From the sequence record MN445185.1: 64,000 nucleotides of DNA; one strand, written 5' to 3'. Positions within the stretch are counted from its first letter, which is position 1, and each line of letters opens with the position of its first letter. Positions 1 through 64,000 of this stretch are shown here, one piece after another. The stretch is from Escherichia phage vB_EcoM_EC001. The notes under the pieces are model-generated. The model was not told where the DNA came from and did no database searches. It saw nothing but the letters and a program-made list of their open reading frames with translations. A program made the translations under genes and the position numbers.

Positions 1-634
1 GCCTGATTGGAGTAAACCGCCGTCAATCACCTCTATCCTGTCACTGACCAGCAAATTGGGGTCGGTGAACGTATATGGGGAGTGGGGAACTCTTAGCACG
101 ACTGATGCTAACTTCCTGGATTACGTGTGGTTACGACACCAGTTCGGTGCCGACCAAGCGTATTACCAGTCTATCAGTGGGAGCTATCGTTCATACACCT
201 ACATCTACACCTCTTCTGGCTTTTGGCCAATCCTGGAGATGTTTGATGTTGCCAATGAACCTGTGCCGTTGATTGACGAAGGTGCAGAACTGACATGGGC
301 ACCGTCCGTGGTTACTCTGACGGACATCTACCAAAATGAATCGCTTCGTGTGGTGCCTATTACGGAAACCTCCGCTGCAGCGAATCCACGTCCGTTAGTT
401 TTCAACACCGACAACACCGAAACTGCCACCCCTGCCTGGCTGCGGGAAGCGTCATCAGACTCACCACGTCCTCTGCTTGCCACGACGGACAATGATGAAC
501 GTGCATATTCCGTCGCGGTAACAGGCATGGCTAGCGTTAAGATTAGACCGATTATTCTCACGACTGACCAAATCGCCCAACCTTCAAAAATTACTCTGGG
601 CGATACTAACGGTGAGTTGGATGGATTCCAATAA
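1..634 (+). CDS. Hypothetical structural protein, 5'-truncated (reading frame open to window start)
   Basis: Frame 2 has no stop from position 2 to 634; the track start at 56 is a TTG. C-terminal motif TNGELDGF is shared with the 9033..9581 product. Confidence 0.5.
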   Translation, partial: PDWSKPPSITSILSLTSKLGSVNVYGEWGTLSTTDANFLDYVWLRHQFGADQAYYQSISGSYRSYTYIYTSSGFWPILEMFDVANEPVPLIDEGAELTWAPSVVTLTDIYQNESLRVVPITETSAAANPRPLVFNTDNTETATPAWLREASSDSPRPLLATTDNDERAYSVAVTGMASVKIRPIILTTDQIAQPSKITLGDTNGELDGFQ

Positions 635-646
635 GAGGTAACGACA

Positions 647-1636
647 ATGGCTTTTACAATTCGTTGGACGAACAATAACCCTGGGGCTTCGACCGTGAAG
701 CTGTACCGCGACACCAAACCTCTGGTGCGTACAGCATTACCTGAACCTCTGGCAACGTTCACTAACGGGGAAACTGAGTATACTGACCGAACAGCGATAC
801 TGGGGACAACGTATTACTACATGACCACTGTGACAGTGGGAAGCCGAACACTGTTCAGTCCGCAGAAATCAATTCTGATTCAGAACCGTCGCGGTATCGG
901 CATCGTGGCTCCACAGTACGGTGATGACCGCTTTGCGTATTACGGGTACGTGGCGTACGGTGAATTACCTAGCGCGGGTGATTATCCGCCAGGGTTTATG
1001 GCCCTTTCTGGATATGACCCAACTGTTAAGCCGGGCTTGATGAAGTTCCAGCTAGACGGTAAAATTCTGTATCTGTTTAGTGGTCTTCGTGTGAACGGCA
1101 ACACACCGTATAGCCGTGATGCGATTTATAACGCGTGTTTGCTGTACGGTGTGGCGGGACCTGGTCCGGAAGGCGGTCATGGCGATTTACCTGACGTTGA
1201 CCAGGCTGGGGAGTTTACGTGGTTGGGTGACCGCTATCGGATGCGCCTGCTGCGCGGTTTAACACTCGACAGTGAAAGCCCGGTCATGACACTCGACGCA
1301 CAGTGGAACGGTAAACTCCATGACGAGTCGCCGTATACTGCCGATAGCGAATACAACCGACTCATCTATGGGATAAGTAGCTGGTTCCCAGAAAAGAAAA
1401 AAGTGATGTCCCTGATAAAGTGGTCGAACACCAGCATATTCGGAAGTGGATCGCTGGTGGCAGGCCGTGGGGCGCATTGTCAGGAGTTTGACCCAGACAG
1501 TAAGTTGGGGCTGACGCGCGGATGGGCGGCGGCGGATTCCACTGATACCGTGGATAACCTCCAGCGTATACAACATGTCCCTGGTGCGACCGTGGGCGGT
1601 ATTTGGATTCCAGTAATCGAGCTTATCGAGGATTAA
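647..1636 (+). CDS. Hypothetical virion protein with FN3-like N-terminal domain
   Basis: RBS GAGGT before ATG 647. N-terminus (STVKLYRDTKP...TEYTD...GTTYYY) has an FN3/Ig-like pattern and is paralogous to the next gene. Confidence 0.55.
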   Translation: MAFTIRWTNNNPGASTVKLYRDTKPLVRTALPEPLATFTNGETEYTDRTAILGTTYYYMTTVTVGSRTLFSPQKSILIQNRRGIGIVAPQYGDDRFAYYGYVAYGELPSAGDYPPGFMALSGYDPTVKPGLMKFQLDGKILYLFSGLRVNGNTPYSRDAIYNACLLYGVAGPGPEGGHGDLPDVDQAGEFTWLGDRYRMRLLRGLTLDSESPVMTLDAQWNGKLHDESPYTADSEYNRLIYGISSWFPEKKKVMSLIKWSNTSIFGSGSLVAGRGAHCQEFDPDSKLGLTRGWAAADSTDTVDNLQRIQHVPGATVGGIWIPVIELIED

Positions 1637-1638
1637 TC

Positions 1639-2538
1639 ATGCCTATTACATTACACTTTGCACAACGGAAGCCACAGGCGCTCGATAACATCGAAATCTA
1701 TCGCAAGACGCCGGGCAACGCCACCATTGATGTTAATGCACCGGGAACGCCTCTGGCAACCCTTCCGGGTGACGCTACATCGTACGAAGACAACGCTGTG
1801 GAAAACAACACCACTTACCGTTATTGGATAGCTGCGGTTAAAGACGGTGAGCGTGTCTTCAACACCCCTACCGCCCAAGGGTTCTTTTTAGACACCGGGC
1901 CTGGCCCCCAGAAGCTGTTATACGGCGACTGGCACGCTGGATACTTTGGAACAGTAACGCCAGCAGAGTTATTCACTAACACGGAACTGAACAGCCTCGT
2001 GGTGAATATGTTCAGTTCCGCCGTTGGTGCCTGGCATAAGTTCATTTACAAAAACCGTATTCTGTTTATGTCCGATAACTCGATAATATACGCTAGCCCG
2101 CAGTTCATTTATAACCAGGGGCTGATGTACGGCCAGGATGGCAACGGATATGTACCGGGCTGGGCTACTGCACGTAACCAACGCCGCACGGTGACGAAAA
2201 ACGGTTACGAATACGTGGTGCGCTTGCCGTATTTGTTCGACTACAAATTCTGGACGTCTTACGTTGGAAGCGGTAACACTGAGTTGTATCTCGACGGTGA
2301 GTGGTTTAACACCTTCGCGCGCCTGTACAACTACAGTGGGCAGTTTCCGCGCTTTGACGACATTCCGGTCGGTCCAATCGATTCGGTTACTGCCCAACAA
2401 TCTGCATTCTTTGCGGCTATGAATAACACGTCCAGTCAGTGGTACAACCGTCCACCTTACCCTGAGTCGCCGTCGTGGAGTAACTACGGTACCACTACAA
2501 TACGCTCCATTGCGGTACTTGAACTCGTTCTGCCTTAA
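1639..2538 (+). CDS. Hypothetical virion protein, paralog of 647..1636
   Basis: ATG 1639 preceded by GAGGA chosen over the overlapping track start 1603. Same N-terminal pattern (IEIYRKTPG...TSYEDNAVENNTTYRYW). Followed by terminator 2590..2617. Confidence 0.55.
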   Translation: MPITLHFAQRKPQALDNIEIYRKTPGNATIDVNAPGTPLATLPGDATSYEDNAVENNTTYRYWIAAVKDGERVFNTPTAQGFFLDTGPGPQKLLYGDWHAGYFGTVTPAELFTNTELNSLVVNMFSSAVGAWHKFIYKNRILFMSDNSIIYASPQFIYNQGLMYGQDGNGYVPGWATARNQRRTVTKNGYEYVVRLPYLFDYKFWTSYVGSGNTELYLDGEWFNTFARLYNYSGQFPRFDDIPVGPIDSVTAQQSAFFAAMNNTSSQWYNRPPYPESPSWSNYGTTTIRSIAVLELVLP

Positions 2539-2589
2539 CAGGAGACTTCATGGGGTTGTATAGCGCACTTTACCATAACAGCTAAAAAT

Positions 2590-2617
2590 AGGCCCTTCGG
2601 GGCCTATTTTCTTTTTT
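2590..2617 (+). terminator. Intrinsic terminator (hairpin AGGCCC-TTCG-GGGCCT plus T-run)
   Basis: Perfect 6-bp GC stem, TTCG loop, followed by ATTTTCTTTTTT. Confidence 0.7.
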
Positions 2618-2628
2618 AGGACGTTGCA

Positions 2629-3948
2629 ATGATCAACTATAACAAACCTGTCATGCAACTGGTTTGGGATCAGATTAATCGTGATAACCCGCAGCTCAAG
2701 AAACCGCTCAACGCAACCAACGTGGCGTTATTACAAGGTCCTTTAACCAATGCCTTGCGCGATGGCCGCAACAGCCGTATCGTGGTAAACGGATTACAGG
2801 GTGGTGGTTACAGCGGTAAGATGGACATCTACTACGACCGCTTAAACCTTTCGCAGTATTTTAAAGGCGTCAGCGTACCGGTTAAAGTACCTTATCGGGC
2901 GACGGTCTACCGCGACATCATCGACCGAATTTCCGCAGCTTGTGGGTTGGTGCTTACTGCTGACGATTTAACGTATCCTGACAGCCAGTTTGCAATGATC
3001 ACTGTGGCAACGGGCGATCGGACGGTGGCGATTAAATCGGATAACCCCGCATTCACGGGTTACATTCCTATTAGCTTTATTCGTGAAGAGCCCAGCTTCG
3101 CCGACTTGTACCACATCACCGAAACTGGGGCTTGGGAACCCATGGATGTTTACAGCACGGTCTATCGACTCGACTGGAGCATGTACACCCAACAGATAAT
3201 CAATATCCCAATGGGTACCCCGCTGCGACTAAACAGTAACTCGTACATGACCCAGTTTATCGCGGCGCTGTCGGCATGGTCGGGCATCCCGTTCACTATC
3301 GGTAATGCTGCTACTGATAACCCGTATGACCTCTATGGGTATGTCGCTACACGCAATAACAACCCAGGCTTAGACCCTGATATGCGTGGGGAGTACAAAT
3401 ACTGCGTGAAGTTGACGCCGCCTGAGGATATGGGTAATCTCCGCCGTCCGTTCTTCTTGCACTTTGGTCCGAAAAATAACGTGGCCTATTTGGCGCAGGA
3501 AGAGGACGTCGAACGTTATGCGCGTTACATGAGGTTCCGGGAAACCAGCCCAAATTCGATGAGCGTCACGTTGTATCAAAACGAGTACGTGTTGACTCGG
3601 GCAGAATCGCCTGAAACAGCGGATGATTTAACGGGTTCCCCGTATGGCACTCGATACTGTACCGGGAGTATTCGACGGCTGATGCAACACGCGTTTCCGA
3701 CCGAAGAGATGTTCCAAGAAAGTATTGCTAACCGGCGTCGGGTACTGTACCACACTGCTTACACCACCACGACATCAGCTACTACTTACCAGGGACTATA
3801 CCGTAACGGATACCAATCCAAACAAATGACGAGCCTCTACTCGAATTACTGTAACTATTTCATCTATTACGACCCAAGCAAAGGCGGCTATATGGTCTAC
3901 AGTCCATATAGCAAAACTGCCCCGGTCCCTTGGTATCCAGCGCTATAG
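2629..3948 (+). CDS. Hypothetical structural protein (tail-fibre-like)
   Basis: 439 aa ORF. C-terminal motif YYDPSKGGYMVYSPYSKTAPVPW is shared with the C-terminus of the 3963..6131 product. Confidence 0.5.
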   Translation: MINYNKPVMQLVWDQINRDNPQLKKPLNATNVALLQGPLTNALRDGRNSRIVVNGLQGGGYSGKMDIYYDRLNLSQYFKGVSVPVKVPYRATVYRDIIDRISAACGLVLTADDLTYPDSQFAMITVATGDRTVAIKSDNPAFTGYIPISFIREEPSFADLYHITETGAWEPMDVYSTVYRLDWSMYTQQIINIPMGTPLRLNSNSYMTQFIAALSAWSGIPFTIGNAATDNPYDLYGYVATRNNNPGLDPDMRGEYKYCVKLTPPEDMGNLRRPFFLHFGPKNNVAYLAQEEDVERYARYMRFRETSPNSMSVTLYQNEYVLTRAESPETADDLTGSPYGTRYCTGSIRRLMQHAFPTEEMFQESIANRRRVLYHTAYTTTTSATTYQGLYRNGYQSKQMTSLYSNYCNYFIYYDPSKGGYMVYSPYSKTAPVPWYPAL

Positions 3949-3962
3949 ACTAAGGTGTCACC

Positions 3963-6131
3963 ATGTCATACACTCCCGATTTAGTGGCGACCGTGATTCG
4001 GTCGCTCAACCGTAAAAACGCGGTCGCCAAAGCAGTAGACCCCGCTAACGTACGCCTGGTGTCCGTGGCGCATCGTGACGAAAAAACCCTAGACGTCACA
4101 CTGACAGGGGGTCCGGGGTATTCAAGTTACGGTCAAATTACGGCCCAAGTCACGAAGCAAAATATTGCTGATTATTTCGCCAAGGTTAAGTTGGATGCCA
4201 TTCCCACTTGTGCGTCCATCCACGAACTGTTGCCGCATTTAGACACTCTACTAGGGATTACCTTTTTAACCGACGACTTTGAAGACCTGCCTATCACTTG
4301 GACAAACAATGCTGCGCGCGTCACGTTCCAGGCGAAACAGACAAGTCTTATCTGGTACGGCAGCCAAACGCTAGATGTGATAAACGGTGACGTGGATATC
4401 AACACTGTCTACACTGTTACCAATATCATTCTCACGCTAAAGGCTGCGAATAAACAGCAGTGGATTAACTTCTACTCTAATGCAACCAAACGGATCGTGG
4501 ATCTTGATAAAGTCGATGTCAGCGCCCCGATGTCCCCGGAGGATATAGGCCAAACCTCTGCGTATAACAGCGTCGTAGCATTGACCGCTAGACCGGGGAG
4601 CGGGATGTTTGGAACGAAGTATGTGTTCTTCTCACGTAACAAACTCGAGACATATGCAGGCAAAACCACATACGTCCCGGATGATTTCACCGGTAGCCTG
4701 CACGATGCTCTGGCCATCGAGACACTCGGCATTCGGAGCGTTTTTGATGTAAACGAAATTGCTCCTGTAGAGAACCTGGCAGGCGAGTGGCCAAGACAAG
4801 TGCAATTGGCACCCGTAGAGGGTTCGTACAAAGTCATGGGCAACGCCACGTTGAATGTGGCACGCTATCAAGATAACGAGCAAACCCTTAACCTGAACTA
4901 CACAACTACGTCGCAACTTTCGGACAGCTACTGGGCCACAACGTTGATCAACCATGCGGCGTGCGGGCGTTTGTTTGTTAACGTGACCGTAGATGCAGGG
5001 GCTTTCGTTTATCGCGACAGCAACCTGAAACCGACGTTCGTTATCGACGAATTGCCGCAAATTGGCGAGGTGGTTTGGAACTTCGTTAACCGGGGAACCA
5101 TTCTTGGTCGTGGTGGTTCTGGTATGGTCTACTCTATGCCTGCGAACACATCAGCGGACGGAGCTGACGCAATCCACATTAGCGATACCTTCCGTGGCAA
5201 AGTCACCATCGAAAACTACGGCACCATCGCCGGTGGTGGGGGTGGGGGCGACTACTATGCGTTTAGCACCACCAAGATCGGTGGAGCTGGTGGTGCGCCT
5301 CTCGGGCCAGGCGCGGCGGTGCCCAGCGGCACCAATAACCGTAACGGCTTAGCTGGGTCCCGTGACAAAGGCGGTGCTACCCAGTTAGTCGTCGAGCAAT
5401 TTACCGGCTACCAGAGTCGCTACTATGGCGGTCCGGGTGGGGATTGGGGCCAGCCGGGACGATATACAGCGTTCGAGCAATGGAACACCCCGGCTACCGG
5501 CTCGCCAGTCTATGTCTACGGTCGTGAAGACGGGATGTCATGGACTCGCCCTGGGATGGCAGGCGAAGCTGTCGGTGGGAATAAAAGTATCGTCAACTGG
5601 GTATCCGTCGGAACGGTGAAACCGAATGTTACCGACGAGTACCAAGAGTTCCTCGACTACCTCGCAGTTTTAGATGCCAATCGACTGGCCAGTGCGGATG
5701 GGATAGATAAAGTCACCGACCCAACCAAGCCTGTAGTTGTGGAGTTCTTAGGTACGATTATTTCAGGTACGCTGTTCAAAAAGCAAAACATACCCGGCGG
5801 TTTGGTGGGAACACCATACGGCGATGCTATAGCCAATTTACCGAGCACCACATTGTTTGGTATCATGGCACACAGTGTATCTGAGTTTGATATTGTGCAC
5901 GACACTTGGCGTTACAACCGTGCGGTAATGTTCACGCTAAAACCCGCGCCTACCGGGACGATTAACCTCGCTGTGGAACGCAACCGGGTGAAATCGGCTA
6001 CCAGTAGTGCACCGGTGGAGAAGTTCTATGTCGATCGCTTCGTGTATTACGATGCGTATCTCGGTAAGATGATGGAATGTAATCCGTATACCAAATCCGC
6101 CCCTAAACCGTGGGTGCGGCCAAAGAAATAG
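3963..6131 (+). CDS. Putative tail fibre/adhesin-like protein with Gly-rich segment
   Basis: 722 aa; GGGGGGDYY...GGAGGAPLGPGAA glycine-rich region; C-terminal PYTKSAPKPW motif paralogous to the previous gene; followed by terminator 6187..6218. Confidence 0.5.
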   Translation: MSYTPDLVATVIRSLNRKNAVAKAVDPANVRLVSVAHRDEKTLDVTLTGGPGYSSYGQITAQVTKQNIADYFAKVKLDAIPTCASIHELLPHLDTLLGITFLTDDFEDLPITWTNNAARVTFQAKQTSLIWYGSQTLDVINGDVDINTVYTVTNIILTLKAANKQQWINFYSNATKRIVDLDKVDVSAPMSPEDIGQTSAYNSVVALTARPGSGMFGTKYVFFSRNKLETYAGKTTYVPDDFTGSLHDALAIETLGIRSVFDVNEIAPVENLAGEWPRQVQLAPVEGSYKVMGNATLNVARYQDNEQTLNLNYTTTSQLSDSYWATTLINHAACGRLFVNVTVDAGAFVYRDSNLKPTFVIDELPQIGEVVWNFVNRGTILGRGGSGMVYSMPANTSADGADAIHISDTFRGKVTIENYGTIAGGGGGGDYYAFSTTKIGGAGGAPLGPGAAVPSGTNNRNGLAGSRDKGGATQLVVEQFTGYQSRYYGGPGGDWGQPGRYTAFEQWNTPATGSPVYVYGREDGMSWTRPGMAGEAVGGNKSIVNWVSVGTVKPNVTDEYQEFLDYLAVLDANRLASADGIDKVTDPTKPVVVEFLGTIISGTLFKKQNIPGGLVGTPYGDAIANLPSTTLFGIMAHSVSEFDIVHDTWRYNRAVMFTLKPAPTGTINLAVERNRVKSATSSAPVEKFYVDRFVYYDAYLGKMMECNPYTKSAPKPWVRPKK

Positions 6132-6186
6132 TTATCATAATTTAACGAGGAACTTGACGGGGTTAAAGCCTGAGAATAACCCATGC

Positions 6187-6218
6187 CCTCTTCCCCACGG
6201 GGAAGAGGCTTTCTTTTT
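6187..6218 (+). terminator. Intrinsic terminator after 3963..6131
   Basis: CCTCTTCCCC / GGGGAAGAGG stem followed by CTTTCTTTTT. Confidence 0.65.
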
Positions 6219-6245
6219 ATGACCCTATCAACGCAGGAGGTTATC

Positions 6246-6836
6246 GTGGTCGATCGTTGGAGTAAAGAGGGCATTATTCGTGCCAAAGTAAACATCGAAG
6301 CCGGTTACGTTAATAACCCGAAAGATTTGGGCAAAGCAACGAACCGCGGTGTCACTGAACTCACAGCGCGTGAATATGGCTATAAAGGGGATATGCGTGA
6401 CCTGAGCCTAGAAACCGCGTTAGACATTTACAACAAGCTCTGGTGGCAGCGGATGCGCTTAGACCAGATTATGAAAATGAATGTCCTGCTAGCTGACCGG
6501 ATGTTTGATTTCGGCATCAACGCAGGTCGCGGTAACTGTATCAAGTCCCTGCAGCGCATTCTGAACGTATTAAACCGTCAGGGTAAACTGTACGACGACA
6601 TCGAAGCAGATGGCGGTATTGGGCCACGTACGTTAACAGCGTTAGAAGGCTTTATCAAAGCCCGTGGGGAAGAGGGCCTGAATCGACTGATATTCGCTTT
6701 AACCTGTCATCAGGTTGCGTACTACACGGAAATCAGTGAAGGGCGTGAGGATAACGAAGAGTTTACTTACGGCTGGTATGGCCGCGTCTATCAGGAAATG
6801 CCAGACTACGTGGCTAAGTTGGGGATGTGTAAATGA
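6246..6836 (+). CDS. Endolysin, GH108-like muramidase with C-terminal peptidoglycan-binding domain
   Basis: EAGYVNNPKDLGKATNRGVT matches the GH108 N-terminal EGGYVNDP.DPGG.T..G signature; DGGIGPRTL and GWYGRVY match the PG_binding_3 pattern. GTG 6246 follows RBS AGGAGG (6235-6240); track start 6183 and ATG 6219 lie inside the upstream terminator hairpin. Confidence 0.75.
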   Translation: MVDRWSKEGIIRAKVNIEAGYVNNPKDLGKATNRGVTELTAREYGYKGDMRDLSLETALDIYNKLWWQRMRLDQIMKMNVLLADRMFDFGINAGRGNCIKSLQRILNVLNRQGKLYDDIEADGGIGPRTLTALEGFIKARGEEGLNRLIFALTCHQVAYYTEISEGREDNEEFTYGWYGRVYQEMPDYVAKLGMCK

Positions 6837-7124
6837 AACAGAATTGGTTTGCTGCCTTAATGAAAGCTATCTGGCGCGCCCTTGTTTTTGCCGCAAGGAG
6901 AAAACGTAATGACCCACCGTCCAACTCCGCCTAAGTTCCCCGAAGTACAAACCGTTCCGGAAACGTATTACGATTCTGGGTTCTTCAAACTATTACGCGC
7001 GATTTTGTGTCGGAGAGTAAAGCCATGCAATACGACAACGACGACTGGCCGAAAGGCTTAATGCCCATTTTACTGGGATTAATGGTCCTCACGATGTTCG
7101 TGCGTTATATGACGTGAGGCCAGT

Positions 7125-7766
7125 ATGGAAGCACTTAAGTATAAGTTGTTAGAGAAGCCGTGGTTTATTCTCACGGATGATTTCCATTTCGAGTTTACGT
7201 TGCGCAGCCTCTATCGTGAACAGACCGGAATGGATGCGATGGTAGCATTATCAGGTGTACATCCGGATACTCCGTTATGGGTAACGGTGCCGAAAGGATT
7301 TGTAACGGACCTGGCAAGCATTCCAGAAGCGTTACGTCCTATCCTGCATCCGGATGGCCCTTGGGCTGCTGCCGCTTGTGTGCATGATTTGTTTTACCAG
7401 AAACGTTCATCGGTAGGCTTTTACCCTGACACCGTTGAAGGTAATCTATCTCGTGCTTGCGACAAAACATTCGCTGACTTGATGTTCTTACGCATCATGG
7501 AGGCATTAGGCGTTGACACCTTTATTCGTAAGTCCTTCTACCATGCCGTTCACGAGTTTGGTTGGCCGTCCTATGTAGACGATAACTCTAAGGTGGTTTA
7601 TAGCCGGCCGGTAGAAAAGACGTTGTCCTATAATCGCAACTACCTGTTCTTTAGAACGTCGCGTACGTTAGCGATTCCTGAACACGAACGTGTTGACATC
7701 ACTAATGGGCAACCGGTAAACGTGCAGTATTTGAATATCAAACGTGCGTTCCTGACTGCCCCTTAA
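7125..7766 (+). CDS. Hypothetical protein
   Basis: 213 aa ORF with RBS GAGG before ATG; no motif recognised with confidence. Confidence 0.5.
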   Translation: MEALKYKLLEKPWFILTDDFHFEFTLRSLYREQTGMDAMVALSGVHPDTPLWVTVPKGFVTDLASIPEALRPILHPDGPWAAAACVHDLFYQKRSSVGFYPDTVEGNLSRACDKTFADLMFLRIMEALGVDTFIRKSFYHAVHEFGWPSYVDDNSKVVYSRPVEKTLSYNRNYLFFRTSRTLAIPEHERVDITNGQPVNVQYLNIKRAFLTAP

Positions 7767-7775
7767 GGAGAGAAA

Positions 7776-8291
7776 ATGTTTCATCCGAATCCTGCCAACT
7801 TCGCGTTAAAAGAGTTGATGCCGCAGGAGTACATCGCGAAATACGGTGAAGGTGCTATTCGTTTCCTTAATCCGTTACTGCTAATCTCGCTCCAACAGAT
7901 TCGTAATCGTTTTGGGCGGATGGTGATTTTAACCAGTTCCCAGCAACAGCGTAGTCTGCGTACCCTGCAGTTCTTTATTAATCAAGAGAAACCAAAGGGT
8001 GGAGATTGGCAAACTCGTGCAAACAAACTGTACGCCGAATCAGGCAGTATGCATAAATTCGGTAATGCGTTTGATGCAACAATGCTCGATACTCCGTTGC
8101 AGAAAGTGCACGATTATATTGCCGCGAACCCTGACGAGTTTCCATTTATTCACTTTATCGAGTGCGATATTACCTGGCTACATGTTGACGTACGCAACCA
8201 ACCTGATATCACCTTCTGGTCACCAACACGTGGTACCGTTAAAGTGGTAAAACAACAACCCATCGATTGGAGCAAGCTAGTTAAAATCTAA
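7776..8291 (+). CDS. Peptidase M15-family peptidoglycan hydrolase (T5-endolysin-like L-alanyl-D-glutamate peptidase)
   Basis: RBS AAGGAG; zinc-ligand motifs H-x6-D (SMHKFGNAFD) and downstream LHVDV closely resemble the T5 endolysin/VanY pattern (HITGDAID ... HVEL). Confidence 0.65.
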   Translation: MFHPNPANFALKELMPQEYIAKYGEGAIRFLNPLLLISLQQIRNRFGRMVILTSSQQQRSLRTLQFFINQEKPKGGDWQTRANKLYAESGSMHKFGNAFDATMLDTPLQKVHDYIAANPDEFPFIHFIECDITWLHVDVRNQPDITFWSPTRGTVKVVKQQPIDWSKLVKI

Positions 8292-8370
8292 GCCACTTTA
8301 ATCAAAAGTAATATCATTTATCATTTGATACGTTTAATGCGCTTAGAGAGCGTTACAGAGCGTTTTAGAG

Positions 8371-8430
8371 GGTAAATAAAGCCCTTACCCACTCCCCTTA
8401 CGGGAGTGGGTAAGCACTATTTATTTTCTT
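8371..8430. terminator. Bidirectional intrinsic terminator between convergent genes
   Basis: 13-bp stem CTTACCCACTCCC / GGGAGTGGGTAAG (8384-8396, 8402-8414), A-rich upstream and T-rich downstream. Confidence 0.7.
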
Positions 8431-8908
8431 CTAACGGAACAATCGTAACCGGGGTAGGAACTTCGTCAATAAAGCCGCCGCTGCAGCGAAAGAACGTCAT
8501 CCCTTTACCTTCCCCGGTATGCGGGTTCACATCCGAAAAAGAGTAAGTGGGGCCATCGTTTACGGTTTTATTAATACGGTAATAACGCTCACCTGTGGTG
8601 GTGTTAACATTCCCGTCGATTTTGCCAATTGTATCTTTAAACATCATCGGTGACTCAAGTTTGCCACCGTCCCACGTTGCTACCCAGTTTGCACCCACAT
8701 CCATTACTGTTACTGACCGCGGCATCATTTGTAGGTTGTCCAGTACCGGACGGTAGTCTATAAACTTCTCCTGTGTCCCTGTGCATGTATAAATCACCAA
8801 GTCGCGATTCTTTACCGGTGTGCTGCTAAATTGTCCGATGTTGCTTGGTGACTGGACGCAACCGGTCAACAGGCTTATAAACGCGAATACGATAAATAGA
8901 CGTTTCAT
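8417..8908 (-). CDS. Lipoprotein (signal peptide with lipobox LTGC)
   Basis: N-terminus MKRLFIVFAFISLLTGC; isolated minus-strand gene between a bidirectional terminator and a divergent intergenic region. Confidence 0.65.
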   Translation of the reverse strand: MKRLFIVFAFISLLTGCVQSPSNIGQFSSTPVKNRDLVIYTCTGTQEKFIDYRPVLDNLQMMPRSVTVMDVGANWVATWDGGKLESPMMFKDTIGKIDGNVNTTTGERYYRINKTVNDGPTYSFSDVNPHTGEGKGMTFFRCSGGFIDEVPTPVTIVPLEENK

Positions 8909-9032
8909 AAGGTATCCTTTCAGTGGTAAAAACTTTCTCGTTTAACAGCCAACTTTACTGTCATATTAAGCCCACTATGTATTTTTTAGAATGATTTAGT
9001 ATGCACCACAAACCTACTATAAGGAAACAACC

Positions 9033-9581
9033 ATGGCAGTCATCTCTGCAAAAGACCAACTCGTCGCGCTGTTTAATGCCGCAAACAGCGGACTGCCTAG
9101 TCCGTTAACTGCTGCTGACGTTACATTCGGCGCTGTTGCTGACTATTCACCAGCTGATTCTGGAGACACTCGCAACTCCAAACTCACCATCACCGCCACC
9201 GCGGAATCCGCTAACTTTACTGGCGAGAAAGAGCTGCATTATACCCGCCTCAATTTATCGGACTTCATCGGTGCGAAAGCAGTGACCGCTGACCAGGCAG
9301 AATGGGATACCGATGAAGAAGTGCTTGCTTTTGTCAACGCAGAACTATTTGGCGACGGTGAAACGGAAGATCCGTTTGCGTTGTCTGAACTCACCATTTC
9401 ACGCGAAGACGGCAGCAGTGGTGAGAAAGTCATCACTGTTATGGTGAAAGAAGGCCACATTAAATTCCAACCTGTCAGCCTTGGAGTTTATACTGTAACG
9501 CAGCCAATCGTTAAAACTGACCTGAGCACCACCAACGGTGAACTGGGCGGATTCGGCGGCGAAGGTCACGCTGGCATGTAA
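9033..9581 (+). CDS. Hypothetical protein
   Basis: RBS AAGGAA; C-terminal TTNGELGGF motif resembles the C-terminus of the 1..634 product. Confidence 0.5.
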   Translation: MAVISAKDQLVALFNAANSGLPSPLTAADVTFGAVADYSPADSGDTRNSKLTITATAESANFTGEKELHYTRLNLSDFIGAKAVTADQAEWDTDEEVLAFVNAELFGDGETEDPFALSELTISREDGSSGEKVITVMVKEGHIKFQPVSLGVYTVTQPIVKTDLSTTNGELGGFGGEGHAGM

Positions 9582-9610
9582 CAGAGCAATTAGTAGTTTC
9601 TAAGAAATAA

Positions 9611-9657
9611 ATAAAAGGTACCTACCTCCCTTCGGGGAGGTAGGGCCTTTATTTTCT
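9611..9657. terminator. Bidirectional intrinsic terminator (end of minus-strand operon and of 9033..9581)
   Basis: CCTACCTCCC-TTCG-GGGAGGTAGG hairpin flanked by A-run and T-run. Confidence 0.7.
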
Positions 9658-9661
9658 TTGC

Positions 9662-10333
9662 TTACATGCCGAGTGATTCGGACAATGTTTTTAATCCAGT
9701 GTAATCGCGCTTTTCAGCTAACTCACGGATTTGGCGTTTGTTATCTGCCATTGCTGAGTGCAACACCTGGTCGCGTGCAACAATAGCGGCCAACAACGCT
9801 TTACATTGGTCTACTGTAAACGGACTGTGCTTCGTATTCAGCGTATCGAGCCAGTATTCTGGTGCGGTATCTGCCTGAATGTATTGACCGAGGATGGTAC
9901 GCGACGATTCATCGGCTTGAAAGTGACTACCTTCAAACTCGATATAACCATGACGCTCATCTTCGTAGCGATGGTCAAGTTCCAACAGCATCTTCTGCAC
10001 GTCTTCGTAAATGTAACGTGCGGTAGATTTCAGATTCCCGCGAATTTCGTCGAGGTCAATCTCCAGCACATTAGCAATAAACTCTTTCGTGCGTTTCAAT
10101 GTGAATTTAGCTTCAATCTCCGACATCTCATACAGCTTCATGCGTGCCAGGGCTTCTTTATCAGACATCCCTTCGATGAGATGATAATGGAGCAGAGCGC
10201 AAAAGCCTGTACGGCCCTGATCCTGCGCACCGATTCGTTCCATGAAATTACCGTGACGATCAATCGGCAAATCACGCTGGAAATAACGGGCGCGGATCTC
10301 TTCGTTCGTTAAGCTTTTGTCAGTAACAGACAT
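9662..10333 (-). CDS. Hypothetical protein (last gene of the minus-strand operon)
   Basis: 223 aa ORF ending just before bidirectional terminator 9611..9657; no recognisable motif. Confidence 0.5.
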   Translation of the reverse strand: MSVTDKSLTNEEIRARYFQRDLPIDRHGNFMERIGAQDQGRTGFCALLHYHLIEGMSDKEALARMKLYEMSEIEAKFTLKRTKEFIANVLEIDLDEIRGNLKSTARYIYEDVQKMLLELDHRYEDERHGYIEFEGSHFQADESSRTILGQYIQADTAPEYWLDTLNTKHSPFTVDQCKALLAAIVARDQVLHSAMADNKRQIRELAEKRDYTGLKTLSESLGM

Positions 10334-10875
10334 TCGTCCTCCTCAATCAGGCCAAGTTCTAACAACAAACCGAAGTCCAGCATCTGGAAGTCCTGATCGA
10401 GGTTACCGGCCCACAACAGAGAAATGTTGTGTTGCTCTTCTTCTTCCAACTGCGGGAGCAGGTGTTCTTCGAAGATTTGACGTTCTGTGTAATAAGCGTC
10501 AACCGGGTTATTGGAGCGTAAGTTACGAATACGCATCCGCGGGAAAGACAAGCCCAAAGCCACTAAACTTTCAGGACTGGCTTCATCGATGGAATGACGT
10601 AGCAGTTCGATTTTGTGGCGTGGGTATGCGAGCAGTCGCTTCTCAAAGCCAGGGTTGCGCTTTTCGATTTCCGCGACAGACTCGTGTCCTTTCTCAACGC
10701 AGTAGACCGGGATCATCACATTCAGCCCGTATTTAATCAACAGGCTTTGGATTTCATCAGTGAAGTCTTCCCCTGCCACAATTGCGTGCACATTGTACAG
10801 CTTGCTTTTGCGCAGGAAGCGATCGACCAAGTGCAGTTTACGCTTCGTAAAATTGTGAATCAGTATTGACTTCAT
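10309..10875 (-). CDS. Hypothetical protein
   Basis: Start moved to the internal ATG (MKSILIHNF...) which has GGAG 7 nt upstream; overlaps the upstream rSAM gene by about 38 nt. Confidence 0.5.
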   Translation of the reverse strand: MKSILIHNFTKRKLHLVDRFLRKSKLYNVHAIVAGEDFTDEIQSLLIKYGLNVMIPVYCVEKGHESVAEIEKRNPGFEKRLLAYPRHKIELLRHSIDEASPESLVALGLSFPRMRIRNLRSNNPVDAYYTERQIFEEHLLPQLEEEEQHNISLLWAGNLDQDFQMLDFGLLLELGLIEEDECLLLTKA

Positions 10876-12166
10876 TCTGGGCTCCGTTTTGTAATTTTTC
10901 TGCTTCGGCACGTTGGCGTACACAACGTGAACAATAGCACATGGATTTATCATGCAAATCTGATGCGCGGGTCGTACCAGTTTTCTGATACCAATATTCC
11001 GCCGCCATCAGTTTCGCAGTAGTCCAACCACACTGACGACGCTCGGCGTGATACGCTTTACGGTCTTCCAGTGTACCTTCACCGTTTTCGTACGATGCTG
11101 CTGCGCAGCTACCGCAACTGTGTTTCATCGGACACCCTAAACAGGTTTCTGGGTAGTTGGTGTACTGCGTTTGAATCTCTTCTAACAGCTTACCACCGTC
11201 CAGGCTCACAAACTCACGACCGACCAGTTCTGCTACAGCAGAGCGGGAAGTTACCGTGGACATGAAACGGTTACAACCGTAAATCTTGCGATCAAAGCCG
11301 AGACAGGTCATGTGCGTCAACGTACCGCAGTACGGTTTCAGGCGTTCTGGGTCGAGACGAACAGAGTCGTCATGTAAGAGTTTGTCACGCCAATCCGGGT
11401 CCCAAGTTGCCATAAAGTTCAGGCCATCCGGGATGATGTGCGTAATCGTGTTACGCGGGTTGGTGTGCAGACCCTTCTCAATCCAGTAGTCCATCACGTC
11501 CATCATCTGGTTCGCGATATCCAACGCCATATGGCGCGGCAGGATATCTTCGTACGTTACATTACCAGAAATGGTACCACCGCCGGACATGTCAATTAAC
11601 GATTTCATGCTGGCGGCATAGTGCGGCAATGTATCGATCGTGAACGTCGCCTTTACGCCCAGCTCAGCGATGCCGACACTCTTCAGATAATTGTAACCGC
11701 GTACCGCAGCTTCGTACGACCCTTCACGCGTCGTGGTAAAGATACGATATTTGTCATGGACTTCAGGTAAACCATCGATGGAGACCCCAATAGACAGTTT
11801 GTCTTTCCAGCGCTCGATAATTTCTTTGTTCAGCGGACGGTCCAGAAGTGTACCGTTCGTGGAGATACTGAACATATACGGGCGATTGTGTTCTGCGCAT
11901 AACTTCTCTGCGGTTTCAAAGGCCGCCAAAAGAAGTTTAGGCTGCATGAACGGCTCACCACCAATGATATCGATGATGACTTCAACGTTCGGGATATCTT
12001 TATCGCGCTCGAAACAAGCGTGGATAAAATCAATCACGTCTGCTACTTTGTTGTTACGAGGATATTTACGCTCGTAGCAGTATTCGCAGTCCAGGTTACA
12101 TGACAGGTTAGTCACAACCTGATACGTGCGTGGTGTGTACTGGATTTGCTGTTCGCTGTTACTCAT
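10838..12166 (-). CDS. Radical SAM enzyme with C-terminal Cys-rich (SPASM/twitch-like) auxiliary cluster domain
   Basis: CNLDCEYC (CxxxCxxC) near the N-terminus and GGEP SAM-binding motif; C-terminal clusters CGTLTHMTC, CLGCPMKHSCGSC (Cx2Cx5Cx2C) and CYCSRC. Start overlaps the upstream gene stop (ATGAGTAA). Confidence 0.8.
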   Translation of the reverse strand: MSNSEQQIQYTPRTYQVVTNLSCNLDCEYCYERKYPRNNKVADVIDFIHACFERDKDIPNVEVIIDIIGGEPFMQPKLLLAAFETAEKLCAEHNRPYMFSISTNGTLLDRPLNKEIIERWKDKLSIGVSIDGLPEVHDKYRIFTTTREGSYEAAVRGYNYLKSVGIAELGVKATFTIDTLPHYAASMKSLIDMSGGGTISGNVTYEDILPRHMALDIANQMMDVMDYWIEKGLHTNPRNTITHIIPDGLNFMATWDPDWRDKLLHDDSVRLDPERLKPYCGTLTHMTCLGFDRKIYGCNRFMSTVTSRSAVAELVGREFVSLDGGKLLEEIQTQYTNYPETCLGCPMKHSCGSCAAASYENGEGTLEDRKAYHAERRQCGWTTAKLMAAEYWYQKTGTTRASDLHDKSMCYCSRCVRQRAEAEKLQNGAQNEVNTDSQFYEA

Positions 12167-13073
12167 TGTTCGCCGCCCGTTTACGCTTAGCAGAAATTAC
12201 ACGGTTGATGTAGTTATACGCATCAACGCCGATAGAACGCGCCAGGCGATTACAGCCGACTTCCAATATCTCTGGGGCGTTCTGAATTTGCTCCTGCGTA
12301 CCGTCGGCGTTAAGCCACAGCACTTCACTGCACGTGTTGCACTCGGTATCGAACATTTTACTGATCGCAAGCCCACACTCAGAATCGTTCTGCATGTTAA
12401 GGCGTTCGATATTGTCGAGTATTTTCCAATACCCGTACATGAAGTTCATGACGTGGTCTGGCGATAACGGTTTCGGCATCATCGCATCAAACAGCAACGA
12501 CATACCACCTGGACGGTAATGATAGATTGCTCGGTGCAGCTCGATGAAATCTTCGTACCAGCGTTTATCGCCTAACTGGTCACGCGTCATCACACCCCAG
12601 GTGTAATAGTTGTCCAGCTCGTACAGCACTTCCAGCGCTTCGTGATTACCACCGTTTACAAAGTTCATAAACGGACGTTCCGACTTCTTGTAGCCGTCAA
12701 TGGACACAAAGATAAGGTCGAACTGTTTCAGCAACGGCAGATGTGATTTACGCATCTTTAAACCGTTGGTGTACATGTGATGACGGAGGTTCGGATGAGA
12801 CTCCTTCAACTCGTTCACGAAGTCTTCAATCTTACGCTGCGCTAACAGCGGCTCACCGCCCGTCCAATGAATCTCACCGATATCCGGATTCTTCTCTAAA
12901 ATCGAGAGAATCTCTTCACGTTGAAACTCACGAGAAGTATCTTCTCTATCCATGTAATAAGCCCCTCCACAGAAGCTACAGTCTAAGTTACACTTAGAAG
13001 TTGCGACAACCGACAGAATTGACGGTTTGTCGTACAGTTCAGACGAGATCCTGGATTCTACTTGATCTGTCAT
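12159..13073 (-). CDS. Radical SAM enzyme (second, shorter)
   Basis: CNLDCSFCGG (CxxxCxxC), GGEP motif, and C-terminal cysteines (ECGLAISKMFDTECNTC...GC) suggesting an auxiliary cluster. Confidence 0.75.
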   Translation of the reverse strand: MTDQVESRISSELYDKPSILSVVATSKCNLDCSFCGGAYYMDREDTSREFQREEILSILEKNPDIGEIHWTGGEPLLAQRKIEDFVNELKESHPNLRHHMYTNGLKMRKSHLPLLKQFDLIFVSIDGYKKSERPFMNFVNGGNHEALEVLYELDNYYTWGVMTRDQLGDKRWYEDFIELHRAIYHYRPGGMSLLFDAMMPKPLSPDHVMNFMYGYWKILDNIERLNMQNDSECGLAISKMFDTECNTCSEVLWLNADGTQEQIQNAPEILEVGCNRLARSIGVDAYNYINRVISAKRKRAANNE

Positions 13074-13094
13074 TGCAGGTTGCTCCAGTATTTT

Positions 13095-13982
13095 TTAAAT
13101 ATAATCAATGGCGAATAAAGGATCTTCGTCTACATTAGCGCCAGGCACCAGTAACATCGGGTCGTGATAGGCAGCTAAAATTTTGTTCAGGTCGGCGTGT
13201 CTTTCGTTCAGACGTTTCAAATCGGCCAACGTTACCGAACGACTACGAATCTCAGAAACAGCTTCTGCTTCTTCTTTCGTTAAATCCACCTTCGTTAAGA
13301 GGAAGCTTACCAGCTTACTCAAATCCGCTTCTGTCGCCGGGTAATCCCCATATCGAGTTTGAACCAGGTGTTGCATCCACGGCTTACGAATACGTTTGGT
13401 GATTTCAAAATCGTCAGTCAGCGCATACCAGACAGAACGCTTTTTATCCCACACGAACTTATAGCTATACGCCATCATGTCCGCTAAACGGGTGATGCCG
13501 AGTTCTTTATATCCCTCGATATCGATGTACGGTTCGGTGTCGAAATACGTTTCCGTATCGGCAGGTACCAGTACAAAGTAGTAAGGGAATGAGCCCAGAT
13601 AGTCCGGACTCCACCAACGGCGCGCCATCGGTTTTGCTTCGAGTTCGTCAAACGGTGTAAACATCAGTTCTAAATCGACACTGTTGTTCAGAATCCCTTC
13701 ACTGAAGAAATACTTACCGTCAACCAACACGCCGCGAGAGTTACCATCGCCGTTAAAGATAACGATGGCCTCTGCAACCATATCACGGATCTTAAACGTA
13801 TTTTCTACGGTGTAGTTCTTCTTGTCGGTCAAGAAGCGACCACGAACCTTTGGCCACTCACCAGGAATCTGTGCAATCAGTCTGACTTTGTCAGCGAGGT
13901 GTGCACGCACCGAATCTGGGGAAGATAGATGCAGCGGGTGGTTGAATGTGGTTTTATACGCAAGATGCAAATCGTTTTTCAT
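13095..13982 (-). CDS. Hypothetical protein between the Cys-rich genes and the rSAM genes
   Basis: 295 aa ORF in operon context; no recognisable motif. Confidence 0.55.
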   Translation of the reverse strand: MKNDLHLAYKTTFNHPLHLSSPDSVRAHLADKVRLIAQIPGEWPKVRGRFLTDKKNYTVENTFKIRDMVAEAIVIFNGDGNSRGVLVDGKYFFSEGILNNSVDLELMFTPFDELEAKPMARRWWSPDYLGSFPYYFVLVPADTETYFDTEPYIDIEGYKELGITRLADMMAYSYKFVWDKKRSVWYALTDDFEITKRIRKPWMQHLVQTRYGDYPATEADLSKLVSFLLTKVDLTKEEAEAVSEIRSRSVTLADLKRLNERHADLNKILAAYHDPMLLVPGANVDEDPLFAIDYI

Positions 13983-14004
13983 TTAATACTCCGAACGTTT
14001 TCTG

Positions 14005-14211
14005 TTATCGATTCCCCGCTCCACGGCTACAGCTTCCGCTGCAGGACCAGCTACACCCACCATTACAATTATAGTGAGAAAGCGGTAAGCCAGCCAGGTT
14101 ATTTGTGGTCGACACGGTGCCCTGGTTAGCGATATAGTTGTTTGCCTGTGCGGTTGTAATGTAACCTTCTGCCGTAACGAGACGGTTTCGAATAGTCTTG
14201 AGACTGATCAC
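14005..14211 (-). CDS. Cys-rich small protein, short paralog (precursor-peptide-like)
   Basis: 68 aa. N-terminal MISLKTIRNRL... resembles the other two; core HYNCNGGCSWSCSGSC. Confidence 0.55.
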   Translation of the reverse strand: MISLKTIRNRLVTAEGYITTAQANNYIANQGTVSTTNNLAGLPLSHYNCNGGCSWSCSGSCSRGAGNR

Positions 14212-14226
14212 ATAAGCCTCCGTCAG

Positions 14227-14631
14227 TTAGGAGTTAGGACCTGAACAACCACCAGAGCACGCACCTGAGCAGTTTGCGGAGCAGGATTTACCACAACCCC
14301 CAGAACAGCTGCCTGTGCACGTGCCGCTACAACCACCAGAGCACGAAGAGCTACAGCCCGTGCAGCTGCTGCTACAGCCCGATACACAGTTTGCGGAACA
14401 AGTCGACCCACAACCACCCGTAGCAGACCCAGTACACCCGCCAGAACAACTCGAGCAACTAAAAGAGCATGTGCCACCACAGTCATAGTGCGAACGGCCT
14501 TGACCTGCGAACAAGTCGGCGTTATTCGTAGCTTTATTGCGAATGTAGTTTTGCACATTCGTGGTGTTCTTTAAAGCGTTTGCATCGATCGTGTTTAATC
14601 GGTTATTCAGTTCTTTTAATCCAATTGCCAT
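14227..14631 (-). CDS. Cys/Ser/Gly-rich protein (precursor-peptide-like, about 20 Cys at C-x3-C periodicity)
   Basis: 134 aa. Conserved N-terminal segment MAIGLKELNNRL...; core DCGGTCSFSCSSCSGGC...CSANCSGACSGGCSG. Confidence 0.65.
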   Translation of the reverse strand: MAIGLKELNNRLNTIDANALKNTTNVQNYIRNKATNNADLFAGQGRSHYDCGGTCSFSCSSCSGGCTGSATGGCGSTCSANCVSGCSSSCTGCSSSCSGGCSGTCTGSCSGGCGKSCSANCSGACSGGCSGPNS

Positions 14632-14641
14632 TTAATCCCCC

Positions 14642-15034
14642 TTAGCGACCTGAACAGCCACCGGAGCAGGCTCCGGAACAATTGGAAGAACAAGAGCCCC
14701 CGCAACCACCTGTGCAGTTACCGGTACAGCTACTACTGCAACCACCAGAACAACCAGAGCAACCAGAACAGTTACCGCCACACGTCGAAGAACAGCTACC
14801 GATACAAGAAGCAGAACAGCTTCCTGAACAGCTCGAACAGCCATGCGAGCAACCGTTAGAGCACGTCCAAGAACATGTCCCGCCGCAATCTAGCTGTGCT
14901 TTCGTCCAACCCCCAAATCGGTCTGCCGCATTATGGGCTTTAGAGGCCACTTGCGCGTCGACGCGGGGGCCTGTCGCCATGTTAGCTTCGACTATCTGGA
15001 CGCGGTTTCTGACGTCTTTAATAGATATCGCCAT
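14642..15034 (-). CDS. Cys/Ser/Gly-rich protein (precursor-peptide-like), paralog of 14227..14631
   Basis: 130 aa. MAISIKDVRNRV... N-terminus; core DCGGTCSWTCSNGCSHGC...CSSNCSGACSGGCSG. RBS AAGGAA upstream. Confidence 0.65.
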   Translation of the reverse strand: MAISIKDVRNRVQIVEANMATGPRVDAQVASKAHNAADRFGGWTKAQLDCGGTCSWTCSNGCSHGCSSCSGSCSASCIGSCSSTCGGNCSGCSGCSGGCSSSCTGNCTGGCGGSCSSNCSGACSGGCSGR

Positions 15035-15040
15035 TACGCT

Positions 15041-15090
15041 TCCTTAAAAAGTAGAACGAGCGGACTATGTCCATAAACATAGTCCGGCTC
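15041..15090 (-). terminator. Hairpin (possible partial terminator/attenuator) between tail-fibre gene and Cys-rich genes
   Basis: CGGACTATG...CATAGTCCG 9-bp stem (15061-15069, 15078-15086); a short T-run follows on the minus strand and overlaps the RBS of 14642..15034. Confidence 0.35.
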
Positions 15091-15099
15091 GTAAACAAG

Positions 15100-16302
15100 T
15101 TACTTAGTACCCGCTTCAGCTTGAACATCGTCGCGCGAGGTGAGGTTGTTGTTGACGTGAACAGCAGCCTGCACAACACCGCCATACTGTTTATGGAGGT
15201 AATTCGGGTGTGGGTTATCCGCAGCCGCATGGTTCGCCAGATTCTGGTTTGCCTGCGAAATTGCGTTGGTGTTGTTTACAACCTGAGTTTTAAGACTGTT
15301 GATTTGTCCTTGCAGGTTATCAATTTGCTGTTGGAAGTCTTTGCCCTGATTCTCAAGATCCGTGACGCGCTGATTTGTTTTATTCAGTGCAGACTGAAGA
15401 TCGTTAACCATCTTCTGTAATTGCAACACCAGAGAATTAAGGTTAGCTAATGCTAACGACATTTTCTGGTAATTTTGAGCAACCACGTTAAGCTGGTCGT
15501 TCCACGCGGCTAACGAAGCCACAATTGCATCGATGCGTTGCCCCAACGCTGTGTCTGCTGCTCTTAAGTCGCCGATATCTTTGATAGTGGCGTCAATGGC
15601 AGTCTGTACACTTTGAATCAGGGCACGAATCTCCGTCTCCGTCAGGCCATTAACCTGATGAATGTCGAGATTGTGTACGTTACCTTCGGCGTTGATGTGG
15701 GTATTTAAGGCGTCGAGGAAGTCGTTTTTCAGACCACCCAGAATACCTTTAATTTCTTCCAGCTGTACTGCAGAGCCGGAGTTAATCGCATCTTTAATCC
15801 CCGCGAGTACGGTAATGATATACTCAAAACCGTAGATATCGCCAAGGTCTTTATACGTCGGGGCGGATGGGAACGTATCGGGTACGTTTCGAAGATCCTT
15901 GAAGTCCACCACGCGGTCTTCAATTTTCAACGACGCAATCGCTTGTCGGATGCCTTCGACGTTCGCGGACTGAAAACCACCAACGACTTGCGCAGAGACT
16001 TCGATATCAGTAGGAATGGCCGAGTTAGTTACCACCACACCCATGACCACTTCGCGGTTCTTGGTCATTTTCTGATATGCAGTATGTGCAAAAATCAGTT
16101 CGTAGTCTGTACCACGTTTGTACGGGTAGACACCTGGTTTATTCGCAGCCGCCAAGCGGAAGGTATCCGCGTAGAAAGCTCCGTCAGGAAATGCAAAAGC
16201 CCGGTTAACTTTACCAGAACCTAACGTAATACGCCGCGTAACGGCGTTCGACGTTAATGTCCCGGTAAGGTCGAGCGGGTACTGATAAATGATTTCGGCC
16301 AT
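15100..16302 (-). CDS. Tail-fibre-like protein with coiled-coil region
   Basis: Start at MAEIIYQYPLDL with AAGGAG upstream (track start 16338 is a 12-codon extension). N-terminal RGTDYEL domain shared with the three large proteins; heptad-like Q/L/N-rich segment. Confidence 0.6.
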   Translation of the reverse strand: MAEIIYQYPLDLTGTLTSNAVTRRITLGSGKVNRAFAFPDGAFYADTFRLAAANKPGVYPYKRGTDYELIFAHTAYQKMTKNREVVMGVVVTNSAIPTDIEVSAQVVGGFQSANVEGIRQAIASLKIEDRVVDFKDLRNVPDTFPSAPTYKDLGDIYGFEYIITVLAGIKDAINSGSAVQLEEIKGILGGLKNDFLDALNTHINAEGNVHNLDIHQVNGLTETEIRALIQSVQTAIDATIKDIGDLRAADTALGQRIDAIVASLAAWNDQLNVVAQNYQKMSLALANLNSLVLQLQKMVNDLQSALNKTNQRVTDLENQGKDFQQQIDNLQGQINSLKTQVVNNTNAISQANQNLANHAAADNPHPNYLHKQYGGVVQAAVHVNNNLTSRDDVQAEAGTK

Positions 16303-16349
16303 TGCCAAACTCCTTTGATTGGGGCTTCCTTGCCCCATAGCGCTATCTG

Positions 16350-19300
16350 TTAGGTACGGAACATAAGATTGACCTGGATAATATCAGGCTGTTGCCATCC
16401 TCTCTCGTTCACCCAATCGTGCGCAATCGTTAACGTAAGATCATCGCCATCCCACGCCACGATCGGTGGTGGGAATAAACCCTGAGCGCCCGTGGTAACA
16501 ACCGGAATTGCACCCGCCACATCCACAAACGTGTAGCTACGGCTGTTCAAAACAACTGGTGTGCCGTAGGTCTCTCCCCCCAATGGTAAGATTTGAATCT
16601 TACTATCCGAAAGATCGGTGGTGATTGGTAGTCCCCCCGCGTCCGTGAAAAGCCAAGAGCAAATATGCTGGTTGGCCATCTCAAGCGCTGGGGAACTCAA
16701 CACAGCAGCGAAAGTAAACGTACATGGCACGCCTGCGGGCAGAGAATGCTGTTTGTGATACACGGTATGTGGTGTCGGCATTAACACTTCTGGATTTTCA
16801 TCAATGTTAACATCCTTACCTTCCGCCTCGACGTTGTAGAGAAATCTATCTACCGTATCCCATGGGGCGATGTTGACATTAAAGGTCGTTTCTACTCCCG
16901 GTGTACCTGGGACGACGAATTTACTTTGTATCACCACTATCATCATTCCTGAGGTCGGAGAGAAAGCAGGCGTAGGGATACCCACCCACTCCATTCCCAA
17001 CGATGCCGCTTCACCGTTCTCATCGGCCGTTACCGTCGCAATTGTTGTAGGATGTTTCCAAAACGCCCCCGACTTGTTTGCCTGAGTAAACGCCGGCAAA
17101 GTTTTCAAGCCTTCGAAACGTTTGGAGACCATCGGTTTACCGCGACGCTGTGCGTCAGATACGGTATAAAGCAACTGACTATCCAGATAGCCTTTCGTAG
17201 CATCGATCGACAAAGGACCCATCGCTTCTTTACGCAATGGTGCCAGTCTGCCCGTTGCCGCATCCCTTCCCACTTCCACATCATGCTTATTCTCAACCGC
17301 CGCATGTTCCAACAGTTGTTTCACCGCACCCAATCGCTTAGCATGTTCGACGTTAGTCTCGACGACTCGCGACGAGCCCGTTTTAACATACCCGATATAG
17401 AGTTCCGTTTCAGTGTCTGGATGTTGAACCACGTCCATTACGTACTTCGGTGTACCATTTTCTACCTTGGCGTGCAGGTAGAATGTCCGGTTCTGATGGT
17501 TTGTTGGAAATGCTGCGCTGAGGTCAATATACCACGTAGGCAGCTTATAAGTGCTCGAGCCGAAACGCAGGTCAACTTCCTCAGTCACATATACCAGCCA
17601 ACCTTCAGCTGTTTCCACACCAGCAATGACGACCGATTCAGTCGGGCCACTAAAATTAGGAGCCGCGACAAAATCTCTCGACGACGTTGCGATACCACCA
17701 CAATAGACGTAGTCGAGAGATGAGTTGTGTAACATCACTTGATCGCGATGTGCCAGATAAGCTGGACTGACTGGAGTGTGTGACGGTGCCATACGTCCAA
17801 CGCCGTGTGCGGCAGAAGAACGCGTCCAAGTACCATTAGACAGCGTAAGACCAACAGCGTAGTTAAGCGCACCCAAGTCGCCAATCAGGCGCAAGGTTAA
17901 CGTGTGTGGAAGATACAACCCGAACTGCGTACCATCTACCGACACCATGGTAGGTTGTCCCGGCCGGCGTGTTTTTCCTCCCGTTATCTCTCCCAACGTA
18001 GCATAGTTCAAGCCATAGTCGAGGTTGTTATAGAAGTCAAACAATGCCAATATCGCTGCCGGGAATGTTACCTGCCCGTTGCTGATTGTTGGTTTCAGTG
18101 TAAAGTAGTAGATATCCAACACGTTAACGTTGTTCACAGTACGCGTACATGCTACTTGTGCTAACGTGAGCGGTGTGGCCGTACCAATGCCGATGAACCA
18201 AACAGAGAACAGTGCCTTTCCTGCGTTATTTGCGGCAAGGATATATTCCGAAGCATAACCATTCGCAGCGCCTGCCGGTGCTCCGTCGATGATCATCTGC
18301 TTCATCTTATTCCATTCAGCTTGTGACAGCGTCAACCGATCGGCATGAATCGTGAAAGTGCCAGAAACGTTGTGGTAAGGGAATGTTTCTGGCCCTGTGC
18401 AATACCAGCCGTTTAACTCTGTACCAGGCGACGCCGGTGTAACAATGTGGCACATCTGCGACAGATTCTCGTACGTGGTAGAATCCACTACACGACGATT
18501 GTTAGTTGGTCCATACCCCACTTTACCTGAGTAAGTGGTGTTCGGATCAAACTCAACCTCAATTGCCAAACGGGAACGTGGCTGTGACAACCAGATAAGT
18601 CTGGAATTCGCTCCCAGAGTCAGTGGATACGCCATACCCAGCTCGTAGATAGAACCACGACCTTGGTTTAACGTTACCGCACTAAACCTTCTGGCAGTGA
18701 AGTTGTAGTCGCACGACAGGTACTCGTACCAACTCACACCGTCGTCTAACGTGGTAATCGTGACAATTGGCATTAGGTCACGATCGCTGGCATGTCCTTG
18801 CGAAACGATATATTTGTCTTGCGATGTTGCAAAGGTTTGGTTATTAGCTTGACCTTCGCCCCACTTCCGGCTCGGAATCCCAATCTCAGCACCACCGTTA
18901 TAACGAACCGCGGTAAGATCAGCCACAATAGGGAATCGATCAGCCCCTTCCAGCGTTACCGTCATTGAACTGCAATCAACAACAAAGCTTGACACCCATT
19001 GTTTAAAGCTAATCGTCTGCCCTGTGCTGGAGGCAAACCAGACTGTTGGCGTTAAACCAACACGAAAGTTCAGCCCATCAACACCAATCGCGTGATTACA
19101 CTCAGGACCATGTACAAAGTTAGTTGCATTGTTCCACTTCGCTAACGCGTCTGCGTAGATCTGTGTAACTGGTGCTGGGAGCGCATCGGAAGGTGCACGT
19201 TTCTGTCCCTGTCGCAGATAAACGTTTTCACCCGACGTTAATATCCCGCCTGTTAACGCATCCGCCACAAACGTGTTGCTACCACCCGGATTAAGTTCGT

Positions 19301-21533
19301 TGAGTGCGATGCTACGCATACTCACGAAATAGTTACCGGAGGTAAGCACCGTACGCAACAGGTAGACACGTTCATTACAAACAATCAAATCGTCTGTAGA
19401 AGCGTTTGGAGCCCACGGTGCTGTCGTTACTGTGCCCGCACCATTACCGTTCTTGTAATCACCCAACACCACTTTAACAACACGATGATGTTTTGCATGG
19501 TCAATCGTCCCATCGAAGATGACCAGGTAGTACGCACCGTCACTGCCTAAGCAGATCATTGCATCGGTACCGGTAATCACAATAGCAACCAGATTCACCC
19601 CAGGATACGCCGACATTCCAGCGGGTCGATAGCGTACGGACGTCTGCTGCATATTTTCCAGCGTATTGCTTGGCGACACATCAGCATAGGCGTAATAGAT
19701 AGCCCAGTCACCTGGTGGATTCCCGTTAGAACCGTTACGGAGCGAGTAAACCTTACCAGACTCGTAACGCGCCAAACCTTTCTGCCAGGTTTGGTTTTTG
19801 GTGTACCCTTCGTAGTTCCCCTGGACAGGTATAGGCAAGAAGTTATTGTTGCCGTACGATGATCCGCCAACGGTCCATGCTGGCAACAACGTAGCAATCT
19901 TGTCGTTCAGTGTACCGATTTTCTGTTCGAGCAAGAAACCCTGGCGGGCAGTAACCATCTTATCTGTTGTGGTGTCAATAGCGTCCCACAGTTTAGCCAA
20001 ACCTGTAACAGACGTGGATGCGTACGGCACGTTATCGAGATCGGCAATGGTGTGGGTGTGCGTTGAGAGTGCCTTGCCTGATAGCACGGTGCGCAACGCA
20101 TTAGTAACCGGTTTCTCCAGCGGTCCGGTATTGTTCATCTTCTCAATACCGAAATCCGACGCGGTTAAGGTTAAATGCATTTGCCCGTTTTCGTCTAACA
20201 CAAACCCTTTACCATTGACCGTATACGTGTCGTCCACATATCCGTCGAGTTTGTTCTTCAAGTCAGTAACAGCTTTTTGGGAAATCGCTGTGGACGCCGC
20301 GGCGGACGCCGAAAGGTTAGTAATCGCAAACAAGCCCTGCACAGTTGTGGTTGCTGCAGGCAGCTCCGCATTCATGTAAACTTTGTTTGTTTCTTTACCA
20401 GAGCCGTAAATCTTCAACGTGTCGCTGGATTTGAAGTAGGCGTTTGCTGGAAGTATCTTCACCGAGGTCAAGTACATCTTAACCATATCCGGTGTAACGA
20501 GATACACGCCGTTATACACAGGTGCAAGCACACCCGCATCATAATCGCCCCATTTGTCACCTGCTTTACCCGAGTGAACCCAAAGCGTGTTCAGACCAGC
20601 GCTGAACTCCGTAGCGATACCCGGTTCGTTGTTATCCTGATCAGCTTTTAATACCAGCGGTTTTGTCGAGGTGATAATGAACTTCTCACCTTTCATGCTG
20701 ATAACGTGACCGGATGTTGTTTGGAACGTAATCGCGTCGTTATTCAGAACACGCATACGGCCCAGTAAATCACCCAGGGTATTATCCAGAAGCATGTCAA
20801 CGTGTTTTTGTTGGATGCCGCTGGTAGACATTAACGTCACTAACTCTGCCAGGGTACGTCCAAACGCCTTGGTCGCATCTACGGCCTTGCCGAGTACCGG
20901 GAGTGCGCCAATGTCACCGCAGGTGTAACCATGTGCATTTTTAATCAGATGGTGTTGATACATTTCGTCATCAAACACCTGCTTACCGTTCTGATAAATC
21001 AAATCGGTAACTTCGGCAAATGCCTCATCCAGTTCGTGGGCACGTTCTAAAATGCCCAGTCGGATATCTTCCAGCGCCTTTACAATCTCATCGCGAAGGA
21101 TGGCTTCTTCGAGATCTTTTGGCGGATCGATTGGTGAAATGATCGGCGGATATTTCATCAACTCAGACCAATCGCAGTTACGCGGGTCTTTCATATCCGT
21201 CTTAACCAGATACTTGCCGATTTCAGAAGCAGGGATGCGATACTGTCGACCAACCGACAACAACTCGTATTCTAGCTCTGTGGCGTTCAGCAGCATTATG
21301 CTGCCGTATATTGCATCGTTCTCAGCCTCGGCTAATTCCTGGAAGTAATGTCCTAAGAAATAATCAAGACCTTCTATTAACTTGCGTTTGGTTCCGGTTG
21401 TTTTATCGGTAACGGTTAACGTTAACCCGATGCGATAGAACGGTGCTTCGACGGGAATGACCGTCGAATAACGGTTCGGGTAAGTAGCGGTACTGAGGGT
21501 ACCGTTAAACTGCGCCGCATCTTCTCTCGGCAT
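16350..21533 (-). CDS. Very large virion protein (tail fibre/tailspike-like), about 1727 aa
   Basis: Start at MPREDAAQ with AGGAG upstream; N-terminal domain paralogous to those of 21629..25759, 25772..29485 and 15100..16302. Confidence 0.7.
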   Translation of the reverse strand: MPREDAAQFNGTLSTATYPNRYSTVIPVEAPFYRIGLTLTVTDKTTGTKRKLIEGLDYFLGHYFQELAEAENDAIYGSIMLLNATELEYELLSVGRQYRIPASEIGKYLVKTDMKDPRNCDWSELMKYPPIISPIDPPKDLEEAILRDEIVKALEDIRLGILERAHELDEAFAEVTDLIYQNGKQVFDDEMYQHHLIKNAHGYTCGDIGALPVLGKAVDATKAFGRTLAELVTLMSTSGIQQKHVDMLLDNTLGDLLGRMRVLNNDAITFQTTSGHVISMKGEKFIITSTKPLVLKADQDNNEPGIATEFSAGLNTLWVHSGKAGDKWGDYDAGVLAPVYNGVYLVTPDMVKMYLTSVKILPANAYFKSSDTLKIYGSGKETNKVYMNAELPAATTTVQGLFAITNLSASAAASTAISQKAVTDLKNKLDGYVDDTYTVNGKGFVLDENGQMHLTLTASDFGIEKMNNTGPLEKPVTNALRTVLSGKALSTHTHTIADLDNVPYASTSVTGLAKLWDAIDTTTDKMVTARQGFLLEQKIGTLNDKIATLLPAWTVGGSSYGNNNFLPIPVQGNYEGYTKNQTWQKGLARYESGKVYSLRNGSNGNPPGDWAIYYAYADVSPSNTLENMQQTSVRYRPAGMSAYPGVNLVAIVITGTDAMICLGSDGAYYLVIFDGTIDHAKHHRVVKVVLGDYKNGNGAGTVTTAPWAPNASTDDLIVCNERVYLLRTVLTSGNYFVSMRSIALNELNPGGSNTFVADALTGGILTSGENVYLRQGQKRAPSDALPAPVTQIYADALAKWNNATNFVHGPECNHAIGVDGLNFRVGLTPTVWFASSTGQTISFKQWVSSFVVDCSSMTVTLEGADRFPIVADLTAVRYNGGAEIGIPSRKWGEGQANNQTFATSQDKYIVSQGHASDRDLMPIVTITTLDDGVSWYEYLSCDYNFTARRFSAVTLNQGRGSIYELGMAYPLTLGANSRLIWLSQPRSRLAIEVEFDPNTTYSGKVGYGPTNNRRVVDSTTYENLSQMCHIVTPASPGTELNGWYCTGPETFPYHNVSGTFTIHADRLTLSQAEWNKMKQMIIDGAPAGAANGYASEYILAANNAGKALFSVWFIGIGTATPLTLAQVACTRTVNNVNVLDIYYFTLKPTISNGQVTFPAAILALFDFYNNLDYGLNYATLGEITGGKTRRPGQPTMVSVDGTQFGLYLPHTLTLRLIGDLGALNYAVGLTLSNGTWTRSSAAHGVGRMAPSHTPVSPAYLAHRDQVMLHNSSLDYVYCGGIATSSRDFVAAPNFSGPTESVVIAGVETAEGWLVYVTEEVDLRFGSSTYKLPTWYIDLSAAFPTNHQNRTFYLHAKVENGTPKYVMDVVQHPDTETELYIGYVKTGSSRVVETNVEHAKRLGAVKQLLEHAAVENKHDVEVGRDAATGRLAPLRKEAMGPLSIDATKGYLDSQLLYTVSDAQRRGKPMVSKRFEGLKTLPAFTQANKSGAFWKHPTTIATVTADENGEAASLGMEWVGIPTPAFSPTSGMMIVVIQSKFVVPGTPGVETTFNVNIAPWDTVDRFLYNVEAEGKDVNIDENPEVLMPTPHTVYHKQHSLPAGVPCTFTFAAVLSSPALEMANQHICSWLFTDAGGLPITTDLSDSKIQILPLGGETYGTPVVLNSRSYTFVDVAGAIPVVTTGAQGLFPPPIVAWDGDDLTLTIAHDWVNERGWQQPDIIQVNLMFRT

Positions 21534-21567
21534 TGCAAACACTCCTAATCTGTAATAAAACGGAGAC

Positions 21568-21625
21568 CGCCCTCCCAATAACGGAAGGGCGGTTTACCTA
21601 CGGACTACCCGCCCGTAGGCAGTCC
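21568..21625 (-). terminator. Hairpin region between two large minus-strand genes (possible attenuator)
   Basis: ACCGCCCT...AGGGCGGT stem (21568-21575, 21589-21596) followed on the minus strand by CTCCGTTTTATTAC. Confidence 0.4.
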
Positions 21626-21628
21626 GTC

Positions 21629-24600
21629 CTAAGAGGCCCACTCACCCGAGTTGTTGCCTTCGTTTCTACGTTCAGTATCCAACGTTTGTAAAATCCAATC
21701 CCATGTCCTGGTGGGGATGTGGAATGGATTACGCTTCTCAATGAGAATCGTCTCGCCACCCGTGCGAAGTTCCACCGGTGTCGTTTCAGTAATCACGAAC
21801 ATCGGATTACCACTACTACCCACACCGTTAATAGTGAACTTCGCTTGTAGCGGCGGCACAGAACCTTCCGGAGGCACGAACACGATGTGAATTGGCTGCA
21901 TCGGTTTCGTGCGGGCAAGAGTCCCAGATATCTGAACAGCTGTTGTCGATGCACTGAAAGGTATAACATTACCCGGAATTTTCTCACTACCCACGACGAT
22001 ATATCCAGGGTAGTTAGAGAGCATTGTCCCATTTACCGACACAAAACGCTCAGTTTGAGTTGGGCGATAAGCCCGCATAAAGCCGTACTTCCATTCACCA
22101 CCGTTAGACGTATAGTCTGCAGGAGCCGACTCAAGTAGCGGAGCACCACGTTTCTGCAGCCCTTTATAAAACGGCGCTGGGAGTTTACCGTTCGGTGCAA
22201 GTTCCGGATAACCCTCACTTGCAGCAGACATCGTGATGTATTCCGTAACCGGGTGATCAACGTTATCTCCAAATGACGCAAAAGGTACCGTTGTTACTGT
22301 CATCTCCTCGTGGCCGGAAGACTGTCTATCTGGTGTCCTTTCAATATACGACTCAAACAGTGAACGTAAATAATGGAAACGATTTATATCCACATCTGAG
22401 ATGATCGGCTGCATCAAACCGTGGTTAATAGTCACGTTGTCTCCAGTTTCAATACCGGAAACGTGGATGGCTAGCGCCCCACCTTTAAAGTAATCGATCG
22501 CATCAAACGGAATGTCGTATTCCATTTCGTAAACCTGCACCAGCGGATTGGCTATCAACTTAGAAACCATTGAGATGCGCAGTACCTGCGTATCAACAAT
22601 GTATCGATAACGTACAAGCCAACGATCTCCAAGCGGCGCAAGCTCACTATCGGTATGAACCGAAAGAAAATCTAAACACTCGGTAGATTGGCTCGTCAGG
22701 TTTTTAATTACCCTCGGATTTTCAAGCACCTTATTTGTAACACTGCCCTGCGTGGTCGAGATGATGCCTCCAGTTGCTTGGTTATAAGGAGACGTGATGA
22801 AGCCACAATTCAATTCTGGACGATTGCCACTCCATCTCAGTACCCTAGTCTTGCTTTTATCATCTGCAGACGGGGCCATGAAGTTTAATGTGATATCGCG
22901 ATCGCGAACAGTTTGCGCTTCCGACAAATCAACATCGACCACCACAGAACCTTCAAACGTCGCCATCCCTTTTTCTTTCGGGTTGCTTGGTGTAAACCAG
23001 CAGTACGGTGATGCGCTTTCTGTGGAGACAACCGCTCCAACAAACACTAGGCTTGAAATGGTGCTATCAAATTTATAATCGAATAACCCTCGGTCTAATC
23101 GAATATAGTGGTTACCAGAAACTGGACTATTAGGGTACGCATAAAGCCACTGTTTAGGCAACGGATCGACTTTGTTTAGCGGTAACATTTTTGGGTTATC
23201 CGTCAACGACCAGTCGGCATTACTCACTCCGTGTGCCAGACGTGTTTCGAAGTGCCGTTTAAGTTCGGACGCCATGCCAAAATCAAACGTCGTTTCAAAC
23301 TCGTAAGTCGTACCTGCAACCAATCCCGTCTCTGGTACATCAATATGTCCGATATAGCCGCGTTCCAAGTTAATACCTTCCGTGTCCACAATAGGTTCGG
23401 CGCGCGAATATAACGCATCGGTTATCATGTTCACATAGAGGTAATGCCTTAAACCATTCGGCGTCTTAACAAACTCCTGCAGGCGGGCAACTTTGGTGTT
23501 TTTATCCGAGGCCCCAACCGCAAAGTCACCGTCGTAAATTGTGAAACGAATTGCGGCTGCTTTAGCGCTATCGTTACACTCGGCACGGAATGCTAAGCAG
23601 TGTTGCTTCCACCCCTCCTTGACAGTCGCCTCCAGATACCCCGCTTCTGTAATACCCGCACCGATAATTTCACCGTCCAGATAAACAGAAACAGCACCAC
23701 CGCCACGAACCCAAATCCGCAGCTTACCAGAGTCGCAACGAACCCACGTTTTCGCCAAGAGGTTAACGACTGACAAATCACCCATTCCGGTTGTCGTTAA
23801 ACCAATCTGCGCACCGTAGTTCGTTTCCGGGACGGCAACCTCAAACCCACTAAAATCAATACCGGCACCGGTATTAATTACCGCGTTCTGCCACGTTCTT
23901 TCCATACGGTTATCTGGAGAGAACCACTGGAACATCGGTGTGGTTTGCAGGTCTATCGAACCAGATACCGTCCCCTCTTTACGTGCGCCATTTAACAGAT
24001 AGAAATAATTCAAATCCGTTATGGCGAGTGTGGTACGTGCTGACCCCACAGTCCAAGTCTTACCACGCACAGCGGCAAAATCGGTCACGGAATCCTCTTT
24101 CGCGTTTGCTAGCGCAGCTGCAACTACGTCTAAACGTTTTGACAAATCGTTCAGAACGTTCGGGGTAACGCCGCGATTACCCGACAAGCCGTTTAGGTTG
24201 GTAGAATATCGAGCGATACCGGGAACTGTTTGAGAAGCCGTTGGGATCTGTAAATCGGCGAAGTTGTGATGATGGCCTTTATCGCTAAGACCGGTAACTG
24301 CTTCTGCCAACGCATCAGAAAGTGGTTTATCGACGTCAGCTGTGTTATCAGCCAAGTCCAGACCCAAATCCTTTTTCGTTAGCGTTCGGCTACCAGTGTC
24401 CATCGGCTGGTTATTCAGCAGCGTTGTCTTCCTGACGTACGAAGACAGATCACCCTCGTACGGTAAGAGCGAAGCTGGGGTGGCTGCTTGTCCTTTGACT
24501 ACATCGCTCGGCTTATCAGTCAGCGTCACAACGCCGGGTTCAGAGGTCGTGGCGGGTTTGGCTGTAACCTTCCCGGTGACGGGATCGGCTTTTGACCCTT

Positions 24601-25759
24601 TGCCCGTGAAAGTAATACCGTTCACCCCGCTAATGTACAGTTTGTTGTCATCCGGGTCAACGGTACCGCCGCCGGTACCAGGGTCTTGTTGATAGCCCAT
24701 GAGAGCGGTGGTGGTCAGCAACGTTGTTCCGTTAAGTGTCAGCTTATCCATCCCCAAGGCACTGCCGGTTGACTCAATACGTAACGTATTGATGCCTGCT
24801 TTCCACTCCATAAACCGGACGGTTCCAGTAGTGTCAGCATACCCACACGCCAGCACGACAGAGCCATTAGATTTAAGAGTGAATGCCTCAGCAGAGAACA
24901 CAATTTCGGATTCGCCAGCAGGAGAACGGAACAGGGCACGAGTACCAGATATCGTCGCGTTAAACACCCCTTTGGATTCTTTCGATACCCATTTAGAAAT
25001 GTACTTGTCGATATCCGATTGTTGCAGGCCCAGTGCACGGACCTCGCTGGTTAATTGACGCAACGTCTTTCCATACGCCAGGAAAGTATCTGGCGTTTTC
25101 AGGTTGACAGGATGCGCCCCGGCCTGCGCCGCGGTAGTCCCATGAGGGTTAGTGGACGCAATGTGTCCGGGGTAGTTAAATGTGGCGATTTCAGTTCCTA
25201 AGCCCAGAACCGTATCTTTCAGCTCGGTAAGCTTTTCACGAATCTGCTCGTTGGCCGCCCCGGCATCTAACTCCACATCATGCACTGCAGAGGCAACATA
25301 CTTTTTATTCAGCATGTCTGACCAAGCTACCGCTGCGGGGGTGGCTGGGTACAGGGAAGGTCGATTACCTAAAAGCAGCCAATCTGCAGCCGTTGGATTG
25401 TTGAGAGCCTTAATTAACTCATCCAACATCTCAATCAGACCACTGTAAAACGTACCCCCGAGCATCTGGCCTTCAAAGACCACTGCACCACGCAGTTTAG
25501 GGTTAATAAGATGCACCCCACAGAACACCGGGGTCGTCACCGAGTCGTCCAACGGCGTTAAAGCATACTCCAGCTCATAGTCCGTCCCGCGGGTAAGCGG
25601 TATGGTCGAGCCGGCGAGCATTACCACCAATCCTTCGAAAAATGGGCGATGATCTAGCATCACCACCCGATCGTTAGGATTGTCGGAGTCGATGATACGT
25701 TCCTCGATGAAGTGACACTCGGGATTTACACCCCGAGGATCGTAAGGATACGTTTTCAT
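21629..25759 (-). CDS. Very large virion protein (tail fibre/tailspike-like), 1376 aa
   Basis: RBS AAGGAG; N-terminal LTRGTDYELEYALTP shared domain. Confidence 0.7.
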   Translation of the reverse strand: MKTYPYDPRGVNPECHFIEERIIDSDNPNDRVVMLDHRPFFEGLVVMLAGSTIPLTRGTDYELEYALTPLDDSVTTPVFCGVHLINPKLRGAVVFEGQMLGGTFYSGLIEMLDELIKALNNPTAADWLLLGNRPSLYPATPAAVAWSDMLNKKYVASAVHDVELDAGAANEQIREKLTELKDTVLGLGTEIATFNYPGHIASTNPHGTTAAQAGAHPVNLKTPDTFLAYGKTLRQLTSEVRALGLQQSDIDKYISKWVSKESKGVFNATISGTRALFRSPAGESEIVFSAEAFTLKSNGSVVLACGYADTTGTVRFMEWKAGINTLRIESTGSALGMDKLTLNGTTLLTTTALMGYQQDPGTGGGTVDPDDNKLYISGVNGITFTGKGSKADPVTGKVTAKPATTSEPGVVTLTDKPSDVVKGQAATPASLLPYEGDLSSYVRKTTLLNNQPMDTGSRTLTKKDLGLDLADNTADVDKPLSDALAEAVTGLSDKGHHHNFADLQIPTASQTVPGIARYSTNLNGLSGNRGVTPNVLNDLSKRLDVVAAALANAKEDSVTDFAAVRGKTWTVGSARTTLAITDLNYFYLLNGARKEGTVSGSIDLQTTPMFQWFSPDNRMERTWQNAVINTGAGIDFSGFEVAVPETNYGAQIGLTTTGMGDLSVVNLLAKTWVRCDSGKLRIWVRGGGAVSVYLDGEIIGAGITEAGYLEATVKEGWKQHCLAFRAECNDSAKAAAIRFTIYDGDFAVGASDKNTKVARLQEFVKTPNGLRHYLYVNMITDALYSRAEPIVDTEGINLERGYIGHIDVPETGLVAGTTYEFETTFDFGMASELKRHFETRLAHGVSNADWSLTDNPKMLPLNKVDPLPKQWLYAYPNSPVSGNHYIRLDRGLFDYKFDSTISSLVFVGAVVSTESASPYCWFTPSNPKEKGMATFEGSVVVDVDLSEAQTVRDRDITLNFMAPSADDKSKTRVLRWSGNRPELNCGFITSPYNQATGGIISTTQGSVTNKVLENPRVIKNLTSQSTECLDFLSVHTDSELAPLGDRWLVRYRYIVDTQVLRISMVSKLIANPLVQVYEMEYDIPFDAIDYFKGGALAIHVSGIETGDNVTINHGLMQPIISDVDINRFHYLRSLFESYIERTPDRQSSGHEEMTVTTVPFASFGDNVDHPVTEYITMSAASEGYPELAPNGKLPAPFYKGLQKRGAPLLESAPADYTSNGGEWKYGFMRAYRPTQTERFVSVNGTMLSNYPGYIVVGSEKIPGNVIPFSASTTAVQISGTLARTKPMQPIHIVFVPPEGSVPPLQAKFTINGVGSSGNPMFVITETTPVELRTGGETILIEKRNPFHIPTRTWDWILQTLDTERRNEGNNSGEWAS

Positions 25760-25771
25760 TCAAAAATCTCC

Positions 25772-28700
25772 TTAATCACGAATAATAAGTGTTCGACCTG
25801 ACGTGTTTTGCGGATTGAACGTCATCATCTTGGATGGGTGTGTCGCCAGCGGAATTTTACCTGTATCCACTGGTCGGAACGAACTGTATGAATAGTTGCA
25901 CATCGCGCTGTTCATCTCATTAATCGTTGAACCTGCTTCCACCACGCCAGTAAAGAATCTTGCGCGGTTTAAGCCGGAATAGTTAATCGCATAGTCAAGG
26001 AACGTGGCGTAATAACGATTCTTTATCGGCATCGTGTTCAGGTTAGCGTAAGTCAAACGCGCTTCTGTGTCGGAACTAAACAAACCACCCGCGCCGTGAT
26101 AAATCGGCGTACTCGGATCGGTAATCAGTTTCGTCAAGTCGATATAATCAGGACGGAGACGGGTAGACAAATCCTCAGTCCACGACTCGCCGGTCGACTG
26201 CAAGGTGTATCTCAGCGTCTTTGTTGTCGCGGTTAGCGTCAGCTCAAAGTTGATCGTTTTGGAATCGATGTTAATCGTTCCCTCGAACGAAATACCGTCC
26301 GCTGTTCGCGTGTGGCTGAAACGCACCGACGGATTAAGTGCCGTCCAGTCATGGCCGGAACCAGTAACACCATTCAAGCCAATAACAACCTGCGCAGCAC
26401 GTCCGTAGTTAACCGCGATTCCCGCATACGTGCTCACGCCGCCTGGAGTGGTAATACGCCCTGCGGTGCGTGCGACGAGTACAGAAATACGGTGCATGAA
26501 CGTGGCCGAGTGATGGCAACACCCAATTACCGTTTCTAGCACACTGTCCGCTGTTGCGGTTAAAGGTGTCCACGTTGCGGTAATGCCGTTATTCTGGAAC
26601 ATCGGGAATGTGTTGTGGACAAAACGATAATCGGTTACAGATAAACTGGTTGTTTTAAACGTCCATTTATCAGCAGCCGGATCGTAGTCCGCTTTCAACA
26701 TAGGCGTATAGCTGCTAGCCTGCGCGTAACGCCAATCAGCATCTATACGTTTTGTACCCGGTGCGCCCGTGGACCACACAGGCCCGCCTGTACCGTAAGT
26801 AAATCCGAATTCAGCTTGCGTCATGCTCCGTCGAATATGGGCGTTATCATCCTCGATATGCTCGCCTAATTCACGAAACTCACCTAAACGCGTCACGTTG
26901 CGGATTTCTACAAAAACCACACCGGTTTCACTGGTGATGATGGAACCTATTTTGGTCATCGTCTCAGTTTCTGCCGTGTTTGGATTTTCGTAGATAATGT
27001 ACTTGCCATCATCGCCCGCCGCGTCAACATACACGCCAAACTCAGCATCTTCGTGCGTCGCTGGGAATAGCTCCGCCAAGTTAAATGTGGAGAGAGGTAC
27101 TTTGTACTCGCGACCAACGAAATAATCGTTCGCTTTAATAGTAACCATCCAGTCGGTGTAAGTGATGCCGTTTTCAATGATATCCGTGCCGGGTAAACCG
27201 TAACGAATAATGTTGATTGAAGCACCAGAGTCGACTGTCTTCGCAACCTTCTCTATCTCTGTGATAGCGTCCGCCTGTCGGATGACCACACCGCCGTCTA
27301 ATGCCAGCGTGGCATCGTCAACCACGGTGCCGAACTGTACTAAACCGAACTCCGTCGTTGTTGCACGCTTAATCCCGAACGCAGCAGAAGTGTGTTTGTG
27401 ACCGACGACTGCATACTTGTCCAGCTCAGCTTGTTGGAGCGGGGAAATCGGCAATTGCACATCTGGGATGTTCTGTACGTTCGATAAGCCGAAGTTAGTT
27501 TTATCGATGTAAATAGAACTCGTCAGTGGCATGTCGTTGATGTACGATTTAACGGCAACCAACTTGCCCGTAAACTGCTGATCCAATTTCTTGATGAGTG
27601 CCGGCGTTGCGGCCAAGTCCTCACGATCACCGAATTCAGTAGCCAACAAACGGACAGCCATCAGGCCAAGGTCGTCGGACTCCGGTGGAACAAAAGTACA
27701 AATGAACGGAACAGACTGAATACCGTTACCGTTAATAGTTACAGTAGCTGTGGATGTTCCGTAAAACAGTCCATCACCACCTGACTCGTTACCCGGCAAA
27801 TACGGCCCGACCGTAGTAGGGTCCAACAGTTTCTTACCGTTGAACTCCAATCCACGGGAATCCGGATAAAGGATGAGTTGGTTAGCACCGCCTTGCCATG
27901 TGATCGGGTTGTTCCCGGCGTTAACGGTTTGCGAATCGCGTCCAATAAAACGGATAACCCTCGGGTCAACCGTGAATTGTGCACCCACGCCTTCAGACTC
28001 ATCGGTACCCACTGCCGACGTTATCGAAGTCAGGCCAGGCTTCATACCGAACGTGCCGTTGATAGACTGTGCAGCCGCCGGTAAACGTAAAAGCTTATTC
28101 GCCAGCGTTGACAGTTTCGGCAACAGATTGTTAACGTAATCTGTCAGCTGCGGTTGCGTTTTTCCGTATACCAGTGTCGCGTCCGAAGCAATACCGTTAT
28201 TCTCCAAAGCACGGATTGCGCCCCACGAATCGCGATGTGGGTTATCCTTGCGCGGCACGTGCGCATGTGCCGGCGCATCACGGTACAGTTTATCGACAAT
28301 CTGGTGATATTTTACCAGCAGCTGGTACACGTCATTGTTAACGTCAGGTGCCGGTGCGCCTGGTAATGAACGAATCTGGACGTAATCGTTCTCACCTGCC
28401 CACCAGTTTAGGTTGACGCCCGATTTAAACTTCAACCATTTTGCGACATCAGTTTTCTGATACCCTGGTGCAAATTCGCTCGGTGGGTTGTCAACGTTAA
28501 AGCTGTAGTTAACGGTTTGCTTACTTGTTTTAACGATAATGTCGTAAACGCCGTTACCTTCGCGTCTGACCACGCTAAGCTCAATATCACCCGCCAACTC
28601 GGTATCGGTCAGGCCAGTCGTCAACGTATAGCTGTAATTAGACGAACCAGAACCAATCGCCGTCGTTAAGGTAAGATAAATCGCGCGTTGCTTCAACTGA

Positions 28701-29485
28701 AGACGCAGGATACTTGTCCCACCGTTTGCGTAACAGAGCATCCAATCGATCAACTCGCCTGGGTTTAACGTTGTTTCCGGTGGAATGCTCGGTAAACGGT
28801 ATTTTACCGCTAACGAATACGCATCGAATGTCGTATTCTGGTAAGATAACGAATAACGACGACGTGACGCGTTATACGTGTAGCCGCCAGTACCGTCGTA
28901 CGTCGCATACTGCTCGGATGTGATAAGCGTGACGCCGGCGCGATATTGAAGGTCTAACGTGTTACGAGCAATCGGGTCAACGCGACTGATCGCTTCACCG
29001 AGCTTAGCACCAACCGCAACAATGGCTTCCATCAACTCAGATTCGCCACGCCAGTTTTCCCAATCGAACTTAATATCGACCGGTGGGAAATATAAATCCC
29101 CAATGACATTATCCCATTGGCAGTCTACGGGATAGCGATCTTTATTCGCTTCTCGTTCTGCGGCGATCATTTCTGCAGTGGCTTCACCGATACCAATTGC
29201 ATGGTAATCGAGTGTAAAGCCACTCTGATATTTCGGGTTGGTAATCCACACGCCGCCGTGACAAACATGGCCAGTGCGTGCCATGCCCGTAACGTACGCA
29301 TGGGTGATGACGTAATCATCACCTAATGTTAATTTCTTGCCGCCACTCTTGACCACCAGGGATGTGGTATAAAAGGGGGCGTGTGCGGGGAACAGCATCC
29401 GGTACTTAGTACCGATCGGCGTTACCGCTTCACCGGTCTGCATATTCCCCGGTTCTTGATAGTGCGGGTCAGGGACGACAGCCAT
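25772..29485 (-). CDS. Very large virion protein (tail fibre/tailspike-like), 1237 aa
   Basis: RBS AAGGAG; first gene of the minus-strand operon; shared N-terminal domain (PFYTTSLVV...LGDDYVITHAY). Confidence 0.7.
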   Translation of the reverse strand: MAVVPDPHYQEPGNMQTGEAVTPIGTKYRMLFPAHAPFYTTSLVVKSGGKKLTLGDDYVITHAYVTGMARTGHVCHGGVWITNPKYQSGFTLDYHAIGIGEATAEMIAAEREANKDRYPVDCQWDNVIGDLYFPPVDIKFDWENWRGESELMEAIVAVGAKLGEAISRVDPIARNTLDLQYRAGVTLITSEQYATYDGTGGYTYNASRRRYSLSYQNTTFDAYSLAVKYRLPSIPPETTLNPGELIDWMLCYANGGTSILRLQLKQRAIYLTLTTAIGSGSSNYSYTLTTGLTDTELAGDIELSVVRREGNGVYDIIVKTSKQTVNYSFNVDNPPSEFAPGYQKTDVAKWLKFKSGVNLNWWAGENDYVQIRSLPGAPAPDVNNDVYQLLVKYHQIVDKLYRDAPAHAHVPRKDNPHRDSWGAIRALENNGIASDATLVYGKTQPQLTDYVNNLLPKLSTLANKLLRLPAAAQSINGTFGMKPGLTSITSAVGTDESEGVGAQFTVDPRVIRFIGRDSQTVNAGNNPITWQGGANQLILYPDSRGLEFNGKKLLDPTTVGPYLPGNESGGDGLFYGTSTATVTINGNGIQSVPFICTFVPPESDDLGLMAVRLLATEFGDREDLAATPALIKKLDQQFTGKLVAVKSYINDMPLTSSIYIDKTNFGLSNVQNIPDVQLPISPLQQAELDKYAVVGHKHTSAAFGIKRATTTEFGLVQFGTVVDDATLALDGGVVIRQADAITEIEKVAKTVDSGASINIIRYGLPGTDIIENGITYTDWMVTIKANDYFVGREYKVPLSTFNLAELFPATHEDAEFGVYVDAAGDDGKYIIYENPNTAETETMTKIGSIITSETGVVFVEIRNVTRLGEFRELGEHIEDDNAHIRRSMTQAEFGFTYGTGGPVWSTGAPGTKRIDADWRYAQASSYTPMLKADYDPAADKWTFKTTSLSVTDYRFVHNTFPMFQNNGITATWTPLTATADSVLETVIGCCHHSATFMHRISVLVARTAGRITTPGGVSTYAGIAVNYGRAAQVVIGLNGVTGSGHDWTALNPSVRFSHTRTADGISFEGTINIDSKTINFELTLTATTKTLRYTLQSTGESWTEDLSTRLRPDYIDLTKLITDPSTPIYHGAGGLFSSDTEARLTYANLNTMPIKNRYYATFLDYAINYSGLNRARFFTGVVEAGSTINEMNSAMCNYSYSSFRPVDTGKIPLATHPSKMMTFNPQNTSGRTLIIRD

Positions 29486-29552
29486 TTTACACTCCTTTTC
29501 TCTGAGGGCGTCGAGTTCATACTATGACCCGAATCCTTAGAGGAAACAGCCA

Positions 29553-30815
29553 GTGACTACTGCTTATCAAGTGCGGGCCGACAGCGCTTTTGGCTTCTCT
29601 CGAGACACCCGAACTTGGGGAACCATCGATGTCACGCAGCCCTTAAATACCCTTTGTGCTAACTACCACCTTTTCGAAGTAGGACTAGAAGCACTAGGTG
29701 CTGAATATACCTTCTATAGCCAGTATCACCTGGCTGATTTACAAAACCGTACGGACACGTTGCAAGATTGGTTAAACACCAAGTCAGGAATCGCGATTCC
29801 AACGCTTGGGAAGGGCCTACCGAAGCTCGAATTCGTTGAGGCACACTACCAGTCTATTAATGCAGATGTGCCCGTAGAAACGCACCTGTGCCCTCCTGGT
29901 TACCATTACACTCAGGACTTCAATCCCGATGATGCACACGACGTTGTTGTAGTCTGCGACGATGAGTGGAAAGAGAAATACCGTACCGGGGTACTGTACA
30001 ACATCAACGGTCAATGGGTACCTCACCAATCTGACCCAGTGGGTGTTCGCTTAACCGGCGCTGGTAACATCGTGCGGCGTGCCAATACGCCAGACATTGG
30101 CTGTCTGGTGATGGCAAACATCGGTAAAGTAAAGACCTACCCCATATCCGGTTTAACGATGAACAAACTCGATACTACGCGAGATTACTATTCTTCGTTA
30201 ATGTTGACCTTACCCGATTCCATTACAGGGAAAACCGTTGGGTTCGTCATCGGGGGTATTCTGCATTGGTTGCCACCGCAGGGCTATTTCAGCGACCGTG
30301 CGATTATGCTGAGTCTGCCAAACCTTAGCGTGGCGAAGATTGTATTGGAAACCCGTCGCTATTACGATTGGGACGCCATCGGTGTAGGTGATTTAAGTAC
30401 GCCTACGTCCGTTCAACGTATTCGTAACTCAGAAACGTTAAAAGCGCTGCTGACGCACGAATCCTCGTTTATCTTTACGATAGACAACCCGTATCTCGAA
30501 AAAGAGATTCACGGAATAAGCCACAACGCTATCTGGGGCCGGTTCTATTTAAAAGACCCGACTGACCCAGATGGGAAGAAGACGCTAGGTCCTATCTTTA
30601 ACCGTATTGGTAAATGTGTAGGGTACTGGCCGACCTGGGAAGAAGGGGAGTGGGTCTTTAATACCACATTCTTCGACCGGGAAAACTTTTTGTTGGGGAA
30701 CGCGCGTTGGTATAACCAGAATTTGGTAAACGACGCGCAGGCAATCGTCGGGCCTTTCGGGGCTTGGGGTAAGCCGTTTGTTGAAATGCATCGCTACAAA
30801 GCACGAAAAAAATAA
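29553..30815 (+). CDS. Hypothetical protein
   Basis: 420 aa, GTG start after RBS AGAGGA; divergent from the minus-strand operon; followed by terminator 30821..30864. Confidence 0.55.
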   Translation: MTTAYQVRADSAFGFSRDTRTWGTIDVTQPLNTLCANYHLFEVGLEALGAEYTFYSQYHLADLQNRTDTLQDWLNTKSGIAIPTLGKGLPKLEFVEAHYQSINADVPVETHLCPPGYHYTQDFNPDDAHDVVVVCDDEWKEKYRTGVLYNINGQWVPHQSDPVGVRLTGAGNIVRRANTPDIGCLVMANIGKVKTYPISGLTMNKLDTTRDYYSSLMLTLPDSITGKTVGFVIGGILHWLPPQGYFSDRAIMLSLPNLSVAKIVLETRRYYDWDAIGVGDLSTPTSVQRIRNSETLKALLTHESSFIFTIDNPYLEKEIHGISHNAIWGRFYLKDPTDPDGKKTLGPIFNRIGKCVGYWPTWEEGEWVFNTTFFDRENFLLGNARWYNQNLVNDAQAIVGPFGAWGKPFVEMHRYKARKK

Positions 30816-30820
30816 AAGGT

Positions 30821-30864
30821 AAACCCTACTCCCGTTGGGAGTAGGGTACCTATATCTTTTTTTT
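30821..30864. terminator. Bidirectional intrinsic terminator
   Basis: CCCTACTCCC-GTT-GGGAGTAGGG hairpin followed by TTTTTTTT; A-run upstream. Confidence 0.7.
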
Positions 30865-30877
30865 GCCTGCAGGCCGA

Positions 30878-31087
30878 TTACGCGTTTACGTAATAGATGG
30901 CGTTGCCGAACATTTTGTTGTTGCCGCCACAAGCGGTAACTTTAAATGCTACGCCGCCTTCAGCTTCGGCTTTCTTAGCCAGCGCTTCGGTAACTTCGGT
31001 AACGGTGCTCAGTCCAGAAACCTGAACGGTGCCTGCTTCTACCAGACCAGAAACGTCGCTGCCTGCGGTGATTTCACGAATGCTCAT
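30878..31087 (-). CDS. Small DUF1471-like (YdgH/BhsA/McbA-type) domain protein without signal peptide
   Basis: GTVQVSGLSTVTEVTEALAKKAEAEGGVAFKVTACGGNNKMFGNAIYYV follows the pattern of enterobacterial BhsA-family C-terminal domains; RBS GGAG upstream. Confidence 0.55.
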   Translation of the reverse strand: MSIREITAGSDVSGLVEAGTVQVSGLSTVTEVTEALAKKAEAEGGVAFKVTACGGNNKMFGNAIYYVNA

Positions 31088-31180
31088 TTACTTATCTCCA
31101 TTAACAAATGATAGCAGAAGAACCCTATGTTCAACTACTTGTACTTCGAGGCATATTAACTGCCCCGACTCGTAAATTAG

Positions 31181-31269
31181 TTGACAATAAACCGGCTTTT
31201 GTGCGAAAAAAGTGGCTAACTGTGCACAAGCGATTCGGGTTATCGTTACAGTTAGGAGGTTTATTGTCA
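31181..31269. repeat. Inverted repeat TTGACAATAAACC ... GGTTTATTGTCA in an intergenic region
   Basis: 12-bp arms at 31181-31193 and 31258-31269 separated by about 64 nt, upstream (minus-strand sense) of the DUF1471-like gene. Confidence 0.4.
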
Positions 31270-31295
31270 CAATATACAGCTCACACGTAATTAAA

Positions 31296-32228
31296 TTAGT
31301 GCGGTGTGCTAGTGTCGTTGCCCGGACCATGGCCAGTATGTACGTGAAGAGTAAAGGTGATGCCGCCGATAACCGATTCGGTAACTGTGAAAGTGCCCTT
31401 ACCTTCACCCTTGCCGTTATAGAGGAAATCTTTACCTACTTCCAGGTTACCGGTAAATAGATTCGTTGGGCATGTGGTCTTCCAGTCTTCAGTCGTCCAT
31501 GCCACGTTTTTCGACGCTGTAGAGTTGCGAGTTTCGCACTTCTCGTTAATCGTTTTTGTCTCGAGATTAATAGAACGTTTAGCATAAATGAAAGCGTCCT
31601 CTTTATTGATATTAATCTTCGACCGGCAGGCGTTTTCAAACCCTAAGTCATCCTCCGGAGAATTGAGGTAGAACTTACGCCCTTCGTCATCCACTAACTG
31701 GCAAAACCCGTCACGGGTATTCAGCTGGAGCAAATACGCGTTTTTCTCACCGTTAGTCATACTGGTACGTAGAGTAATGTGACCATCCATCGGGGAGATA
31801 TTCAGTACGTAGGCGTTAGAGAGGTCATCGGCCATCTGGTTTACTGGGTCAGCAGACCAGGCGTATACCCCATCTTCCAGTCGCTTAACGTTACTGTTGT
31901 TTAAATCTTCCCAGAAGTACATATCGGTTTCACCGATACGCCAGATTCTTACGTAGTCTTCTTTTTTCACATCCGGAGGGTTAACCCGGTTGCTGTTGGA
32001 CTTCATCCATTTTGCAGTGATGGCATTACCTTGCTTTACAGTAAGGTTGTCAGCACCACTTAAACTGTTGTGTTGCTTCTCTACAGGTGTCTCTGTTGCA
32101 TCGACAGCTGTAGGATTAATAAAGTTAACTTCGATAGGGATGACTTTAACTCGAGTGGCACCACGAGGTTTATCTTCCGCGACGATACCTATCGAGAAGA
32201 TGTGCAACCCTGACTTAGATTTATTCAT
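31296..32228 (-). CDS. Hypothetical protein with His/Gly-rich C-terminus (possible structural protein)
   Basis: 310 aa; C-terminus ...ITFTLHVHTGHGPGNDTSTPH. Confidence 0.5.
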   Translation of the reverse strand: MNKSKSGLHIFSIGIVAEDKPRGATRVKVIPIEVNFINPTAVDATETPVEKQHNSLSGADNLTVKQGNAITAKWMKSNSNRVNPPDVKKEDYVRIWRIGETDMYFWEDLNNSNVKRLEDGVYAWSADPVNQMADDLSNAYVLNISPMDGHITLRTSMTNGEKNAYLLQLNTRDGFCQLVDDEGRKFYLNSPEDDLGFENACRSKININKEDAFIYAKRSINLETKTINEKCETRNSTASKNVAWTTEDWKTTCPTNLFTGNLEVGKDFLYNGKGEGKGTFTVTESVIGGITFTLHVHTGHGPGNDTSTPH

Positions 32229-32408
32229 ACCACCCTCCTCTCATACTACACTTTTTTACGTTTCGATCTCATCGTTTGACAATCGAGGAGTGTACGGGGG
32301 TAAGGGGGTTTATGTATTGGATGCGAACATAAACGGAGGTATCCGTAGGATACCGACATCCTTTTTGTAGTTGACCTTGACTTTTAACCTAACGAGGAGT
32401 GCAGTACC

Positions 32409-32726
32409 ATGTCTTTATTTCAAACCATTAAAAGTGCATTAGAGCGTAATGATGCAGACAGTGCCTTTACTGCGTTACAGAAAGCCAGTAACGGGAAGCT
32501 AGATAGCGTCTTTGCTAACAATCAAAGAATGCGCTTTTACAAAGTCGGGGAAGTAGACCAGTTCTACAACGAACTGTTTACAGGGGTAGTGCAAAGCGCG
32601 GTATACGCCATGCCGACTGAACAACTAAGTCAGTTTGAAAAAGGGATGCGTTACCAGCGGTTAAGTAACGACTACTCATTACTGAATCTGGCTATCGATG
32701 ACTGCGTCGTACTGGTTGTATACTAA
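32409..32726 (+). CDS. Hypothetical protein
   Basis: 105 aa ORF. Confidence 0.4.
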   Translation: MSLFQTIKSALERNDADSAFTALQKASNGKLDSVFANNQRMRFYKVGEVDQFYNELFTGVVQSAVYAMPTEQLSQFEKGMRYQRLSNDYSLLNLAIDDCVVLVVY

Positions 32727-32846
32727 GTTTTTACAGATAGATGTCATCTTAGTGAGCAATGTGTATAAACCCACAGTCGCTTAAACACCAACTGTTCTTT
32801 AGTAACAGTTTTTGGTCACTTTAGTGTACTTTAAAGGAAATACCAA

Positions 32847-34085
32847 ATGTATAACGAATACGAATTAGTTTACCAGACACCGAAAGAAGCATTCTTTAAT
32901 GCAGTAATTACTAACTCAATTGTACTGTTGGGAATGCAGTTCAATATTCGGAGTATGGCTTACAGCGACGTAACGTGGCAGGATTGTGCGTGCCTGCCAC
33001 AAAAGCTCTCAACCGTTGTCGAAAAGCGGCTGCTTGACAAAGGGGAAGTAAAGTGCCGTTTAGGCCACCACGTCTCTGACTTAGCGCCGTGGGTTGAATT
33101 AACCATGACATTCGAAGGGGATTCGCGGGTAGCTTACCTATCGGGTAATCAAAACATCGGACGCGCCATTGCTGAGGGTAACACAATGTGGGTGCACTAC
33201 ATTCTTACTCTGCTGATCGATAAACCGGTGTTCGAGTTAACACCAGACATGCCTACACTAAGCGATAGCAACTGGTGGATTGGCGGAGAGCTGAATACAG
33301 GGTTTAATGAGAAATTACAAAACTTTAATTCAGAGCGACTCGATGTTGATGCGGAAGTGTTGGTGCAGCAGTTCCCCGAATTCACTGCGTACCAAATTAC
33401 TACCGTATGGAATAGAGCGGTAAGCAAGCGCAGATTCTACACGAAAAACGCACCGCGTGAAGCAGCCAAACCTGTGGAAATTGACGAAGACACCAAGGAA
33501 GCACTGCGTGATCTAGTCACCATAGCCAATGATAGCAATATGATGTTCTGGACATCTGATGAAAACGCTAACCATTATTTCGGTGAGATGTTAGACGCCG
33601 ATGTTTGGTCAGTAATGCCGATAACAGAGCCAGGAAACCTTAAAGATTACTATAAGGTCGAAAAGGATGAGGTGGTTAATGAGAAAGTCCTCACTCTTCT
33701 TGCTGTTTTCCGCGAAGTTATCCAGTCAGAAATACTGTTAAGCATCTATAAACGTAAGACCCCGGCCAGTGAAAATGACACGGCGTGGGTATTTGACTGT
33801 CGACCGACAAATACAATATCGCCTGCGTTCTGGATACAGGTGACAGGAAAGCTGCAGCGTGTGAACAGTTATGTTGTTTCTCGCCTGCCAGATTCTGAAA
33901 TGCGCTCCGTTGCCGAACCTGCTTATTTGATGTCGGCGAAGGCGGTACAGGATGCGTGGCGTACCAACGAACTGAAACAATGGCATTACGACGCTATCAT
34001 CAAATGGGGTGTTAACAATGGCTGGAAAGAAGTGACTAAGTACGGCCGTCAACTGTTGTTTGTCGCTGATTTGCGTTTACTGTAA
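32847..34085 (+). CDS. Hypothetical protein
   Basis: 412 aa ORF, RBS AAGGAAA; followed by terminator 34093..34126. Confidence 0.55.
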   Translation: MYNEYELVYQTPKEAFFNAVITNSIVLLGMQFNIRSMAYSDVTWQDCACLPQKLSTVVEKRLLDKGEVKCRLGHHVSDLAPWVELTMTFEGDSRVAYLSGNQNIGRAIAEGNTMWVHYILTLLIDKPVFELTPDMPTLSDSNWWIGGELNTGFNEKLQNFNSERLDVDAEVLVQQFPEFTAYQITTVWNRAVSKRRFYTKNAPREAAKPVEIDEDTKEALRDLVTIANDSNMMFWTSDENANHYFGEMLDADVWSVMPITEPGNLKDYYKVEKDEVVNEKVLTLLAVFREVIQSEILLSIYKRKTPASENDTAWVFDCRPTNTISPAFWIQVTGKLQRVNSYVVSRLPDSEMRSVAEPAYLMSAKAVQDAWRTNELKQWHYDAIIKWGVNNGWKEVTKYGRQLLFVADLRLL

Positions 34086-34092
34086 TCTCGTC

Positions 34093-34126
34093 ATCGGGGG
34101 TCTTGTACCCCCTTCTTATTTTTTAA
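34093..34126 (+). terminator. Intrinsic terminator
   Basis: GGGGG...CCCCC stem followed by TTCTTATTTTTT. Confidence 0.55.
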
Positions 34127-34145
34127 CCGTAAAGAGTATTTAACC

Positions 34146-34727
34146 ATGCCACAACCAATTATTGAACAACATGAAATGAACTACGAAGAACTGACCCGCC
34201 GCTATCGCGTGAAAGCCCCACGGGTAGTAGAAGGTTGCGAGAAATACAAAGAAGCAGACTTCGTGGTATTCCAACGCGAAGGTGTTCCGATGATGGTGTT
34301 CGTAAAACACGTCAGCAGCGATAACGACGACCGCCTAGTGATGCTGTATAACTTGATGGCTACCGTACTAGATACCGATATTGGACTGTTACGTCGTTAT
34401 AAATCATCCTACGAACAGAAAGCGAAGGTGGTTGCTTTTGACTTACCACGCACGGTACTAGTAGATGGTTCCCGTCCGGCTATTCTTCGTTTTACGAAAA
34501 GCGAAAGCGACAGTAACCCAGCGCATATCGTTCAGCCACTAACGCTGTCGCAAGATACGTTACAGCAGAACGGCGGGATGGATTGGCTAAACGTCATGTT
34601 ACCGGGCCTAGCTGAAGGTCAGGAACTGCATCTGGTTTGCTACACCCCATCCGTTGAGCACACCTATGCGCGTTACCTTACCGAAGAACACGGTTTCCGT
34701 AACCACCGTGGTATTTACATTGCGTAA
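34146..34727 (+). CDS. Hypothetical protein
   Basis: 193 aa ORF. Confidence 0.5.
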   Translation: MPQPIIEQHEMNYEELTRRYRVKAPRVVEGCEKYKEADFVVFQREGVPMMVFVKHVSSDNDDRLVMLYNLMATVLDTDIGLLRRYKSSYEQKAKVVAFDLPRTVLVDGSRPAILRFTKSESDSNPAHIVQPLTLSQDTLQQNGGMDWLNVMLPGLAEGQELHLVCYTPSVEHTYARYLTEEHGFRNHRGIYIA

Positions 34728-34736
34728 GGTGAGTGT

Positions 34737-35300
34737 ATGTCCCGTTTACTAGAAATTCGAAACGATATCTGGCAAGAGCAGATCCACAACGATCCAGAGT
34801 GGGAAGGAGTTGAAAGTGATTTACCGGATAACCCCGACCAGCTGTTGGTGTTCCTTTATAGCGATAAAGCCAAACAGATCAAGGGGATATTTGAACGCAA
34901 AACGACAAGCTTGTCGACCTTACTGAGCTGCATTTGCTGTGGCATCAGTGAGCTTGATCCCAATCTATTCACCAACTATCTTGCGCGTAAAGTCCGTACA
35001 CCACTACTAGAAGTTACACTCCCGCCAGATATTCGTATCAGTAAAACTGTACCGACTGTTTTGCGTTTACAGGATGTGTCTGGTAGTAGCGACGATGGGG
35101 AAACAACGATTACTCTTTCCTCGTCAGAGAGTGAACTCGCAACCAAATCGTTTCTTAGCGAAGTCGAGGCCGGATTAAAGCAGGACGTAATCGTCTATAA
35201 TCTCGGCAGTGTGCCCATTGAGCCCATTTTACACTTCTTTGAAAGCCAAACCTGCCATCTTGTAGAAAGCTTAACATACCACTTTAAAGGAGCTTTATGA
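34737..35300 (+). CDS. Hypothetical protein
   Basis: 187 aa ORF; stop overlaps the next start. Confidence 0.5.
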   Translation: MSRLLEIRNDIWQEQIHNDPEWEGVESDLPDNPDQLLVFLYSDKAKQIKGIFERKTTSLSTLLSCICCGISELDPNLFTNYLARKVRTPLLEVTLPPDIRISKTVPTVLRLQDVSGSSDDGETTITLSSSESELATKSFLSEVEAGLKQDVIVYNLGSVPIEPILHFFESQTCHLVESLTYHFKGAL

Positions 35301-35584
35301 TGAAACTCGAAGGCTACGTTGTTACTGATAAACCTTTTGCTGAAGCCAACCTGTCGCGTTCACAGGTTGTTTATAAAGACATCGATGTGCCTGCCGAAAT
35401 CGTTAAAGCGAATCCCAGCTGGCTAATCAACCACGTTTCTTTGGAAATCACCAATCCGTTTATCAACGATCCAACCGACCCATTTGTCGACATGGGTAAT
35501 TTCCGCGATATTCTTTCCCCGCATCAATACCAGACAGTGGCACAGAAGAAAGGGAAGCTGCTCATCGAAACGTTGAGTGTGTAG
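35297..35584 (+). CDS. Hypothetical protein
   Basis: 95 aa ORF; followed by terminator 35590..35630. Confidence 0.45.
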   Translation: MMKLEGYVVTDKPFAEANLSRSQVVYKDIDVPAEIVKANPSWLINHVSLEITNPFINDPTDPFVDMGNFRDILSPHQYQTVAQKKGKLLIETLSV

Positions 35585-35589
35585 TTTAT

Positions 35590-35630
35590 CTCCAGTAACC
35601 ACGAGGGTTACTGGAGTCCTCTTATTTTTT
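35590..35630 (+). terminator. Intrinsic terminator
   Basis: CTCCAGTAACC / GGTTACTGGAG 11-bp stem followed by CTTATTTTTT. Confidence 0.65.
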
Positions 35631-35663
35631 ACACTTAACTCAAATTAATTTGAGGTGTGGTAT

Positions 35664-36251
35664 ATGACAGAACGTATTTTACGACTGCAAGAGAACAGGT
35701 TAGAAGACCTGCACGTAATGCGTAGTCGCGGCTTGTTCCCAGTGGGGCTTGATGTAAGTGGGTTAATAACTTCTGCGCAGCACGGGGACAGGGTCATTAC
35801 AATGCATTCGCGTGGGAACGAAGTGGTCTCTGCGATTTTCATCGATAAGGTTATTCCGGACTCGGAAAGTGGTAAGGTAGCGGGACACATCATTTACGAA
35901 TACTTTCGCAGCATTCTATACGAGGAAAAGATAAACGTCAAAACTTTTATGGAGTACGCTAAGCGAAATAACTACATCGATGCGCGACTGATGGTCACGG
36001 AAGGCACCCCAACTATAAACGGTAAAGTCCACCATCGTTTACTTGGGGCGCAGTTGCCGAGACTGGGTGAGTTACCGACGACGATAGAGCTACACCAAAA
36101 AACAGATTGGCGACACAAAATCGAAGTGCTTCACAAGCTTTACGATTTATCGATCGTTCAAATCAAACTGGTGGACTTCACGCCTGCAAATATGCAAATC
36201 GCTAAGCGCGCATTGGGTTTTCGTATTCTTAACACAACGTTCACATTGTAA
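35664..36251 (+). CDS. Hypothetical protein
   Basis: ATG 35664 after RBS GAGGTG (the track start 35655 is a GTG inside the RBS). Confidence 0.5.
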   Translation: MTERILRLQENRLEDLHVMRSRGLFPVGLDVSGLITSAQHGDRVITMHSRGNEVVSAIFIDKVIPDSESGKVAGHIIYEYFRSILYEEKINVKTFMEYAKRNNYIDARLMVTEGTPTINGKVHHRLLGAQLPRLGELPTTIELHQKTDWRHKIEVLHKLYDLSIVQIKLVDFTPANMQIAKRALGFRILNTTFTL

Positions 36252-36302
36252 AATATCTCAGATATATATTACTTAGGTGAGAGTTAAGAGATTAACTCAA
36301 CT

Positions 36303-36332
36303 GGCTACCCTCGGGTAGCCTATTCTTTTTTA
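36303..36332 (+). terminator. Intrinsic terminator
   Basis: GGCTACC-CTCG-GGTAGCC hairpin followed by TATTCTTTTTT. Confidence 0.65.
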
Positions 36333-36356
36333 AACCAATCGACTGTAGAGCAAAAC

Positions 36357-36758
36357 ATGACTATCAAGAAGTTCTTACAAACAGTAGTAGTTCTGGCCGC
36401 ATGTGGTATCGCAGCAACTTATGCTTTCGATAAGCCAGACGTGACTGAATACGTATCAGCGGATTCCGATTACGGTATTGCACCGAATGAAAAACCGGAA
36501 CTGATGCGTGAGGTCGAACAGTTACAAATCTACAAACTGACGGATGGTAAGAACTGCACAGGGCTGGTTATCGCTGATAAGAAACTGAAAATGTATCAGC
36601 GGTTAATCGACATATCGTGCGATCAACCAAAAGTCACCTCGGTCAGTGTATCGCCGTTGGAATTGCCAGATCTGGTTGCTGTGAGTTTTTATCACAACGA
36701 TGTGCTCGTTGGTCGCATCACCCTCAATCGTGGAGATATCAAAAATGAAATGCAATAA
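36357..36758 (+). CDS. Secreted/lipoprotein-like small protein, first of a four-gene exported array
   Basis: N-terminal signal peptide with possible lipobox LAAC; two Cys in the mature part. Confidence 0.55.
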   Translation: MTIKKFLQTVVVLAACGIAATYAFDKPDVTEYVSADSDYGIAPNEKPELMREVEQLQIYKLTDGKNCTGLVIADKKLKMYQRLIDISCDQPKVTSVSVSPLELPDLVAVSFYHNDVLVGRITLNRGDIKNEMQ

Positions 36759-37236
36759 CGTTAATCGCCACTTGGCCAAAGTGGTGCTTTTTACTGTGCT
36801 GTTGATGGCACTTGTTGTTGGGCTACGGATTTCTAAGGCACACGCTGACGAATTCAGCGGGTTCCAGGGCAGTATTAACGGCAGCATTCCAGCATATACC
36901 CGCACCATCAATCTTAATGATAAGCCGTTCTGGTGCAATGCGCGTAAGCTGCTTAAGAAACAGTGTCGTGTAGTTGACATATCCTTCAACGGTCGTGTCG
37001 CTATCGTACACCGTCCGGGCGATAAAGATTGCCCAGGTGGTTGGTGGGGTGCAGTCGACCGTCACAACGGTGACGCGTTATGGCTTATCCCTAATCGTGA
37101 TGAACTATCAGTGGAGAAAATTTGCAGCAAAGATTTCAGGGCCGGTTTTGTACAGCGACCGGATACCAAAACTCTGGCCTCCATCGCTATGTACTACGGT
37201 ATGGAAACCATCAAAACAATCGACTATTCAGAATAA
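36745..37236 (+). CDS. Secreted small Cys-containing protein (paralog family)
   Basis: Start at internal ATG after GGAG; signal peptide MKCNNVNRHLAKVVLFTVLLMALVVGLRISKAHA; FWC...C...CPGG motif. Confidence 0.55.
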   Translation: MKCNNVNRHLAKVVLFTVLLMALVVGLRISKAHADEFSGFQGSINGSIPAYTRTINLNDKPFWCNARKLLKKQCRVVDISFNGRVAIVHRPGDKDCPGGWWGAVDRHNGDALWLIPNRDELSVEKICSKDFRAGFVQRPDTKTLASIAMYYGMETIKTIDYSE

Positions 37237-37258
37237 CTCAAAAAATTGAGGTGCTATT

Positions 37259-37669
37259 ATGAAACATTTTTTATTACCAGTTTTACTTGCTACTCTGGCC
37301 ATTAGCTTCTTCGCTCGCGCTGGAAGTATCGAGTTACCAAAAGTTGTTAACGATCACGAATACGGCGGACAGTTCTGGTGCCAGAACTCTGACGTACAAG
37401 GCGGTAGCTGCCAGATCGTTGCGATGTCCGATAACAACCGTTACCTGTTAGTGAAAACGATGGGCGGTGTCGCATGTGGCGACCCTGAATACGGGGTTAT
37501 TAACATGGCAACCGGGCAAGCCGAATCCATGAACTACAATGATAACCAAGCCTGTAGCGGTGAAGCCGTTGCTGAGTTTACACGCGACCCAGGCGACAAT
37601 GCCCTGACGGTTATCATGTACGACCCTACGATTAAGAAAAACGTAGGCATCAATAAACTCGACTTTTAA
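37259..37669 (+). CDS. Secreted small Cys-containing protein (paralog family)
   Basis: Signal peptide MKHFLLPVLLATLAISFFARA; FWCQ...C...CGD motif similar to the previous gene. Confidence 0.6.
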   Translation: MKHFLLPVLLATLAISFFARAGSIELPKVVNDHEYGGQFWCQNSDVQGGSCQIVAMSDNNRYLLVKTMGGVACGDPEYGVINMATGQAESMNYNDNQACSGEAVAEFTRDPGDNALTVIMYDPTIKKNVGINKLDF

Positions 37670-37682
37670 GTAAGGAAACAAC

Positions 37683-38066
37683 ATGCGTGGATTTATGGGT
37701 ATTATCGCGGCGGTGTTCTTGACCGCTTCCGCTTCAGCTACAACCAGCGTAGAAGATTTACTGCCAGGCACACCGTATCAGTACAACCCGCCTTCATTCG
37801 AAGTCTGTACTGGCGACGATGGCAGATGTGAAGAAGTCAGCCGTCACGACGAGTATATCCTGGTCCACGCAAAGGGCGAAGAAACTTGTCCTGCAGGTTA
37901 CTACTTTCTGTTGAACTCAAAGGCACAAGAGATTGTGCCGGTAGAGACAATAACGTGCGACCCGACGCTTCGCGCGTCGCTCGCTTACAATACGAAAACC
38001 AAACAGCGCCTCCTGGTTATTGAACAACAAGGCGAAGTGCGTGGTTCAATAGCGCTCGACCAGTAA
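37683..38066 (+). CDS. Secreted small Cys-containing protein (paralog family)
   Basis: Signal peptide MRGFMGIIAAVFLTASASA; C...C...CPAG...C pattern. Confidence 0.6.
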   Translation: MRGFMGIIAAVFLTASASATTSVEDLLPGTPYQYNPPSFEVCTGDDGRCEEVSRHDEYILVHAKGEETCPAGYYFLLNSKAQEIVPVETITCDPTLRASLAYNTKTKQRLLVIEQQGEVRGSIALDQ

Positions 38067-38078
38067 CCGAAAAGTTTT

Positions 38079-38096
38079 CAGACAGATGTTATAACG
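38079..38096 (+). promoter_or_regulatory. Recurrent intergenic motif CAGACAGATGTTATAACG followed by a hairpin
   Basis: Motif copy 34 nt upstream of GTG 38130; hairpin GTGAGATG...CATCTCAC immediately downstream. Confidence 0.25.
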
Positions 38097-38195
38097 TGAG
38101 ATGACGACCCATCTCACTTTGGCCCTGCGGTGATTTCCCCAACACTTAGCCGCAGGGTCCTTTTTAATCGACTATTACTCGTAAGGATTAAGCAA

Positions 38196-38696
38196 ATGAA
38201 CATGAACATTCTCGACGATACCCGTTCTTCTTTCTTTACTCAGATGAACGTTAACCCTGAACGTACCCGTGCTATTCTTTCTACTGGTTGGAAGTTGAAG
38301 TTGTTAGGCGAGTTAACCCTCAATCGCACCGACTGGCCAGCAGAAGCAACCGTACTGATTAACAGCATCCACAGCGAATGGTTAGATGCTGCGTTGAATG
38401 CCCCACAGCTACGTCCGTACTACCGGATGCTTCACGCGGGATATGAAGTATACCGCAAAGGTTGGTACGATGCAGCCACTTATTGCAAAACCCCTGAAGG
38501 TCGTGAAGACAACACTGTCGACCACGTATTAGTGAATAACTTCTGGGGAGACCAAATTGAGGTCTTACAACTCTCTACCGGTGACCGTATTCCGGCCTGT
38601 GAGTTATTCGAAACTAACGCACAAATGTACGAACCGTATGCAATGATTCGTGGCCATAAGGTCCCAATCATTTCCCTTATGCATATGGGGCTGTAA
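38196..38696 (+). CDS. Hypothetical protein
   Basis: ATG 38196 after RBS AAGGA; the in-frame GTG 38130 (track start) is an alternative. Confidence 0.5.
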   Translation: MNMNILDDTRSSFFTQMNVNPERTRAILSTGWKLKLLGELTLNRTDWPAEATVLINSIHSEWLDAALNAPQLRPYYRMLHAGYEVYRKGWYDAATYCKTPEGREDNTVDHVLVNNFWGDQIEVLQLSTGDRIPACELFETNAQMYEPYAMIRGHKVPIISLMHMGL

Positions 38697-38702
38697 ATAC
38701 GA

Positions 38703-38733
38703 GAGGTAGCCTACGGGCTACCTTCTTTTTTTG
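38703..38733 (+). terminator. Intrinsic terminator
   Basis: GGTAGCC-TACG-GGCTACC hairpin followed by TTCTTTTTTT. Confidence 0.65.
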
Positions 38734-38750
38734 TTGAAGAAGGATTAAAC

Positions 38751-39377
38751 ATGAACGAGATTACCCTGATTCGTTTCATCGACGATATGGTGACGTGTCA
38801 GAAAGCGAATCGTCAGGATACCAAACTGCGTATCAATCTGATGGAAGAAGAGGTAGAAGGGTTTCTGGAATACCCGCGATTGGTGAAGTGGTTTAAAGAA
38901 GCACTGCCGCGTAGCTGGGAACAGCTAGAAGCGTGGTTTGCTCTACCTATTGCAGAACGTAATCCCAATAATACGATCTTCACCGGAACTACTGCATTAG
39001 ATTTGGCTGGTTCGGTGGAGCAACCTAAACGTTTAGTTTTCTTCTACGTCAATGGCGATTCAATAATGGCTGATACAGTTAACTGGATTTCTGATGAGTT
39101 AACTGTAAACACCACATTGGTCGGTAGCGCTGCTGATGCCTGGGTTGTTGGTCAGCACCAATCGCAGCCGTACGAAGAAATCAAAACCGGTTATTTAATC
39201 CCGATATATCTCGACGGCGTGGCACCGGGTCGTAGTGCCGAACTGTTCAAATTCCTGCTTACTGAAACGTTAAAGGTTGTCGATTCTGATGCTGGTCGGG
39301 CGTGGTATGAATTAACCAAAGAGCGCACCGACAGTTTCTGGGAATCACTCGGCCACCGTAAGTTTACTCCGCAATAA
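38751..39377 (+). CDS. Hypothetical protein
   Basis: 208 aa ORF with RBS AAGGA; no phosphoesterase (Mre11/SbcD) motifs seen. Confidence 0.5.
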   Translation: MNEITLIRFIDDMVTCQKANRQDTKLRINLMEEEVEGFLEYPRLVKWFKEALPRSWEQLEAWFALPIAERNPNNTIFTGTTALDLAGSVEQPKRLVFFYVNGDSIMADTVNWISDELTVNTTLVGSAADAWVVGQHQSQPYEEIKTGYLIPIYLDGVAPGRSAELFKFLLTETLKVVDSDAGRAWYELTKERTDSFWESLGHRKFTPQ

Positions 39378-39388
39378 CTCTCCTCTCT

Positions 39389-39421
39389 GGAACCCTTCGG
39401 GGTTCCATTTCTTCTTTTTTA
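39389..39421 (+). terminator. Intrinsic terminator
   Basis: GGAACCC-TTCG-GGGTTCC hairpin followed by ATTTCTTCTTTTTT. Confidence 0.7.
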
Positions 39422-39473
39422 CGCATGACCTTTTGGATATGAACGACTAATACTTTCTCATTAGAAGGCAAAC

Positions 39474-41984
39474 ATGCTCAAGGTCGAACGTATCATTTTG
39501 AAAGGATTTACCGGCATGGGGTTACATGAAATCGAAACGTTTGATTTCACCCTCAAGTCCACCGTTACCATCATCCTCGGCGGTAACGGCTGCGGTAAAA
39601 CAAGCCTCCTATCTGTTTTTCTCCCCATAGCTCCAGCAAAATCTGAATTCCGTGAAGGTGGTTCTTACACTAACTACGCGTTAGTCGGGGACGACCGTCT
39701 TAAGTTTGAAGTCCTGCGTCGTGGGTCTTCTCTGTCTTGTAGTATCTTCAACATCACTAAAGGTGTTTCCGTCGTAGACTCGGTAAACGCCAAAGTTTAC
39801 AACTCCATGGTGGAGCAATTAACCGGAATCACCAAAGAAATCAAAGAGTTAATTAATGGTGAGACCTTATTAACTGACGCCACTACCGAAGTTCGTCGTA
39901 AATGGTTTACGTTAATGTCAGAATCTGATCTGACGTACGTTGTTGGTTGTTATCGTCGTCTGCGTAAACTCGCTTCCAGTTTAAGTGGGGCCATTGAGCA
40001 CACCGGCCGTAAAATCGGTGAGGCAAAAATGCGCGTGGTGGACGATGAAGAAGATCGTGCACGTTTGGAAGTTCGTTTGAAAGAACTGGACGTTGAGCTT
40101 CAGGAACTAAACCGCACCATTGAAGCGAGACCCGGTTTAGATAACGCCGTTTCGGTTGATAGTATCCGGAAACGCATTGCTTCGTTGCAACCGGCTGTAA
40201 AACTCATTATGGAGCGTTATGGTGTTCTGCCTTCTGACGAACTGATTAACGAGTTTCAAAGTCGTGTAGTTGCCTGGCGTGAGCAAGCTGCCTCTGCTGA
40301 AACTGAATGCAACATGTACAATAAAGAGTTGTCACAGCTACTGGATGAGGAGTCGCGTCAAGCGTATCTGATGCGCAACCATACCGGTCTAAAACAAACA
40401 ATCGACAGCTTAAAACAGGAACTGGCAACGTTCCAACAGAACTGGATGTTCCCGGCTCTGTTTGAAGGTACCCGCATCGATGTGGATAGCATTCAGAACG
40501 CGTTAAACGATGCCTGTAACTGGAATTTACCGTTGTCCATGCATCTGGACCAGTTAAAGACAACAGAGCGCCTGGGAGCGTTAGAGAAGCGTTTACAGGG
40601 TATGGATTTAACCTCTGCGGGTCTATCTGAAAAGCTGCAACGTTGTGAGAATGTGCTACACGGTTTATACCACGACCGTCAACACTTCTTAGAAACTGCA
40701 GAAGTTGATTGTCCACAGTGTAACCACCGTTTCCGTCCTGGGATTCGTAAGTCGTTACCTGAAATTGAAAAGGCCATCAACGATAATGAAGGTTGGAAGA
40801 AGCAGCTGAAAGACGAAATGGATAGTCTTTTGCGTGACCGCAAAGAGATTGAAGAGGACGTCCGTAGCTTACGTACGATTCGCGAAATCGTCATGTCGTA
40901 TTCCAATCATCCCGTTGTCGGTTTGTTTTTCCGTAAACTGCAGGAGCTGGATATCTTCACCACGGCGCGGGATCGTTACGGTGCCATTGCACGTGCCTTT
41001 ACTGAAGAGTTAGATTCGGCCATGATGTATCTGCGTCAATCGGCGAAGCTTGCAACAGCGGAACGGGAATGGCAAGAGGCTGTTGCCGCAGTAGGTAACG
41101 TTGATGGTGCGCTGAGCCAGAAAATTGAACATATCCGTTCACAACTGGATGGGGCTAACCGTCGACTGATAGAATACCGCAGACAAGCCAATGAGCTGGA
41201 ACGCGAAACCACCCAACTGCAACAAACCAAAGAAGCAATCGAACGTTTCCAAAAGGGCTACGAACATCTGGTATCGGAAATGAACATCTCCGTTAACAAC
41301 GTCGTGGTTCGCGAGTTGTTAAACCGACGCGAAGCGAAGCTCGATGCGTATACTTCCGCTCGTGAACGGTTTCGTCAAATGGAAGGGGCTATTGCACGTT
41401 TAGCGGAACTGGAAAAAGAGCAAGCTGAATTGCTTAAAGAGCATCACCATGCCAGATTGATTATCAATGCCGTCTCACCCGAAAAAGGATTATTGCGTCG
41501 TTACTTTTATGCTGCGATTACCCGCATCATGGATTTAATGAATCGGTATATCGAAATGGTGTGGGCATATCCGATGCAGGTTATTCCATGCGATCTAACC
41601 GACGGGGATTTGGATTATACTTTCCCGGTACGATTAAAAGACCATGAAGAACTGGTGCCGGATGTGAAGAAAGGTTCGAAGGCACAGCGTATTATCTTTA
41701 ACATGATGTTTCGTTTAACGGCGTATAAAGCGCTTGGTTTACAAAACTATCCTTTGTTATTGGATGAACCCTCTGAAGGCATGGATGAGGAACACAAAAA
41801 TCGACTGGTCAACTTCATTAAATCGTTGGCGTTGTCGGGAGAGTTTTCTCAATTGCTGGTCGTTTCGCATGAAGCGGAAGTTCATTCTAAACTTAACGAA
41901 GCCACCTACTGTGTCGTGGAGCCAGAAGGTGTAACGCTTCCACCGGTTTATAACGAAGGGGTAATAATCAAATATGCATCATAA
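39474..41984 (+). CDS. Rad50/SbcC-family ATPase with coiled coil and central CxxC zinc hook
   Basis: N-terminal Walker A GGNGCGKTS; central CPQC in the middle of a long coiled-coil-like region; C-terminal Walker B LLLDEPSEGMD and H-loop VVSHE. Confidence 0.8.
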   Translation: MLKVERIILKGFTGMGLHEIETFDFTLKSTVTIILGGNGCGKTSLLSVFLPIAPAKSEFREGGSYTNYALVGDDRLKFEVLRRGSSLSCSIFNITKGVSVVDSVNAKVYNSMVEQLTGITKEIKELINGETLLTDATTEVRRKWFTLMSESDLTYVVGCYRRLRKLASSLSGAIEHTGRKIGEAKMRVVDDEEDRARLEVRLKELDVELQELNRTIEARPGLDNAVSVDSIRKRIASLQPAVKLIMERYGVLPSDELINEFQSRVVAWREQAASAETECNMYNKELSQLLDEESRQAYLMRNHTGLKQTIDSLKQELATFQQNWMFPALFEGTRIDVDSIQNALNDACNWNLPLSMHLDQLKTTERLGALEKRLQGMDLTSAGLSEKLQRCENVLHGLYHDRQHFLETAEVDCPQCNHRFRPGIRKSLPEIEKAINDNEGWKKQLKDEMDSLLRDRKEIEEDVRSLRTIREIVMSYSNHPVVGLFFRKLQELDIFTTARDRYGAIARAFTEELDSAMMYLRQSAKLATAEREWQEAVAAVGNVDGALSQKIEHIRSQLDGANRRLIEYRRQANELERETTQLQQTKEAIERFQKGYEHLVSEMNISVNNVVVRELLNRREAKLDAYTSARERFRQMEGAIARLAELEKEQAELLKEHHHARLIINAVSPEKGLLRRYFYAAITRIMDLMNRYIEMVWAYPMQVIPCDLTDGDLDYTFPVRLKDHEELVPDVKKGSKAQRIIFNMMFRLTAYKALGLQNYPLLLDEPSEGMDEEHKNRLVNFIKSLALSGEFSQLLVVSHEAEVHSKLNEATYCVVEPEGVTLPPVYNEGVIIKYAS

Positions 41985-42165
41985 AGGTTGGCGCTTATGG
42001 GCTTGGTGGGGTTTTCAGTTCCTTCAGTTTGTTGTGATGGTACTGTACCTCTCCTTTTGTGCAACCGTAGTGGTTATCGCTGCGGTCGTTTATTTAGCTG
42101 CTGCTCTTAAAGAACGTCTGTTCGACACGCGTTGTGAGTGGCGAGATATAGGAGAACGGACATGA
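41974..42165 (+). CDS. Small hydrophobic membrane protein
   Basis: 63 aa; hydrophobic stretch FQFLQFVVMVLYLSFCATVVVIAAVVYLAAAL. Confidence 0.4.
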   Translation: MHHKGWRLWAWWGFQFLQFVVMVLYLSFCATVVVIAAVVYLAAALKERLFDTRCEWRDIGERT

Positions 42166-42266
42166 TTGAAGGTATCGTATTAACCGGTATTGCACTGTGG
42201 TTGATTCGTGGTGCCTGGGGTTGGATTATCCGCACGAAAGGATGGGCATTCCATGGCAAGACGTAA
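42162..42266 (+). CDS. Small hydrophobic peptide (34 aa)
   Basis: ATG preceded by GGAGAA; MIEGIVLTGIALWLIRGAWGWII...; below the ORF-track length cutoff, my own translation. Confidence 0.35.
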   Translation: MIEGIVLTGIALWLIRGAWGWIIRTKGWAFHGKT

Positions 42267-42444
42267 ACCTGGTCGTTTAAAGTTTTGGGCAGTTGTGGTA
42301 ATGCACACTGTGGTGCTACTCGGTATTTTCATGTCTCGCGCTACGCCTGCCTTTTGGGGCTTAGTTGTTTTGGTGTTCTTAGAAGGGGTTTACTTCGGTA
42401 ATCTGTGGAGCAAGCCCCCCGCGTTTAAGGGACCCGGCTTATGA
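42253..42444 (+). CDS. Small hydrophobic membrane protein
   Basis: Start at internal ATG (MARRKPGRLKFWAVVVMHTVVLLGIFM...); one or two TM-like segments. Confidence 0.4.
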   Translation: MARRKPGRLKFWAVVVMHTVVLLGIFMSRATPAFWGLVVLVFLEGVYFGNLWSKPPAFKGPGL

Positions 42445-42572
42445 CAGTCGTGAATAGTGTCAACGCAGCCATGATTGCAACAGGTGCGTATGATGGTGCC
42501 ACCTGGACAGACCTTGGCATTACGATTATCATCTGTGCAATCGGAGCATTTCTGGCATCATGGTTATTTTAG
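42441..42572 (+). CDS. Small hydrophobic peptide (43 aa)
   Basis: ATGA start/stop overlap with the previous gene; ...LGITIIICAIGAFLASWLF; my own translation. Confidence 0.35.
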   Translation: MTVVNSVNAAMIATGAYDGATWTDLGITIIICAIGAFLASWLF

Positions 42573-43110
42573 TGAAGTGGGTTGGGTGTATCATCTGTAG
42601 CCTGGTACTAGGAGCAGGCGCATACGCCCTAGGCGCAATCCTTGCATTGACGCAAGGTTGGTTTTAACAGGAGGGTAATTACGAAGTGGGAGAAGTATCA
42701 TGTAACAGTGAAACAGTCTCTGATCCCGTGGTCGTGGGTTCAGGGGCGGCCGTGCCAACCCGGCGTATCGTTCTTTCGAGCGCGGGGATGGCTATAGGGT
42801 CTTCAAAGAACCTTCTAGCAGACATCGCGGAAGTCTGCGGGCCGGATGATTTTGCAGTTTCACGTACAGTCGGGGAAGACTGGCGTGGTAATCAGAAGCG
42901 CCATGAGCGAATGTGGCGACGGAAGGTTACCTCAGCATCGCAGCGTTTTCAACGACGTTGTTGATCAAAGACACGGTTCCGATAGAGAACTGGTCTTTAC
43001 CTGCAGCGGTATACACCGCTTAAGTTTACCGGTAAACTTAAGAAAACACAAACGCAATTCTTCGTTACTCGCTTTCATCGCAGGTGAAAGCTCACTTAGG
43101 AATTCAGCTC

Positions 43111-43599
43111 ATGGCCGAAATTGTCATTCTTTCCTCATCCTCAGATTTAACGGAAGCACAAAATAAACAGCTGTTGGGGCTGCATTATAAATTTCTGAAC
43201 CACCAACGTACCATACTCCATATCGAAAAAGGTGAGATTCCGAACCTCACTCTGGAGAAACTGTTGGCGGGGAACCGTGCTTGTGTTGCTCTGGAAGGGG
43301 GTACCCCTGTTGGTTACTGTTTGTATCGCGTAATCGCTGGGGTTCTGAAGATTCGTACGATGTTCGTGTCTGAAATGGCACGCCGTCGTAAAACGATGAC
43401 GCAGATTTTTGATGCGCTTGATGTGAATGAACGGTTCACCAGTGCGCATGGGGGAATATACGCTTGCCAGGAAGCTGGTATTGCGTTCTTTACCGCTCGC
43501 GGTTTTGACAAGACCGTCTCTACAGACGGACAATGGCTTGAATTTAAGAAGCAGGTTCCTGCGGAAGCAGATGAACCTTTAAGGACTGCGGTAGCGTAG
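43111..43599 (+). CDS. Hypothetical protein, weakly GNAT-acetyltransferase-like
   Basis: Start at MAEIVILSS; C-terminal ...AGIAFFTARGFDKT resembles a GNAT motif B; the Q/RxxGxG motif A is not convincing. Confidence 0.3.
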   Translation: MAEIVILSSSSDLTEAQNKQLLGLHYKFLNHQRTILHIEKGEIPNLTLEKLLAGNRACVALEGGTPVGYCLYRVIAGVLKIRTMFVSEMARRRKTMTQIFDALDVNERFTSAHGGIYACQEAGIAFFTARGFDKTVSTDGQWLEFKKQVPAEADEPLRTAVA

Positions 43600-43670
43600 T
43601 CCTGTTTTAGCACTCCTTACGATTATGCCTCACTATGAGTGGGGTATTTTTTACGCGAGGAGTGCTATTT

Positions 43671-43880
43671 ATGTTTCACCGTCCTGGGTTTTCAGCTTTA
43701 AACACCGATGTCTGTTGGGCTGAGTACGAACGGGCGAAGGAGTTCTTACCCGTAAATCCAAAACACATCAACGTGGGTACTATCGGGCGTGTTGCGTTTG
43801 ATGATACTCCGCTGAGTACGTGTATTAAAGCAGCGCTTGGTACGCTGCCGGCGTCTATAGTTATTGAGGAATTAAAATGA
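43671..43880 (+). CDS. Hypothetical small protein
   Basis: ATG after RBS GAGGAG; stop overlaps the next start. Confidence 0.4.
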   Translation: MFHRPGFSALNTDVCWAEYERAKEFLPVNPKHINVGTIGRVAFDDTPLSTCIKAALGTLPASIVIEELK

Positions 43881-44395
43881 CGGACATTCGTGTTGACATA
43901 TATGGGGAAATTCATACCACGGCCGATCGTAATCGTGTTGAATGGGCGATCATCGATAACCATCGGAAAAAACCATACGATTTTTTACTGTGTGAAGAAC
44001 TGGGGCCGTATGAATATCACACTGCAAAAGCGCAAGATAAGGCATTAAAGGAGAAGATGTACTCTATTGGGCCCATGGGGCTGGAGTTGGCTAAGAAACT
44101 CGGCATCCCTGCTATTGGGATCGATGACTGGAGCGATGCAACCTACGCTAAAGATATCAAGGATAAAAAGGGAAGGGCTGTAAACTTTAGCCGTTCTTTT
44201 TATATTCGTGAAGCTAAAATGGTTGAAAAAATTAAAAAGTATATGGCAAAAGGACGTTGTGCTGTTATGCTCGGCGACTCACACTTGCGCACCACGAAAA
44301 CCAAAGAGCTTGGTGGTGCGTCCCTTATCTGGGAAACATTTAAGGATAATCCTGAAGTGAAGTTTCACAGGAGCCCTAAACGCGAGATTGATTAA
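43877..44395 (+). CDS. Hypothetical protein
   Basis: 172 aa ORF. Confidence 0.5.
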   Translation: MTDIRVDIYGEIHTTADRNRVEWAIIDNHRKKPYDFLLCEELGPYEYHTAKAQDKALKEKMYSIGPMGLELAKKLGIPAIGIDDWSDATYAKDIKDKKGRAVNFSRSFYIREAKMVEKIKKYMAKGRCAVMLGDSHLRTTKTKELGGASLIWETFKDNPEVKFHRSPKREID

Positions 44396-44413
44396 ATCTA
44401 AAGGAGCATTAAA

Positions 44414-44836
44414 ATGGTTACCGCTATTCGCGAAACAAAATCACTATACGATCATTTATCAGAAGAAGAAACAGCCTTATTCTACGACCTGTTACCTGAA
44501 ACCAAAGCAAACGTTCAGTGGTGGTTACGTTTAGCGTTACGTGATAAAGTTGGGGAAACGCCGGTTAGTATTCTCGCGCACACGTTGGACATGACGCCCA
44601 TGATTGAAATCGCGATTACCCGCCCTAAATTCTGGCGGCCTGGTATGGTGCGTGAGGCGTATCTACTCCAACGCTTAGGTGTTGACCCGGAGAAGTGTTG
44701 GCGTAAGATGGACGACCATCGCTACCGTGAAGAAATTACGAATAGCCTCAACACTATGTTGGCAATGAAACGACTCGGTATCGAACACGAAGGTTTCGAG
44801 TCAGCGGTACAAACCTGGGTGAAAAGGAATAGCTAA
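44414..44836 (+). CDS. Hypothetical protein
   Basis: 140 aa ORF with RBS AAGGAG. Confidence 0.5.
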   Translation: MVTAIRETKSLYDHLSEEETALFYDLLPETKANVQWWLRLALRDKVGETPVSILAHTLDMTPMIEIAITRPKFWRPGMVREAYLLQRLGVDPEKCWRKMDDHRYREEITNSLNTMLAMKRLGIEHEGFESAVQTWVKRNS

Positions 44837-45035
44837 ATGCAAAAAACAATCATCGGAATAACAGTTAGTTCTTTCTGTGGCTTCCCTACCCCACAAACAG
44901 AACCCCAATATTTAGGCGCAGGTAAACCCGATCCGGAAGTCCGTAAGTTGCGCGAAGAAGCAAAAGCCAGAGTTCTTACTGAGCTGGAATCGTTGCTTCA
45001 GTCTCCGGTTATTTCACAATGGGGTATGGCAATAG

Positions 45036-45536
45036 ATGTCACTAGAACTGATCGACGAGGCCGTTATCTCCCACGACCTGTTTAACGCGCCTGAGCGCTT
45101 CAAGGTCGTTACAGTTAACTGTGTTGGTGCAATGGGAAGGGGCATTGCTTTGGCGTGCCGAGAACGCTTCCCATCGCTTTATAATGACTATCGCCAGAAA
45201 TGTCGTAAAGAGCAAATCGTTATCGGTGAGGTCTATTGTTATCCTGAGGAAGGGGTAATACTCCTTCCTACTAAAACCCATTTTCGCTATAAATCGCAGA
45301 TTTACTATGTCACGTCCGGCATTGATGCGCTGGCGCGACTAGGGGAAGACTTAGAAGGAGGGATTGCGATACCGCCCCTAGGGATGGCTAACGGTTGGTT
45401 ACGTTACCATGAGCGATTGGAAATCTTTATACACTTACAGAAACGACTACAGCACACGGAGCAGACTTATCGATTCTATTTACCGGACACATTGCTAAGG
45501 GAAGCAGAGAAAATCATCCCAAAAAGTTTCAAATAG
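45036..45536 (+). CDS. Macro-domain-like protein (putative ADP-ribose binding/hydrolase)
   Basis: FKVVTVNCVGAMGRGIALACRERFP resembles the macro-domain core V(V)NAAN..L.GGGV.GAI followed by a basic/aromatic segment; by-eye only. Confidence 0.45.
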   Translation: MSLELIDEAVISHDLFNAPERFKVVTVNCVGAMGRGIALACRERFPSLYNDYRQKCRKEQIVIGEVYCYPEEGVILLPTKTHFRYKSQIYYVTSGIDALARLGEDLEGGIAIPPLGMANGWLRYHERLEIFIHLQKRLQHTEQTYRFYLPDTLLREAEKIIPKSFK

Positions 45537-45635
45537 ATATTATCATCAGGGCACATTACAAAGGAGCACAATGCCGTCCGCGCCGTCTTCCCGGATTGGG
45601 AACGGAAAAGTATAAATCCGTTTGGAGATACATCC

Positions 45636-46358
45636 ATGTTTCGCACCATTTTATTTCTTCTGGTAGCAGTGACCACATTCAACAGCAACGCTTCTTACCA
45701 GTCCACCAGTAACAAACATCAAAAAGAATTTGTCCTTATCCAGGACCAGTTCAATGAGATTAAACCTCTCATCGTCTCTGCATCTCGAAAACAAGGCGTA
45801 CATGCCGGGATGCTTGCGACCACCATTTACCGCGAATCCCGTTTTAATAAAAACGTGGGTAAGAATAAATCGAGCAGTGCTAGTAGTGTTGTCCAAATGA
45901 CGACAGGTACTAAACGCTCCATGATACGTCTGTATGGGAAACAACTTAACATCCCAAAGAACGCAGACCTTAATAAACCGAAATATGCTGTACAGCTTGC
46001 TGCTGTTTACATGAAACACATCGAGGATCATCTGACAAAACAACTCAAACGCAAGCCGAGCACAGCCGAAATTGCATTAGGCTACCGCTTCGGTGAGAGC
46101 GCTGCTGTTGCGATGATTAAAAAGAAATCATCGGTCGGGAAACGCTGGATGGACAGCTACCGAAAAGACGCAGCATTCTACGGTGCGAAAATGACGCCAC
46201 CGAAAGCTGAAACACGTCAGCTTGCTTTTGCGAAGGAAGACCGCGACCAACGCGTCGCTGAGCTTCAGAAAATCTGGGATACGCTGTACACCAAAATATC
46301 ACCTGCGGCCGGTACACTACTGGCAAATAACACTATCATGAAAGGAGCATTGCTTTGA
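45636..46358 (+). CDS. Secreted lytic-transglycosylase-like (SLT domain) protein
   Basis: Signal peptide MFRTILFLLVAVTTFNSNA; YRESRFN...SSSASSVVQMTTGT fits the SLT pattern ES....S.A.GLMQ..T. Confidence 0.45.
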   Translation: MFRTILFLLVAVTTFNSNASYQSTSNKHQKEFVLIQDQFNEIKPLIVSASRKQGVHAGMLATTIYRESRFNKNVGKNKSSSASSVVQMTTGTKRSMIRLYGKQLNIPKNADLNKPKYAVQLAAVYMKHIEDHLTKQLKRKPSTAEIALGYRFGESAAVAMIKKKSSVGKRWMDSYRKDAAFYGAKMTPPKAETRQLAFAKEDRDQRVAELQKIWDTLYTKISPAAGTLLANNTIMKGALL

Positions 46359-46948
46359 CACTCGTAACACGCCCCTGGTATCCAGGTCTTAAAACAGCCG
46401 CACAAATCACCGCCAAAGATGTCTACGAATTAATTCGCGCGGGTGCGGAACACGTTCAAACCAACCCGAACTATGTAGAGCGTCCTATCGGTGAAGTCGA
46501 TGGGGAAGCTGTCGAAGCACCGGTCTACGTTGAGTACGGCGAATGGTTCGCAGAGAACCACGGTTTCTACGACGCGTTAAACGCGGCGTTTGGTGATGAC
46601 GAAGACGAAGGTATCGAATTCGACTGGAACGTTAATCTGGCGCTGATGTGGATTTGTGGTTTACGTCCAGCAATTAACGAAACCGAAGCAGGTTTCGTGC
46701 TGACCTGGCGACAGTCGGCAGGTTACGATAAAGGTCTCGACTTCAAACAGGCGTATATGGATGTGTCGATTGCACTGCAGAAACTGTTCTTCGGCGACCG
46801 TGCTTTCTGCCAGCTCAGCTGGTTGACCATCCTGGAAAAACTGGCAACGTGTCACAAACTGTGGCGAGCAGAAGATGCCCCAGAACATCTGTTCGTGCTC
46901 GAATACGCAGTGGTACCAAACCAGCCGTTCTTTGAGGCCGAAGCGTAA
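46355..46948 (+). CDS. Hypothetical protein
   Basis: 197 aa acidic protein; followed by terminator 46954..46988. Confidence 0.5.
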   Translation: MTLVTRPWYPGLKTAAQITAKDVYELIRAGAEHVQTNPNYVERPIGEVDGEAVEAPVYVEYGEWFAENHGFYDALNAAFGDDEDEGIEFDWNVNLALMWICGLRPAINETEAGFVLTWRQSAGYDKGLDFKQAYMDVSIALQKLFFGDRAFCQLSWLTILEKLATCHKLWRAEDAPEHLFVLEYAVVPNQPFFEAEA

Positions 46949-46953
46949 TTAAC

Positions 46954-46988
46954 GGTCAGACCTTCGGGTCTGACCACCTTTTATTTAA
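46954..46988 (+). terminator. Intrinsic terminator
   Basis: GGTCAGACC-TTCG-GGTCTGACC hairpin followed by TTTTATTT. Confidence 0.65.
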
Positions 46989-46999
46989 TTCTTGGATGT

Positions 47000-47266
47000 G
47001 TGTTCGTGAAACGTTTAATAAATTTTCTCTACTGGATGGAGAAACGCTATAGCCACAACATTCCGATGATGTATAGTTTGTTATTCTCCACGGTAATGTT
47101 GGTAATCGGTGCGATAGTCGCGCATTTGATGGAACTCACCACTCCATGGGCGCAGCTTTTTCTCACCATCTGGATGTTGTTCTCAGGCTACCACATACGT
47201 GGTTTCATAACCCGATTCTTTCGCTGGCGTAGTACCTGGCATGTCTTTAATTCCGACCGTAACTAG
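47000..47266 (+). CDS. Small membrane protein (two predicted TM helices)
   Basis: 88 aa; LLFSTVMLVIGAIVAHLM and LFLTIWMLFSGY hydrophobic segments. Confidence 0.45.
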   Translation: MFVKRLINFLYWMEKRYSHNIPMMYSLLFSTVMLVIGAIVAHLMELTTPWAQLFLTIWMLFSGYHIRGFITRFFRWRSTWHVFNSDRN

Positions 47267-47326
47267 TTTTTTACAGCAGTAACTAATCATCTGAAAATAC
47301 CATTGACTTTTATAAGGACTATTAAC

Positions 47327-48460
47327 ATGAAATTTCCAATTTCCGTAATCGAAGATATGGCTCGTGTAGTACGTGACCGTGCGTATGTGCTTAGCTACGA
47401 AGGTATTCGTGCATATTCAGAAGCTCTGATTGCACAACACGTCACTGGCACCGGTGTTATCAACCCGGATCTTTACAATGCGCTGGTCGATAACAATGTG
47501 GAGGCTTATCTGCCGCTGCCGCACCTGCGTAATAAGTTGTGCCTTTCTTCTCAAACTCTTCAGTTTGATAACCTGCCACCACTGAAATATTCGCCAGATG
47601 ACCGTTGGGGAAGTATGCTGGGCATGGCTTTCCAAAATTGCCACGCGCCTTATAACTGGTCTATTCTCGTTGAAGGTGTTGATGGTGTCTGGTATGCCAT
47701 TGCACATTCTGACGAATTCTTCTTCGAGCCAGGTGAACTGATTAAACCCGTAAGTGCTCCACATGGTCGTGTTAAGGTTGGGCATTGTTACATTGAATTG
47801 ACTCATGTCCAGTGGACTATCGAAGACTGGCGTGCTGCCTCCGTTATCTTCGGTGACGGTAAACCACACTCAGTTACTTTCGAGCGTTGCGAAGCAGTGC
47901 ATGTTGAAGAGCCTGACAATGACGAAGTGGGAGATCGTTACGCGCCGCTGGAAGAGTGTCGTAACATCGCGAACATCGACTGGGTGAAAGTCTTTACGGC
48001 CAACCCCGGTTTCCGTGGTCAGACTATCAACCCCGGCGAAGTAACCTGGGAAGGTTTCGTACAACTCGCAGATAAACTCGGTTATGACGTGTGGGATTAC
48101 ACCTACAAACGTCCATACCCGAATGCGTCAGAAGATGAAGACCACGATGAAATCATTCTGGAAAACTTGGCTGATATCGAAAATGTGTTTATTGACGACG
48201 AAATCTTTGTTACCCTCGGTATCGAACGTCCAAAATCAACAGCTTATCCGGTATCGGTTGCCAGTGTGATTCAGGAACTGGGCAAAATGCAGGAGCAGAC
48301 TGTCGAAGTGAAAATCGACGAAGAGCAAATGCAGATTGTTGCGCAGGTACAGAAAACTCTGAACCTGGATAAACTGTACGCTGAAATCCGCAAGCTGCCG
48401 AAAAAGAAACGTACTGCTGCCACAATCAAAGCAATGGTCCGCGACATCATCGGCAAATAA
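47327..48460 (+). CDS. Hypothetical protein
   Basis: ATG 47327 after RBS AAGGA (track start 47303 is a TTG); followed by bidirectional terminator 48465..48518. Confidence 0.55.
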   Translation: MKFPISVIEDMARVVRDRAYVLSYEGIRAYSEALIAQHVTGTGVINPDLYNALVDNNVEAYLPLPHLRNKLCLSSQTLQFDNLPPLKYSPDDRWGSMLGMAFQNCHAPYNWSILVEGVDGVWYAIAHSDEFFFEPGELIKPVSAPHGRVKVGHCYIELTHVQWTIEDWRAASVIFGDGKPHSVTFERCEAVHVEEPDNDEVGDRYAPLEECRNIANIDWVKVFTANPGFRGQTINPGEVTWEGFVQLADKLGYDVWDYTYKRPYPNASEDEDHDEIILENLADIENVFIDDEIFVTLGIERPKSTAYPVSVASVIQELGKMQEQTVEVKIDEEQMQIVAQVQKTLNLDKLYAEIRKLPKKKRTAATIKAMVRDIIGK

Positions 48461-48464
48461 TGCG

Positions 48465-48518
48465 ATAAAAAATAAAAGCCTACCTACTCCCTTGGGAGTA
48501 GGTAGTTCTTTTTTTCTT
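48465..48518. terminator. Bidirectional intrinsic terminator
   Basis: CTACCTACTCCC / GGGAGTAGGTAG stem, A-run upstream and TTCTTTTTTTCT downstream. Confidence 0.7.
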
Positions 48519-49141
48519 TAATTTGTTAACCCGTTATCTTTCAGGATTTTCAACATCGCATCATTCAACGCCTGCAGTTCTTGATTCTGCTTAGTGAGTG
48601 TTGCAACTTGTTCTGTCAGAGGAACCTGCTCACGGATTTTGGCTTTACGCACCGCTTCCATTTGCAAGTGTTCTTCTTCCGTCACCGTCCCTTCGTAATC
48701 CATCGATGTGATGTCCACACGTGCATCGATTCCTAAACCGCGTTCTAAGATGCTTTTCAGGTCGTTCGTTAGCAGTGTGACATCGACGTATTCGGGTATT
48801 AATGCCAGGTCAATAACCACCACATTGCGTCTATAATTTAACCCGTTCAGTCCAGGATACGTCTCAATGTACGTATCAGGCAACTCGTAGACTTGACCGT
48901 CCCTCGACTTTAATGTTACAATCGAGGCTTCGACATTAGCGTCGCTGATATAGTCGTCACGAGTTAGGCCGACAGGTTTATAATACTTGTTATAAACGTC
49001 AATATTATTACGTTGGAGTTTCGGAAAGTTCTGTACCGCGTCAACACGGTAAATCACTTTATCTGGCAACGTATAAGGTGCCTTAACCTTGAACAACCCC
49101 TCAAGGTTAACCTGAGGCGTGTTAGGCAACAGTTGTGCCAT
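48518..49141 (-). CDS. Hypothetical protein
   Basis: 207 aa; second gene of a two-gene minus-strand cassette. Confidence 0.55.
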   Translation of the reverse strand: MAQLLPNTPQVNLEGLFKVKAPYTLPDKVIYRVDAVQNFPKLQRNNIDVYNKYYKPVGLTRDDYISDANVEASIVTLKSRDGQVYELPDTYIETYPGLNGLNYRRNVVVIDLALIPEYVDVTLLTNDLKSILERGLGIDARVDITSMDYEGTVTEEEHLQMEAVRKAKIREQVPLTEQVATLTKQNQELQALNDAMLKILKDNGLTN

Positions 49142-49151
49142 TTAACCCTCC

Positions 49152-50531
49152 TTAGGCTTTTGGCTCTGCCGCAGGAACATCCCAAATGGCCTTACGGGCC
49201 AAGACACGATATTCCACGTTATCGAATTCGAAGACGTAGAAGTAAACGTTAGGATCAACGTCGTCTACGAGCTTCACGATATCCAACGGGGTGGAGTGCG
49301 GATGGTACTCTTCGGCTGCAATTAACGCCTGGAAGAACAGATCCAACCACTCGGTGGTTTTCTTCGACATTCTCGCAATATCCGCATTATTAGTGCCGAT
49401 TAATGCGTAGTCAGGAATTGTGTCATGCAGGGTCGTTTTGCGTGAATCGTTTTCAGGGCCAGCGATAACCACGGCGTTCAACGATTTATAGATGGACGGT
49501 AAATCCGTTACATCGGTAGTTGGAATCGAGATCGCTCCACTATTTTTTTCCGTAATGGTTTGAACAGTCCACTCCCCAAATCGGGAGATTGCTTTGACCC
49601 AGAAATCATATGGGAGAATCGGCGAGTATAATGCCGCAACATCTTCCTCATTTGGAATCCCACGAATTGACCAACCGGGAACAATTGTGAACTTGGTGGT
49701 CGTAAAGATTTCTGGGAACACTTTGACACCCAACGCCACAGTAAAACTGGAGTTTGCCAAAATGTAATCACGTAACGCTTGTTTAATCCTGCTCGGGTTA
49801 CGACCCGCGCGTCCGTAGATGATAGCCGACATCGGTATCGGTAAGGTGGAGTCAAAGTCTTCCTGGTCGTGCCAAGTATAGATGTTAGTAATCAGGCTAG
49901 TGTACGGATAACCGTCAGCTAATTCGTTAATCTTATTATGGTGATCCGGAAGGTTGAACCCTTCCATTGCCTTTTCGACTACAGATTTCACAGCCAAGAA
50001 AGTATCAACCGGTAATATCGGCATTTGGACTTCAATTTCAAATCCAGTATAGTCCTGATTGAAATCTTCATCAGCAAACCAGAGAATAATCTGGTTATTT
50101 ACATCAGACGGGTCTTCGACTTTATCTGCTGTGGTTTCAAGTTTCCAACTGACCCAACGTGGGAACCAGTTACTGTTAGTCTGAATCATCGCGCCAGACT
50201 GAACACCGCTGATGACACTATTAAATTGCCCCAACAGCAAACGCTGGAATTCAACTTCGTCGTTTCTTAAGTTGCCCAGGATAGACTGTTGGTAGATCCA
50301 TTGGGAAACAGTAAGAACGTGGTCGCTAAAGACGGCCGGGGTCTTAATAGGCAACTCGTCACGTTTAGAAGTAAAAGCAACCAGTTCCACCTGCAGATTT
50401 TCTTTAGTAAAATACTGCTTGCTTTTAGCGAACGAATATGACAGCTCAGACAACTCACCTACCGGAGCGGTGTTGCCAGGGCCATTATCAATCAGAGCCG
50501 CTATTTGAATAAAGCCTTGTAAATCATACAT
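49152..50531 (-). CDS. Hypothetical protein
   Basis: 459 aa ORF with RBS GGAG upstream; divergent from 50550. Confidence 0.6.
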   Translation of the reverse strand: MYDLQGFIQIAALIDNGPGNTAPVGELSELSYSFAKSKQYFTKENLQVELVAFTSKRDELPIKTPAVFSDHVLTVSQWIYQQSILGNLRNDEVEFQRLLLGQFNSVISGVQSGAMIQTNSNWFPRWVSWKLETTADKVEDPSDVNNQIILWFADEDFNQDYTGFEIEVQMPILPVDTFLAVKSVVEKAMEGFNLPDHHNKINELADGYPYTSLITNIYTWHDQEDFDSTLPIPMSAIIYGRAGRNPSRIKQALRDYILANSSFTVALGVKVFPEIFTTTKFTIVPGWSIRGIPNEEDVAALYSPILPYDFWVKAISRFGEWTVQTITEKNSGAISIPTTDVTDLPSIYKSLNAVVIAGPENDSRKTTLHDTIPDYALIGTNNADIARMSKKTTEWLDLFFQALIAAEEYHPHSTPLDIVKLVDDVDPNVYFYVFEFDNVEYRVLARKAIWDVPAAEPKA

Positions 50532-50549
50532 AATTAAAAACTCTCCGAG

Positions 50550-51065
50550 GTGAGCATGATAGCATCAGTTTTCAAACTGCTTCCATTCTTACAGATGCTG
50601 TGGGAAGCATTTAAACCGGGCGAGGGGGAGAAAGTAACACGAGCCGGGAAGATAGTGACACTAGTGATAGTGGCACTGGTCGCGTTCTCTGCATTTGTCT
50701 CATATGCCTATATTGTTCAATACCACACACTGGTTAGCGTCCAATCGCGTACTCAGTATCTGGAGATATCCTATAAGGAGCTAAAAGAGAAGTCCGATCA
50801 TGGCGAAGTGGAGAACAATAAGCTGTACGATCGTCTCTTCACATGCCTGGGTTCTCGATCGCCATATGATGGTACCAAATCTCCAACAGGGACAGGCACT
50901 GGGGCCGCGGTTCCGCCTGAAGAACTCAAGCCGGTAACACCACAGGCACCGTTAAATCCGTCTAGCCCGCCTGCCAAGAAACACCAGGCGGCTTCTCGCC
51001 CAGTGGGGTCGCAGGCGGCAAACGATTTCCGACAGGAGATTATCAAGACGCTTAATAATCCATGA
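50550..51065 (+). CDS. Membrane-anchored protein with Pro-rich periplasmic tail (i-spanin-like candidate)
   Basis: Single N-terminal TM (IVTLVIVALVAFSAFVSYAYIV), then a charged helical segment and a Pro-rich C-terminus. Confidence 0.4.
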   Translation: MSMIASVFKLLPFLQMLWEAFKPGEGEKVTRAGKIVTLVIVALVAFSAFVSYAYIVQYHTLVSVQSRTQYLEISYKELKEKSDHGEVENNKLYDRLFTCLGSRSPYDGTKSPTGTGTGAAVPPEELKPVTPQAPLNPSSPPAKKHQAASRPVGSQAANDFRQEIIKTLNNP

Positions 51066-51074
51066 GGAGCATAC

Positions 51075-51554
51075 ATGAAGTTATTTTTGGTGGCGATACT
51101 GGTGCTATTGTTGACAGGATGCCCTGGGGTCATCCGTCACGTAGACCCAGATTACTCCTCAACCGGAGATTGGCCTTTTCGTCCTTTAGAACACCCACCA
51201 GTATATAACGGTGGGAACAGTCCTGAGGCGAAAAAGCTGGCAGGGAAAATGTTTGTTGCGGATGTGAACGCTTATGCTTATTACGTTTATCTGTACGCTA
51301 AGTCAGTAAACAACTATGCAGAAGCTAAAGGGTGGCACACCCCGATGACCGCACCGCTTTGTGAAGAGTTTATTCGCCCCACTCTTCATGGTATACCCTC
51401 CGGGATATATCTCGACCCTGGTTCTCGTAGCCCTCAAGACATTAGTCGTGATTTGTCACGACAGATTAAGTCTCTCATTCGCAGCTATCGCGAAGACAGA
51501 GAGTCTTTTAATCGTGCCTACGAACGGCACAAAAGTAGTTGCCTTGTGCAATGA
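51075..51554 (+). CDS. Lipoprotein (lipobox LTGC)
   Basis: MKLFLVAILVLLLTGC signal/lipobox; immediately downstream of the membrane-anchored gene; followed by terminator 51558..51597. Confidence 0.6.
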   Translation: MKLFLVAILVLLLTGCPGVIRHVDPDYSSTGDWPFRPLEHPPVYNGGNSPEAKKLAGKMFVADVNAYAYYVYLYAKSVNNYAEAKGWHTPMTAPLCEEFIRPTLHGIPSGIYLDPGSRSPQDISRDLSRQIKSLIRSYREDRESFNRAYERHKSSCLVQ

Positions 51555-51557
51555 AAA

Positions 51558-51597
51558 CTCCCTCTTACCTTCGGGTAAGAGGGGATTTCCTTTTTTA
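51558..51597 (+). terminator. Intrinsic terminator
   Basis: CCCTCTTACC-TTCG-GGTAAGAGGG hairpin followed by T-run. Confidence 0.7.
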
Positions 51598-51642
51598 CGT
51601 TAATAGTCAATAGTGTGATATATAATCTCGTGGAGAGTTGAA

Positions 51643-52362
51643 ATGACCTATCCTAAAATTCTGCCTGTTTTAACGCCCACCGTTGTTGTTGGGACGGACT
51701 TAGAGACCCTGGCTTTACGTCCAGATGCCTACATCTTAACGTTGGCAAACGTGGCATTCGATGTTCCGACAATGAAAATGATCGGTTCATGTTACCACAA
51801 AATCGACCCCAATGATGCAAAAGCAAAAGAAATCTTCTACATCGATCCACAAACGGTCGGTTATTGGGAAGGTAAAGGCGACCCCGAATACGCACCGAGC
51901 GAGAAAGCACGTATTGAAGCGTTTTCTGGGACCACACCACTGCCAGAAGCACTGTGGGCGGCCAAAAAATGGTTGGATGATCTGGGCAACGTGAAAATGG
52001 TTATCACCATGCGCGGTCCCGATTTCGATGCTCCAATTCTGATGAACGCATTTGCACAGTGCGATATCCCGCCGGGCAAGTACCGCAAGTTTTCTATTTT
52101 GGACTCTGACCGGACTGCAGAACGTATTGCATATGCGTTTGGCTTGGAACCTAACTGGCACGCAGAAGCCCACCACTGGACCCGTGGCAAAGAAGCGTAC
52201 GAGCATAACGCTAACTTTGATGCTGCGAAGGAAGCGTATTCTACGGCACGCATCTATCATTTGGCCCTGGTCGCGCGTACGTACGGCTTCGAACGCATGT
52301 TAGAAGCCCACCGCGAAATGTGCACAGGTGAATACATTCCACCGCAGTTGCGAGGAGAATAA
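51643..52362 (+). CDS. DEDDh-family 3'-5' exonuclease (DnaQ-like)
   Basis: Exo I GTDLET, Exo II GPDFDAPIL, Exo III HNANFDAAKEAY (H-x4-D); stop overlaps the RNase H start. Confidence 0.65.
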   Translation: MTYPKILPVLTPTVVVGTDLETLALRPDAYILTLANVAFDVPTMKMIGSCYHKIDPNDAKAKEIFYIDPQTVGYWEGKGDPEYAPSEKARIEAFSGTTPLPEALWAAKKWLDDLGNVKMVITMRGPDFDAPILMNAFAQCDIPPGKYRKFSILDSDRTAERIAYAFGLEPNWHAEAHHWTRGKEAYEHNANFDAAKEAYSTARIYHLALVARTYGFERMLEAHREMCTGEYIPPQLRGE

Positions 52363-53876
52363 TGAAAGACGTCGACGTAGCGGTTATTTATACCGATGGT
52401 AGTCATACTGAGTCCCCGAAAGGTTCGGGGGCTGGTATTCATGGTTATTTATTCAACAACGGAGATTTGGAAGACAGTCAGGCTTATAGCCATCCGGGTG
52501 TTTCAGAACGGATTACCACTGTTGGATACAAAAAAGTGCCGCAGGATGTGAAGTGTCCGGAGTTGCCGGACACCGTTCAATTTGTCGACGCCGTTATTCC
52601 CGTTCCGAAAGAGTTCTACTCAGATGTGGGCGAGTTAATCGCCTTCATCACGTTGTTTGAGAACGCACCCTTCCGCGCGAAGAACTATATTATCTACGTG
52701 GATGCCAGTTATGTTGTAAACACTTTTAACGAGTGGATAGACGGCTGGCATAAACGTGGTTGGGTTCGTGCTGACGGTACTCCGCTGGCGAACAAAGAAC
52801 TTATTGTTCGTATCTGGGAAATCAAACAGCAGATGAAAAAAGAAGGACGGGGTGTTAAGGTTATCAAAATCAAAGGACACTCCGGCCACTACGGTAACGA
52901 CCGGGCGGACGAATTGGCTAGAAAAGGTTCAGCTATCACAGCGACCAACGACGGCGTTCCATATCAGCCGTACTGGTCGAAGGATGAGTTGCCTGCATCC
53001 GCGGAACCCGAGCCCATCGCCGCTGGGATGAACCTTGCGGCATATCCGCCGATTTGTACGGTTAAATATTGCTATCCGTTGGTGAACGAGGACCATCCTA
53101 CTGTAAAAGTGAAAGATGAAACTTTCTATTACATGTTTGGTGGCAACCATGCAAAGAACAAGGACGACTTGGTGTTTATTGGGAAAATGATTCCTGATGC
53201 ACACTTTTCCGTAATGTTCACTAAACAACCGTGGGATAACATCTACACGATTGTAAACAACCACGCCGCCCTGGCATGGAAAGATACACCGAAGATGCGG
53301 CAGTATGATCCAATCGGCGTTGTTAACAATGAGTTCGTTAAACGTAAGAAGTTCGTTGACGTGGCAGGTGATGGATTACCAGCAGACAAGATGCATTTCA
53401 GTGGAGAAGATTCCAACGTCTGGTTCTTTGAAGACCTGGCCATCTCCAGAATGCTTCGCCCACCCTTATTGTCGTACCGTGCGCTGGATATTCGTGACGA
53501 ACTCGCTACAACGTTGCGTGATGTTCTGCATCAGGAAAAGGGTTATGTCTTAAACGATATTACCGACTTGCTATTCGACGACAAAGGTAAACCTGTCAAG
53601 GAATACTACCGCAGCGTCGATAAGTCAATAACGTTAAAGATTGACTTTCCGATGGGTAAACGACCTGTCTCGGTTATTTTGACGCGTGGTATCGATATTC
53701 CATCGCGTACGGAAATCAACCGTATTAAAGAACCGGAAGGCCGTTATTACATCGCGGTGTGTCGTCCTGAAAAATACTACATCCGTTACTTCTTAATCTA
53801 TATCGGTAAAGAGTATCATGGGTTGTGGTGTGCGTATTACGCAAACCGTCGCATACTGCGAGAAGAAGAGGTGTAA
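52362..53876 (+). CDS. RNase HI-like ribonuclease fused to an uncharacterised C-terminal domain of about 300 aa
   Basis: AVIYTDGS, YVDASYV, KGHSGHYGNDRADELA correspond to the RNase HI catalytic signature (D, E, D, H, D positions). Confidence 0.75.
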   Translation: MKDVDVAVIYTDGSHTESPKGSGAGIHGYLFNNGDLEDSQAYSHPGVSERITTVGYKKVPQDVKCPELPDTVQFVDAVIPVPKEFYSDVGELIAFITLFENAPFRAKNYIIYVDASYVVNTFNEWIDGWHKRGWVRADGTPLANKELIVRIWEIKQQMKKEGRGVKVIKIKGHSGHYGNDRADELARKGSAITATNDGVPYQPYWSKDELPASAEPEPIAAGMNLAAYPPICTVKYCYPLVNEDHPTVKVKDETFYYMFGGNHAKNKDDLVFIGKMIPDAHFSVMFTKQPWDNIYTIVNNHAALAWKDTPKMRQYDPIGVVNNEFVKRKKFVDVAGDGLPADKMHFSGEDSNVWFFEDLAISRMLRPPLLSYRALDIRDELATTLRDVLHQEKGYVLNDITDLLFDDKGKPVKEYYRSVDKSITLKIDFPMGKRPVSVILTRGIDIPSRTEINRIKEPEGRYYIAVCRPEKYYIRYFLIYIGKEYHGLWCAYYANRRILREEEV

Positions 53877-53877
53877 C

Positions 53878-54618
53878 ATGTTGCGAGTCGTGAGTGAATC
53901 GCTCACGCTCCACACACAAAGTCTGATTAACTGTGTGGAGCAATACGGATGGATGTCATGGATGGCAACGAACCGTGAGTTCGGTGCTGCGCCCATGGAA
54001 GATTACGACGTGTTGTACAAGTGGGGATTTGAAGCGGCTTGTGATGTTGTGGCAGAGCTGGTTACTGAAACAATTGCGCGTTACAATGCAAGATGTGATG
54101 AACCGATGCCTAAACAAGTCCCGCCGCAAATACCTCCGCTACCGACAATCGATCGTGAGCAGTGTCGAATCTGGACAATGGAAGAGTTGTACGACGAACA
54201 CGTTAGAATGCTGAAACCGAACGAGCTAATAACCGGTGCGTTGAACTGGTTCTTACATCGTTTCTGGACAGAGTTGGTCGATGTGGCGGGTGACGAAGAT
54301 AATTGTTCTCAGGTTATTTGGTACGATCGAGCGATGTTTCATCGCAGTCTTAAAGATCGCAGTCTCTGCAACCTGTATATTGTTGACCCGTGTGAAGACA
54401 TTGTAAGGGTGGCAGAAGGTAACTCTTATTCGGACTTGGTGATGCCTGTGGTAGAAAAACCGATGGGTATTTTCCTGCAGGGAGACGCTTGGGTTTTAAC
54501 GGATGATATCTCGGGCTACCTGCTGGACCCGGATGACATTCACTCGGACGAACCTGACACCATCGAGTATTTTCACTTTACAGAACAGGCAGCACGCTTC
54601 TTGCATCTCTTAAAGTAA
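53878..54618 (+). CDS. Hypothetical protein
   Basis: Start at MLRVVSE after RBS GAGGTG (track start 53818 overlaps the previous gene). Confidence 0.5.
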   Translation: MLRVVSESLTLHTQSLINCVEQYGWMSWMATNREFGAAPMEDYDVLYKWGFEAACDVVAELVTETIARYNARCDEPMPKQVPPQIPPLPTIDREQCRIWTMEELYDEHVRMLKPNELITGALNWFLHRFWTELVDVAGDEDNCSQVIWYDRAMFHRSLKDRSLCNLYIVDPCEDIVRVAEGNSYSDLVMPVVEKPMGIFLQGDAWVLTDDISGYLLDPDDIHSDEPDTIEYFHFTEQAARFLHLLK

Positions 54619-54622
54619 TCTG

Positions 54623-54638
54623 AGATAGATATTATCTA
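54623..54638 (+). promoter_or_regulatory. Recurrent intergenic motif AGATAGATATTATCTA (candidate phage promoter element)
   Basis: One of at least five plus-strand intergenic copies of AGAYAGATRTTATC; 34 nt upstream of the 54672 start. Confidence 0.3.
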
Positions 54639-54671
54639 CAGGGACGTAACCTTAAGGAGAATTTATTCACG

Positions 54672-55406
54672 ATGCTTAAAGTCGAAGTGCCAGTGCTTTT
54701 AAACCTCACGCCCCAGTTCTTTGAAGCGTTGTTCGAAAAGCATTGGCCCGCGTTCGCGAAGAACGAACTAAAGGATAACCCACAGTGGTATCCTCTGCGC
54801 GATGAATTCAAGTATACAGCCATCAACGTCTGTATAGAAGTCTTCACTGCGTGGTTACAAGAGATGTACGACTGCATCAACACCGAACGGCTGTTCACGC
54901 TAGAACATGTAGAGATTAATGTTGTTGACGTCTACGAAGGTTACTCCTACGAAGAAGGCATTACTGCCACGGGGTTAAGCCAGCAAGACGTTGAAGAACA
55001 AATCTTTGCGTGGATCGAGTGGTTCACGGAAAAGTTGATGCTGGCTGATTTTGTCACGCAGGTGGAAGATGTATTCATCCCAATGTACGAGCGGTTAGCT
55101 GAGATACGTCGTAACCATCGACTGCTCGGTTACTGGTATGACACTTATACCACCTCCTCAACACTGTGGTCTTCCGCTACTGCCGCTTTTGGCATAACTG
55201 AAGGCGATTACGATGTCGTTCATTCTGGCCCTTGGCAGTACGGTTTCGGCACACTGTGGCACGAACTGACCGATGTCATGTGTCTGGACTTTTATCTCTG
55301 TGAAGGTAAGTTTTACACGGATAACTGCGTGAGCCAAATTCCGAATGGTGCGACGGTGGTGATGTGTCGCATCCGTAAAGAAGTCTCTAAGAAACTAAAC
55401 TACTGA
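54672..55406 (+). CDS. Hypothetical protein
   Basis: 244 aa ORF, RBS AAGGAG; the recurrent upstream motif lies 34 nt before the start. Confidence 0.5.
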   Translation: MLKVEVPVLLNLTPQFFEALFEKHWPAFAKNELKDNPQWYPLRDEFKYTAINVCIEVFTAWLQEMYDCINTERLFTLEHVEINVVDVYEGYSYEEGITATGLSQQDVEEQIFAWIEWFTEKLMLADFVTQVEDVFIPMYERLAEIRRNHRLLGYWYDTYTTSSTLWSSATAAFGITEGDYDVVHSGPWQYGFGTLWHELTDVMCLDFYLCEGKFYTDNCVSQIPNGATVVMCRIRKEVSKKLNY

Positions 55407-55419
55407 AGGAGTATTTAAC

Positions 55420-55791
55420 ATGACGCAAGACGAATTTGAAACACTGGTTAAACAATACTTTAAAGAAGGGACTATTCTGTACATAGTCGCACCCGAGAGC
55501 GAAAACTGGTTGACGTTATCGTCGCGGGTAACCACCCTACGCGGCCCAGTTTCTCAAGAAATAAGACAGATGGCTCGTATAGTTCGAGATACCGCCATCC
55601 AGGGCGGTAAAGTCGTCAGCTTCTCCCACCTCTCTCCGATCGGCCACTCTAACTTAGAAACCGAAGTTGATGTGGTTGCAACCGTCGGTTTCGATTTAGA
55701 CGGCTCCCCAGGCACTAGCCTTGTTGCCATTAAGAAATGGCGTGGATACGATGCGATTCCATCGCCGGGGGTTTGGCCAGCTACCAGCTAA
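55420..55791 (+). CDS. Hypothetical protein
   Basis: 123 aa ORF with RBS AAGGAG. Confidence 0.5.
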   Translation: MTQDEFETLVKQYFKEGTILYIVAPESENWLTLSSRVTTLRGPVSQEIRQMARIVRDTAIQGGKVVSFSHLSPIGHSNLETEVDVVATVGFDLDGSPGTSLVAIKKWRGYDAIPSPGVWPATS

Positions 55792-55801
55792 TGGGGGCGG
55801 T

Positions 55802-56209
55802 ATGTTAAAGGTGTATAGCGAGTCATTGATGGACTTGCAAGAGTATCTAAAGCATGTGGAAATTAACGGCAACCGAGGAATGATATACTCCATGGTTGTC
55901 GAGATTTTAATTAAAATCGTGCTTGTTTCATTCCACGTGGCAGAAAATGGCACTGCTGTACCAGGCGATGTTTATAAAGGTGTTATTAAACATCTTAGCG
56001 ACCGCTACAGTTGTTTACGTGAACCGGATATCTTTAATGAGGTGCAACGTGTTGTGTTGCTTATCCTCGACAACCGTGGAGACTTGGCGTTCAAGCTTGC
56101 GCGTGAATTGGCAGACACGTCACAGCACGGTGGACAACTGAAATATAACGTTGTGGATCTCGTAGCGTGCAGATACTGGTATACGCAGCCCGAGTTAAGT
56201 AACTTTTAA
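55802..56209 (+). CDS. Hypothetical protein
   Basis: Start at internal ATG (MLKVYSESL); upstream part of the track ORF overlaps the previous gene. Confidence 0.45.
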   Translation: MLKVYSESLMDLQEYLKHVEINGNRGMIYSMVVEILIKIVLVSFHVAENGTAVPGDVYKGVIKHLSDRYSCLREPDIFNEVQRVVLLILDNRGDLAFKLARELADTSQHGGQLKYNVVDLVACRYWYTQPELSNF

Positions 56210-56219
56210 GGAGCATTAG

Positions 56220-56759
56220 ATGCAAATCGTAATTGACTTCGCTCTGTCGGAGTCGAGACGTCAGCTAGATGAAATTCTGTTAGGATTAAAACGTGACGTG
56301 GAATTTGAACTTCACGATGCGTTGGCCGTCCACGAAAATCGTTTGTCTGACGAAATAGGTTCGGGTGTAGATGTGACTATCTGTGACACTGGGGATATGG
56401 TAAATCAGCTTATTGAACGTATGTTCACGCGGCTGCGTAACATTCTGAACTATCCCCATCGTTTTGAACTGGTAGAAGGGACGGACCAAATCACCGACTT
56501 ATTGAGTGAAGCCTTTGATAAGGTCGGTGAGTCTCTGGCGGGGTTACATCAAGAGAACCTGGGCGAGACATACGTTGCTGTGGTCATTAACGGGCAATCA
56601 TCGAACGTCACGGACACGGTAACATGGTCTGATATCGTTGACCAGCCAATCATTGACAAAATCACCAAGTTGTATCGTGATGCGGAAATGAAGGTGCTGG
56701 CTATCTGTCGTCGTGAACTACTGTATCTCGGCGAGAAATATGGGAAACCTGCTGAATGA
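56220..56759 (+). CDS. Hypothetical protein
   Basis: 179 aa ORF with RBS AAGGAG. Confidence 0.5.
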   Translation: MQIVIDFALSESRRQLDEILLGLKRDVEFELHDALAVHENRLSDEIGSGVDVTICDTGDMVNQLIERMFTRLRNILNYPHRFELVEGTDQITDLLSEAFDKVGESLAGLHQENLGETYVAVVINGQSSNVTDTVTWSDIVDQPIIDKITKLYRDAEMKVLAICRRELLYLGEKYGKPAE

Positions 56760-57298
56760 AAATATTCATTGATTTACTCGATGACGAATTTCGCGAAATA
56801 TTTCCAGCGGCGTTGTTCGAGTTTAAACGCAAGTGTGAAGACTATCTAATACCGAAGAATATCGATCGTCAGCACCTCGCCGGGCTTATCTCTGCGGCGT
56901 ACGTCAACATCGCGGTAAATGAAGTTCATCAACTCGCCCAGCGTATTGCGTGTTTCGAATACAACGACGAAGACATTGAAGACGGCTTCCTGCAGTCTAA
57001 GATGGGTCGCTTCTCACTCGAACTCAAGACCGATGAAGTTATTGATAAGGTCGGTAAAGCGTTTGATGAAATGAAAGACATCGAAATGATGATTAAAATG
57101 TCTGGACCGGAAGCTGGGCCGTTGAAAGAAGCGTGGGAAAATCTCAACCGCGAAGGGTATAAAAAGATGTATATGGAGGAGTTCACCACTATGCTACGTC
57201 ATCTCGAAGCGCAGATCTGGGAGCATATCGTTTCACGTCTGAAAGAAATACTGATTGTGGTCGAACCAATGCAGCCCATCACTATTGGCAATTTCTAG
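56756..57298 (+). CDS. Hypothetical protein
   Basis: 180 aa ORF; ATGA overlap with the previous gene; followed by terminator 57303..57337. Confidence 0.5.
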   Translation: MKIFIDLLDDEFREIFPAALFEFKRKCEDYLIPKNIDRQHLAGLISAAYVNIAVNEVHQLAQRIACFEYNDEDIEDGFLQSKMGRFSLELKTDEVIDKVGKAFDEMKDIEMMIKMSGPEAGPLKEAWENLNREGYKKMYMEEFTTMLRHLEAQIWEHIVSRLKEILIVVEPMQPITIGNF

Positions 57299-57302
57299 TT
57301 AA

Positions 57303-57337
57303 ACGGACACTCTTCGGGGTGTCCGTAGTTTTATTTT
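57303..57337 (+). terminator. Intrinsic terminator
   Basis: ACGGACAC...GTGTCCGT hairpin followed by AGTTTTATTTT. Confidence 0.6.

Positions 57338-64000: not shown

What the first reader, a model, noticed from the sequence alone, without database searches (positions are those of the whole stretch)
36357..38066. Tandem array of four small exported proteins with conserved Cys spacing
Four consecutive genes (133, about 163, 136 and 127 aa) each encode an N-terminal signal peptide, the first possibly a lipoprotein. The mature parts have conserved Cys positions (FWC-x8-12-C ... C-P/G-x-G). A paralog array of periplasm-targeted disulfide proteins in a phage early region suggests factors acting on envelope targets (superinfection exclusion, inhibition of host periplasmic enzymes, or anti-defense). 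Function is unknown.
Basis: partly seen in the sequence, partly recalled or inferred. Interest (0 to 1): 0.55.

Follow-up and report, generated by a model that had tools for sequence, protein, structure and literature searches.

The report
Jumbo-phage array of exported YfjS-like proteins
Four neighbouring genes of a Salmonella jumbo phage encode small proteins that appear to be exported to the periplasm, and they are distant relatives of YfjS/YafY, an E. coli genomic-island lipoprotein family of unknown function; what they do is still untested.

Summary
The window is an SPN3US-like jumbo phage, and the four ORFs are SPN3US gp180-183: 36357-36758, 36745-37236, 37259-37669 and 37683-38066. All four have N-terminal signal-peptide features, and 50 of 53 family members pass the same heuristic.

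- **Paralogy.** B, C and D are clear paralogs with four conserved Cys. A is a divergent paralog that keeps only the second Cys pair. Its lipobox is not conserved in orthologs.
- **Distribution.** The A-(B)-C-D order is conserved across four phage genera. An exhaustive profile search of 1.84 billion proteins found only 24 clusters.
- **Bacterial relatives.** Some clusters are chromosomal. They sit in CP4-57/CP4-44-type islands, often exactly where E. coli K-12 carries yfjS.
- **Link to YfjS/YafY.** Profile comparisons link the phage family to Pfam PF20494 (hhalign 94% probability). A phage-only HMM ranks YfjS/YafY sequences first among 306 island ORFs.
- **Fold.** The AlphaFold model of B (pLDDT 85) is a small all-beta domain. 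It has no close PDB relative and does not resemble lysozyme inhibitors or spanins.

Function is inferred only. The proteins are most likely periplasmic binding modules acting at the inner membrane, either in exclusion or in envelope-stress (Cpx) signalling. YafY is one of only two E. coli lipoproteins whose overproduction activates Cpx. Interest is moderate.

The parts
36357..36758 (+). Gene A (SPN3US gp180 ortholog, 133 aa). Predicted exported protein and divergent paralog that keeps only the second Cys pair (C67, C88).
   Evidence: ORF. 99% identical to SPN3US gp180. phrog_9424. hhalign of A type vs D type gives 88% probability, E 3e-6. Orthologs occupy the same position in phiEaH2, ChrisDB, Huxley and Wellington.
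36357..36428 (+). Signal peptide of A (aa 1-24, predicted TYA|F cleavage). Contains a lipobox-like LAAC16 that is not conserved.
   Evidence: Heuristic. Orthologs P0025, P0026, P0028 and the Wellington copy lack the Cys but keep ATYAF(D/E)KP.
36745..37236 (+). Gene B (gp181 ortholog, 163 aa). Predicted exported 4-Cys protein (C64, C74, C96, C127). This is the type shared with bacterial islands.
   Evidence: phrog_17072. AlphaFold model pLDDT 85.5, with the mature domain at 89-96. 41% identical to Yersinia rohdei island protein P0020.
36745..36846 (+). Signal peptide of B (aa 1-34, predicted AHA|D cleavage).
   Evidence: Heuristic. AlphaFold places a helix at residues 6-29 ahead of a low-confidence linker.
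37259..37669 (+). Gene C (gp182 ortholog, 136 aa). Predicted exported 4-Cys protein (C41, C51, C73, C99).
   Evidence: phrog_8968. 39-45% identical over its full length to E. coli, Salmonella and Serratia island proteins (P0038, P0039, L028, L029) with the same Cys spacing.
37259..37321 (+). Signal peptide of C (aa 1-21, predicted ARA|G cleavage).
   Evidence: Heuristic.
37683..38066 (+). Gene D (gp183 ortholog, 127 aa). Predicted exported 4-Cys protein (C42, C49, C69, C92). This is the paralog closest to YfjS/YafY.
   Evidence: phrog_5248. hhalign of the D-type profile vs YfjS gives 88.7% probability. The D-type HMM ranks YfjS/YafY first among 306 ORFs. AlphaFold core pLDDT is about 60-84.
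37683..37739 (+). Signal peptide of D (aa 1-19, predicted ASA|T cleavage).
   Evidence: Heuristic.
36303..36331 (+). Terminator-like GC hairpin plus T run in the 105-nt spacer upstream of A.
   Evidence: The fold gives z = -2.7 for the spacer. Function not shown.
38096..38168 (+). Two hairpins (38096-38117 and 38121-38159). The second is followed by CUUUUUAAU, between D and gp184. This is the likely 3' boundary of the four-gene unit.
   Evidence: The fold gives z = -3.3. Sequence. Function inferred.

Best explanation
**What it is.** The locus is a conserved operon-like array of four paralogous proteins of an SPN3US-like jumbo phage (gp180-183). They appear to be Sec-exported. Each consists of a cleavable signal peptide and one small all-beta domain of roughly 85-115 residues. 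One or two disulfides probably hold the domain together, pairing C1-C2 and C3-C4.

**Family.** The domain belongs to a small superfamily shared between Seoulvirus, Erskinevirus, Machinavirus and Wellingtonvirus jumbo phages and CP4-57/CP4-44-type genomic islands of Enterobacterales and Aeromonas. It is a remote, non-lipidated relative of the YfjS/YafY inner-membrane lipoprotein domain (Pfam PF20494).

**How it most likely works (inferred, not shown).** After export and oxidation by the host Dsb system, each paralog acts as a binding module in the periplasm, at or near the outer face of the inner membrane. Each engages a different host envelope component, to the benefit of the incoming mobile element. 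I consider two outcomes most likely.
- Blocking entry of further phage or DNA, as exclusion factors do.
- Manipulating envelope-stress (Cpx) signalling. This is the only phenotype known for a family relative, YafY.

**Status of each step.** Shown: gene structure, paralogy, synteny, island homologs and the fold class. Predicted from sequence features only: export. Moderately supported: homology to YfjS/YafY. Inferred: disulfides, site of action and target.
For: **Identity and conservation**
- The region is 96-97% identical in nucleotides to SPN3US and relatives, where all four genes are annotated as hypothetical.
- The A-(B)-C-D order is kept upstream of two genes of about 166-208 aa (gp184/185 orthologs) and the SbcC-like gene in phiEaH2, ChrisDB, Huxley and Wellington. 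CR5 carries a single copy.

**Export and paralogy**
- Signal-peptide features are present in 50 of 53 members.
- BFVD structure search with the B model finds only the orthologs and paralogs in Erwinia jumbo phages.

**Size of the family**
- Only 24 clusters reach E <= 1e-3 among 1.84 billion representatives.
- Members include chromosomal proteins of Klebsiella, Enterobacter, Citrobacter, E. coli, Salmonella, Serratia, Yersinia, Photorhabdus and Aeromonas.

**Island context**
- In 10 of 10 Enterobacterales (Klebsiella, Enterobacter, Escherichia, Kluyvera, Yersinia) loci the order is YfjP-YfjR-[member]-YfjT-YfjQ-YfjX-RadC-YpjJ-YfjZ-YpjF. The member occupies the yfjS slot of E. coli K-12 CP4-57.
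- E. coli C-type homologs lie directly upstream of DUF932, an antirestriction gene, RadC, YeeT, CbeA and CbtA.
- Yersinia rohdei ATCC 43380 carries a tandem pair of members.
- The phiEaH2 B protein is 71% identical to the Yersinia island protein but only 45% identical to the window's B. This suggests gene exchange between phages and islands.

**Link to YfjS/YafY**
- hhalign of the phage family against a YfjS/YafY alignment gives 94.4% probability, E 8.8e-8, over 73 columns, with both Cys aligned.
- Controls: the real score is 42.7, the reversed alignment scores 11.5, and the best of 40 column shuffles scores 26.
- A D-type HMM built only from phage sequences puts all 8 YfjS/YafY sequences on top of 306 island ORFs, at 20-27.6 bits. 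No unrelated ORF scores above 6.7 bits.

**Fold**
- The B model has pLDDT 85.5 and is all-beta.

**Functional hint from the literature**
- Of 90 E. coli lipoproteins overproduced, only NlpE and the inner-membrane lipoprotein YafY activated Cpx (PMC6538781, PMC6593411, PMC3158067).
Against: **No functional data.** There is none for any member of the 4-Cys family.

**The YfjS/YafY link is remote.**
- The Pfam PF20494 HMM does not hit any of the four proteins at E <= 1.
- The exhaustive profile search did not retrieve YfjS/YafY.
- The link is carried by the D type. B/C-type and A-type profiles alone give 1.8% and 0.6% probability, although in the same register. Another mixed alignment gives 60%.
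- No structural comparison with YfjS could be made.

**Differences from YfjS/YafY.** YfjS and YafY are lipoproteins retained in the inner membrane. B, C and D have ordinary signal peptides, so their site of action could differ.

**Weak points in the functional inference.**
- Cpx activation by YafY was seen on overproduction and may be non-specific. Deleting yafY had no phenotype in the trafficking-stress assays.
- The phage has no YfjT partner.
- Export was predicted with a home-made heuristic, not with SignalP or by experiment.
- Expression timing is unknown.
Confidence: 0.5

Rival explanations
1. The proteins are periplasmic inhibitors of peptidoglycan hydrolases. In this reading they work like T4 Spackle or like Ivy, MliC or PliG. 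They would bind either the tail-associated or exported lytic transglycosylase of a superinfecting phage, or the phage's own exported SLT-domain enzyme, or host lytic transglycosylases. The effect would be to prevent premature or external lysis.
For: - They are predicted to be exported and are small, probably disulfide-bonded domains.
- The same window encodes a 240-aa SLT-domain protein with its own signal-peptide-like N-terminus at 45636-46358. A periplasmic muralytic activity is therefore present during infection.
- Established knowledge: T4 Sp is a periplasmic inhibitor of the gp5 lysozyme.
Against: - There is no Ivy-type CKPHDC loop.
- Homologs sit in non-lytic genomic islands that carry no muralytic gene nearby.
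- The SLT gene is 7.5 kb away and is not syntenic with the array.
Confidence: 0.15
2. The proteins are dedicated modulators of the Cpx envelope-stress pathway. They would mimic the YafY and NlpE signal by binding CpxA or CpxP at the inner membrane. The infected cell, or the island's new host, would then remodel its envelope: chaperones and proteases up, surface appendages and porins down.
For: - They are remote homologs and slot equivalents of YfjS/YafY.
- YafY is one of only two lipoproteins out of 90 whose overproduction activates Cpx.
Against: - About 15% sequence identity (14-19%) does not carry function.
- The Cpx effect may depend on the lipid anchor or on overload, and the phage proteins are not lipidated.
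- A transcriptional response may be too slow to matter within a lytic cycle.
- It is unclear why four conserved paralogs would be needed.
Confidence: 0.15
3. The array is part of the lysis machinery, for example spanin-like or antiholin-like periplasmic components.
For: - A and B overlap by 14 nt, and A carries a lipobox-like LAAC. This superficially recalls overlapping spanin gene pairs.
- The proteins are predicted to be exported and contain Cys.
Against: - i-spanins have an N-terminal transmembrane domain and an alpha-helical coiled-coil periplasmic domain, and the o-spanin gene follows the i-spanin gene (PMC12894885).
- Here the domains are all-beta globular.
- The lipobox is on the first gene and is not conserved.
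- Homologs occur in islands with no lysis genes.
Confidence: 0.03
4. The hydrophobic N-termini are membrane anchors or targeting signals for a phage-made membrane compartment, not for the periplasm. One candidate is the early infection vesicle described for nucleus-forming jumbo phages, whose lumen would be topologically equivalent to the periplasm.
For: - The phage belongs to a phiKZ-related jumbo-phage group.
- Papers on such an early-infection vesicle turned up in the literature searches but were not read. That the vesicle derives from the inner membrane and that its lumen is topologically periplasmic is my own assumption, not taken from those papers.
- Sec-dependent signals would in principle also deliver proteins into such a lumen (inference).
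Against: - The same domain with the same kind of signal peptide is encoded by non-phage islands in many genera. A generic periplasmic role is therefore more economical.
- Good -3/-1 cleavage sites are conserved.
- No data place any such protein in a vesicle.
Confidence: 0.05

Closest known systems
YfjS/YafY lipoprotein domain (Pfam PF20494) of E. coli K-12 elements CP4-57 and CP4-6
   Same: - It is a small exported all-beta-type domain of similar length.
- It shares the motif C-x-G-G-(Y/W)(Y/G)-x-(L/V)-(N/D) ... C ... G-x-x-x-G-x-phi-x-phi, with both Cys aligned.
- Bacterial members of the phage family occupy the same gene slot, between the yfjR-like regulator and yfjT.
- Its taxonomic range is restricted to Enterobacterales mobile elements.
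   Different: - The Pfam model does not detect the phage proteins.
- YfjS and YafY are inner-membrane lipoproteins (lipobox LSAC followed by Asp) with two mature Cys. B, C and D have signal-peptidase-I type signals and four Cys.
- The phage carries four tandem paralogs and no YfjT.
NlpE, the other Cpx-activating lipoprotein
   Same: It is relevant only through YafY. Both activate Cpx when overproduced.
   Different: No sequence or fold relation was found. NlpE is an outer-membrane lipoprotein with two domains.
T4 Spackle (Sp), and phage or plasmid exclusion lipoproteins such as T5 Llp, phi80 Cor and RP4 TrbK (from my own knowledge)
   Same: These are small exported or lipid-anchored proteins that a mobile element makes to act in the envelope against incoming competitors. 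This is what I think the array most likely works like.
   Different: No sequence similarity was detected in the PHROGs or Pfam scans. The folds differ or are unknown. Exclusion activity has not been tested here.
Periplasmic lysozyme inhibitors Ivy, MliC/PliC, PliG and PliI
   Same: They are small periplasmic or lipoprotein beta-rich proteins with disulfides.
Two-blade fragments of beta-propellers, and small lipoproteins 4l1n (Clostridium novyi) and 4id2 (DUF4738)
   Same: These are the best structural matches for both models, a beta-meander of seven strands.

Membership tests
Pfam PF20494 YfjS/YafY lipoprotein domain | Match to the family HMM above the gathering score | tested here: not met
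   The Pfam scan of A-D gave no family at E <= 1. Island homologs P0020, P0042, P0038 and P0039 also gave none. YfjS itself scores 228 bits.
Pfam PF20494 YfjS/YafY lipoprotein domain | Remote homology of the C-terminal core of about 70-90 residues, including the conserved Cys pair | tested here: met
   hhalign gives 94.4% probability and E 8.8e-8, and 88.7% with the D type alone. Shuffle and reversal controls score far lower. A phage-only D-type HMM ranks YfjS/YafY first among 306 ORFs at 20-27.6 bits. Caveat: A-type and B/C-type profiles alone do not reach significance.
Pfam PF20494 YfjS/YafY lipoprotein domain | Lipoprotein signal peptide with a lipobox and an inner-membrane retention residue (Asp at +2) | tested here: not met
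   B, C and D have no lipobox. A has LAAC16 followed by Gly, and the Cys is absent in orthologs.
Pfam PF20494 YfjS/YafY lipoprotein domain | Location between the yfjR-like WYL regulator and yfjT in a CP4-57-type island | tested here: met
   Met for the bacterial members of the phage family in 10 of 10 Enterobacterales (Klebsiella, Enterobacter, Escherichia, Kluyvera, Yersinia) loci. It does not apply to the phage copies, which lie upstream of gp184, gp185 and the SbcC-like gene.
Pfam PF20494 YfjS/YafY lipoprotein domain | Cpx/degP induction on overproduction (YafY phenotype) | not testable with these tools
   Known only from the literature, for YafY.
Periplasmic lysozyme inhibitors (Ivy, MliC/PliC, PliG, PliI) | Family HMM match or shared fold | tested here: not met
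Two-component spanins | An i-spanin with an N-terminal transmembrane domain and a coiled-coil alpha-helical periplasmic domain, followed by or embedding an o-spanin lipoprotein gene | tested here: not met
   The mature domains are predicted to be all-beta. The only lipobox is on the first gene and is not conserved. Criteria are taken from PMC12894885.
Known anti-phage defence proteins (PADLOC-DB) | Match to a defence-system HMM | tested here: not met
   No hit for A-D, P0020, P0042 or YfjT. YfjS (P0053) gave only a weak match to the WYL model, E 0.029, which I regard as spurious.
Virion structural proteins of SPN3US | Detection in purified particles | tested here: inconclusive
   gp180-183 are not mentioned in the main text of the SPN3US virion proteome paper. 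In its held supplements only gp183 appears, in a homolog table. The virion mass-spectrometry table itself could not be read.

The most novel reading that the evidence does not exclude
The 4-Cys proteins and YfjS/YafY together would form a previously unrecognised superfamily of periplasmic effectors carried by mobile elements. These effectors would dock onto inner-membrane envelope sensors or entry machinery, for example the CpxA/CpxP/NlpE axis or the channel used for DNA entry. The jumbo phage would keep four specialised paralogs to reprogram or seal the envelope of the cell it has just entered. The polymorphic yfjS slot of CP4-type islands would then be an exclusion or envelope-control locus exchanged with phages.
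Probability: 0.2. Interest if true: 0.7.

Novelty: new variant of a known kind. Interest (0 to 1): 0.42.

Why it matters
- **Unannotated proteins get a family.** Jumbo phages are studied mostly for what they do inside the cytoplasm, such as the phage nucleus, RNA polymerases and import. Almost nothing is known about what they send to the periplasm. This array is conserved across four jumbo-phage genera, so it is likely to be useful to the phage.
- **It connects phages and islands.** Linking the array to the yfjS/yafY slot of CP4-type islands gives about 1,400 database sequences labelled 'hypothetical' or 'secreted protein', in Klebsiella, Enterobacter, Citrobacter, E. coli, Salmonella, Serratia, Yersinia, Photorhabdus and Aeromonas, a common family. 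It also ties them to the one known phenotype, Cpx activation by YafY.
- **It yields cheap experiments.** These include reporter assays, plating efficiency on cells expressing each paralog, and pull-downs. They could also explain a long-standing E. coli y-gene.
- **If they are exclusion factors, they matter for phage cocktails.** Several cocktails against Salmonella and Erwinia contain these phages.

Tried and rejected
**Searches that found nothing**
- Pfam, NCBIfam and PADLOC scans of the four proteins and their island homologs returned nothing. PHROGs returned only families of unknown function.
- A word-indexed homolog search with B alone found only near-identical phage proteins.
- blastn of gene C against 5,426 complete E. 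coli genomes found no DNA-level match.
- tblastn of YfjT and of canonical YfjS against 50,697 phage records found no match. The phage therefore has no YfjT partner and no canonical YfjS.
- The P0042 type is absent from IMG/VR viral contigs, which supports an island rather than a prophage origin.

**Tools or sources that were unavailable**
- Foldseek against AFDB was not installed.
- The SPN3US infection-proteome paper (Weintraub 2019) is not held, so detection and timing of gp180-183 remain unknown.

**Ideas tested and dropped**
- I recalled a phiKZ-type early-promoter motif, TATATTAC. It occurs once in the window, at 36265-36272 just upstream of A. One occurrence is what chance gives (mean 1.7 in shuffles), and the recollection was not confirmed in the paper I checked. 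No timing claim is made.
- The spanin and lysozyme-inhibitor readings were rejected on predicted fold.
- The lipoprotein status of A was rejected as a family feature.
Full report
**What the window is.** The stretch 35600-39400 is 96-97.5% identical in nucleotides to Salmonella jumbo phages of the SPN3US group (Seoulvirus): JN03, the SPFM phages, SEGD1 and SPN3US itself. The four ORFs correspond to SPN3US_0180 to 0183 (gp180-183, YP_009153474-77), all annotated 'hypothetical protein'. They are 97-99% identical in protein to their SPN3US counterparts. They lie in a run of + strand non-structural genes. Upstream are several unknown genes. Downstream are gp184, gp185 and the SbcC-like gp186 (39474-41984). 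The literature reports gp186 as an essential gene.

**Checking the observation.** The ORFs are A 36357-36758 (133 aa), B 36745-37236 (163 aa), C 37259-37669 (136 aa) and D 37683-38066 (127 aa). A and B overlap by 14 nt, and the other gaps are 22 and 13 nt. SignalP was not available, so I scored n-region charge, an uncharged hydrophobic 10-mer and a -3/-1 cleavage site.
- All four pass. B failed only when read from the longer 36700 start.
- 50 of 53 distinct family sequences pass. The three failures look truncated or mis-started.
- Among 74 non-overlapping window ORFs the heuristic flagged nine, three of them in this array (B was read from the 36700 start in that pass and failed).
- The AlphaFold model of B has a helix at residues 6-29, then a low-confidence linker, then a confident domain.

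The lipobox of A (LAAC16) is not conserved. Orthologs P0025, P0026, P0028 and the Wellington copy have no Cys there, but they keep the ATYAF(D/E)KP site. A signal-peptidase-I substrate is therefore more likely than a lipoprotein.

**Cysteines and paralogy.** B, C and D each have four mature Cys with similar spacing. A has two. In a 19-sequence alignment of the window proteins with those of phiEaH2, ChrisDB, Huxley, Wellington and CR5, the second Cys pair is invariant. The first pair is missing only in the A type and in the single CR5 copy. That pattern fits C1-C2 and C3-C4 disulfides, which is an inference.

The paralogy statistics are:
- blastp: B-C 4e-7, B-D 5e-5, C-D 0.04, and nothing significant for A (best B match E 1.5).
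- PHROG cross-hits between the families of B, C and D.
- hhalign, D type vs B/C type: 97.7% probability, E 2e-12.
- hhalign, A type vs D type: 88%, E 3e-6, over 77 columns with both Cys aligned.
- Foldseek of the B model against BFVD returns, at E <= 2e-3, only proteins of Erwinia jumbo phages from this family, including D-type proteins.

**Conservation of the array.** The order A-(B)-C-D, followed by the gp184 and gp185 homologs and the SbcC-like gene, is kept in phiEaH2 (Erskinevirus), ChrisDB and Huxley (Machinavirus) and Wellington (Wellingtonvirus). The last has an extra D-like copy. CR5 has a single two-Cys copy elsewhere in its genome. Identities to the window proteins run from 30 to 61%, comparable to neighbouring genes. 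The paralogs are therefore old, and each has been kept. That speaks for four distinct roles rather than recent amplification.

**How large the family is.** A word-indexed search with B found only phage copies and one Salmonella record. A search with the family alignment found 25 clusters. An exhaustive HMMER search of 1.84 billion representatives with a family profile found 24 proteins at E <= 1e-3. Cluster look-ups show that several are bacterial and common:
- A 150-aa type with 1,037 members in Klebsiella, Enterobacter, Citrobacter and E. coli.
- A 147-aa type in Aeromonas.
- Two C-like types in E. coli, Salmonella, Citrobacter and Serratia, some labelled 'secreted protein'.
- B-like proteins in Yersinia rohdei and Photorhabdus.

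**Genomic context of the bacterial relatives.**
- The Yersinia protein P0020 lies between a WYL regulator and a YfjT homolog. DUF932, RadC and CbeA/CbtA follow.
- A scan of one genome per species found 15 loci for the 150-aa type. I called their ORFs and compared them with E. coli K-12 CP4-57 proteins. In 10 of 10 Enterobacterales (Klebsiella, Enterobacter, Escherichia, Kluyvera, Yersinia) loci (nine from that scan plus the Yersinia rohdei locus) the order is YfjP - YfjR - [family member] - YfjT - YfjQ - YfjX(LfgA) - YfjY(RadC) - YpjJ - YfjZ - YpjF.
- In K-12 the gene between yfjR (plus the tiny ypjK) and yfjT is yfjS, an inner-membrane lipoprotein.
- E. coli C-like homologs, 39-45% identical to the window's C with the same Cys spacing, sit directly upstream of DUF932, an antirestriction gene, RadC, YeeT, CbeA and CbtA. 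These were found in records filed as plasmids.
- Yersinia rohdei ATCC 43380 has two family members in tandem.
- The phiEaH2/Stratton B protein is 71% identical to the Yersinia island protein but only 45% identical to the window's B. This suggests that genes of this family have moved between islands and jumbo phages.
- The 150-aa type is absent from IMG/VR viral contigs.

**Relation to YfjS/YafY.** By eye, YfjS shares with D the stretch C-E-G-G-S-Y-Y-Y-L-V-D ... C ... D-G-K-L-M-G-R-L-L-I-P. The tests gave the following.
- D-type profile vs YfjS: 88.7% probability, E 2.6e-6, 91 columns.
- Whole phage family vs a seven-sequence YfjS/YafY alignment: 94.4%, E 8.8e-8, 73 columns, both Cys aligned.
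- In my own run the real score was 42.7. The reversed alignment scored 11.5, and the best of 40 column shuffles scored 26.0.
- A plain HMM built only from phage D-type proteins placed all eight YfjS/YafY sequences at the top of 306 island ORFs (20-27.6 bits). No unrelated ORF scored above 6.7 bits.

The link is not uniform. A-type and B/C-type profiles alone are not significant, although they align in the same register. A different mixed alignment gives 60%. The Pfam model PF20494 does not detect the phage proteins. The exhaustive search did not reach YfjS. Taken together with the slot equivalence, which is independent evidence, I put homology at about 0.8.

**Fold.**
- The D model, from a 28-sequence alignment, has mean pLDDT 64.5, with the core at 60-84 and seven strands.
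- The B model, from a 23-sequence alignment that includes bacterial members, has mean pLDDT 85.5, with the mature domain at 89-96. It has seven strands and two short helices.

This is a resemblance of architecture only. No lysozyme inhibitor appears among the matches, and nothing suggests a coiled coil.

**What it most likely does.** There is no direct evidence. The constraints are these.
- The proteins appear to be exported and are probably oxidised in the periplasm.
- They form a binding-type beta domain with no catalytic signature.
- The relatives YfjS and YafY are anchored in the inner membrane.
- The domain sits in the backbone of CP4-type islands, next to genes typical of establishment in a new host (antirestriction, RadC, DUF932, toxin-antitoxin). 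The content of that slot is polymorphic: lipoprotein, 4-Cys protein or tandem pair.
- Four anciently diverged paralogs are kept in lytic jumbo phages.
- Of 90 E. coli lipoproteins overproduced, only NlpE and YafY activated Cpx.

I therefore commit to periplasmic binding modules that act at or near the inner membrane on host envelope components. My leading guess is exclusion of further incoming phage or DNA (about 0.3). Cpx or envelope-stress manipulation follows (about 0.15), then inhibition of muralytic enzymes (about 0.15). The last gains a little from a signal-peptide-bearing SLT-domain protein in the same window at 45636-46358. It loses from the lack of any inhibitor-like fold and from the island homologs. 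Spanins are excluded by the fold.

**Transcription unit.** A GC hairpin plus T run lies in the spacer before A (36303-36331). Two hairpins follow D, and the second is followed by a U run (38096-38168). This fits a separate four-gene unit but proves nothing. Only three sigma-70-like sites were found in the 34-40 kb region (fewer than the 8.9 expected from shuffles), none positioned to drive the array. Expression timing is unknown. The motif I recalled as a phiKZ early promoter occurs once, which is the chance level.

**Novelty and verdict.** The proteins are unannotated in every library tried. The connection between a jumbo-phage paralog array, the yfjS slot of CP4-type islands and PF20494 does not appear in any paper returned by my searches. 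I file the array as a new variant of a known kind. It is a divergent, non-lipidated, four-Cys branch of the YfjS/YafY-like exported domain, expanded to four copies in phages. Interest is moderate. The finding is real and gives a testable lead on an E. coli y-gene family and on what jumbo phages do in the periplasm, but no function is established.

Noticed in passing
window 45636-46358 (+): A 240-aa protein with a signal-peptide-like or SAR-like N-terminus (MFRTILFLLVAVTTFNSNA|SY) and an SLT lytic transglycosylase domain (PF01464; phrog_4067 'transglycosylase'). It is probably an exported or SAR-type endolysin of this phage.
   Followed up: partly
window 30878-31087 (-): A 69-aa protein consisting only of a YdgH/BhsA/McbA-like (DUF1471) domain (PF07338, E 3e-11). 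In enterobacteria this domain belongs to periplasmic stress proteins. Here it has no signal peptide.
   Followed up: partly
window 8417-8908 (-) and 51075-51554 (+): Two predicted lipoproteins of 163 and 159 aa, both with the lipobox LLTGC. They fall in phrog_9559 and phrog_8165, both of unknown function. The window therefore encodes several more envelope-targeted proteins.
   Followed up: partly
window 41974-42165 (+): A 63-aa very hydrophobic small protein (gp187 ortholog, phrog_16515) whose start overlaps the end of the SbcC-like gene. It may be a membrane protein.
   Followed up: no
L002 2067-2552 (phiEaH2) vs L008 8001-8501 (Yersinia rohdei chromosome): The phiEaH2/Stratton B-type protein is 71% identical to a Yersinia rohdei island protein but only 45% identical to the SPN3US-type B. 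This points to fairly recent gene exchange between jumbo phages and CP4-type islands.
   Followed up: partly
L023 8001-8429 and 8492-8890 (Yersinia rohdei ATCC 43380); L013 and L014 (Klebsiella sp. MISC125): One island carries two family members in tandem, with the second where yfjT usually sits. One Klebsiella chromosome carries two copies of the whole island module.
   Followed up: partly
L012 12446-13616 (E. coli K-12 CP4-57) compared with L013-L021: The slot between yfjR and yfjT is polymorphic among islands. K-12 has ypjK plus the lipoprotein gene yfjS. Klebsiella, Enterobacter, Kluyvera, Escherichia sp. and Yersinia have a soluble four-Cys protein instead.
   Followed up: partly
window 36265-36272 (+): TATATTAC sits in an AT-rich stretch just upstream of the hairpin before gene A. 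It occurs once in the window, which matches chance expectation, so no promoter claim can be made.
   Followed up: yes
phage records LR535901-LR535917 (SPFM phages): About half of the SPFM phage records match this region only in about 40 short pieces, and they yield frameshifted ORFs (P0003-P0008, P0031-P0033). This looks like indel-rich assemblies rather than biology.
   Followed up: no
L016 3790-5574 (-), L028 1-3478: Just upstream of the conserved island module lie candidate defence genes. K. pneumoniae ATCC 13883 has a 594-aa protein that looks to me like an OLD/AAA-type ATPase. E. coli pB39_V has a dynamin-family protein, RdcB and a patatin-like phospholipase.
   Followed up: no

What the first reader, a model, noticed from the sequence alone, without database searches (positions are those of the whole stretch)
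39474..41984. Orphan Rad50/SbcC-like ATPase with zinc hook and no adjacent Mre11/SbcD nuclease
The 836-aa protein has Walker A, a central CPQC hook within a long helical region, and Walker B/H-loop at the C-terminus, the canonical Rad50/SbcC layout. No phosphoesterase-motif (D.H, GD, GNHD) protein is encoded next to it or anywhere in this window. The nuclease partner is either distant or replaced.
Basis: partly seen in the sequence, partly recalled or inferred. Interest (0 to 1): 0.45.

Follow-up and report, generated by a model that had tools for sequence, protein, structure and literature searches.

The report
Jumbo-phage SbcC gene, partner encoded far away
This is the already described SbcC/Rad50-type DNA-end-processing ATPase of an SPN3US-like Salmonella jumbo phage; its SbcD/Mre11 nuclease partner is not missing but encoded about 147 kb away, an arrangement published in 2016, so the finding is ordinary.

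Summary
An 836-aa ORF at 39474-41984 (+) carries a Walker A motif, a central CPQC, and signature, Walker B, D-loop and H-loop motifs. Its predicted structure is head, coiled coil, hook, coiled coil, head, and the best solved-structure match is Rad50. No SbcD/Mre11 is encoded anywhere in the 64-kb window.

The protein is not an orphan. The window is 96-98% identical to SPN3US-like Salmonella jumbo phages (Seoulvirus, phiKZ-related), and the ORF is the homolog of SPN3US gp186. Complete relatives carry one SbcD-like gene about 147 kb away (SPN3US 21020-22168). That gene keeps all five phosphoesterase motifs, and its model matches E. coli SbcD and Mre11 structures. The SbcC-like and SbcD-like genes occur in about 290-297 jumbo-phage records with nearly the same host distribution, and they lie 82-168 kb apart in every record listed in both searches.

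Thomas et al. 2016 (PMC5105663) already showed by amber mutation that gp186 is essential. They named gp27 as its SbcD and described the two genes as "drastically separated" in SPN3US and phiKZ.

Verdict: already known, low interest. The remaining caveat is that the rest of this window's own genome could not be inspected.

The parts
39474..41984 (+). SbcC/Rad50-like ABC ATPase gene (836 aa), homolog of SPN3US gp186 and phiKZ orf165
   Evidence: ORF confirmed. PHROG 77 'SbcC-like subunit', E=1.4e-95. 96-98% nucleotide identity to Seoulvirus records. Best Foldseek match in the PDB is Rad50, E=2e-20.
39579..39602 (+). Walker A / P-loop, GGNGCGKT (aa 36-43)
   Evidence: Located. N38, G39, G41 and K42 are invariant across distant homologs.
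39924..40694 (+). Ascending helical (coiled-coil) arm, aa 151-407, with short breaks
   Evidence: Secondary structure of the AlphaFold2 model.
40710..40721 (+). CPQC, the presumed zinc hook, at the apex (aa 413-416)
   Evidence: Located. C413, P414 and C416 are invariant in alignments A1 and A3. It lies in the 20-residue non-helical apex of the model.
40755..41474 (+). Descending helical (coiled-coil) arm, aa 428-667
   Evidence: Secondary structure of the AlphaFold2 model.
41676..41687 (+). ABC signature-like motif, SKAQ (aa 735-738); distant homologs have SGGE at this position
   Evidence: hhalign places it opposite the LSGGE of E. coli SbcC.
41754..41786 (+). Walker B LLLDE (aa 761-765) and D-loop SEGMD (aa 767-771)
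   Evidence: Located. D764, E765 and D771 are invariant.
41859..41873 (+). H-loop / switch, VVSHE (aa 796-800)
   Evidence: Located. S798 and H799 are invariant.
39388..39407 (+). Terminator-like GC-rich hairpin followed by a T-run, between the upstream ORF (ends 39377) and the SbcC start. It suggests that the gene starts a new transcription unit.
   Evidence: Consensus scan and sequence. This is a pattern match only.
41974..42165 (+). 63-aa hydrophobic ORF (SPN3US gp187 homolog) that overlaps the SbcC stop codon by 11 nt. It may be translationally coupled to SbcC. A functional link is speculative.
   Evidence: Thomas et al. 2016 noted it.

Best explanation
The ORF encodes the SbcC/Rad50-type ATPase subunit of the phage's own SbcCD (Mre11-Rad50-like) DNA-end-processing complex. 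The phage is an SPN3US-like, phiKZ-related Salmonella jumbo phage. Inferred mechanism, by homology to E. coli SbcCD, T4 gp46/47 and archaeal or eukaryotic Mre11-Rad50: two ATPase heads engage on ATP binding and clamp DNA. The roughly 250-residue antiparallel coiled coils end in a CPxC hook that pairs two protomers through a shared zinc ion. A dimer of the SbcD/Mre11 phosphoesterase docks on the heads and coiled-coil base and cuts DNA ends and hairpins. This feeds recombination-dependent replication together with the UvsX-like recombinase encoded in the same window (59511-61004). The nuclease subunit is encoded in trans, about 147 kb away in complete relatives (SPN3US gp27, 21020-22168). Such scattering of functionally linked genes is typical of phiKZ-like genomes. 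Shown here: the gene, its motifs, its fold class, and the existence and family membership of the distal SbcD. Shown in the literature: the gene is essential in SPN3US. Inferred only: physical complex formation, zinc binding and nuclease activity.
For: Identity of the window: 96-98% nucleotide identity to SPN3US, SPLA3, SPFM and JN03 phages. SbcC assignment: PHROG 77 at E=1.4e-95; phmmer and profile hits to P. furiosus, M. jannaschii and C. thermophilum Rad50 as the best PDB matches; NCBIfam Rad50 models at E down to 1.4e-15, below their curated cut-offs. The AlphaFold2 model (pLDDT 81.6) has the head, coil, hook, coil, head layout, and its top Foldseek hits are Rad50 chains of 7zr1 at E=2e-20. 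CPxC and all ATPase motifs are invariant down to about 20% identity. hhalign aligns the signature-to-H-loop region with E. coli SbcC. Partner: an SbcD-like gene is present in SPLA3 (PHROG 100 at E=1e-52) and is intact at 383 aa in SPN3US and other relatives. The residues DxH, GD, G-T-P-S-H-D, H180 and G-H-D-H are conserved. The family profile hits T. maritima Mre11 3qg5 at E=6.6e-12 and E. coli SbcD. 22 of 32 family members hit Pfam Metallophos. The model (pLDDT 90.9) has only SbcD/Mre11 structures among its top 20 Foldseek hits, led by E. coli SbcD 4lty at E=4e-13, with about a 1000-fold E-value gap to other phosphoesterases. hhalign against E. coli SbcD gives probability 94.8% over 327 columns with motifs I, II, III and V aligned. 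Co-occurrence: the SbcD-like gene is in 289 phage records and the SbcC-like gene in 297, with nearly identical host-genus counts and one copy per record; the two lie 82-168 kb apart in every record listed in both searches. Literature: gp186 is essential by amber mutation, gp27 is named as its SbcD, and the genes are 'drastically separated' in SPN3US and phiKZ (PMC5105663). phiKZ orf165 is a core gene with an antisense knock-down phenotype (PMC12571901) and no transposon insertions (PMC12676376). SbcC and SbcD are near-universal in jumbo phages (PMC7824862).
Against: Only 64 kb of this genome is available. The exact protein is not in the contig index, so the presence of SbcD in this particular genome is inferred from relatives. 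No biochemical or structural demonstration of an SbcC-SbcD complex exists for any phiKZ-like phage in the papers read. Curated thresholds of Pfam SMC_N and the NCBIfam Rad50 models are not reached, and on its own the SPN3US-type SbcD matches neither Pfam nor the PDB. The signature motif is degenerate (SKAQ). The residue I tentatively place at the Q-loop position is Asn rather than Gln; that placement rests on my own recollection of the Rad50 sequence and was not tested. Knock-down of phiKZ orf165 gave only a mild phenotype.
Confidence: 0.9

Rival explanations
1. The ATPase really is partner-independent. It would act without SbcD, for example as an SMC-like organiser or tether of replicating phage DNA in the phage nucleus, or with a different nuclease. 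The distal SbcD-like gene would serve another role.
For: The genes are never adjacent in this phage family. [quoted passage not shown] Condensin, Smc5/6 and MukB are strong structural matches after Rad50. No complex has been demonstrated.
Against: The apex is a 20-residue CPxC hook, not an SMC hinge. Rad50 is the best match by both sequence and fold. The two genes co-occur in nearly the same set of about 290 genomes, one copy each. Every characterised CxxC-hook Rad50/SbcC works with an Mre11/SbcD (established knowledge of the family).
Confidence: 0.05
2. This particular phage has lost or inactivated its SbcD gene, so in this genome the ATPase is an orphan.
For: The rest of the genome cannot be seen. 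One close relative record, SPLA3, carries an exact 91-bp tandem duplication that frameshifts its SbcD gene.
Against: 22 records have the SbcC protein at 95% identity or more, and the same number have the SbcD protein at 95% or more. SbcD is inferred to be essential. The SPLA3 duplication is a perfect repeat and looks like an assembly artefact.
Confidence: 0.03
3. The protein is a Lamassu LmuB-like or other defence-type SMC-like ATPase (JetC, DndD, PtuA or AriA class), carried by the phage for conflict with hosts or rival phages.
For: PADLOC LmuB models match at E=5.6e-20 (70 bits), and JetC and DndD match weakly. Lamassu and Wadjet structures appear among the Foldseek hits.
Against: The match to the phage SbcC family is far stronger (323 bits). 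No LmuA, JetABD or other effector gene is found among the neighbours. The gene is a vertically inherited, syntenic core gene of the family and is essential for phage growth. The PADLOC hits are what generic Rad50/SMC homology would produce.
Confidence: 0.02

Closest known systems
SPN3US gp186 (SbcC subunit) with gp27 (SbcD); phiKZ orf165
   Same: Orthologous. About 96% nucleotide and about 99% amino-acid identity to Seoulvirus homologs. Same length (836 aa), same motifs, same neighbours, and the same large separation from SbcD (PMC5105663).
   Different: Nothing of substance. The window is a slightly divergent isolate, 2-4% different at the nucleotide level, and no record is identical to it.
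T4 gp46/gp47 (phage Rad50/Mre11)
   Same: A phage-encoded Rad50-like ATPase with a CxxC hook plus an Mre11-like nuclease. The T4 genes are essential and act in recombination-dependent replication and end processing (established knowledge).
   Different: The T4 genes are clustered, and gp46 is 560 aa with a shorter coiled coil. No BLASTP-level similarity is reported. Here the genes are about 147 kb apart and the inter-head region is about 300 residues longer.
E. coli SbcCD
   Same: Same two-subunit architecture. The SbcD-like family profile aligns with E. coli SbcD over 327 columns at probability 94.8%, with the catalytic motifs matched, and E. coli SbcD is the best structural match. The SbcC C-terminal lobe also aligns.
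   Different: E. coli sbcD and sbcC form one operon with overlapping reading frames, and SbcC is 1048 aa. The phage signature motif is SKAQ rather than LSGGE. Motif III of the phage SbcD is GTPSHD rather than GNHD.
Archaeal and eukaryotic Rad50 (P. furiosus; C. thermophilum 7zr1)
   Same: These are the best sequence and fold matches. The head, antiparallel coiled coil and CxxC hook layout is shared.
   Different: Only 9-14% identity in the structural alignments. There is no evidence here for an Nbs1-like third subunit.
SMC, MukB, JetC and Lamassu LmuB
   Same: ABC-type heads joined by a long antiparallel coiled coil. All give significant Foldseek or PADLOC matches.
   Different: There is no hinge domain. 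The apex is a short CPxC hook, and no kleisin, KITE or effector genes lie nearby.

Membership tests
Rad50/SbcC | N-terminal Walker A P-loop in ABC lobe I | tested here: met
   GGNGCGKT at aa 36-43. Invariant across homologs. Beta-rich lobe in the model.
Rad50/SbcC | C-terminal signature motif, Walker B, D-loop and H-loop in ABC lobe II | tested here: met
   SKAQ, LLLDE, SEGMD and VVSHE are present. The region aligns to E. coli SbcC LSGGE...DE...SH and to Pfu Rad50. The signature is degenerate in this clade and is SGGE in distant homologs.
Rad50/SbcC | Long antiparallel coiled coil inserted between the two head halves | tested here: met
   Helices span aa 151-407 and aa 428-667 in the AlphaFold2 model, pLDDT 81.6. 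This is a prediction, not an experiment.
Rad50/SbcC | CxxC zinc hook at the coiled-coil apex, in place of an SMC hinge | tested here: met
   CPQC at aa 413-416 is the only CxxC in the protein and sits in a 20-residue apex. C-P-x-C is invariant down to about 20% identity. Zinc binding itself cannot be tested here.
Rad50/SbcC | Q-loop glutamine | not tested
   From memory of the Pfu Rad50 sequence (RQGE), I tentatively place the Q-loop at I-N-G-E, aa 127-130. That would put Asn128 at the Gln position, with Thr, Ser or Leu there in distant homologs. No tool-based alignment covered this region.
Rad50/SbcC | Significant similarity to bona fide members, stronger than to other SMC-like families | tested here: met
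   PHROG 77 at E=1.4e-95. Rad50 is the top hit in PDB sequence, PDB profile and Foldseek searches. However, the scores are below the curated cut-offs of Pfam SMC_N and of the NCBIfam Rad50 equivalog models.
Rad50/SbcC | A cognate Mre11/SbcD nuclease encoded in the same genome | tested here: met
   Met in complete relatives at 96-98% identity: SPN3US 21020-22168, SPFM17, SEGD1 and others. It could not be tested for the window's own genome.
Rad50/SbcC | Adjacent or operonic arrangement with the nuclease gene (typical of the family, not defining) | tested here: not met
   No SbcD in the 64-kb window. The separation is 82-168 kb in all phiKZ-like records compared.
Rad50/SbcC | ATP-dependent DNA binding and stimulation of nuclease activity | not testable with these tools
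   Requires biochemistry.
Mre11/SbcD (the distal partner, outside the window) | Five calcineurin-type phosphoesterase motifs (DxH, GD, GNHD/E, H, GHxH) | tested here: met
   D22/H24, G57/D58, G97-T-P-S-H101-D102, H180 and G211-H212-D-H214 are conserved in 32 sequences. They align with the E. coli SbcD motifs. Motif III is the variant GTPSHD.
Mre11/SbcD (the distal partner, outside the window) | Mre11-type fold (phosphoesterase plus capping domain), distinct from other metallophosphatases | tested here: met
   The model has pLDDT 90.9. Its top 20 Foldseek hits are all SbcD or Mre11, E=4e-13 to 3e-8; LpxH, purple acid phosphatase and the Pol delta B subunit follow only at E of 1e-5 or weaker. 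The family profile hits Mre11 3qg5 at E=6.6e-12.
Mre11/SbcD (the distal partner, outside the window) | C-terminal Rad50-binding helices | tested here: inconclusive
   The model has C-terminal helices at aa 356-363 and 371-381. The alignments extend to T. maritima Mre11 residue 369 of 379 and E. coli SbcD residue 379 of 400. No complex model was run.
SMC proper (condensin, MukB or JetC type) | Globular hinge dimerisation domain at the coiled-coil apex | tested here: not met
   The apex is about 20 residues and holds CPQC.
Lamassu LmuB | Operon with an LmuA effector (and LmuC) | tested here: not met
   The neighbours are small phage ORFs with no effector domain. The PADLOC LmuB match is 70 bits, against 323 bits for the phage SbcC family.

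The most novel reading that the evidence does not exclude
The SbcC-like ATPase of nucleus-forming jumbo phages might have a function beyond the canonical SbcCD complex. It could, for example, be anchored through the co-translated small hydrophobic proteins just downstream (41974-42444), or act on DNA inside the phage nucleus independently of the distally encoded SbcD. Its extra roughly 300 coiled-coil residues and the consistent unlinking of the two genes could be signs of such a role.
Probability: 0.07. Interest if true: 0.45.

Novelty: already known. Interest (0 to 1): 0.07.

Why it matters
It matters little as a discovery. The gene, its assignment, its essentiality and its separation from SbcD are published for SPN3US and phiKZ, and public records annotate it as 'SbcC-like subunit' or 'SMC domain-containing protein'. 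The practical lesson is that, in phiKZ-like jumbo phages, the absence of a partner gene from a 64-kb window says nothing about its absence from the genome, because functionally linked genes are routinely scattered. The questions still open are where the complex acts relative to the phage nucleus, whether the small membrane proteins downstream interact with it, and what the long coiled coil is for. All of these need experiments.

Tried and rejected
- **Neighbouring proteins.** Pfam and PHROG scans of ten neighbours looked for a hidden nuclease and found none. The protein annotated 'phosphatase' in relatives (window 45036-45536) is a macro-domain protein, not a metallophosphoesterase.
- **Single-sequence searches with the SPN3US-type SbcD.** Searches against Pfam and the PDB returned nothing. 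The annotated SPLA3 SbcD protein lacks motif I because a 91-bp duplication frameshifts the gene. A 32-sequence profile and a structure model were needed to settle family membership.
- **Exact-sequence look-up of the window protein.** This was meant to find the window's own contig and test for SbcD on it. The protein is not on record.
- **Defence-system reading.** PADLOC gave only generic SMC-like matches to LmuB, JetC and DndD, so this reading was rejected.
- **hhalign against E. coli SbcC.** The family profile aligned only the C-terminal lobe, at 86% probability. The coiled coil and N-terminal lobe are too divergent for a single-sequence template.
- **RNA and promoter scans.** tRNA and Rfam scans of the window found nothing. 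The sigma-70 promoter scan was uninformative, with fewer hits than in shuffled sequence, as expected for a phage that uses its own RNA polymerases.
Full report
**1. The observation**

The window holds a single 836-aa ORF at 39474..41984 on the + strand.
- Walker A, GGNGCGKT, aa 36-43
- CPQC, aa 413-416, the only CxxC in the protein
- a signature-like SKAQ, aa 735-738
- Walker B, LLLDE, aa 761-765
- D-loop, SEGMD, aa 767-771
- H-loop, VVSHE, aa 796-800

An AlphaFold2 model built on 26 homologs has mean pLDDT 81.6. It shows a beta-rich N-terminal lobe, helices over aa 151-407, a 20-residue non-helical apex that carries CPQC, helices over aa 428-667, and a C-terminal lobe.

Ten neighbouring proteins have no phosphoesterase domain. 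tblastn with the family's SbcD and a five-motif regular expression find nothing in the window, although the regular expression does match the SbcD control. A profile HMM of the SbcD-like family against all 502 six-frame segments of at least 50 aa gives a best E-value of 0.15.

**2. What the window is**

Megablast places the gene, and a 24-kb stretch around it, at 96-98% identity to Salmonella jumbo phages of the genus Seoulvirus: SPN3US, SPLA3, the SPFM phages, JN03 and SEGD1. These genomes are about 240 kb and phiKZ-related. In them the gene is annotated 'SbcC-like subunit of palindrome specific endonuclease' or 'putative SMC domain-containing protein'. No record is identical to the window, and the exact protein is not in the contig index. 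The window is therefore a slightly divergent isolate of a known species group.

**3. Family of the ATPase**

- PHROG 77 (SbcC-like) matches end to end at E=1.4e-95.
- Pfam gives only sub-threshold SMC_N and AAA_15 hits.
- NCBIfam Rad50 models match at E down to 1.4e-15 but below their curated cut-offs.
- In the PDB the best sequence and profile hits are Rad50 chains from P. furiosus, M. jannaschii and C. thermophilum.
- The best Foldseek matches are the Rad50 chains of the C. thermophilum MRN complex at E=2e-20. Condensin, Smc5/6, MukB, Lamassu LmuB and JetC follow.

Two features separate the protein from SMC proper: the short CPxC apex, and the absence of a hinge domain. In an alignment with homologs from a phiKZ-like Pseudomonas phage (PA02), phiHQ, and Ralstonia, Aeromonas, Vibrio and Erwinia RisingSun phages (18-22% identity), C413, P414, C416 and the catalytic residues of Walker A, Walker B, the D-loop and the H-loop are invariant. 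The distant members carry the canonical SGGE signature. PADLOC gives a 70-bit LmuB match. I read this as generic Rad50/SMC homology, because the phage SbcC family match is 323 bits and no effector gene lies nearby.

**4. The partner**

The complete SPLA3 genome (98% identical across the gene) has an 'SbcD-like subunit' gene at about 32.7-33.9 kb. Its SbcC-like gene is at 179.8-182.3 kb. In SPN3US the SbcD-like gene is intact at 21020-22168 (383 aa) and the SbcC-like gene is at 168900-171410.

On its own this protein hits neither Pfam nor the PDB, so I tested it further:
- PHROG 100 (SbcD-like) matches at E=1e-52.
- A 32-sequence alignment conserves D22/H24, G57/D58, G97-T-P-S-H101-D102, H180 and G211-H212-D-H214, which are the five phosphoesterase motifs.
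- 22 of the 32 members match Pfam Metallophos.
- The family profile hits T. maritima Mre11 at E=6.6e-12 nearly end to end, and also hits E. coli SbcD and P. furiosus Mre11.
- hhalign against E. coli SbcD gives 94.8% probability over 327 columns, with motifs I, II, III and V in register.
- An AlphaFold2 model (pLDDT 90.9) has only SbcD or Mre11 structures in its top 20 Foldseek hits. E. coli SbcD 4lty leads at E=4e-13, and there is roughly a thousand-fold E-value gap to LpxH, purple acid phosphatases and the Pol delta B subunit.

The distal gene is therefore a genuine SbcD/Mre11.

**5. Distribution**

tblastn finds the SbcC-like protein in 297 phage records and the SbcD-like protein in 289. The host-genus counts are almost identical: Pseudomonas 81/81, Erwinia 62/62, Serratia 21/21, Aeromonas 19/19, Klebsiella 16/16 and Ralstonia 13/13. 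Each record has one copy of each gene. 22 records have each protein at 95% identity or more. The surplus of Salmonella SbcC records comes from SPFM records that give only fragmentary matches.

In every record listed in both searches the two genes are 82-168 kb apart. Examples are SEGD1 146 kb, CR5 138 kb, PA02 and PA7 112 kb, VP4B 95 kb, RisingSun 82 kb and pAEv1810 83 kb.

Local synteny around the SbcC gene is conserved. In six distant relatives the gene lies directly next to a divergently transcribed baseplate protein gene, whose product is homologous to window ORF 31296-32228 (-) at E=1e-22 to 2e-33. In two of them an SLT transglycosylase gene follows. In the window about 7.2 kb of small + strand ORFs separates the baseplate gene from the SbcC gene.

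**6. Literature**

Thomas et al. [quoted passage not shown] They infer that gp27 is the SbcD subunit and that phiKZ ORF165 is the homolog. [quoted passage not shown] They also describe the split ABC domains, the inter-domain region of more than 600 residues, and the 63-aa transmembrane ORF (gp187) just downstream.

Iyer et al. 2021 (PMC7824862) call SbcC plus SbcD 'practically universally conserved' in jumbo phages. phiKZ orf165 is listed as a core 'SbcC-like nuclease' with an antisense knock-down phenotype (PMC12571901), and it tolerates no transposon insertions (PMC12676376).

**7. Mechanism**

By homology, the protein is the ATPase and DNA-clamp subunit of a phage Mre11-Rad50-type complex. 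ATP-driven head engagement, a zinc-hook-linked coiled coil and an SbcD dimer together process DNA ends and hairpins. This would feed recombination-dependent replication alongside the UvsX-like recombinase (window 59511-61004) and the RuvC-like resolvase found elsewhere in the genome.

The gene anatomy, the family membership of both subunits and their co-occurrence are shown here. Essentiality is shown in the literature. Complex formation, zinc binding, nuclease activity and subcellular location are inferred only.

**8. Verdict**

The arrangement is already published. The residual uncertainty is that the rest of this isolate's genome is unseen. Novelty: already known. Interest: low.

Noticed in passing
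L002 (SPLA3, OR413581.1) 32782-32963: The SbcD-like gene of SPLA3 carries an exact 91-bp tandem duplication (two 100% identical copies). It frameshifts the gene into a 71-aa ORF, which holds the DxH motif, and a 353-aa ORF. Other relatives have one intact 383-aa ORF. This is probably an assembly artefact; otherwise SPLA3 would be a natural SbcD mutant of a presumably essential gene.
   Followed up: partly
window 41974-42165, 42162-42266, 42253-42444 (+): Three small, strongly hydrophobic ORFs (63, 34 and 63 aa) follow the SbcC gene. Their start and stop codons overlap: the first overlaps the SbcC stop by 11 nt, and the next junction is ATGA. The layout suggests a translationally coupled cluster of membrane peptides. 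Thomas et al. noted only the first one (gp187).
   Followed up: partly
window 32229-39473 compared with L006-L011: In six distant phiKZ-like phages the SbcC-like gene abuts a divergently transcribed baseplate protein gene. In the window, about 7.2 kb holding roughly a dozen small + strand ORFs of unknown function (PHROGs with no annotation) lies between the two. This looks like a Seoulvirus-lineage insertion.
   Followed up: partly
GenBank records OQ383623.1 (MET_P1_082_240) and MT679221.1 (Proteus phage 7): In these records the SbcC-like ATPase gene is annotated 'nuclease SbcCD subunit D'. This is a mis-annotation that could mislead automated searches for the partner.
   Followed up: no
window 45036-45536 (+): This 166-aa protein is labelled 'phosphatase' in PHROG-based annotation (phrog_335). 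It is a macro-domain protein (Pfam Macro, E=2e-4, just under the cut-off). It is the only 'phosphatase' in the window and is unrelated to Mre11.
   Followed up: yes
window 38703-38724 and 39388-39407 (+): GC-rich hairpins followed by T-runs sit directly after two consecutive small ORFs upstream of the SbcC gene. Terminator-like sites in 38000-43200 number 12, against 5.6 +/- 1.8 in shuffled sequence. This suggests many short transcription units.
   Followed up: no
window aa 127-130 of the SbcC-like protein (nt 39852-39863): The residue I tentatively place at the Q-loop glutamine of Rad50 is Asn128 (I-N-G-E). In distant homologs it is Thr, Ser or Leu. This may be a family-wide departure from the canonical Q-loop. 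It rests on a remembered Pfu Rad50 sequence and was not tested with a tool alignment.
   Followed up: no
SPFM1, SPFM5, SPFM6, SPFM7, SPFM9, SPFM12, SPFM15, SPFM20 records (LR5359xx): For both the SbcC and SbcD proteins these records give high bit scores but aligned coverage of only about 4-25%. This suggests many ambiguous or erroneous residues in these assemblies, which inflates apparent gene-content differences within the genus.
   Followed up: no
window 42001-44000: This interval has the strongest GC skew (+0.142) and the most negative AT skew (-0.098) in the window. It coincides with the hydrophobic small-ORF cluster and a stretch with few ORFs (42445-42845).
   Followed up: no

What the first reader, a model, noticed from the sequence alone, without database searches (positions are those of the whole stretch)
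41974..42668. Cluster of five overlapping genes for very small hydrophobic peptides
Directly after the Rad50-like gene, five short ORFs with mostly overlapping stop/start codons encode 31-63 aa peptides dominated by one or two hydrophobic helices (the last, GTG 42573..42668, VKWVGCIICSLVLGAGAYALGAILALTQGWF). Such clusters of membrane micro-proteins in phages are poorly characterised; they may modulate host membrane proteins or lysis timing.
Basis: seen in the sequence. Interest (0 to 1): 0.4.

Follow-up and report, generated by a model that had tools for sequence, protein, structure and literature searches.

The report
Conserved membrane micro-protein genes after sbcC
Five tiny overlapping genes just after the SbcC/Rad50-like gene of this SPN3US-type giant Salmonella phage are real, evolutionarily conserved genes for very small membrane proteins, but their job is still unknown and the cluster is only modestly unusual.

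Summary
The window is an SPN3US-like jumbo phage (Seoulvirus). At 41974-42667 (+), five overlapping ORFs of 63, 34, 63, 43 and 35 aa follow the essential sbcC gene (SPN3US gp186). Each carries one or two hydrophobic helices.

They are real genes, not chance ORFs. All five frames survive at about 69% DNA identity in phage SPAsTU. dN/dS is 0.07-0.43, and substitutions pile up at third codon positions. Five such ORFs in 0.7 kb is about 25 times the window's background rate.

The two smallest genes (o2, o5) are unannotated in the SPN3US reference, yet they are the best conserved across four genera. o3 and o4 come and go between lineages.

None matches a family of known function in Pfam, NCBIfam or PHROGs. 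Relatives are found only in the SPN3US-like clade.

The genes lie inside a terminator-bounded sbcC-to-acetyltransferase unit with overlapping stops and starts. This suggests co-translation and a small complex in the inner membrane.

Function is unresolved. I lean weakly towards control of membrane permeability and lysis timing for the signal-peptide transglycosylase 3 kb downstream. Host-membrane modulation and an SbcCD tether are the rivals. The gp187 membrane helix was already noted in 2016. Interest is modest.

The parts
39474..41984 (+). sbcC / SMC-Rad50-like gene (836 aa), orthologue of the essential SPN3US gp186. It is the first gene of the unit.
   Evidence: ORF. Annotated in relatives as SMC domain protein or SbcC-like subunit. 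Its essentiality is reported in PMC5105663.
41974..42165 (+). o1 = SPN3US gp187 (63 aa). It has a short basic N-terminus, a hydrophobic stretch of about 38 residues with a central conserved Y-x-x-F-C, and a charged C-terminal tail with a C-E-W-R motif.
   Evidence: phrog_16515 at E 3e-29. dN/dS 0.10-0.31 and a third-position excess of substitutions. AF2 single-sequence model gives one long helix 4-62, pLDDT 87. Only 3 relatives were found among 1.84 billion representative proteins.
42162..42266 (+). o2 (34 aa), unannotated in the SPN3US reference. One hydrophobic helix is followed by a basic tail, W-x-W-I-I-R/K-x-K-G-W-A-F.
   Evidence: ATGA overlap and AGGAG ribosome-binding site. phrog_13448. 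dN/dS 0.07-0.12 against SPAsTU and pEa29. HMM hits in Machina, pEa8 and Wellington at E 1e-8 to 3e-6. Annotated in SEGD1, SPAsTU, 1252, SPFM13 and MET_P1.
42253..42444 (+). o3 = SPN3US gp188 (63 aa here, 67 aa in relatives). It has a basic N-terminus (MARRKPGRLK), two helices, a conserved membrane Glu (F-L-E-G-x-Y-F-G) and a cytoplasmic tail. In this window the tail is frameshifted.
   Evidence: phrog_18173. dN/dS 0.2-0.3. AF2 gives helices 6-28 and 32-53, pLDDT 68. The gene is absent from pEa_SNUABM_29 and from a lineage of about 225-kb metagenomic genomes.
42415..42420 (+). C6 homopolymer inside o3. Eight close relatives have C5. The extra C replaces the conserved tail R-L-R-D-P-A-Y-D-S-R-E with A-F-K-G-P-G-L and turns the 17-nt o3/o4 overlap into an ATGA overlap.
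   Evidence: together with the 204-nt o3 CDS. It could be a sequencing error or a natural variant.
42441..42572 (+). o4 = SPN3US gp189 (43 aa). A conserved polar N-terminus (M-T-x-V/I-N-x-x-N) with no basic residue is followed by a C-terminal helix ending W-L-F.
   Evidence: phrog_29196. dN/dS 0.08-0.11. Present in Seoulvirus and the 225-kb lineage; absent from Erskinevirus, Machinavirus and Wellingtonvirus.
42560..42667 (+). o5 (35 aa), unannotated in the SPN3US reference. It is almost entirely hydrophobic, with the invariant C-terminus G-A-x-x-A-L-T-Q-G-W-F.
   Evidence: No PHROG match. dN/dS 0.20-0.43 against pEa29 and SPAsTU. HMM hits in Wellington at E 2e-12, pEa8 at 1e-4 and Machina at 8e-3. 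Annotated in SPAsTU and Lh1B.
42686..42964 (+). Sixth conserved small gene (92 aa, not a transmembrane protein). It has a semi-hydrophobic patch, an acidic stretch and a very basic tail (E-D-W-R-G-N-Q-x-R-H-E-R...R-R-C). It occurs in every lineage that has o5 and in none that lacks it.
   Evidence: phrog_15402. pN/pS 0.4-0.8. Annotated in SPFM13, Machina gp201, pEa8 and Wellington gp213.
43084..43599 (+). GNAT acetyltransferase, the last gene of the unit. The likely start is the ATG at 43111.
   Evidence: phrog_3810 and Pfam Acetyltransf_1. Synteny is kept in all relatives.
39388..39407 (+). GC-rich hairpin with a T-run between the upstream gene and sbcC. It is the likely terminator of the preceding unit.
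43625..43647 (+). Hairpin with a T-run just after the acetyltransferase, the likely end of the sbcC-to-GNAT unit. No comparably strong terminator lies between 39474 and 43599.

Best explanation
These are five real, co-transcribed and probably translationally coupled genes: SPN3US gp187, a new 34-aa gene, gp188, gp189 and a new 35-aa gene. They encode inner-membrane micro-proteins with about seven membrane helices in all and only short cytoplasmic tails.

Shown:
- The frames are protein-coding and under purifying selection.
- They are hydrophobic.
- They sit inside a terminator-bounded sbcC-to-GNAT unit with overlapping stops and starts.
- The module is specific to the SPN3US-like clade. o1, o2 and one of o4/o5 are always present; o3 is dispensable.

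Inferred:
- The proteins are made together and assemble into a small hetero-oligomeric complex in the host cytoplasmic membrane.
- The complex acts on the membrane itself. My preferred reading is a holin/antiholin-like set. o1 and o3 have the size of class II holins or pinholins (63-67 aa, charged C-terminal tail); two helices are predicted for o3, while for o1 they are only inferred. The set would set the time at which the membrane is depolarised, activating the Sec-exported SLT transglycosylase encoded 3.2 kb downstream.

Confidence that this is a real membrane micro-protein module is about 0.9. Confidence in the lysis-timing function is about 0.25-0.3, and the confidence figure given for this explanation refers to that function.
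For: Coding and conservation:
- All five CDS are annotated in SPAsTU, which is 68.8% identical in DNA.
- Orthologues were traced in Seoulvirus, Erskinevirus, Machinavirus, Wellingtonvirus and metagenomic genomes.
- dN/dS is 0.07-0.43, with an excess of third-position substitutions.
- HMMs confirm o2 and o5 across genera.

Membrane character:
- Hydropathy.
- The strong T-over-A skew typical of hydrophobic coding.
- AF2 helices.

Operon and coupling:
- Overlaps of 11, 4, 14, 4 and 13 nt, and tight or overlapping junctions in most relatives.
- Terminator-like hairpins only at 39388-39407 and 43625-43647.

Leaning towards lysis:
- o3 is predicted as two helices with a basic N-terminus and a charged tail. 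o1 has a 38-residue hydrophobic run and a charged tail.
- The clade has no detectable homologue of the phiKZ holin gp142 or its regulator gp143 (PMC12894885), so its holin is unassigned.
- The nearby SLT enzyme has a signal peptide conserved in Asesino and Machina. By established knowledge of secreted and SAR endolysins, such an enzyme needs only a small membrane-depolarising holin.
- No other small transmembrane protein is conserved next to that SLT gene in Asesino.
Against: - No sequence or profile match to any holin, antiholin or spanin family.
- The genes are not adjacent to the SLT gene: about 3.2 kb and seven genes lie between them.
- They are co-transcribed with a DNA-metabolism gene, so their timing may not be late. 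No transcriptome or accessible proteome time course was found.
- o3, one of the two holin-like proteins, is missing in two lineages and frameshifted in this window.
- The best-conserved members, o2 and o5, are single tiny helices, not holin-like.
- AF2 models o1 as one continuous helix rather than a hairpin.
- In this phage an 88-aa two-helix ORF lies closer to the SLT gene.
- It is not shown that the SLT protein is the endolysin.
Confidence: 0.28

Rival explanations
1. The cluster is an accessory host-interface module. The micro-proteins bind and modulate host inner-membrane proteins (transporters, sensor kinases, proteases, the divisome), or they block DNA entry by a second phage (superinfection exclusion, as T4 Imm and Sp do). 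They have no role in lysis.
For: - Distribution is restricted to one lineage: only 3 relatives of o1 among 1.84 billion representatives, 6 hits for o3, and none in bacterial genomes for o5.
- Gene content is variable, with o3 and o4 gained or lost.
- The window tolerates a frameshift in o3.
- A different set of small transmembrane ORFs occupies the same position in Derbicusvirus.

All of these are typical of fast-evolving accessory genes. From general knowledge, exclusion and host modulation are, next to lysis, the commonest known roles of small phage membrane proteins.
Against: - No homology to any known exclusion or regulator protein.
- o2 and o5 are strongly constrained (dN/dS down to 0.07; an invariant ALTQGWF end) across phages of Salmonella and Erwinia. 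This argues for a conserved target or partner, not an arms-race interface.
- Nothing computed here points to a particular host target.
Confidence: 0.25
2. The cluster is a membrane tether or regulator of the SbcCD nuclease. o1 (gp187), possibly with the others, holds or regulates gp186/gp27 at the inner membrane. Miller et al. suggested this role for T4 gp47.1 with gp46/gp47, and Thomas et al. 2016 raised it for gp187.
For: - o1 overlaps the sbcC stop codon by 11 nt, so the two are probably translated in tandem.
- A small transmembrane ORF directly follows sbcC in every relative down to 47% SbcC identity, including non-homologous ones in Derbicusvirus.
- The idea is already in the literature (PMC5105663).
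Against: - SPN3US and Asesino form a phage nucleus in which DNA replication takes place (review PMC13282480). An integral membrane anchor would keep SbcC away from phage DNA.
- SbcD (gp27) is encoded far away.
- More distant nucleus-forming phages have no such ORF directly after sbcC: Goslar, RAY and Miami; in phiKZ the small transmembrane ORFs begin about 850 nt downstream.
- One anchor would not need four or five proteins.
- The T4 precedent is itself only a suggestion.
Confidence: 0.1
3. The ORFs are not real genes. They are chance open frames in a T-rich spacer, or the region works as RNA or regulatory DNA.
For: - Several genome records annotate none or only some of them (JN03, Proteus phage 7, SPLA1a).
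- o5 has no obvious Shine-Dalgarno sequence at optimal spacing.
Against: - Frames, lengths and order are kept at 69% DNA identity and across genera.
- dN/dS is well below 1 and substitutions concentrate at third positions.
- The density of hydrophobic ORFs is far above background.
- There is no Rfam match and there are no repeats.
- pEa29 has lost o3 by a clean deletion of about 154 bases that leaves its neighbours intact.
Confidence: 0.02

Closest known systems
SPN3US gp187, gp188 and gp189, and PHROGs 16515, 13448, 18173 and 29196 (all 'unknown function')
   Same: Direct orthologues at 90-100% amino-acid identity, in the same position after gp186.
   Different: The reference genome omits o2 and o5. 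In this window o3 has a frameshifted tail.
T4 gp47.1, a 46-aa predicted membrane protein encoded next to the gp46/gp47 Rad50-Mre11 genes
   Same: A tiny transmembrane protein encoded directly beside the phage Rad50/SbcC-type nuclease genes. Thomas et al. 2016 drew the parallel for gp187.
   Different: - No sequence relation was shown.
- Here there are five proteins rather than one.
- sbcD is not nearby.
- The phage replicates its DNA in a protein-walled nucleus.
- The T4 function is itself unproven.
Class II holins and pinholins (for example phage 21 S21-68), with their antiholins
   Same: Size of 63-67 aa. Two hydrophobic helices are predicted for o3 and inferred for o1, probably N-in/C-in. 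Both have a charged cytoplasmic C-terminal tail. The same gene block contains an exported muralytic enzyme. The comparison itself rests on my knowledge of holin classes.
   Different: - No family match.
- Not adjacent to the lysin gene.
- No dual-start motif.
- o3 is dispensable in some lineages.
- No functional data.
phiKZ lysis cassette gp141, gp141.1, gp142, gp143 and gp144 (Manohar et al. 2026, PMC12894885)
   Same: It is the lysis system of a related nucleus-forming jumbo phage, and its endolysin is also a transglycosylase.
   Different: - The phiKZ holin is a class III protein with one helix and a large cytoplasmic domain plus a soluble regulator. Neither has a detectable homologue outside Pseudomonas phages.
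- The phiKZ cassette is contiguous and is not next to sbcC.
T4 Imm and Sp, and other small inner-membrane superinfection-exclusion proteins; bacterial small membrane regulators such as MgrB, AcrZ and KdpF (from my own knowledge)
   Same: Peptides of 30-100 aa that are little more than one or two membrane helices and work by binding larger membrane proteins.
   Different: There is no sequence similarity, and no target is known. The comparison is by kind only.

Membership tests
Protein-coding genes (as against chance ORFs) | The reading frame is kept in diverged relatives, with purifying selection and third-position bias. | tested here: met
PHROG families 16515, 13448, 18173 and 29196 | A significant profile match. 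| tested here: met
   o1 to o4 match at E 6e-9 to 8e-33. o5 matches no PHROG.
Holins (any curated family) | A sequence or profile match to a Pfam, NCBIfam or PHROG holin family. | tested here: not met
   no match.
Class II holin / pinholin | Two transmembrane helices (N-in, C-in) and a charged cytoplasmic C-terminal tail in a protein of about 60-100 aa. | tested here: inconclusive
   o3: two helices in the AF2 model and in hydropathy, with a charged tail in relatives. o1: a 38-residue hydrophobic run and a charged tail, but AF2 gives a single helix.
Class II holin / pinholin | Encoded in a lysis cassette next to the endolysin. | tested here: not met
   The SLT gene starts 3.0-3.2 kb downstream (45636), with seven genes between.
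Class II holin / pinholin | Timed lethality that can be triggered by energy poisons; complementation of holin-null phage. | not testable with these tools
   Needs experiments of the kind done for phiKZ gp142 (PMC12894885).
phiKZ-type class III holin (gp142) with regulator (gp143) | Homology to gp142 or gp143. | tested here: not met
   tblastn hits occur only in Pseudomonas phages.
Spanins | A periplasmic coiled-coil domain (i-spanin), or a lipobox lipoprotein (o-spanin). | tested here: not met
   There is no extramembrane domain longer than about 24 residues. The Cys in o5 (W-V-G-C) is not conserved in orthologues.
T4 gp47.1-like nuclease-associated membrane protein | A small transmembrane protein encoded directly beside the Rad50/SbcC-type gene. 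| tested here: met
   o1 overlaps sbcC by 11 nt. The arrangement is kept in all relatives down to 47% SbcC identity.
T4 gp47.1-like nuclease-associated membrane protein | Sequence homology to gp47.1, and physical association with the nuclease. | not tested
   No T4 sequence was compared. An interaction cannot be tested here.
o4 and o5 as paralogues of one family | Profile-profile similarity. | tested here: not met
   hhalign probability 1.4%. They share only a C-terminal helix that ends in W-(L)-F.

The most novel reading that the evidence does not exclude
The micro-proteins form a dedicated inner-membrane platform, translationally coupled to SbcC. It keeps part of the essential SbcC(D) nuclease outside the phage nucleus at the cell membrane, for example to destroy host DNA or to process DNA at the early infection vesicle. 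That would be a membrane-bound arm of DNA metabolism in a nucleus-forming phage.
Probability: 0.08. Interest if true: 0.65.

Novelty: new member of a known kind. Interest (0 to 1): 0.3.

Why it matters
Small membrane proteins are the least understood and most often missed class of phage genes. Here the two best-conserved members are absent from the reference annotation.

If the cluster proved to be the missing holin/antiholin set of the SPN3US-like nucleus-forming phages, it would complete their lysis pathway. It would also show a solution unlike the one just described for phiKZ.

If instead it tethers SbcCD or targets a host membrane protein, it would give an entry point into jumbo-phage host takeover.

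As it stands, the finding is a well-supported annotation improvement plus a testable lead, not a discovery of a new kind of system.

Tried and rejected
- **Chance ORFs or RNA element:** rejected by dN/dS, codon-position bias, a density test, Rfam and a repeat search.
- **Known families:** Pfam, NCBIfam and PHROGs gave nothing with a function.
- **Wider homologues:**
  - The word-indexed search for o3 gave 6 hits, all Seoulvirus.
  - The exhaustive HMMER search for o1 gave 3 hits.
  - tblastn with o2 and o5 found only the clade.
  - Pattern scans of bacterial genomes with o5 found none, and of IMG/VR with o2 only the same lineages.
- **o4/o5 paralogy:** not supported.
- **Homology of the Derbicusvirus, phiKZ, Goslar, RAY and Miami ORFs downstream of sbcC to o1-o5:** none by HMM. 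Their PHROGs are uninformative.
- **A phiKZ-like lysis cassette in this clade:** not detectable.
- **Lipoprotein or spanin reading of o5:** the Cys is not conserved.
- **Foreign origin:** GC content is ordinary.
- **Expression data:** the SPN3US infection proteome paper (J Virol 2019) is not held, and no transcriptome was found.
- **Structure prediction:** AF2 on single peptides gave only helices and cannot decide topology. No fold search was run, because it would be meaningless for such models.


Full report
**What the window is.** The region around the finding is 95-99% identical to some thirty Salmonella phages of the genus Seoulvirus, type SPN3US, with genomes of about 240 kb. More distant DNA matches are SPAsTU and STsAS at 68.8%, and Erwinia phage pEa_SNUABM_29. 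In SPN3US the upstream gene is gp186, an SbcC/SMC-like protein shown to be essential (PMC5105663). SPN3US and its relative Asesino are listed as experimentally shown nucleus-forming phages (PMC13282480).

**The observation.** Five + strand ORFs tile 41974-42667.

| ORF | Coordinates | Length | Junction with the previous gene |
|---|---|---|---|
| o1 | 41974-42165 | 63 aa | 11-nt overlap with sbcC |
| o2 | 42162-42266 | 34 aa | ATGA overlap, AGGAG upstream |
| o3 | 42253-42444 | 63 aa | 14-nt overlap |
| o4 | 42441-42572 | 43 aa | ATGA overlap |
| o5 | 42560-42667 | 35 aa | 13-nt overlap |

Orthologue N-termini favour the ATG at 42560 over the GTG at 42572.
- Every peptide has a membrane-length hydrophobic stretch.
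- In the whole 64-kb window only seven small hydrophobic ORFs lie outside large genes, and five of them are here.
- The expectation for 695 nt of one strand is 0.21 (P about 3e-6), and no shuffle of 2000 reached five.
- The strong T-over-A skew with ordinary GC content fits hydrophobic coding and gives no sign of foreign DNA.
- No Rfam family and no repeats are present.

**Are they genes?** Yes.
- SPAsTU has all five annotated, in the same order and with similar lengths.
- Translations align throughout.
- Nei-Gojobori dN/dS against SPAsTU or pEa29 is 0.24-0.31 for o1, 0.07-0.12 for o2, 0.22 for o3, 0.08 for o4 and 0.20-0.43 for o5.
- In the non-overlapping parts, substitutions concentrate at third codon positions and are rarest at second positions.
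- pEa29 has lost o3 by a clean deletion that leaves its neighbours intact.

**Annotation is erratic.** The number of the five genes annotated ranges from none (JN03, Proteus phage 7) to five (SPAsTU). In the SPN3US reference, o1 is gp187, o3 is gp188 and o4 is gp189. o2 and o5 are not annotated.

**How far the module extends.** I followed the C-terminal part of SbcC through the phage collection, IMG/VR and metagenomes and read the DNA downstream.

| Lineage | o1 | o2 | o3 | o4 | o5 | orf92 |
|---|---|---|---|---|---|---|
| Seoulvirus | yes | yes | yes | yes | yes | yes |
| pEa_SNUABM_29 | yes | yes | no | yes | yes | yes |
| Erskinevirus (Asesino, phiEaH2) | yes | yes | yes | no | yes | yes |
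| Metagenomic genomes of about 225 kb | yes | in most | no | yes | no | no |
| Machinavirus, pEa8, Wellingtonvirus | positional | yes | positional | no | yes | yes |

- In the last row, "positional" means an ORF sits at the equivalent place, but its sequence similarity to the Seoulvirus gene is only marginal.
- HMMs built from the nearer lineages confirm o2 (E 1e-8 to 3e-6) and o5 (E 2e-12 to 8e-3) in Machinavirus, pEa8 and Wellingtonvirus. For o1 and o3 the positional equivalents are only the top marginal hits (E 0.009-0.07).
- Derbicusvirus (SbcC 47-50% identical) has other small transmembrane ORFs at the same place with no detectable similarity. phiKZ, Goslar, RAY and Miami have nothing comparable directly after sbcC.
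- o1, o2 and at least one of o4/o5 are therefore the constant part of the module.
- o4 and o5 share only a terminal helix ending W-(L)-F and are not detectably related.
- Beyond this clade there is nothing:
  - 3 hits for o1 among 1.84 billion representative proteins.
  - 6 hits for o3.
  - None for o5 in bacterial genomes.

**Anatomy of the proteins** (read from the sequence).
- **o1:** a short basic N-terminus, then 36-40 hydrophobic residues with a central conserved Y-x-x-F-C/G, then a charged tail with a C-E-W-R motif. The hydrophobic length suggests a hairpin, but AF2 without an alignment draws one helix.
- **o2:** one helix with a conserved Arg or Lys near its end, then the basic motif K-G-W-A-F.
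- **o3:** a strongly basic N-terminus, two helices separated by S-R-A-T-P (AF2 helices 6-28 and 32-53), a conserved Glu or Asp in helix 2, and the tail P-P-x-L-R-D-P-A-Y-D-x-R-E.
- **o4:** a conserved polar N-terminus with no basic residue, and a C-terminal helix.
- **o5:** nearly all hydrophobic, with the invariant end A-L-T-Q-G-W-F.
- None has an extramembrane domain longer than about 24 residues. This excludes spanin-like or receptor-like roles.

**Context.**
- Hairpin-plus-T-run terminators lie at 39388-39407, before sbcC, and at 43625-43647, after the GNAT acetyltransferase. No comparably strong terminator lies between them.
- The unit therefore reads sbcC, o1 to o5, a sixth conserved small gene (42686-42964, 92 aa, with a basic tail) and GNAT.
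- The overlapping junctions are kept in most relatives. By established knowledge of translational coupling, this points to co-production. Assembly into one complex is my inference.
- Downstream on the same strand are proteins of unknown function, a macro-domain protein, and an SLT transglycosylase at 45636-46358.
- That transglycosylase has an N-terminal signal peptide with an A-x-A-type site, conserved in Asesino and Machina.

**What it does.** Nothing computed here fixes the function. I weigh three readings.

1. **Lysis timing (about 0.25-0.3).**
   - For:
     - o1 and o3 resemble class II holins or pinholins in size and charged tail. o3 also has two predicted helices.
     - The holin and regulator recently established for phiKZ (PMC12894885) have no detectable homologue in this clade.
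     - The likely endolysin is Sec-exported, so membrane depolarisation alone would be enough to activate it.
     - Asesino has no other small transmembrane gene near its SLT gene.
   - Against:
     - There is no family match.
     - The genes are 3 kb from the lysin gene.
     - They are co-transcribed with a DNA-metabolism gene.
     - o3 is dispensable.
     - In this phage an 88-aa two-helix ORF lies nearer the SLT gene.
2. **Host-membrane modulation or superinfection exclusion (about 0.25).** This is favoured by the narrow distribution, the variable gene content and the replacement by unrelated transmembrane ORFs in Derbicusvirus. No specific evidence supports it.
3. **SbcCD tether (about 0.1).** This idea was already raised for gp187 by analogy with T4 gp47.1. 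The conserved overlap with sbcC favours it. The nucleus-forming life style and the distant sbcD gene disfavour it.

**Novelty and score.** The genes are known as hypothetical proteins, and four of them are in PHROGs. The gp187 transmembrane helix and its position were discussed in 2016. Three things are new here:
- evidence that all five frames are under selection;
- the finding that the two unannotated ones are the conserved core;
- a description of how the module varies between lineages.

This is a new member of a familiar kind, small phage membrane proteins of unknown role. It is worth a targeted experiment but is not surprising to a specialist. Interest is 0.3.

Noticed in passing
window 42415-42420: A run of six C inside o3, where eight close relatives have five. 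The +1 frameshift replaces the conserved C-terminal tail RLRDPAYDSRE with AFKGPGL. Only the low-quality Lh1B record shows the same reading. It may be a homopolymer sequencing error or a natural variant.
   Followed up: partly
window 42686-42964 (+): A 92-aa ORF with a very basic conserved tail (EDWRGNQ.RHER...RRC) is conserved across four genera and falls in phrog_15402. It is present exactly where o5 is present. The SPN3US reference does not annotate it and instead calls a 40-aa ORF in another frame (gp190), which is probably a mis-call.
   Followed up: partly
window 45636-46358 (+): The SLT-domain transglycosylase has an N-terminal signal peptide (MFRTILFLLVAVTTFNSNA|SYQ) that is conserved in Asesino gp218 and Machina gp208. 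This makes it a candidate Sec-exported endolysin. The distant Klebsiella phage Miami also has a signal-peptide SLT gene just after sbcC, so the sbcC-SLT linkage may be old.
   Followed up: partly
window 47000-47266 (+): An 88-aa two-helix ORF about 650 nt after the SLT gene, with a weak sub-threshold DUF4231 match (E 5e-4). It matches no PHROG, and there is no counterpart near the SLT gene of Asesino. It is an alternative holin candidate for this phage.
   Followed up: partly
window 38703-38724, 39388-39407, 43625-43647, 46954-46975 (+): Strong GC-rich hairpins with TTCG- or TACG-type loops and T-runs lie between gene blocks. Terminator-like sites number 22, against 10 expected from shuffles. 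They appear to delimit transcription units.
   Followed up: no
window 43635-43880 (+): The longest ORF starts inside the terminator hairpin. The PHROG alignment begins at residue 13, so the real start is probably the ATG at 43671.
   Followed up: no
GenBank LR535901, LR535903-LR535908, LR535911-LR535913 and LR535917 (SPFM phages); proteins P0003 and P0004: These records match the region in 14-28 short pieces and yield chimeric 'proteins' made of shuffled o3 segments. The assemblies look scrambled here.
   Followed up: no
L009 3562-3948 (Erwinia phage Wellington gp208): A 128-aa protein with an HExxH motif (HEAVHAAW) is inserted between o1 and o2, together with extra transmembrane ORFs of 46 and about 101-116 aa.
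   Followed up: no
L014 4218-5577 (phiKZ gp166.1, gp167, gp168): About 850-1550 nt downstream of phiKZ sbcC (gp165) lie three proteins, each with a hydrophobic helix: gp166.1 N-terminal, and gp167 and gp168 C-terminal. They are not similar to o1-o5.
   Followed up: no
window 7007-7117 (+): This is the only other very small (36 aa) hydrophobic ORF in an intergenic gap of the window.
   Followed up: no

What the first reader, a model, noticed from the sequence alone, without database searches (positions are those of the whole stretch)
42669..43110. About 440 bp stretch with ambiguous, overlapping reading frames
Between the small-peptide cluster and the 43111 gene, the only ORFs (42686..42964 from a GTG, and 42846..43166) overlap in different frames and have weak start contexts. 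The region is GC-rich and could carry a frameshifted gene, a gene with an unusual start, or a structured RNA.
Basis: seen in the sequence. Interest (0 to 1): 0.25.

Follow-up and report, generated by a model that had tools for sequence, protein, structure and literature searches.

The report
Missed small phage gene plus hairpins
The "ambiguous" 440 bp is an ordinary 92-codon protein gene with a GTG start, found in SPN3US-like jumbo phages, followed by a hairpin-rich spacer before the next gene; the second, overlapping reading frame is a by-product and not a gene.

Summary
The window comes from an SPN3US-like jumbo phage (Seoulvirus; 99% identical to Salmonella phage JN03).

**Which frame is real.** Comparison with diverged relatives settles it. 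ORF 42686..42964 (GTG start, 92 aa) is the gene.
- It is open in all 20 related loci examined.
- In the overlap it shows 8 synonymous to 3 non-synonymous codon changes against Erwinia phage pEa_SNUABM_29. The other two frames show 0:11 and 1:10.
- It matches phrog_15402 (E 8.6e-12).
- It has ATG-started, annotated homologues in the same syntenic slot in Machinavirus phages.
- The identical ORF is already annotated in Salmonella phage SPFM2.

ORF 42846..43166 and the 36-aa frame-3 ORF are spurious. They carry stops or frame breaks in relatives and show no synonymous-change signature.

**The protein.** It belongs to a narrow jumbo-phage family. Its N-terminal part is acidic and fast-evolving, and it ends in an arginine-rich C-terminal helix. 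Its function is unknown.

**The spacer.** The remaining 146 nt (42965-43110) is an intercistronic spacer. Its hairpins are conserved by compensatory changes. It has no canonical terminator and no Rfam match. One hairpin sits just upstream of the acetyltransferase ribosome-binding site in every genus.

**Verdict.** Ordinary; the ambiguity is an annotation problem. Low interest.

The parts
42669..42675 (+). Shine-Dalgarno sequence AGGAGGG of the small gene, 10 nt upstream of the GTG. It lies directly after the TAA (42665-42667) of the last small hydrophobic-peptide gene.
   Evidence: Sequence. A GGAGG is also present upstream of the conserved GTG in pEa_SNUABM_29 and SPAsTU.
42686..42964 (+). 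Real protein-coding gene: GTG start, 92 codons plus TGA. Member of phrog_15402, function unknown. N-terminal part acidic and fast-evolving; conserved motif R-x3-E-D-W-R-G-N-Q-x-R-H-E-R; arginine-rich C-terminal helix (residues about 66-91).
   Evidence: Frame open in all 20 loci. Synonymous:non-synonymous 8:3 and 9:8 in this frame, against 0:11, 0:16, 1:10 and 0:17 in the other two frames. PHROG hit E 8.6e-12. Homologues in Machinavirus and Erskinevirus in the same synteny. The identical ORF is annotated in SPFM2. The GTGGGAGA start block is invariant; in SPAsTU a stop codon lies directly upstream of the GTG.
42846..43166 (+). Spurious 'shadow' ORF (106 aa) in the +1 frame. It overlaps both the small gene and the start of the acetyltransferase gene.
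   Evidence: 0 synonymous to 11 and 16 non-synonymous changes. Premature stop in SPN3US and SaP7, no equivalent start in SPAsTU. Codon score -0.12 per codon.
42913..43023 (+). Spurious 36-aa ORF in the third frame, the frame annotated as gp076 in SPN3US and as SEGD1_195.
   Evidence: 1:10 and 0:17 synonymous:non-synonymous. The frame is broken by 5-nt and 4-nt indels in pEa_SNUABM_29 and SPAsTU just after the small gene's stop. Its codon score is gene-like (0.36), which probably explains the mis-annotation.
42967..42998 (+). Hairpin 1, starting 2 nt after the stop codon. Stem of 11-12 pairs, loop CGAUAGA-like, no U-tract after it.
   Evidence: MFE -13.5 kcal/mol, z -3.6. Five of 11 pairs keep pairing through changes on both sides. 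An equivalent hairpin is present in Erskinevirus phiEaH2.
43005..43020 (+). Hairpin 2 (AGCGGU AUAC ACCGCU).
   Evidence: GCGGU/ACCGC changes to GCAGU/ACUGC in pEa_SNUABM_29 and SPAsTU. 100% of cells are paired.
43019..43042 (.). Perfect 24-bp palindrome CTTAAGTTTACC|GGTAAACTTAAG. Only the right half (CACCGGTAnACTTAAG) is conserved. The perfect form is specific to the window and Lh1B lineage.
   Evidence: the only exact copies in the window are its two arms. Alignment.
43027..43068 (+). Conserved sequence block ACCGGTAAACTTAAGAAAACACAAACGCAATTCTTCGTTAC. Recognisable in Machinavirus as GGTAAAnnAAGA...ACACGCAA...CTTCGTTAC. Role unknown; candidate protein- or polymerase-recognition site.
   Evidence: Not repeated elsewhere in the window.
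43071..43091 (+). Hairpin 4 (GCUUUCAUC GCA GGUGAAAGC). It ends 6 nt upstream of the ribosome-binding sequence AGGA of the acetyltransferase gene.
   Evidence: A hairpin sits at the same position, with unrelated stem sequences, in Seoulvirus, Erskinevirus and Machinavirus. z-scores run from -1.1 to -3.0.
43093..43113 (+). Conserved CACUUAGGAA (Shine-Dalgarno AGGA at 43098-43101), a 9-nt spacer, and the ATG (43111) of the GNAT acetyltransferase gene (43111..43599).
   Evidence: CTCATGGCCGAAAT is invariant. phrog_3810 acetyltransferase E 8.7e-42. Pfam GNAT hits are weak.

Best explanation
The stretch has two ordinary components of a rightward operon in an SPN3US-like (Seoulvirus) jumbo phage. That operon runs SMC-like gene, small hydrophobic peptides, this gene, GNAT acetyltransferase.

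**1. The gene, 42686..42964.** This is a genuine gene translated from a GTG preceded by AGGAGGG. Its 92-aa product belongs to a narrow family, phrog_15402, restricted to Seoulvirus, Machinavirus and Erskinevirus-type phages. The N-terminal part is acidic, poorly ordered and fast-evolving. The conserved core is R-x3-E-D-W-R-G-N-Q-x-R-H-E-R. The C-terminus is a predicted arginine-rich helix. I infer, without having shown it, that this basic helix binds a polyanionic partner, most likely RNA or another nucleic acid. The two other ORFs (42846..43166 and 42913..43023) are non-coding shadows of the real frame.

**2. The spacer, 42965..43110.** This is a transcribed intercistronic spacer, not a terminator-promoter junction. 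It lacks the GC-stem/TTCG-loop/TTTTTTAC terminators seen at other gene boundaries in the window. The first such terminator on this strand comes after the acetyltransferase gene (43625-43655). The spacer folds into conserved hairpins. Hairpins 1 and 2 lie just after the stop codon. Hairpin 4 lies just 5' of the acetyltransferase Shine-Dalgarno sequence, which stays unpaired. I infer that these hairpins act as mRNA-stability, processing or insulating elements that set acetyltransferase expression.

**Shown:** the coding frame, the start position, family membership, synteny, and hairpin conservation with compensatory changes.
**Inferred:** nucleic-acid binding by the protein, read-through transcription, and the role of the hairpins.

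The confidence of 0.85 refers to the core claim: the real gene is in the 42686 frame, the other ORFs are spurious, and the spacer is structured and non-coding. The inferred roles are much less certain, about 0.3 for nucleic-acid binding and about 0.55 for read-through rather than a terminator-promoter junction.
For: **Identity of the window.** 99.2% to Salmonella phage JN03 and 97.7% to SPN3US.

**Frame.**
- Open from the conserved GTGGGAGA to the conserved C-terminus in all six aligned genomes and all 20 loci.
- In 42846-42961, against pEa_SNUABM_29: 27 identical, 8 synonymous, 3 non-synonymous codons in the ORF1 frame, versus 0:11 and 1:10 in the others. Against SPAsTU: 9:8 versus 0:16 and 0:17.
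- Length differences among lineages are whole codons (92, 89 and 83 aa).

**Start.**
- AAGTGGGAGA is invariant.
- In SPAsTU a TAA lies directly before the GTG. In pEa_SNUABM_29 no in-frame ATG precedes the conserved region.
- The SPAsTU N-terminus aligns with ATG-started Machinavirus proteins.

**Family.**
- phrog_15402, E 8.6e-12.
- 17 clusters among 5.8 billion proteins.
- 10 representatives at E<=0.001 among 1.84 billion, one of them a repeat-protein artefact.
- Syntenic annotated homologues: Caitlin gp200, ChrisDB gp213, Machina gp201.
- The same ORF is annotated as SPFM2_00189.

**Protein features.**
- AF2 gives only a C-terminal helix, residues 66-91, at pLDDT about 70-79. A second family member gave similar secondary structure at lower confidence (mean pLDDT 52, none >=70; helices 9-18 and 58-78).
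- Net charge is -3 for residues 1-62 and +7 for 63-92. Five homologues show the same acidic-N, basic-C split.

**Spacer.**
- Fold z-score -3.59.
- Hairpins 1 and 2: 98% of cells paired, 6 pairs changed on both sides, 0 of 500 shuffles reach the covariation score, and slid controls fall to 22-47% paired.
- Hairpin 4 is present in every genus with different stem sequences.
- G-U pairs indicate the + strand.
- Canonical terminators occur elsewhere in the window but not here.
Against: - No transcript, ribosome-profiling or peptide evidence was available.
- ORF1's codon usage is atypical (-0.02 per codon against 0.37 +/- 0.11 for genes).
- Among close relatives, 10 of 11 amino-acid-changing codons fall in residues 4-33. 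The N-terminal third is therefore barely constrained, and its translation in this lineage rests on openness, homology and the conserved start.
- Both structure models are low-confidence (pLDDT 56 and 52), so 'basic helix binds nucleic acid' rests on composition only.
- The covariation rests on only three independent Seoulvirus lineages (6 sequences).
- Some hairpin-4 z-scores are weak (-1.1, -1.5).
- Read-through transcription is inferred only from the absence of recognisable signals. Middle and late promoters of these phages are poorly defined (PMC7598289), so an internal promoter in the conserved block 43027-43068 cannot be excluded.
Confidence: 0.85

Rival explanations
1. The real product comes from ORF 42846..43166, as annotated in phage Lh1B (an equivalent frame is annotated in pEa_SNUABM_29), or from a programmed +1 frameshift joining ORF1 to it.
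For: The ORF is open for 106 codons in the window and in Lh1B, and for 74 codons in pEa_SNUABM_29. It is annotated there.
Against: There are 0 synonymous to 11 and 16 non-synonymous changes in this frame. In SPN3US and SaP7 it is stopped two codons beyond ORF1's stop, and SPAsTU has no start. There is no Shine-Dalgarno sequence. The codon score is negative. It runs 56 nt into the well-conserved acetyltransferase gene.
Confidence: 0.02
2. The 36-40 aa frame-3 ORF (42913..43023, SPN3US gp076 / SEGD1_195) is the gene.
For: It is annotated in SPN3US and SEGD1. Its codon-usage score is gene-like, 0.36 per codon.
Against: There are 1:10 and 0:17 synonymous:non-synonymous changes in the overlap. The frame is destroyed by 5-nt and 4-nt indels in pEa_SNUABM_29 and SPAsTU. 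Its 3' part consists of hairpins 1 and 2.
Confidence: 0.02
3. The region 42669-42964 is a non-coding structured RNA and the open frame is accidental.
For: GC is 0.56. Fold z-score is -2.07. Codon usage is atypical. Among close relatives substitutions show no 3-periodicity, 8/6/6 by codon position.
Against: There is no Rfam hit at E<=10 and no tRNA or tmRNA. Protein-level homology extends to ATG-started genes in other genera, E 8.6e-12 to a PHROG. The conserved half has a clear excess of synonymous changes. Indels are whole codons.
Confidence: 0.03
4. The spacer 42965-43110 is a terminator (hairpins 1 and 2) followed by an internal phage promoter (conserved block 43027-43068). The acetyltransferase mRNA would then start just before hairpin 4 and carry it as a protective 5' stem-loop.
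For: Hairpins lie right after the stop codon. A 40-nt block is conserved in sequence between genera. A hairpin always sits a few nucleotides downstream of CTTCGTTAC. Middle and late promoters of phiKZ-like phages have little or no recognisable consensus (PMC7598289).
Against: Hairpins 1 and 2 lack the U-tract. They look unlike the six or so canonical terminators in the same window. The block is not repeated anywhere else in 64 kb. It lacks the AT-rich, roughly 10-nt motif expected of early promoters. Machina-type phages lack most of the block.
Confidence: 0.25
5. The small basic protein and the downstream GNAT acetyltransferase form a functional pair. This could be a TacA/TacT-like antitoxin-toxin arrangement, or the small protein could be a regulator or substrate of the enzyme.
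For: A small gene (76-92 aa) lies immediately upstream of a roughly 160-aa GNAT gene, and this order is conserved in three genera. That gene order is typical of GNAT toxin-antitoxin pairs (my own knowledge, not tested).
Against: The small protein gives no Pfam, NCBIfam or PADLOC hit, and the GNAT matches only general GNAT Pfam models weakly, with no NCBIfam or PADLOC hit. No RHH/DUF1778-like domain is present. A 75-167-nt structured spacer is unlike the usual overlap of toxin-antitoxin genes. Synteny among collinear relatives is weak evidence of linkage.
Confidence: 0.07

Closest known systems
SPFM2_00189 (VFR15938.1), hypothetical protein of Salmonella phage SPFM2
   Same: Exactly the same ORF: GTG start, 279 nt, same position between the small-peptide genes and the acetyltransferase gene. 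95.7% amino-acid identity.
   Different: Nothing of substance. Most sister genomes (SPN3US, SEGD1, Lh1B, JN03, SaP7, SPAsTU, pEa_SNUABM_29) leave it out or annotate another frame.
phrog_15402 / Machinavirus hypothetical proteins (Caitlin gp200 YP_009292273.1, ChrisDB gp213, Machina gp201)
   Same: Same syntenic slot. Shared motifs: R-x-I-V/I...L-G, F-x-D/E-E, E-R-R-x-G-E-D-W-R-G-N/D, R-H-E-R, and the basic tail ending QRR. 32-38% identity.
   Different: These homologues start with ATG and are 76-83 aa. The window's protein starts with GTG. It carries an N-terminal extension with a conserved MG[ED]xxC and ends in an extra Cys.
Acyl carrier protein (helix I)
   Same: The family's N-terminal helix (for example IEDRVRKIVVIGLGM) resembles ACP helix I (IEERVKKIIGEQLGV). 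ACPs are the top hits among solved structures (E 0.04-1, about 31 residues).
   Different: Only one helix aligns. hhalign probability is 37%. The DSL motif with the phosphopantetheine-bearing serine is absent. No four-helix bundle is predicted. It is not an ACP.
Intercistronic or 5'-UTR stabilising and insulating hairpins of bacterial and phage mRNAs (for example the ompA 5' stem-loop; T7 intercistronic hairpins)
   Same: Short, stable hairpins after a stop codon and just 5' of an unpaired Shine-Dalgarno sequence, conserved in structure rather than sequence. The comparison with ompA and T7 comes from my own knowledge.
   Different: No processing site or stability effect has been demonstrated here. 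The stems are shorter than typical RNase III substrates.

Membership tests
phrog_15402 (uncharacterised jumbo-phage small protein family) | Significant match to the family profile over most of its length | tested here: met
   E 8.6e-12, 46 bits, residues 26-91 against profile positions 17-84 of 84.
phrog_15402 (uncharacterised jumbo-phage small protein family) | Conserved core motif E-[DN]-W-[RHQ]-G, R-H-E-R and a basic C-terminal tail | tested here: met
   R60, W66, G68 and R91 are invariant and E64 is nearly invariant across 18 sequences.
phrog_15402 (uncharacterised jumbo-phage small protein family) | Same genomic slot (SMC-like gene, small peptides, this gene, acetyltransferase) | tested here: met
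Protein-coding gene (against non-coding stretch) | One frame open in diverged relatives, excess of synonymous changes, indels in whole codons | tested here: met
Protein-coding gene (against non-coding stretch) | Codon usage typical of the genome | tested here: not met
   -0.02 log2 odds per codon, against 0.37 +/- 0.11 for genes and -0.76 +/- 0.26 for off-frames. The value is intermediate and does not outweigh the comparative evidence.
Protein-coding gene (against non-coding stretch) | Direct evidence of translation (peptides, ribosome footprints) | not testable with these tools
   No expression data were available. The one SPN3US paper opened (PMC5105663) had no mention of re-annotated or newly found genes, or of the neighbouring acetyltransferase.
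Acyl carrier protein | Conserved D-S-L motif with the phosphopantetheine-attachment serine at the start of helix II | tested here: not met
   The aligned position reads F-x-D-E-A-E-x-C-x-D-D, with no serine motif.
Acyl carrier protein | Full-length similarity or a four-helix-bundle fold | tested here: not met
   Only about 31 residues align (E 0.04; hhalign probability 37%). The models show two isolated helices at low confidence.
GNAT toxin / RHH antitoxin pair (TacAT, AtaRT, KacAT type) | Antitoxin with an RHH/DUF1778 domain | tested here: not met
   No Pfam, NCBIfam or PADLOC match for the small protein at E<=10.
GNAT toxin / RHH antitoxin pair (TacAT, AtaRT, KacAT type) | Toxicity of the GNAT and its neutralisation by the upstream protein | not testable with these tools
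   Needs co-expression experiments.
Intrinsic (rho-independent) terminator | GC-rich stem-loop followed directly by a U-tract | tested here: not met
   The scan finds none in 42965-43110. Hairpins 1 and 2 are followed by UUUACC and UUAAGU. Canonical examples in the same window end in TTTTTTAC.
Any Rfam RNA family / tRNA | Covariance-model match | tested here: not met
   No match at E<=10 inside 42669-43110. ARAGORN finds no genes in the whole window.

The most novel reading that the evidence does not exclude
The 146-nt spacer is a dedicated cis-regulatory leader that controls translation or stability of the GNAT acetyltransferase mRNA in nucleus-forming SPN3US-like phages. Its parts would be hairpins 1 and 2, the conserved 40-nt block, and the universally placed hairpin 4 next to CACUYAGGA. 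It might be bound by the arginine-rich small protein encoded just upstream, which would make the gene and leader an autoregulatory module.
Probability: 0.08. Interest if true: 0.4.

Novelty: already known. Interest (0 to 1): 0.12.

Why it matters
The value is mainly practical. Reference genomes of this phage group, including SPN3US itself, either omit a conserved small gene or annotate a wrong frame in its place. Proteomic databases and mutant screens built on those annotations will therefore miss it. The case also shows that comparing relatives about 75% identical resolves overlapping-ORF ambiguities that codon statistics get wrong: here the spurious frame-3 ORF scores as gene-like and the real gene does not. 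The conserved hairpins give a defined target for anyone studying mRNA processing or translation control in chimalliviruses. Nothing here challenges current understanding.

Tried and rejected
- **Rfam scan** at E<=10 over 41500-44500: only two chance miRNA-model hits outside the region.
- **tRNA/tmRNA scan:** none.
- **Sigma-70 promoter scan:** nothing in the region and no enrichment overall.
- **Repeated-motif searches in the window** for the palindrome half-site, the CTTCGTTAC block, the hairpin-1 loop and CACTYAGGAA: each is unique to this locus or at chance level.
- **Structure prediction,** with the window's protein and then a Machinavirus member as target: pLDDT 56 and 52. This is too poor for a fold search, so I ran none.
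- **Pfam, NCBIfam and PADLOC** for the small protein: nothing. Scattered Pfam hits among family members (MurD-like_N and others, E >= 0.005) are noise.
- **ACP lead:** similarity to one helix only, and the key serine is missing. Rejected as membership.
- **P0022,** a 787-aa hit in the exhaustive search, is a low-complexity tandem-repeat protein that matches a 24-residue stretch ten times. Artefact.
- **IMG/VR and metagenome scans** returned only the same three genera.
- **Literature:** no SPN3US transcription-start data were found, and the one SPN3US paper opened had no mention of re-annotated or newly found genes, or of the acetyltransferase.
- **PDB search with the acetyltransferase** found nothing informative.
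- **A correction to my own notes:** I first took the annotated pEa_SNUABM_29 CDS to be a truncated version of the right frame. It is the wrong, ORF2-like frame.

Full report
**Where the window comes from.** Megablast of 42400-43700 finds 35 phage records. The best is Salmonella phage JN03 (99.2%), and SPN3US is 97.7% identical. The window is therefore from an SPN3US-like jumbo phage, genus Seoulvirus. The local gene order is an SMC/SbcC-like gene (39474..41984), then a run of small hydrophobic-peptide genes (41974..42667), then the stretch in question, then a GNAT acetyltransferase gene (43111..43599).

**Checking the observation.** There is also a 36-aa ORF in the third frame, 42913..43023.
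- GC is raised only in the 5' part: 0.56 in 42600-42899, against 0.415-0.47 in 42900-43199.
- The GTG has a good AGGAGGG 10 nt upstream. The ATG of the second ORF has nothing comparable.
- Relatives annotate this stretch in four ways. SPN3US and SEGD1 annotate the frame-3 mini-ORF. Lh1B and pEa_SNUABM_29 annotate the +1 frame. JN03, SaP7 and SPAsTU annotate nothing. SPFM2 annotates the GTG ORF.

**Which frame is real.** Three more distant relatives cover the region at 76-77% nucleotide identity: Erwinia phage pEa_SNUABM_29 and Salmonella phages SPAsTU and STsAS. In a six-genome alignment and its three-frame translations, only the frame of 42686..42964 is open in all.
- It runs from an invariant AAGTGGGAGA to a nearly identical C-terminus, EDWRGNQ[KR]RHERMWR[RQ]KVTSAS[QR]RFQRRC*.
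- In the overlap 42846-42961, the codon differences against pEa_SNUABM_29 are 8 synonymous and 3 non-synonymous in this frame. They are 0:11 and 1:10 in the other two frames. Against SPAsTU the figures are 9:8 versus 0:16 and 0:17.
- The +1 ORF is stopped in SPN3US and SaP7 two codons past the real stop. The frame-3 ORF is broken by 5-nt and 4-nt indels in the distant relatives.
- The products are 92, 89 and 83 aa, so all net indels are whole codons.
- The ORF is intact in all 20 loci collected from GenBank, IMG/VR and metagenomes.

**The start codon.**
- GTGGGAGA is invariant across Seoulvirus.
- In SPAsTU a TAA directly precedes the GTG.
- In pEa_SNUABM_29 there is no in-frame ATG before the conserved region.
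- A GGAGG lies upstream in all three lineages.
- The SPAsTU N-terminus (MGDSTCKTDEEDRTKIRVLGCGI) aligns with ATG-started Machinavirus proteins (MKKENPSENDDIEDRVRKIVVIGLGM).

**The protein family.**
- The product matches phrog_15402, function unknown, at E 8.6e-12.
- tblastn finds weaker homologues in Erwinia jumbo phages. These sit in the same slot between the small-peptide genes and the acetyltransferase gene in Caitlin, ChrisDB and Machina, where they are annotated as 76-83-aa hypothetical proteins. In phiEaH2 the homologue is unannotated.
- The family is small: 17 clusters among 5.8 billion proteins and 10 representatives among 1.84 billion. One of those ten is a repeat-protein artefact.
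- Invariant residues are R60, W66, G68 and R91.
- The N-terminal part is acidic and the C-terminal 30 residues carry a net charge of +7. Five homologues show the same split.
- AlphaFold models with two different family members as target are poor (pLDDT 56 and 52). In the window's protein only a C-terminal helix reaches pLDDT about 70-79, so the models give secondary structure at best and no fold.
- Among close relatives, 10 of the 11 amino-acid-changing codons lie in residues 4-33. The N-terminus is nearly free to vary, while residues 34-92 are tightly conserved.
- No Pfam, NCBIfam or PADLOC family matches.
- The best matches among solved structures are acyl carrier proteins. Only helix I aligns (E 0.04; hhalign probability 37%), and the phosphopantetheine serine motif is missing. 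I do not file the protein as an ACP.

My working inference is that the arginine-rich helix binds RNA or another polyanion. This rests on composition only.

I trained a codon-usage log-odds score on the 34 long ORFs of the window. The real gene scores -0.02 per codon. The spurious frame-3 ORF scores 0.36. In-frame chunks of real genes average 0.37 +/- 0.11 and off-frames -0.76 +/- 0.26. Atypical composition plus a GTG start explains the inconsistent annotation.

**The last 146 nt (42965-43110).** This stretch is non-coding. Substitutions show no periodicity and indels are not multiples of three.
- It folds better than shuffles (z -3.59) into four hairpins.
- Hairpin 1 (42967-42998) and hairpin 2 (43005-43020) are kept in the diverged relatives through compensatory changes: 98% of cells are paired, 6 of 17 pairs changed on both sides, 0 of 500 shuffles reach the covariation score, and slid controls drop to 22-47% paired.
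- A homologous hairpin 1 is recognisable in Erskinevirus phiEaH2.
- Hairpin 3 is a perfect 24-bp palindrome (43019-43042) only in the window and Lh1B. Elsewhere only its right half, CACCGGTAnACTTAAG, is conserved.
- Hairpin 4 (43071-43091) sits a few nucleotides upstream of the conserved CACUYAGGA ribosome-binding region of the acetyltransferase gene. A hairpin with an unrelated stem sequence occupies that position in all three genera.
- G-U pairs place the structures on the + strand.
- None of the hairpins has a U-tract. Other gene boundaries in the same window carry textbook terminators (GC stem, TTCG loop, TTTTTTAC), and the next one on this strand follows the acetyltransferase gene.
- The motifs are not repeated elsewhere in the 64 kb, and Rfam has no match.

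I therefore read the spacer as a transcribed intercistronic segment whose hairpins affect mRNA stability, processing or translation of the downstream gene. The main rival is a non-canonical terminator plus an internal phage promoter in the conserved block 43027-43068. It cannot be excluded, because middle and late promoters of these phages have almost no known consensus (PMC7598289).

**Comparison with the known, and verdict.** The gene is already in public records as a hypothetical protein (SPFM2_00189) and belongs to an existing PHROG. It is simply missing or mis-framed in most sister genomes, including the reference SPN3US. The overlapping ORFs are shadows, there is no frameshift, and there is no RNA gene. 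The conserved hairpins are a modest, undescribed but unsurprising feature. Interest is low. The most novel reading still open is that the spacer is a dedicated regulatory leader for the acetyltransferase, perhaps bound by the small basic protein. I give that under 10%.

Noticed in passing
window 42636-42667: The last 30 nt or so of the upstream 35-aa peptide gene (ATCCTTGCATTGACGCAAGGTTGGTTTTAA, encoding ...ALTQGWF*) are almost invariant at the nucleotide level, even in the 76-77% relatives where the rest of that gene has diverged heavily. They contain a terminator-like hairpin, CCTTGC-ATTGAC-GCAAGG, followed by TTGGTTTT. This may reflect a dual coding and RNA constraint just before the small gene's ribosome-binding site.
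   Followed up: partly
window 42700-42705: A start-stop mini-ORF (ATG TAA) lies in the +1 frame, 6 nt after GGGAGA, inside codons 5-7 of the small gene. It is kept in all six aligned genomes with different codons: ATGTAA, ATGTGA, ATGTAG, GTGTAA. This could be chance, since it only requires the conserved Cys codon TGT to be followed by a codon for N, D, S or K.
   Followed up: partly
window 43019-43042: A perfect 12+12 palindrome, CTTAAGTTTACCGGTAAACTTAAG, with no spacer. By my own rough calculation about 0.004 would be expected by chance in 64 kb. SPN3US and SaP7 have an imperfect version (CTAAGCTTTACC left arm). The perfect form looks like a lineage-specific quasi-palindrome 'correction'.
   Followed up: partly
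window 41974-42667: A run of five short ORFs (35-78 aa), mostly hydrophobic, with overlapping or abutting starts and stops. They lie between the SMC-like gene and the small gene. They are annotated differently in each relative, and one matches phrog_29196.
   Followed up: no
window 2590-2620, 9620-9655, 36305-36335, 39393-39425, 51562-51600, 43625-43655: The canonical terminators in this phage share a recognisable format: a GC-rich stem, often a TTCG (or similar) tetraloop, then a T-run ending in TTTTTTAC. This could help define transcription units.
   Followed up: no
window 36252-36290, 45537-45560, 51600-51625, 63165-63185: AT-rich motifs of the type ATATATTAC / GATATTATC / GATATATAAT occur in several intergenic gaps. 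They resemble the roughly 10-nt AT-rich early-promoter motifs described for phiKZ-like phages. None occurs in the stretch studied.
   Followed up: no
GenBank LR535901-LR535917 (several SPFM phages): Matches to these records break into 10-20 pieces with many small indels. These assemblies yield truncated or frameshifted versions of the small protein (P0004-P0006: 78-79 aa, only 22% of the query aligned). This is probably sequencing or assembly error, not biology.
   Followed up: no
window 43877-44395 and homologues (L008 3364-3693, L009 3332-3664): Two genes downstream of the acetyltransferase gene, some Machinavirus records label a 109-110-aa protein 'putative elongation factor Tu'. The label looks doubtful for a protein of that size. 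A macro-domain (Appr-1-p processing) gene follows a few genes later.
   Followed up: no
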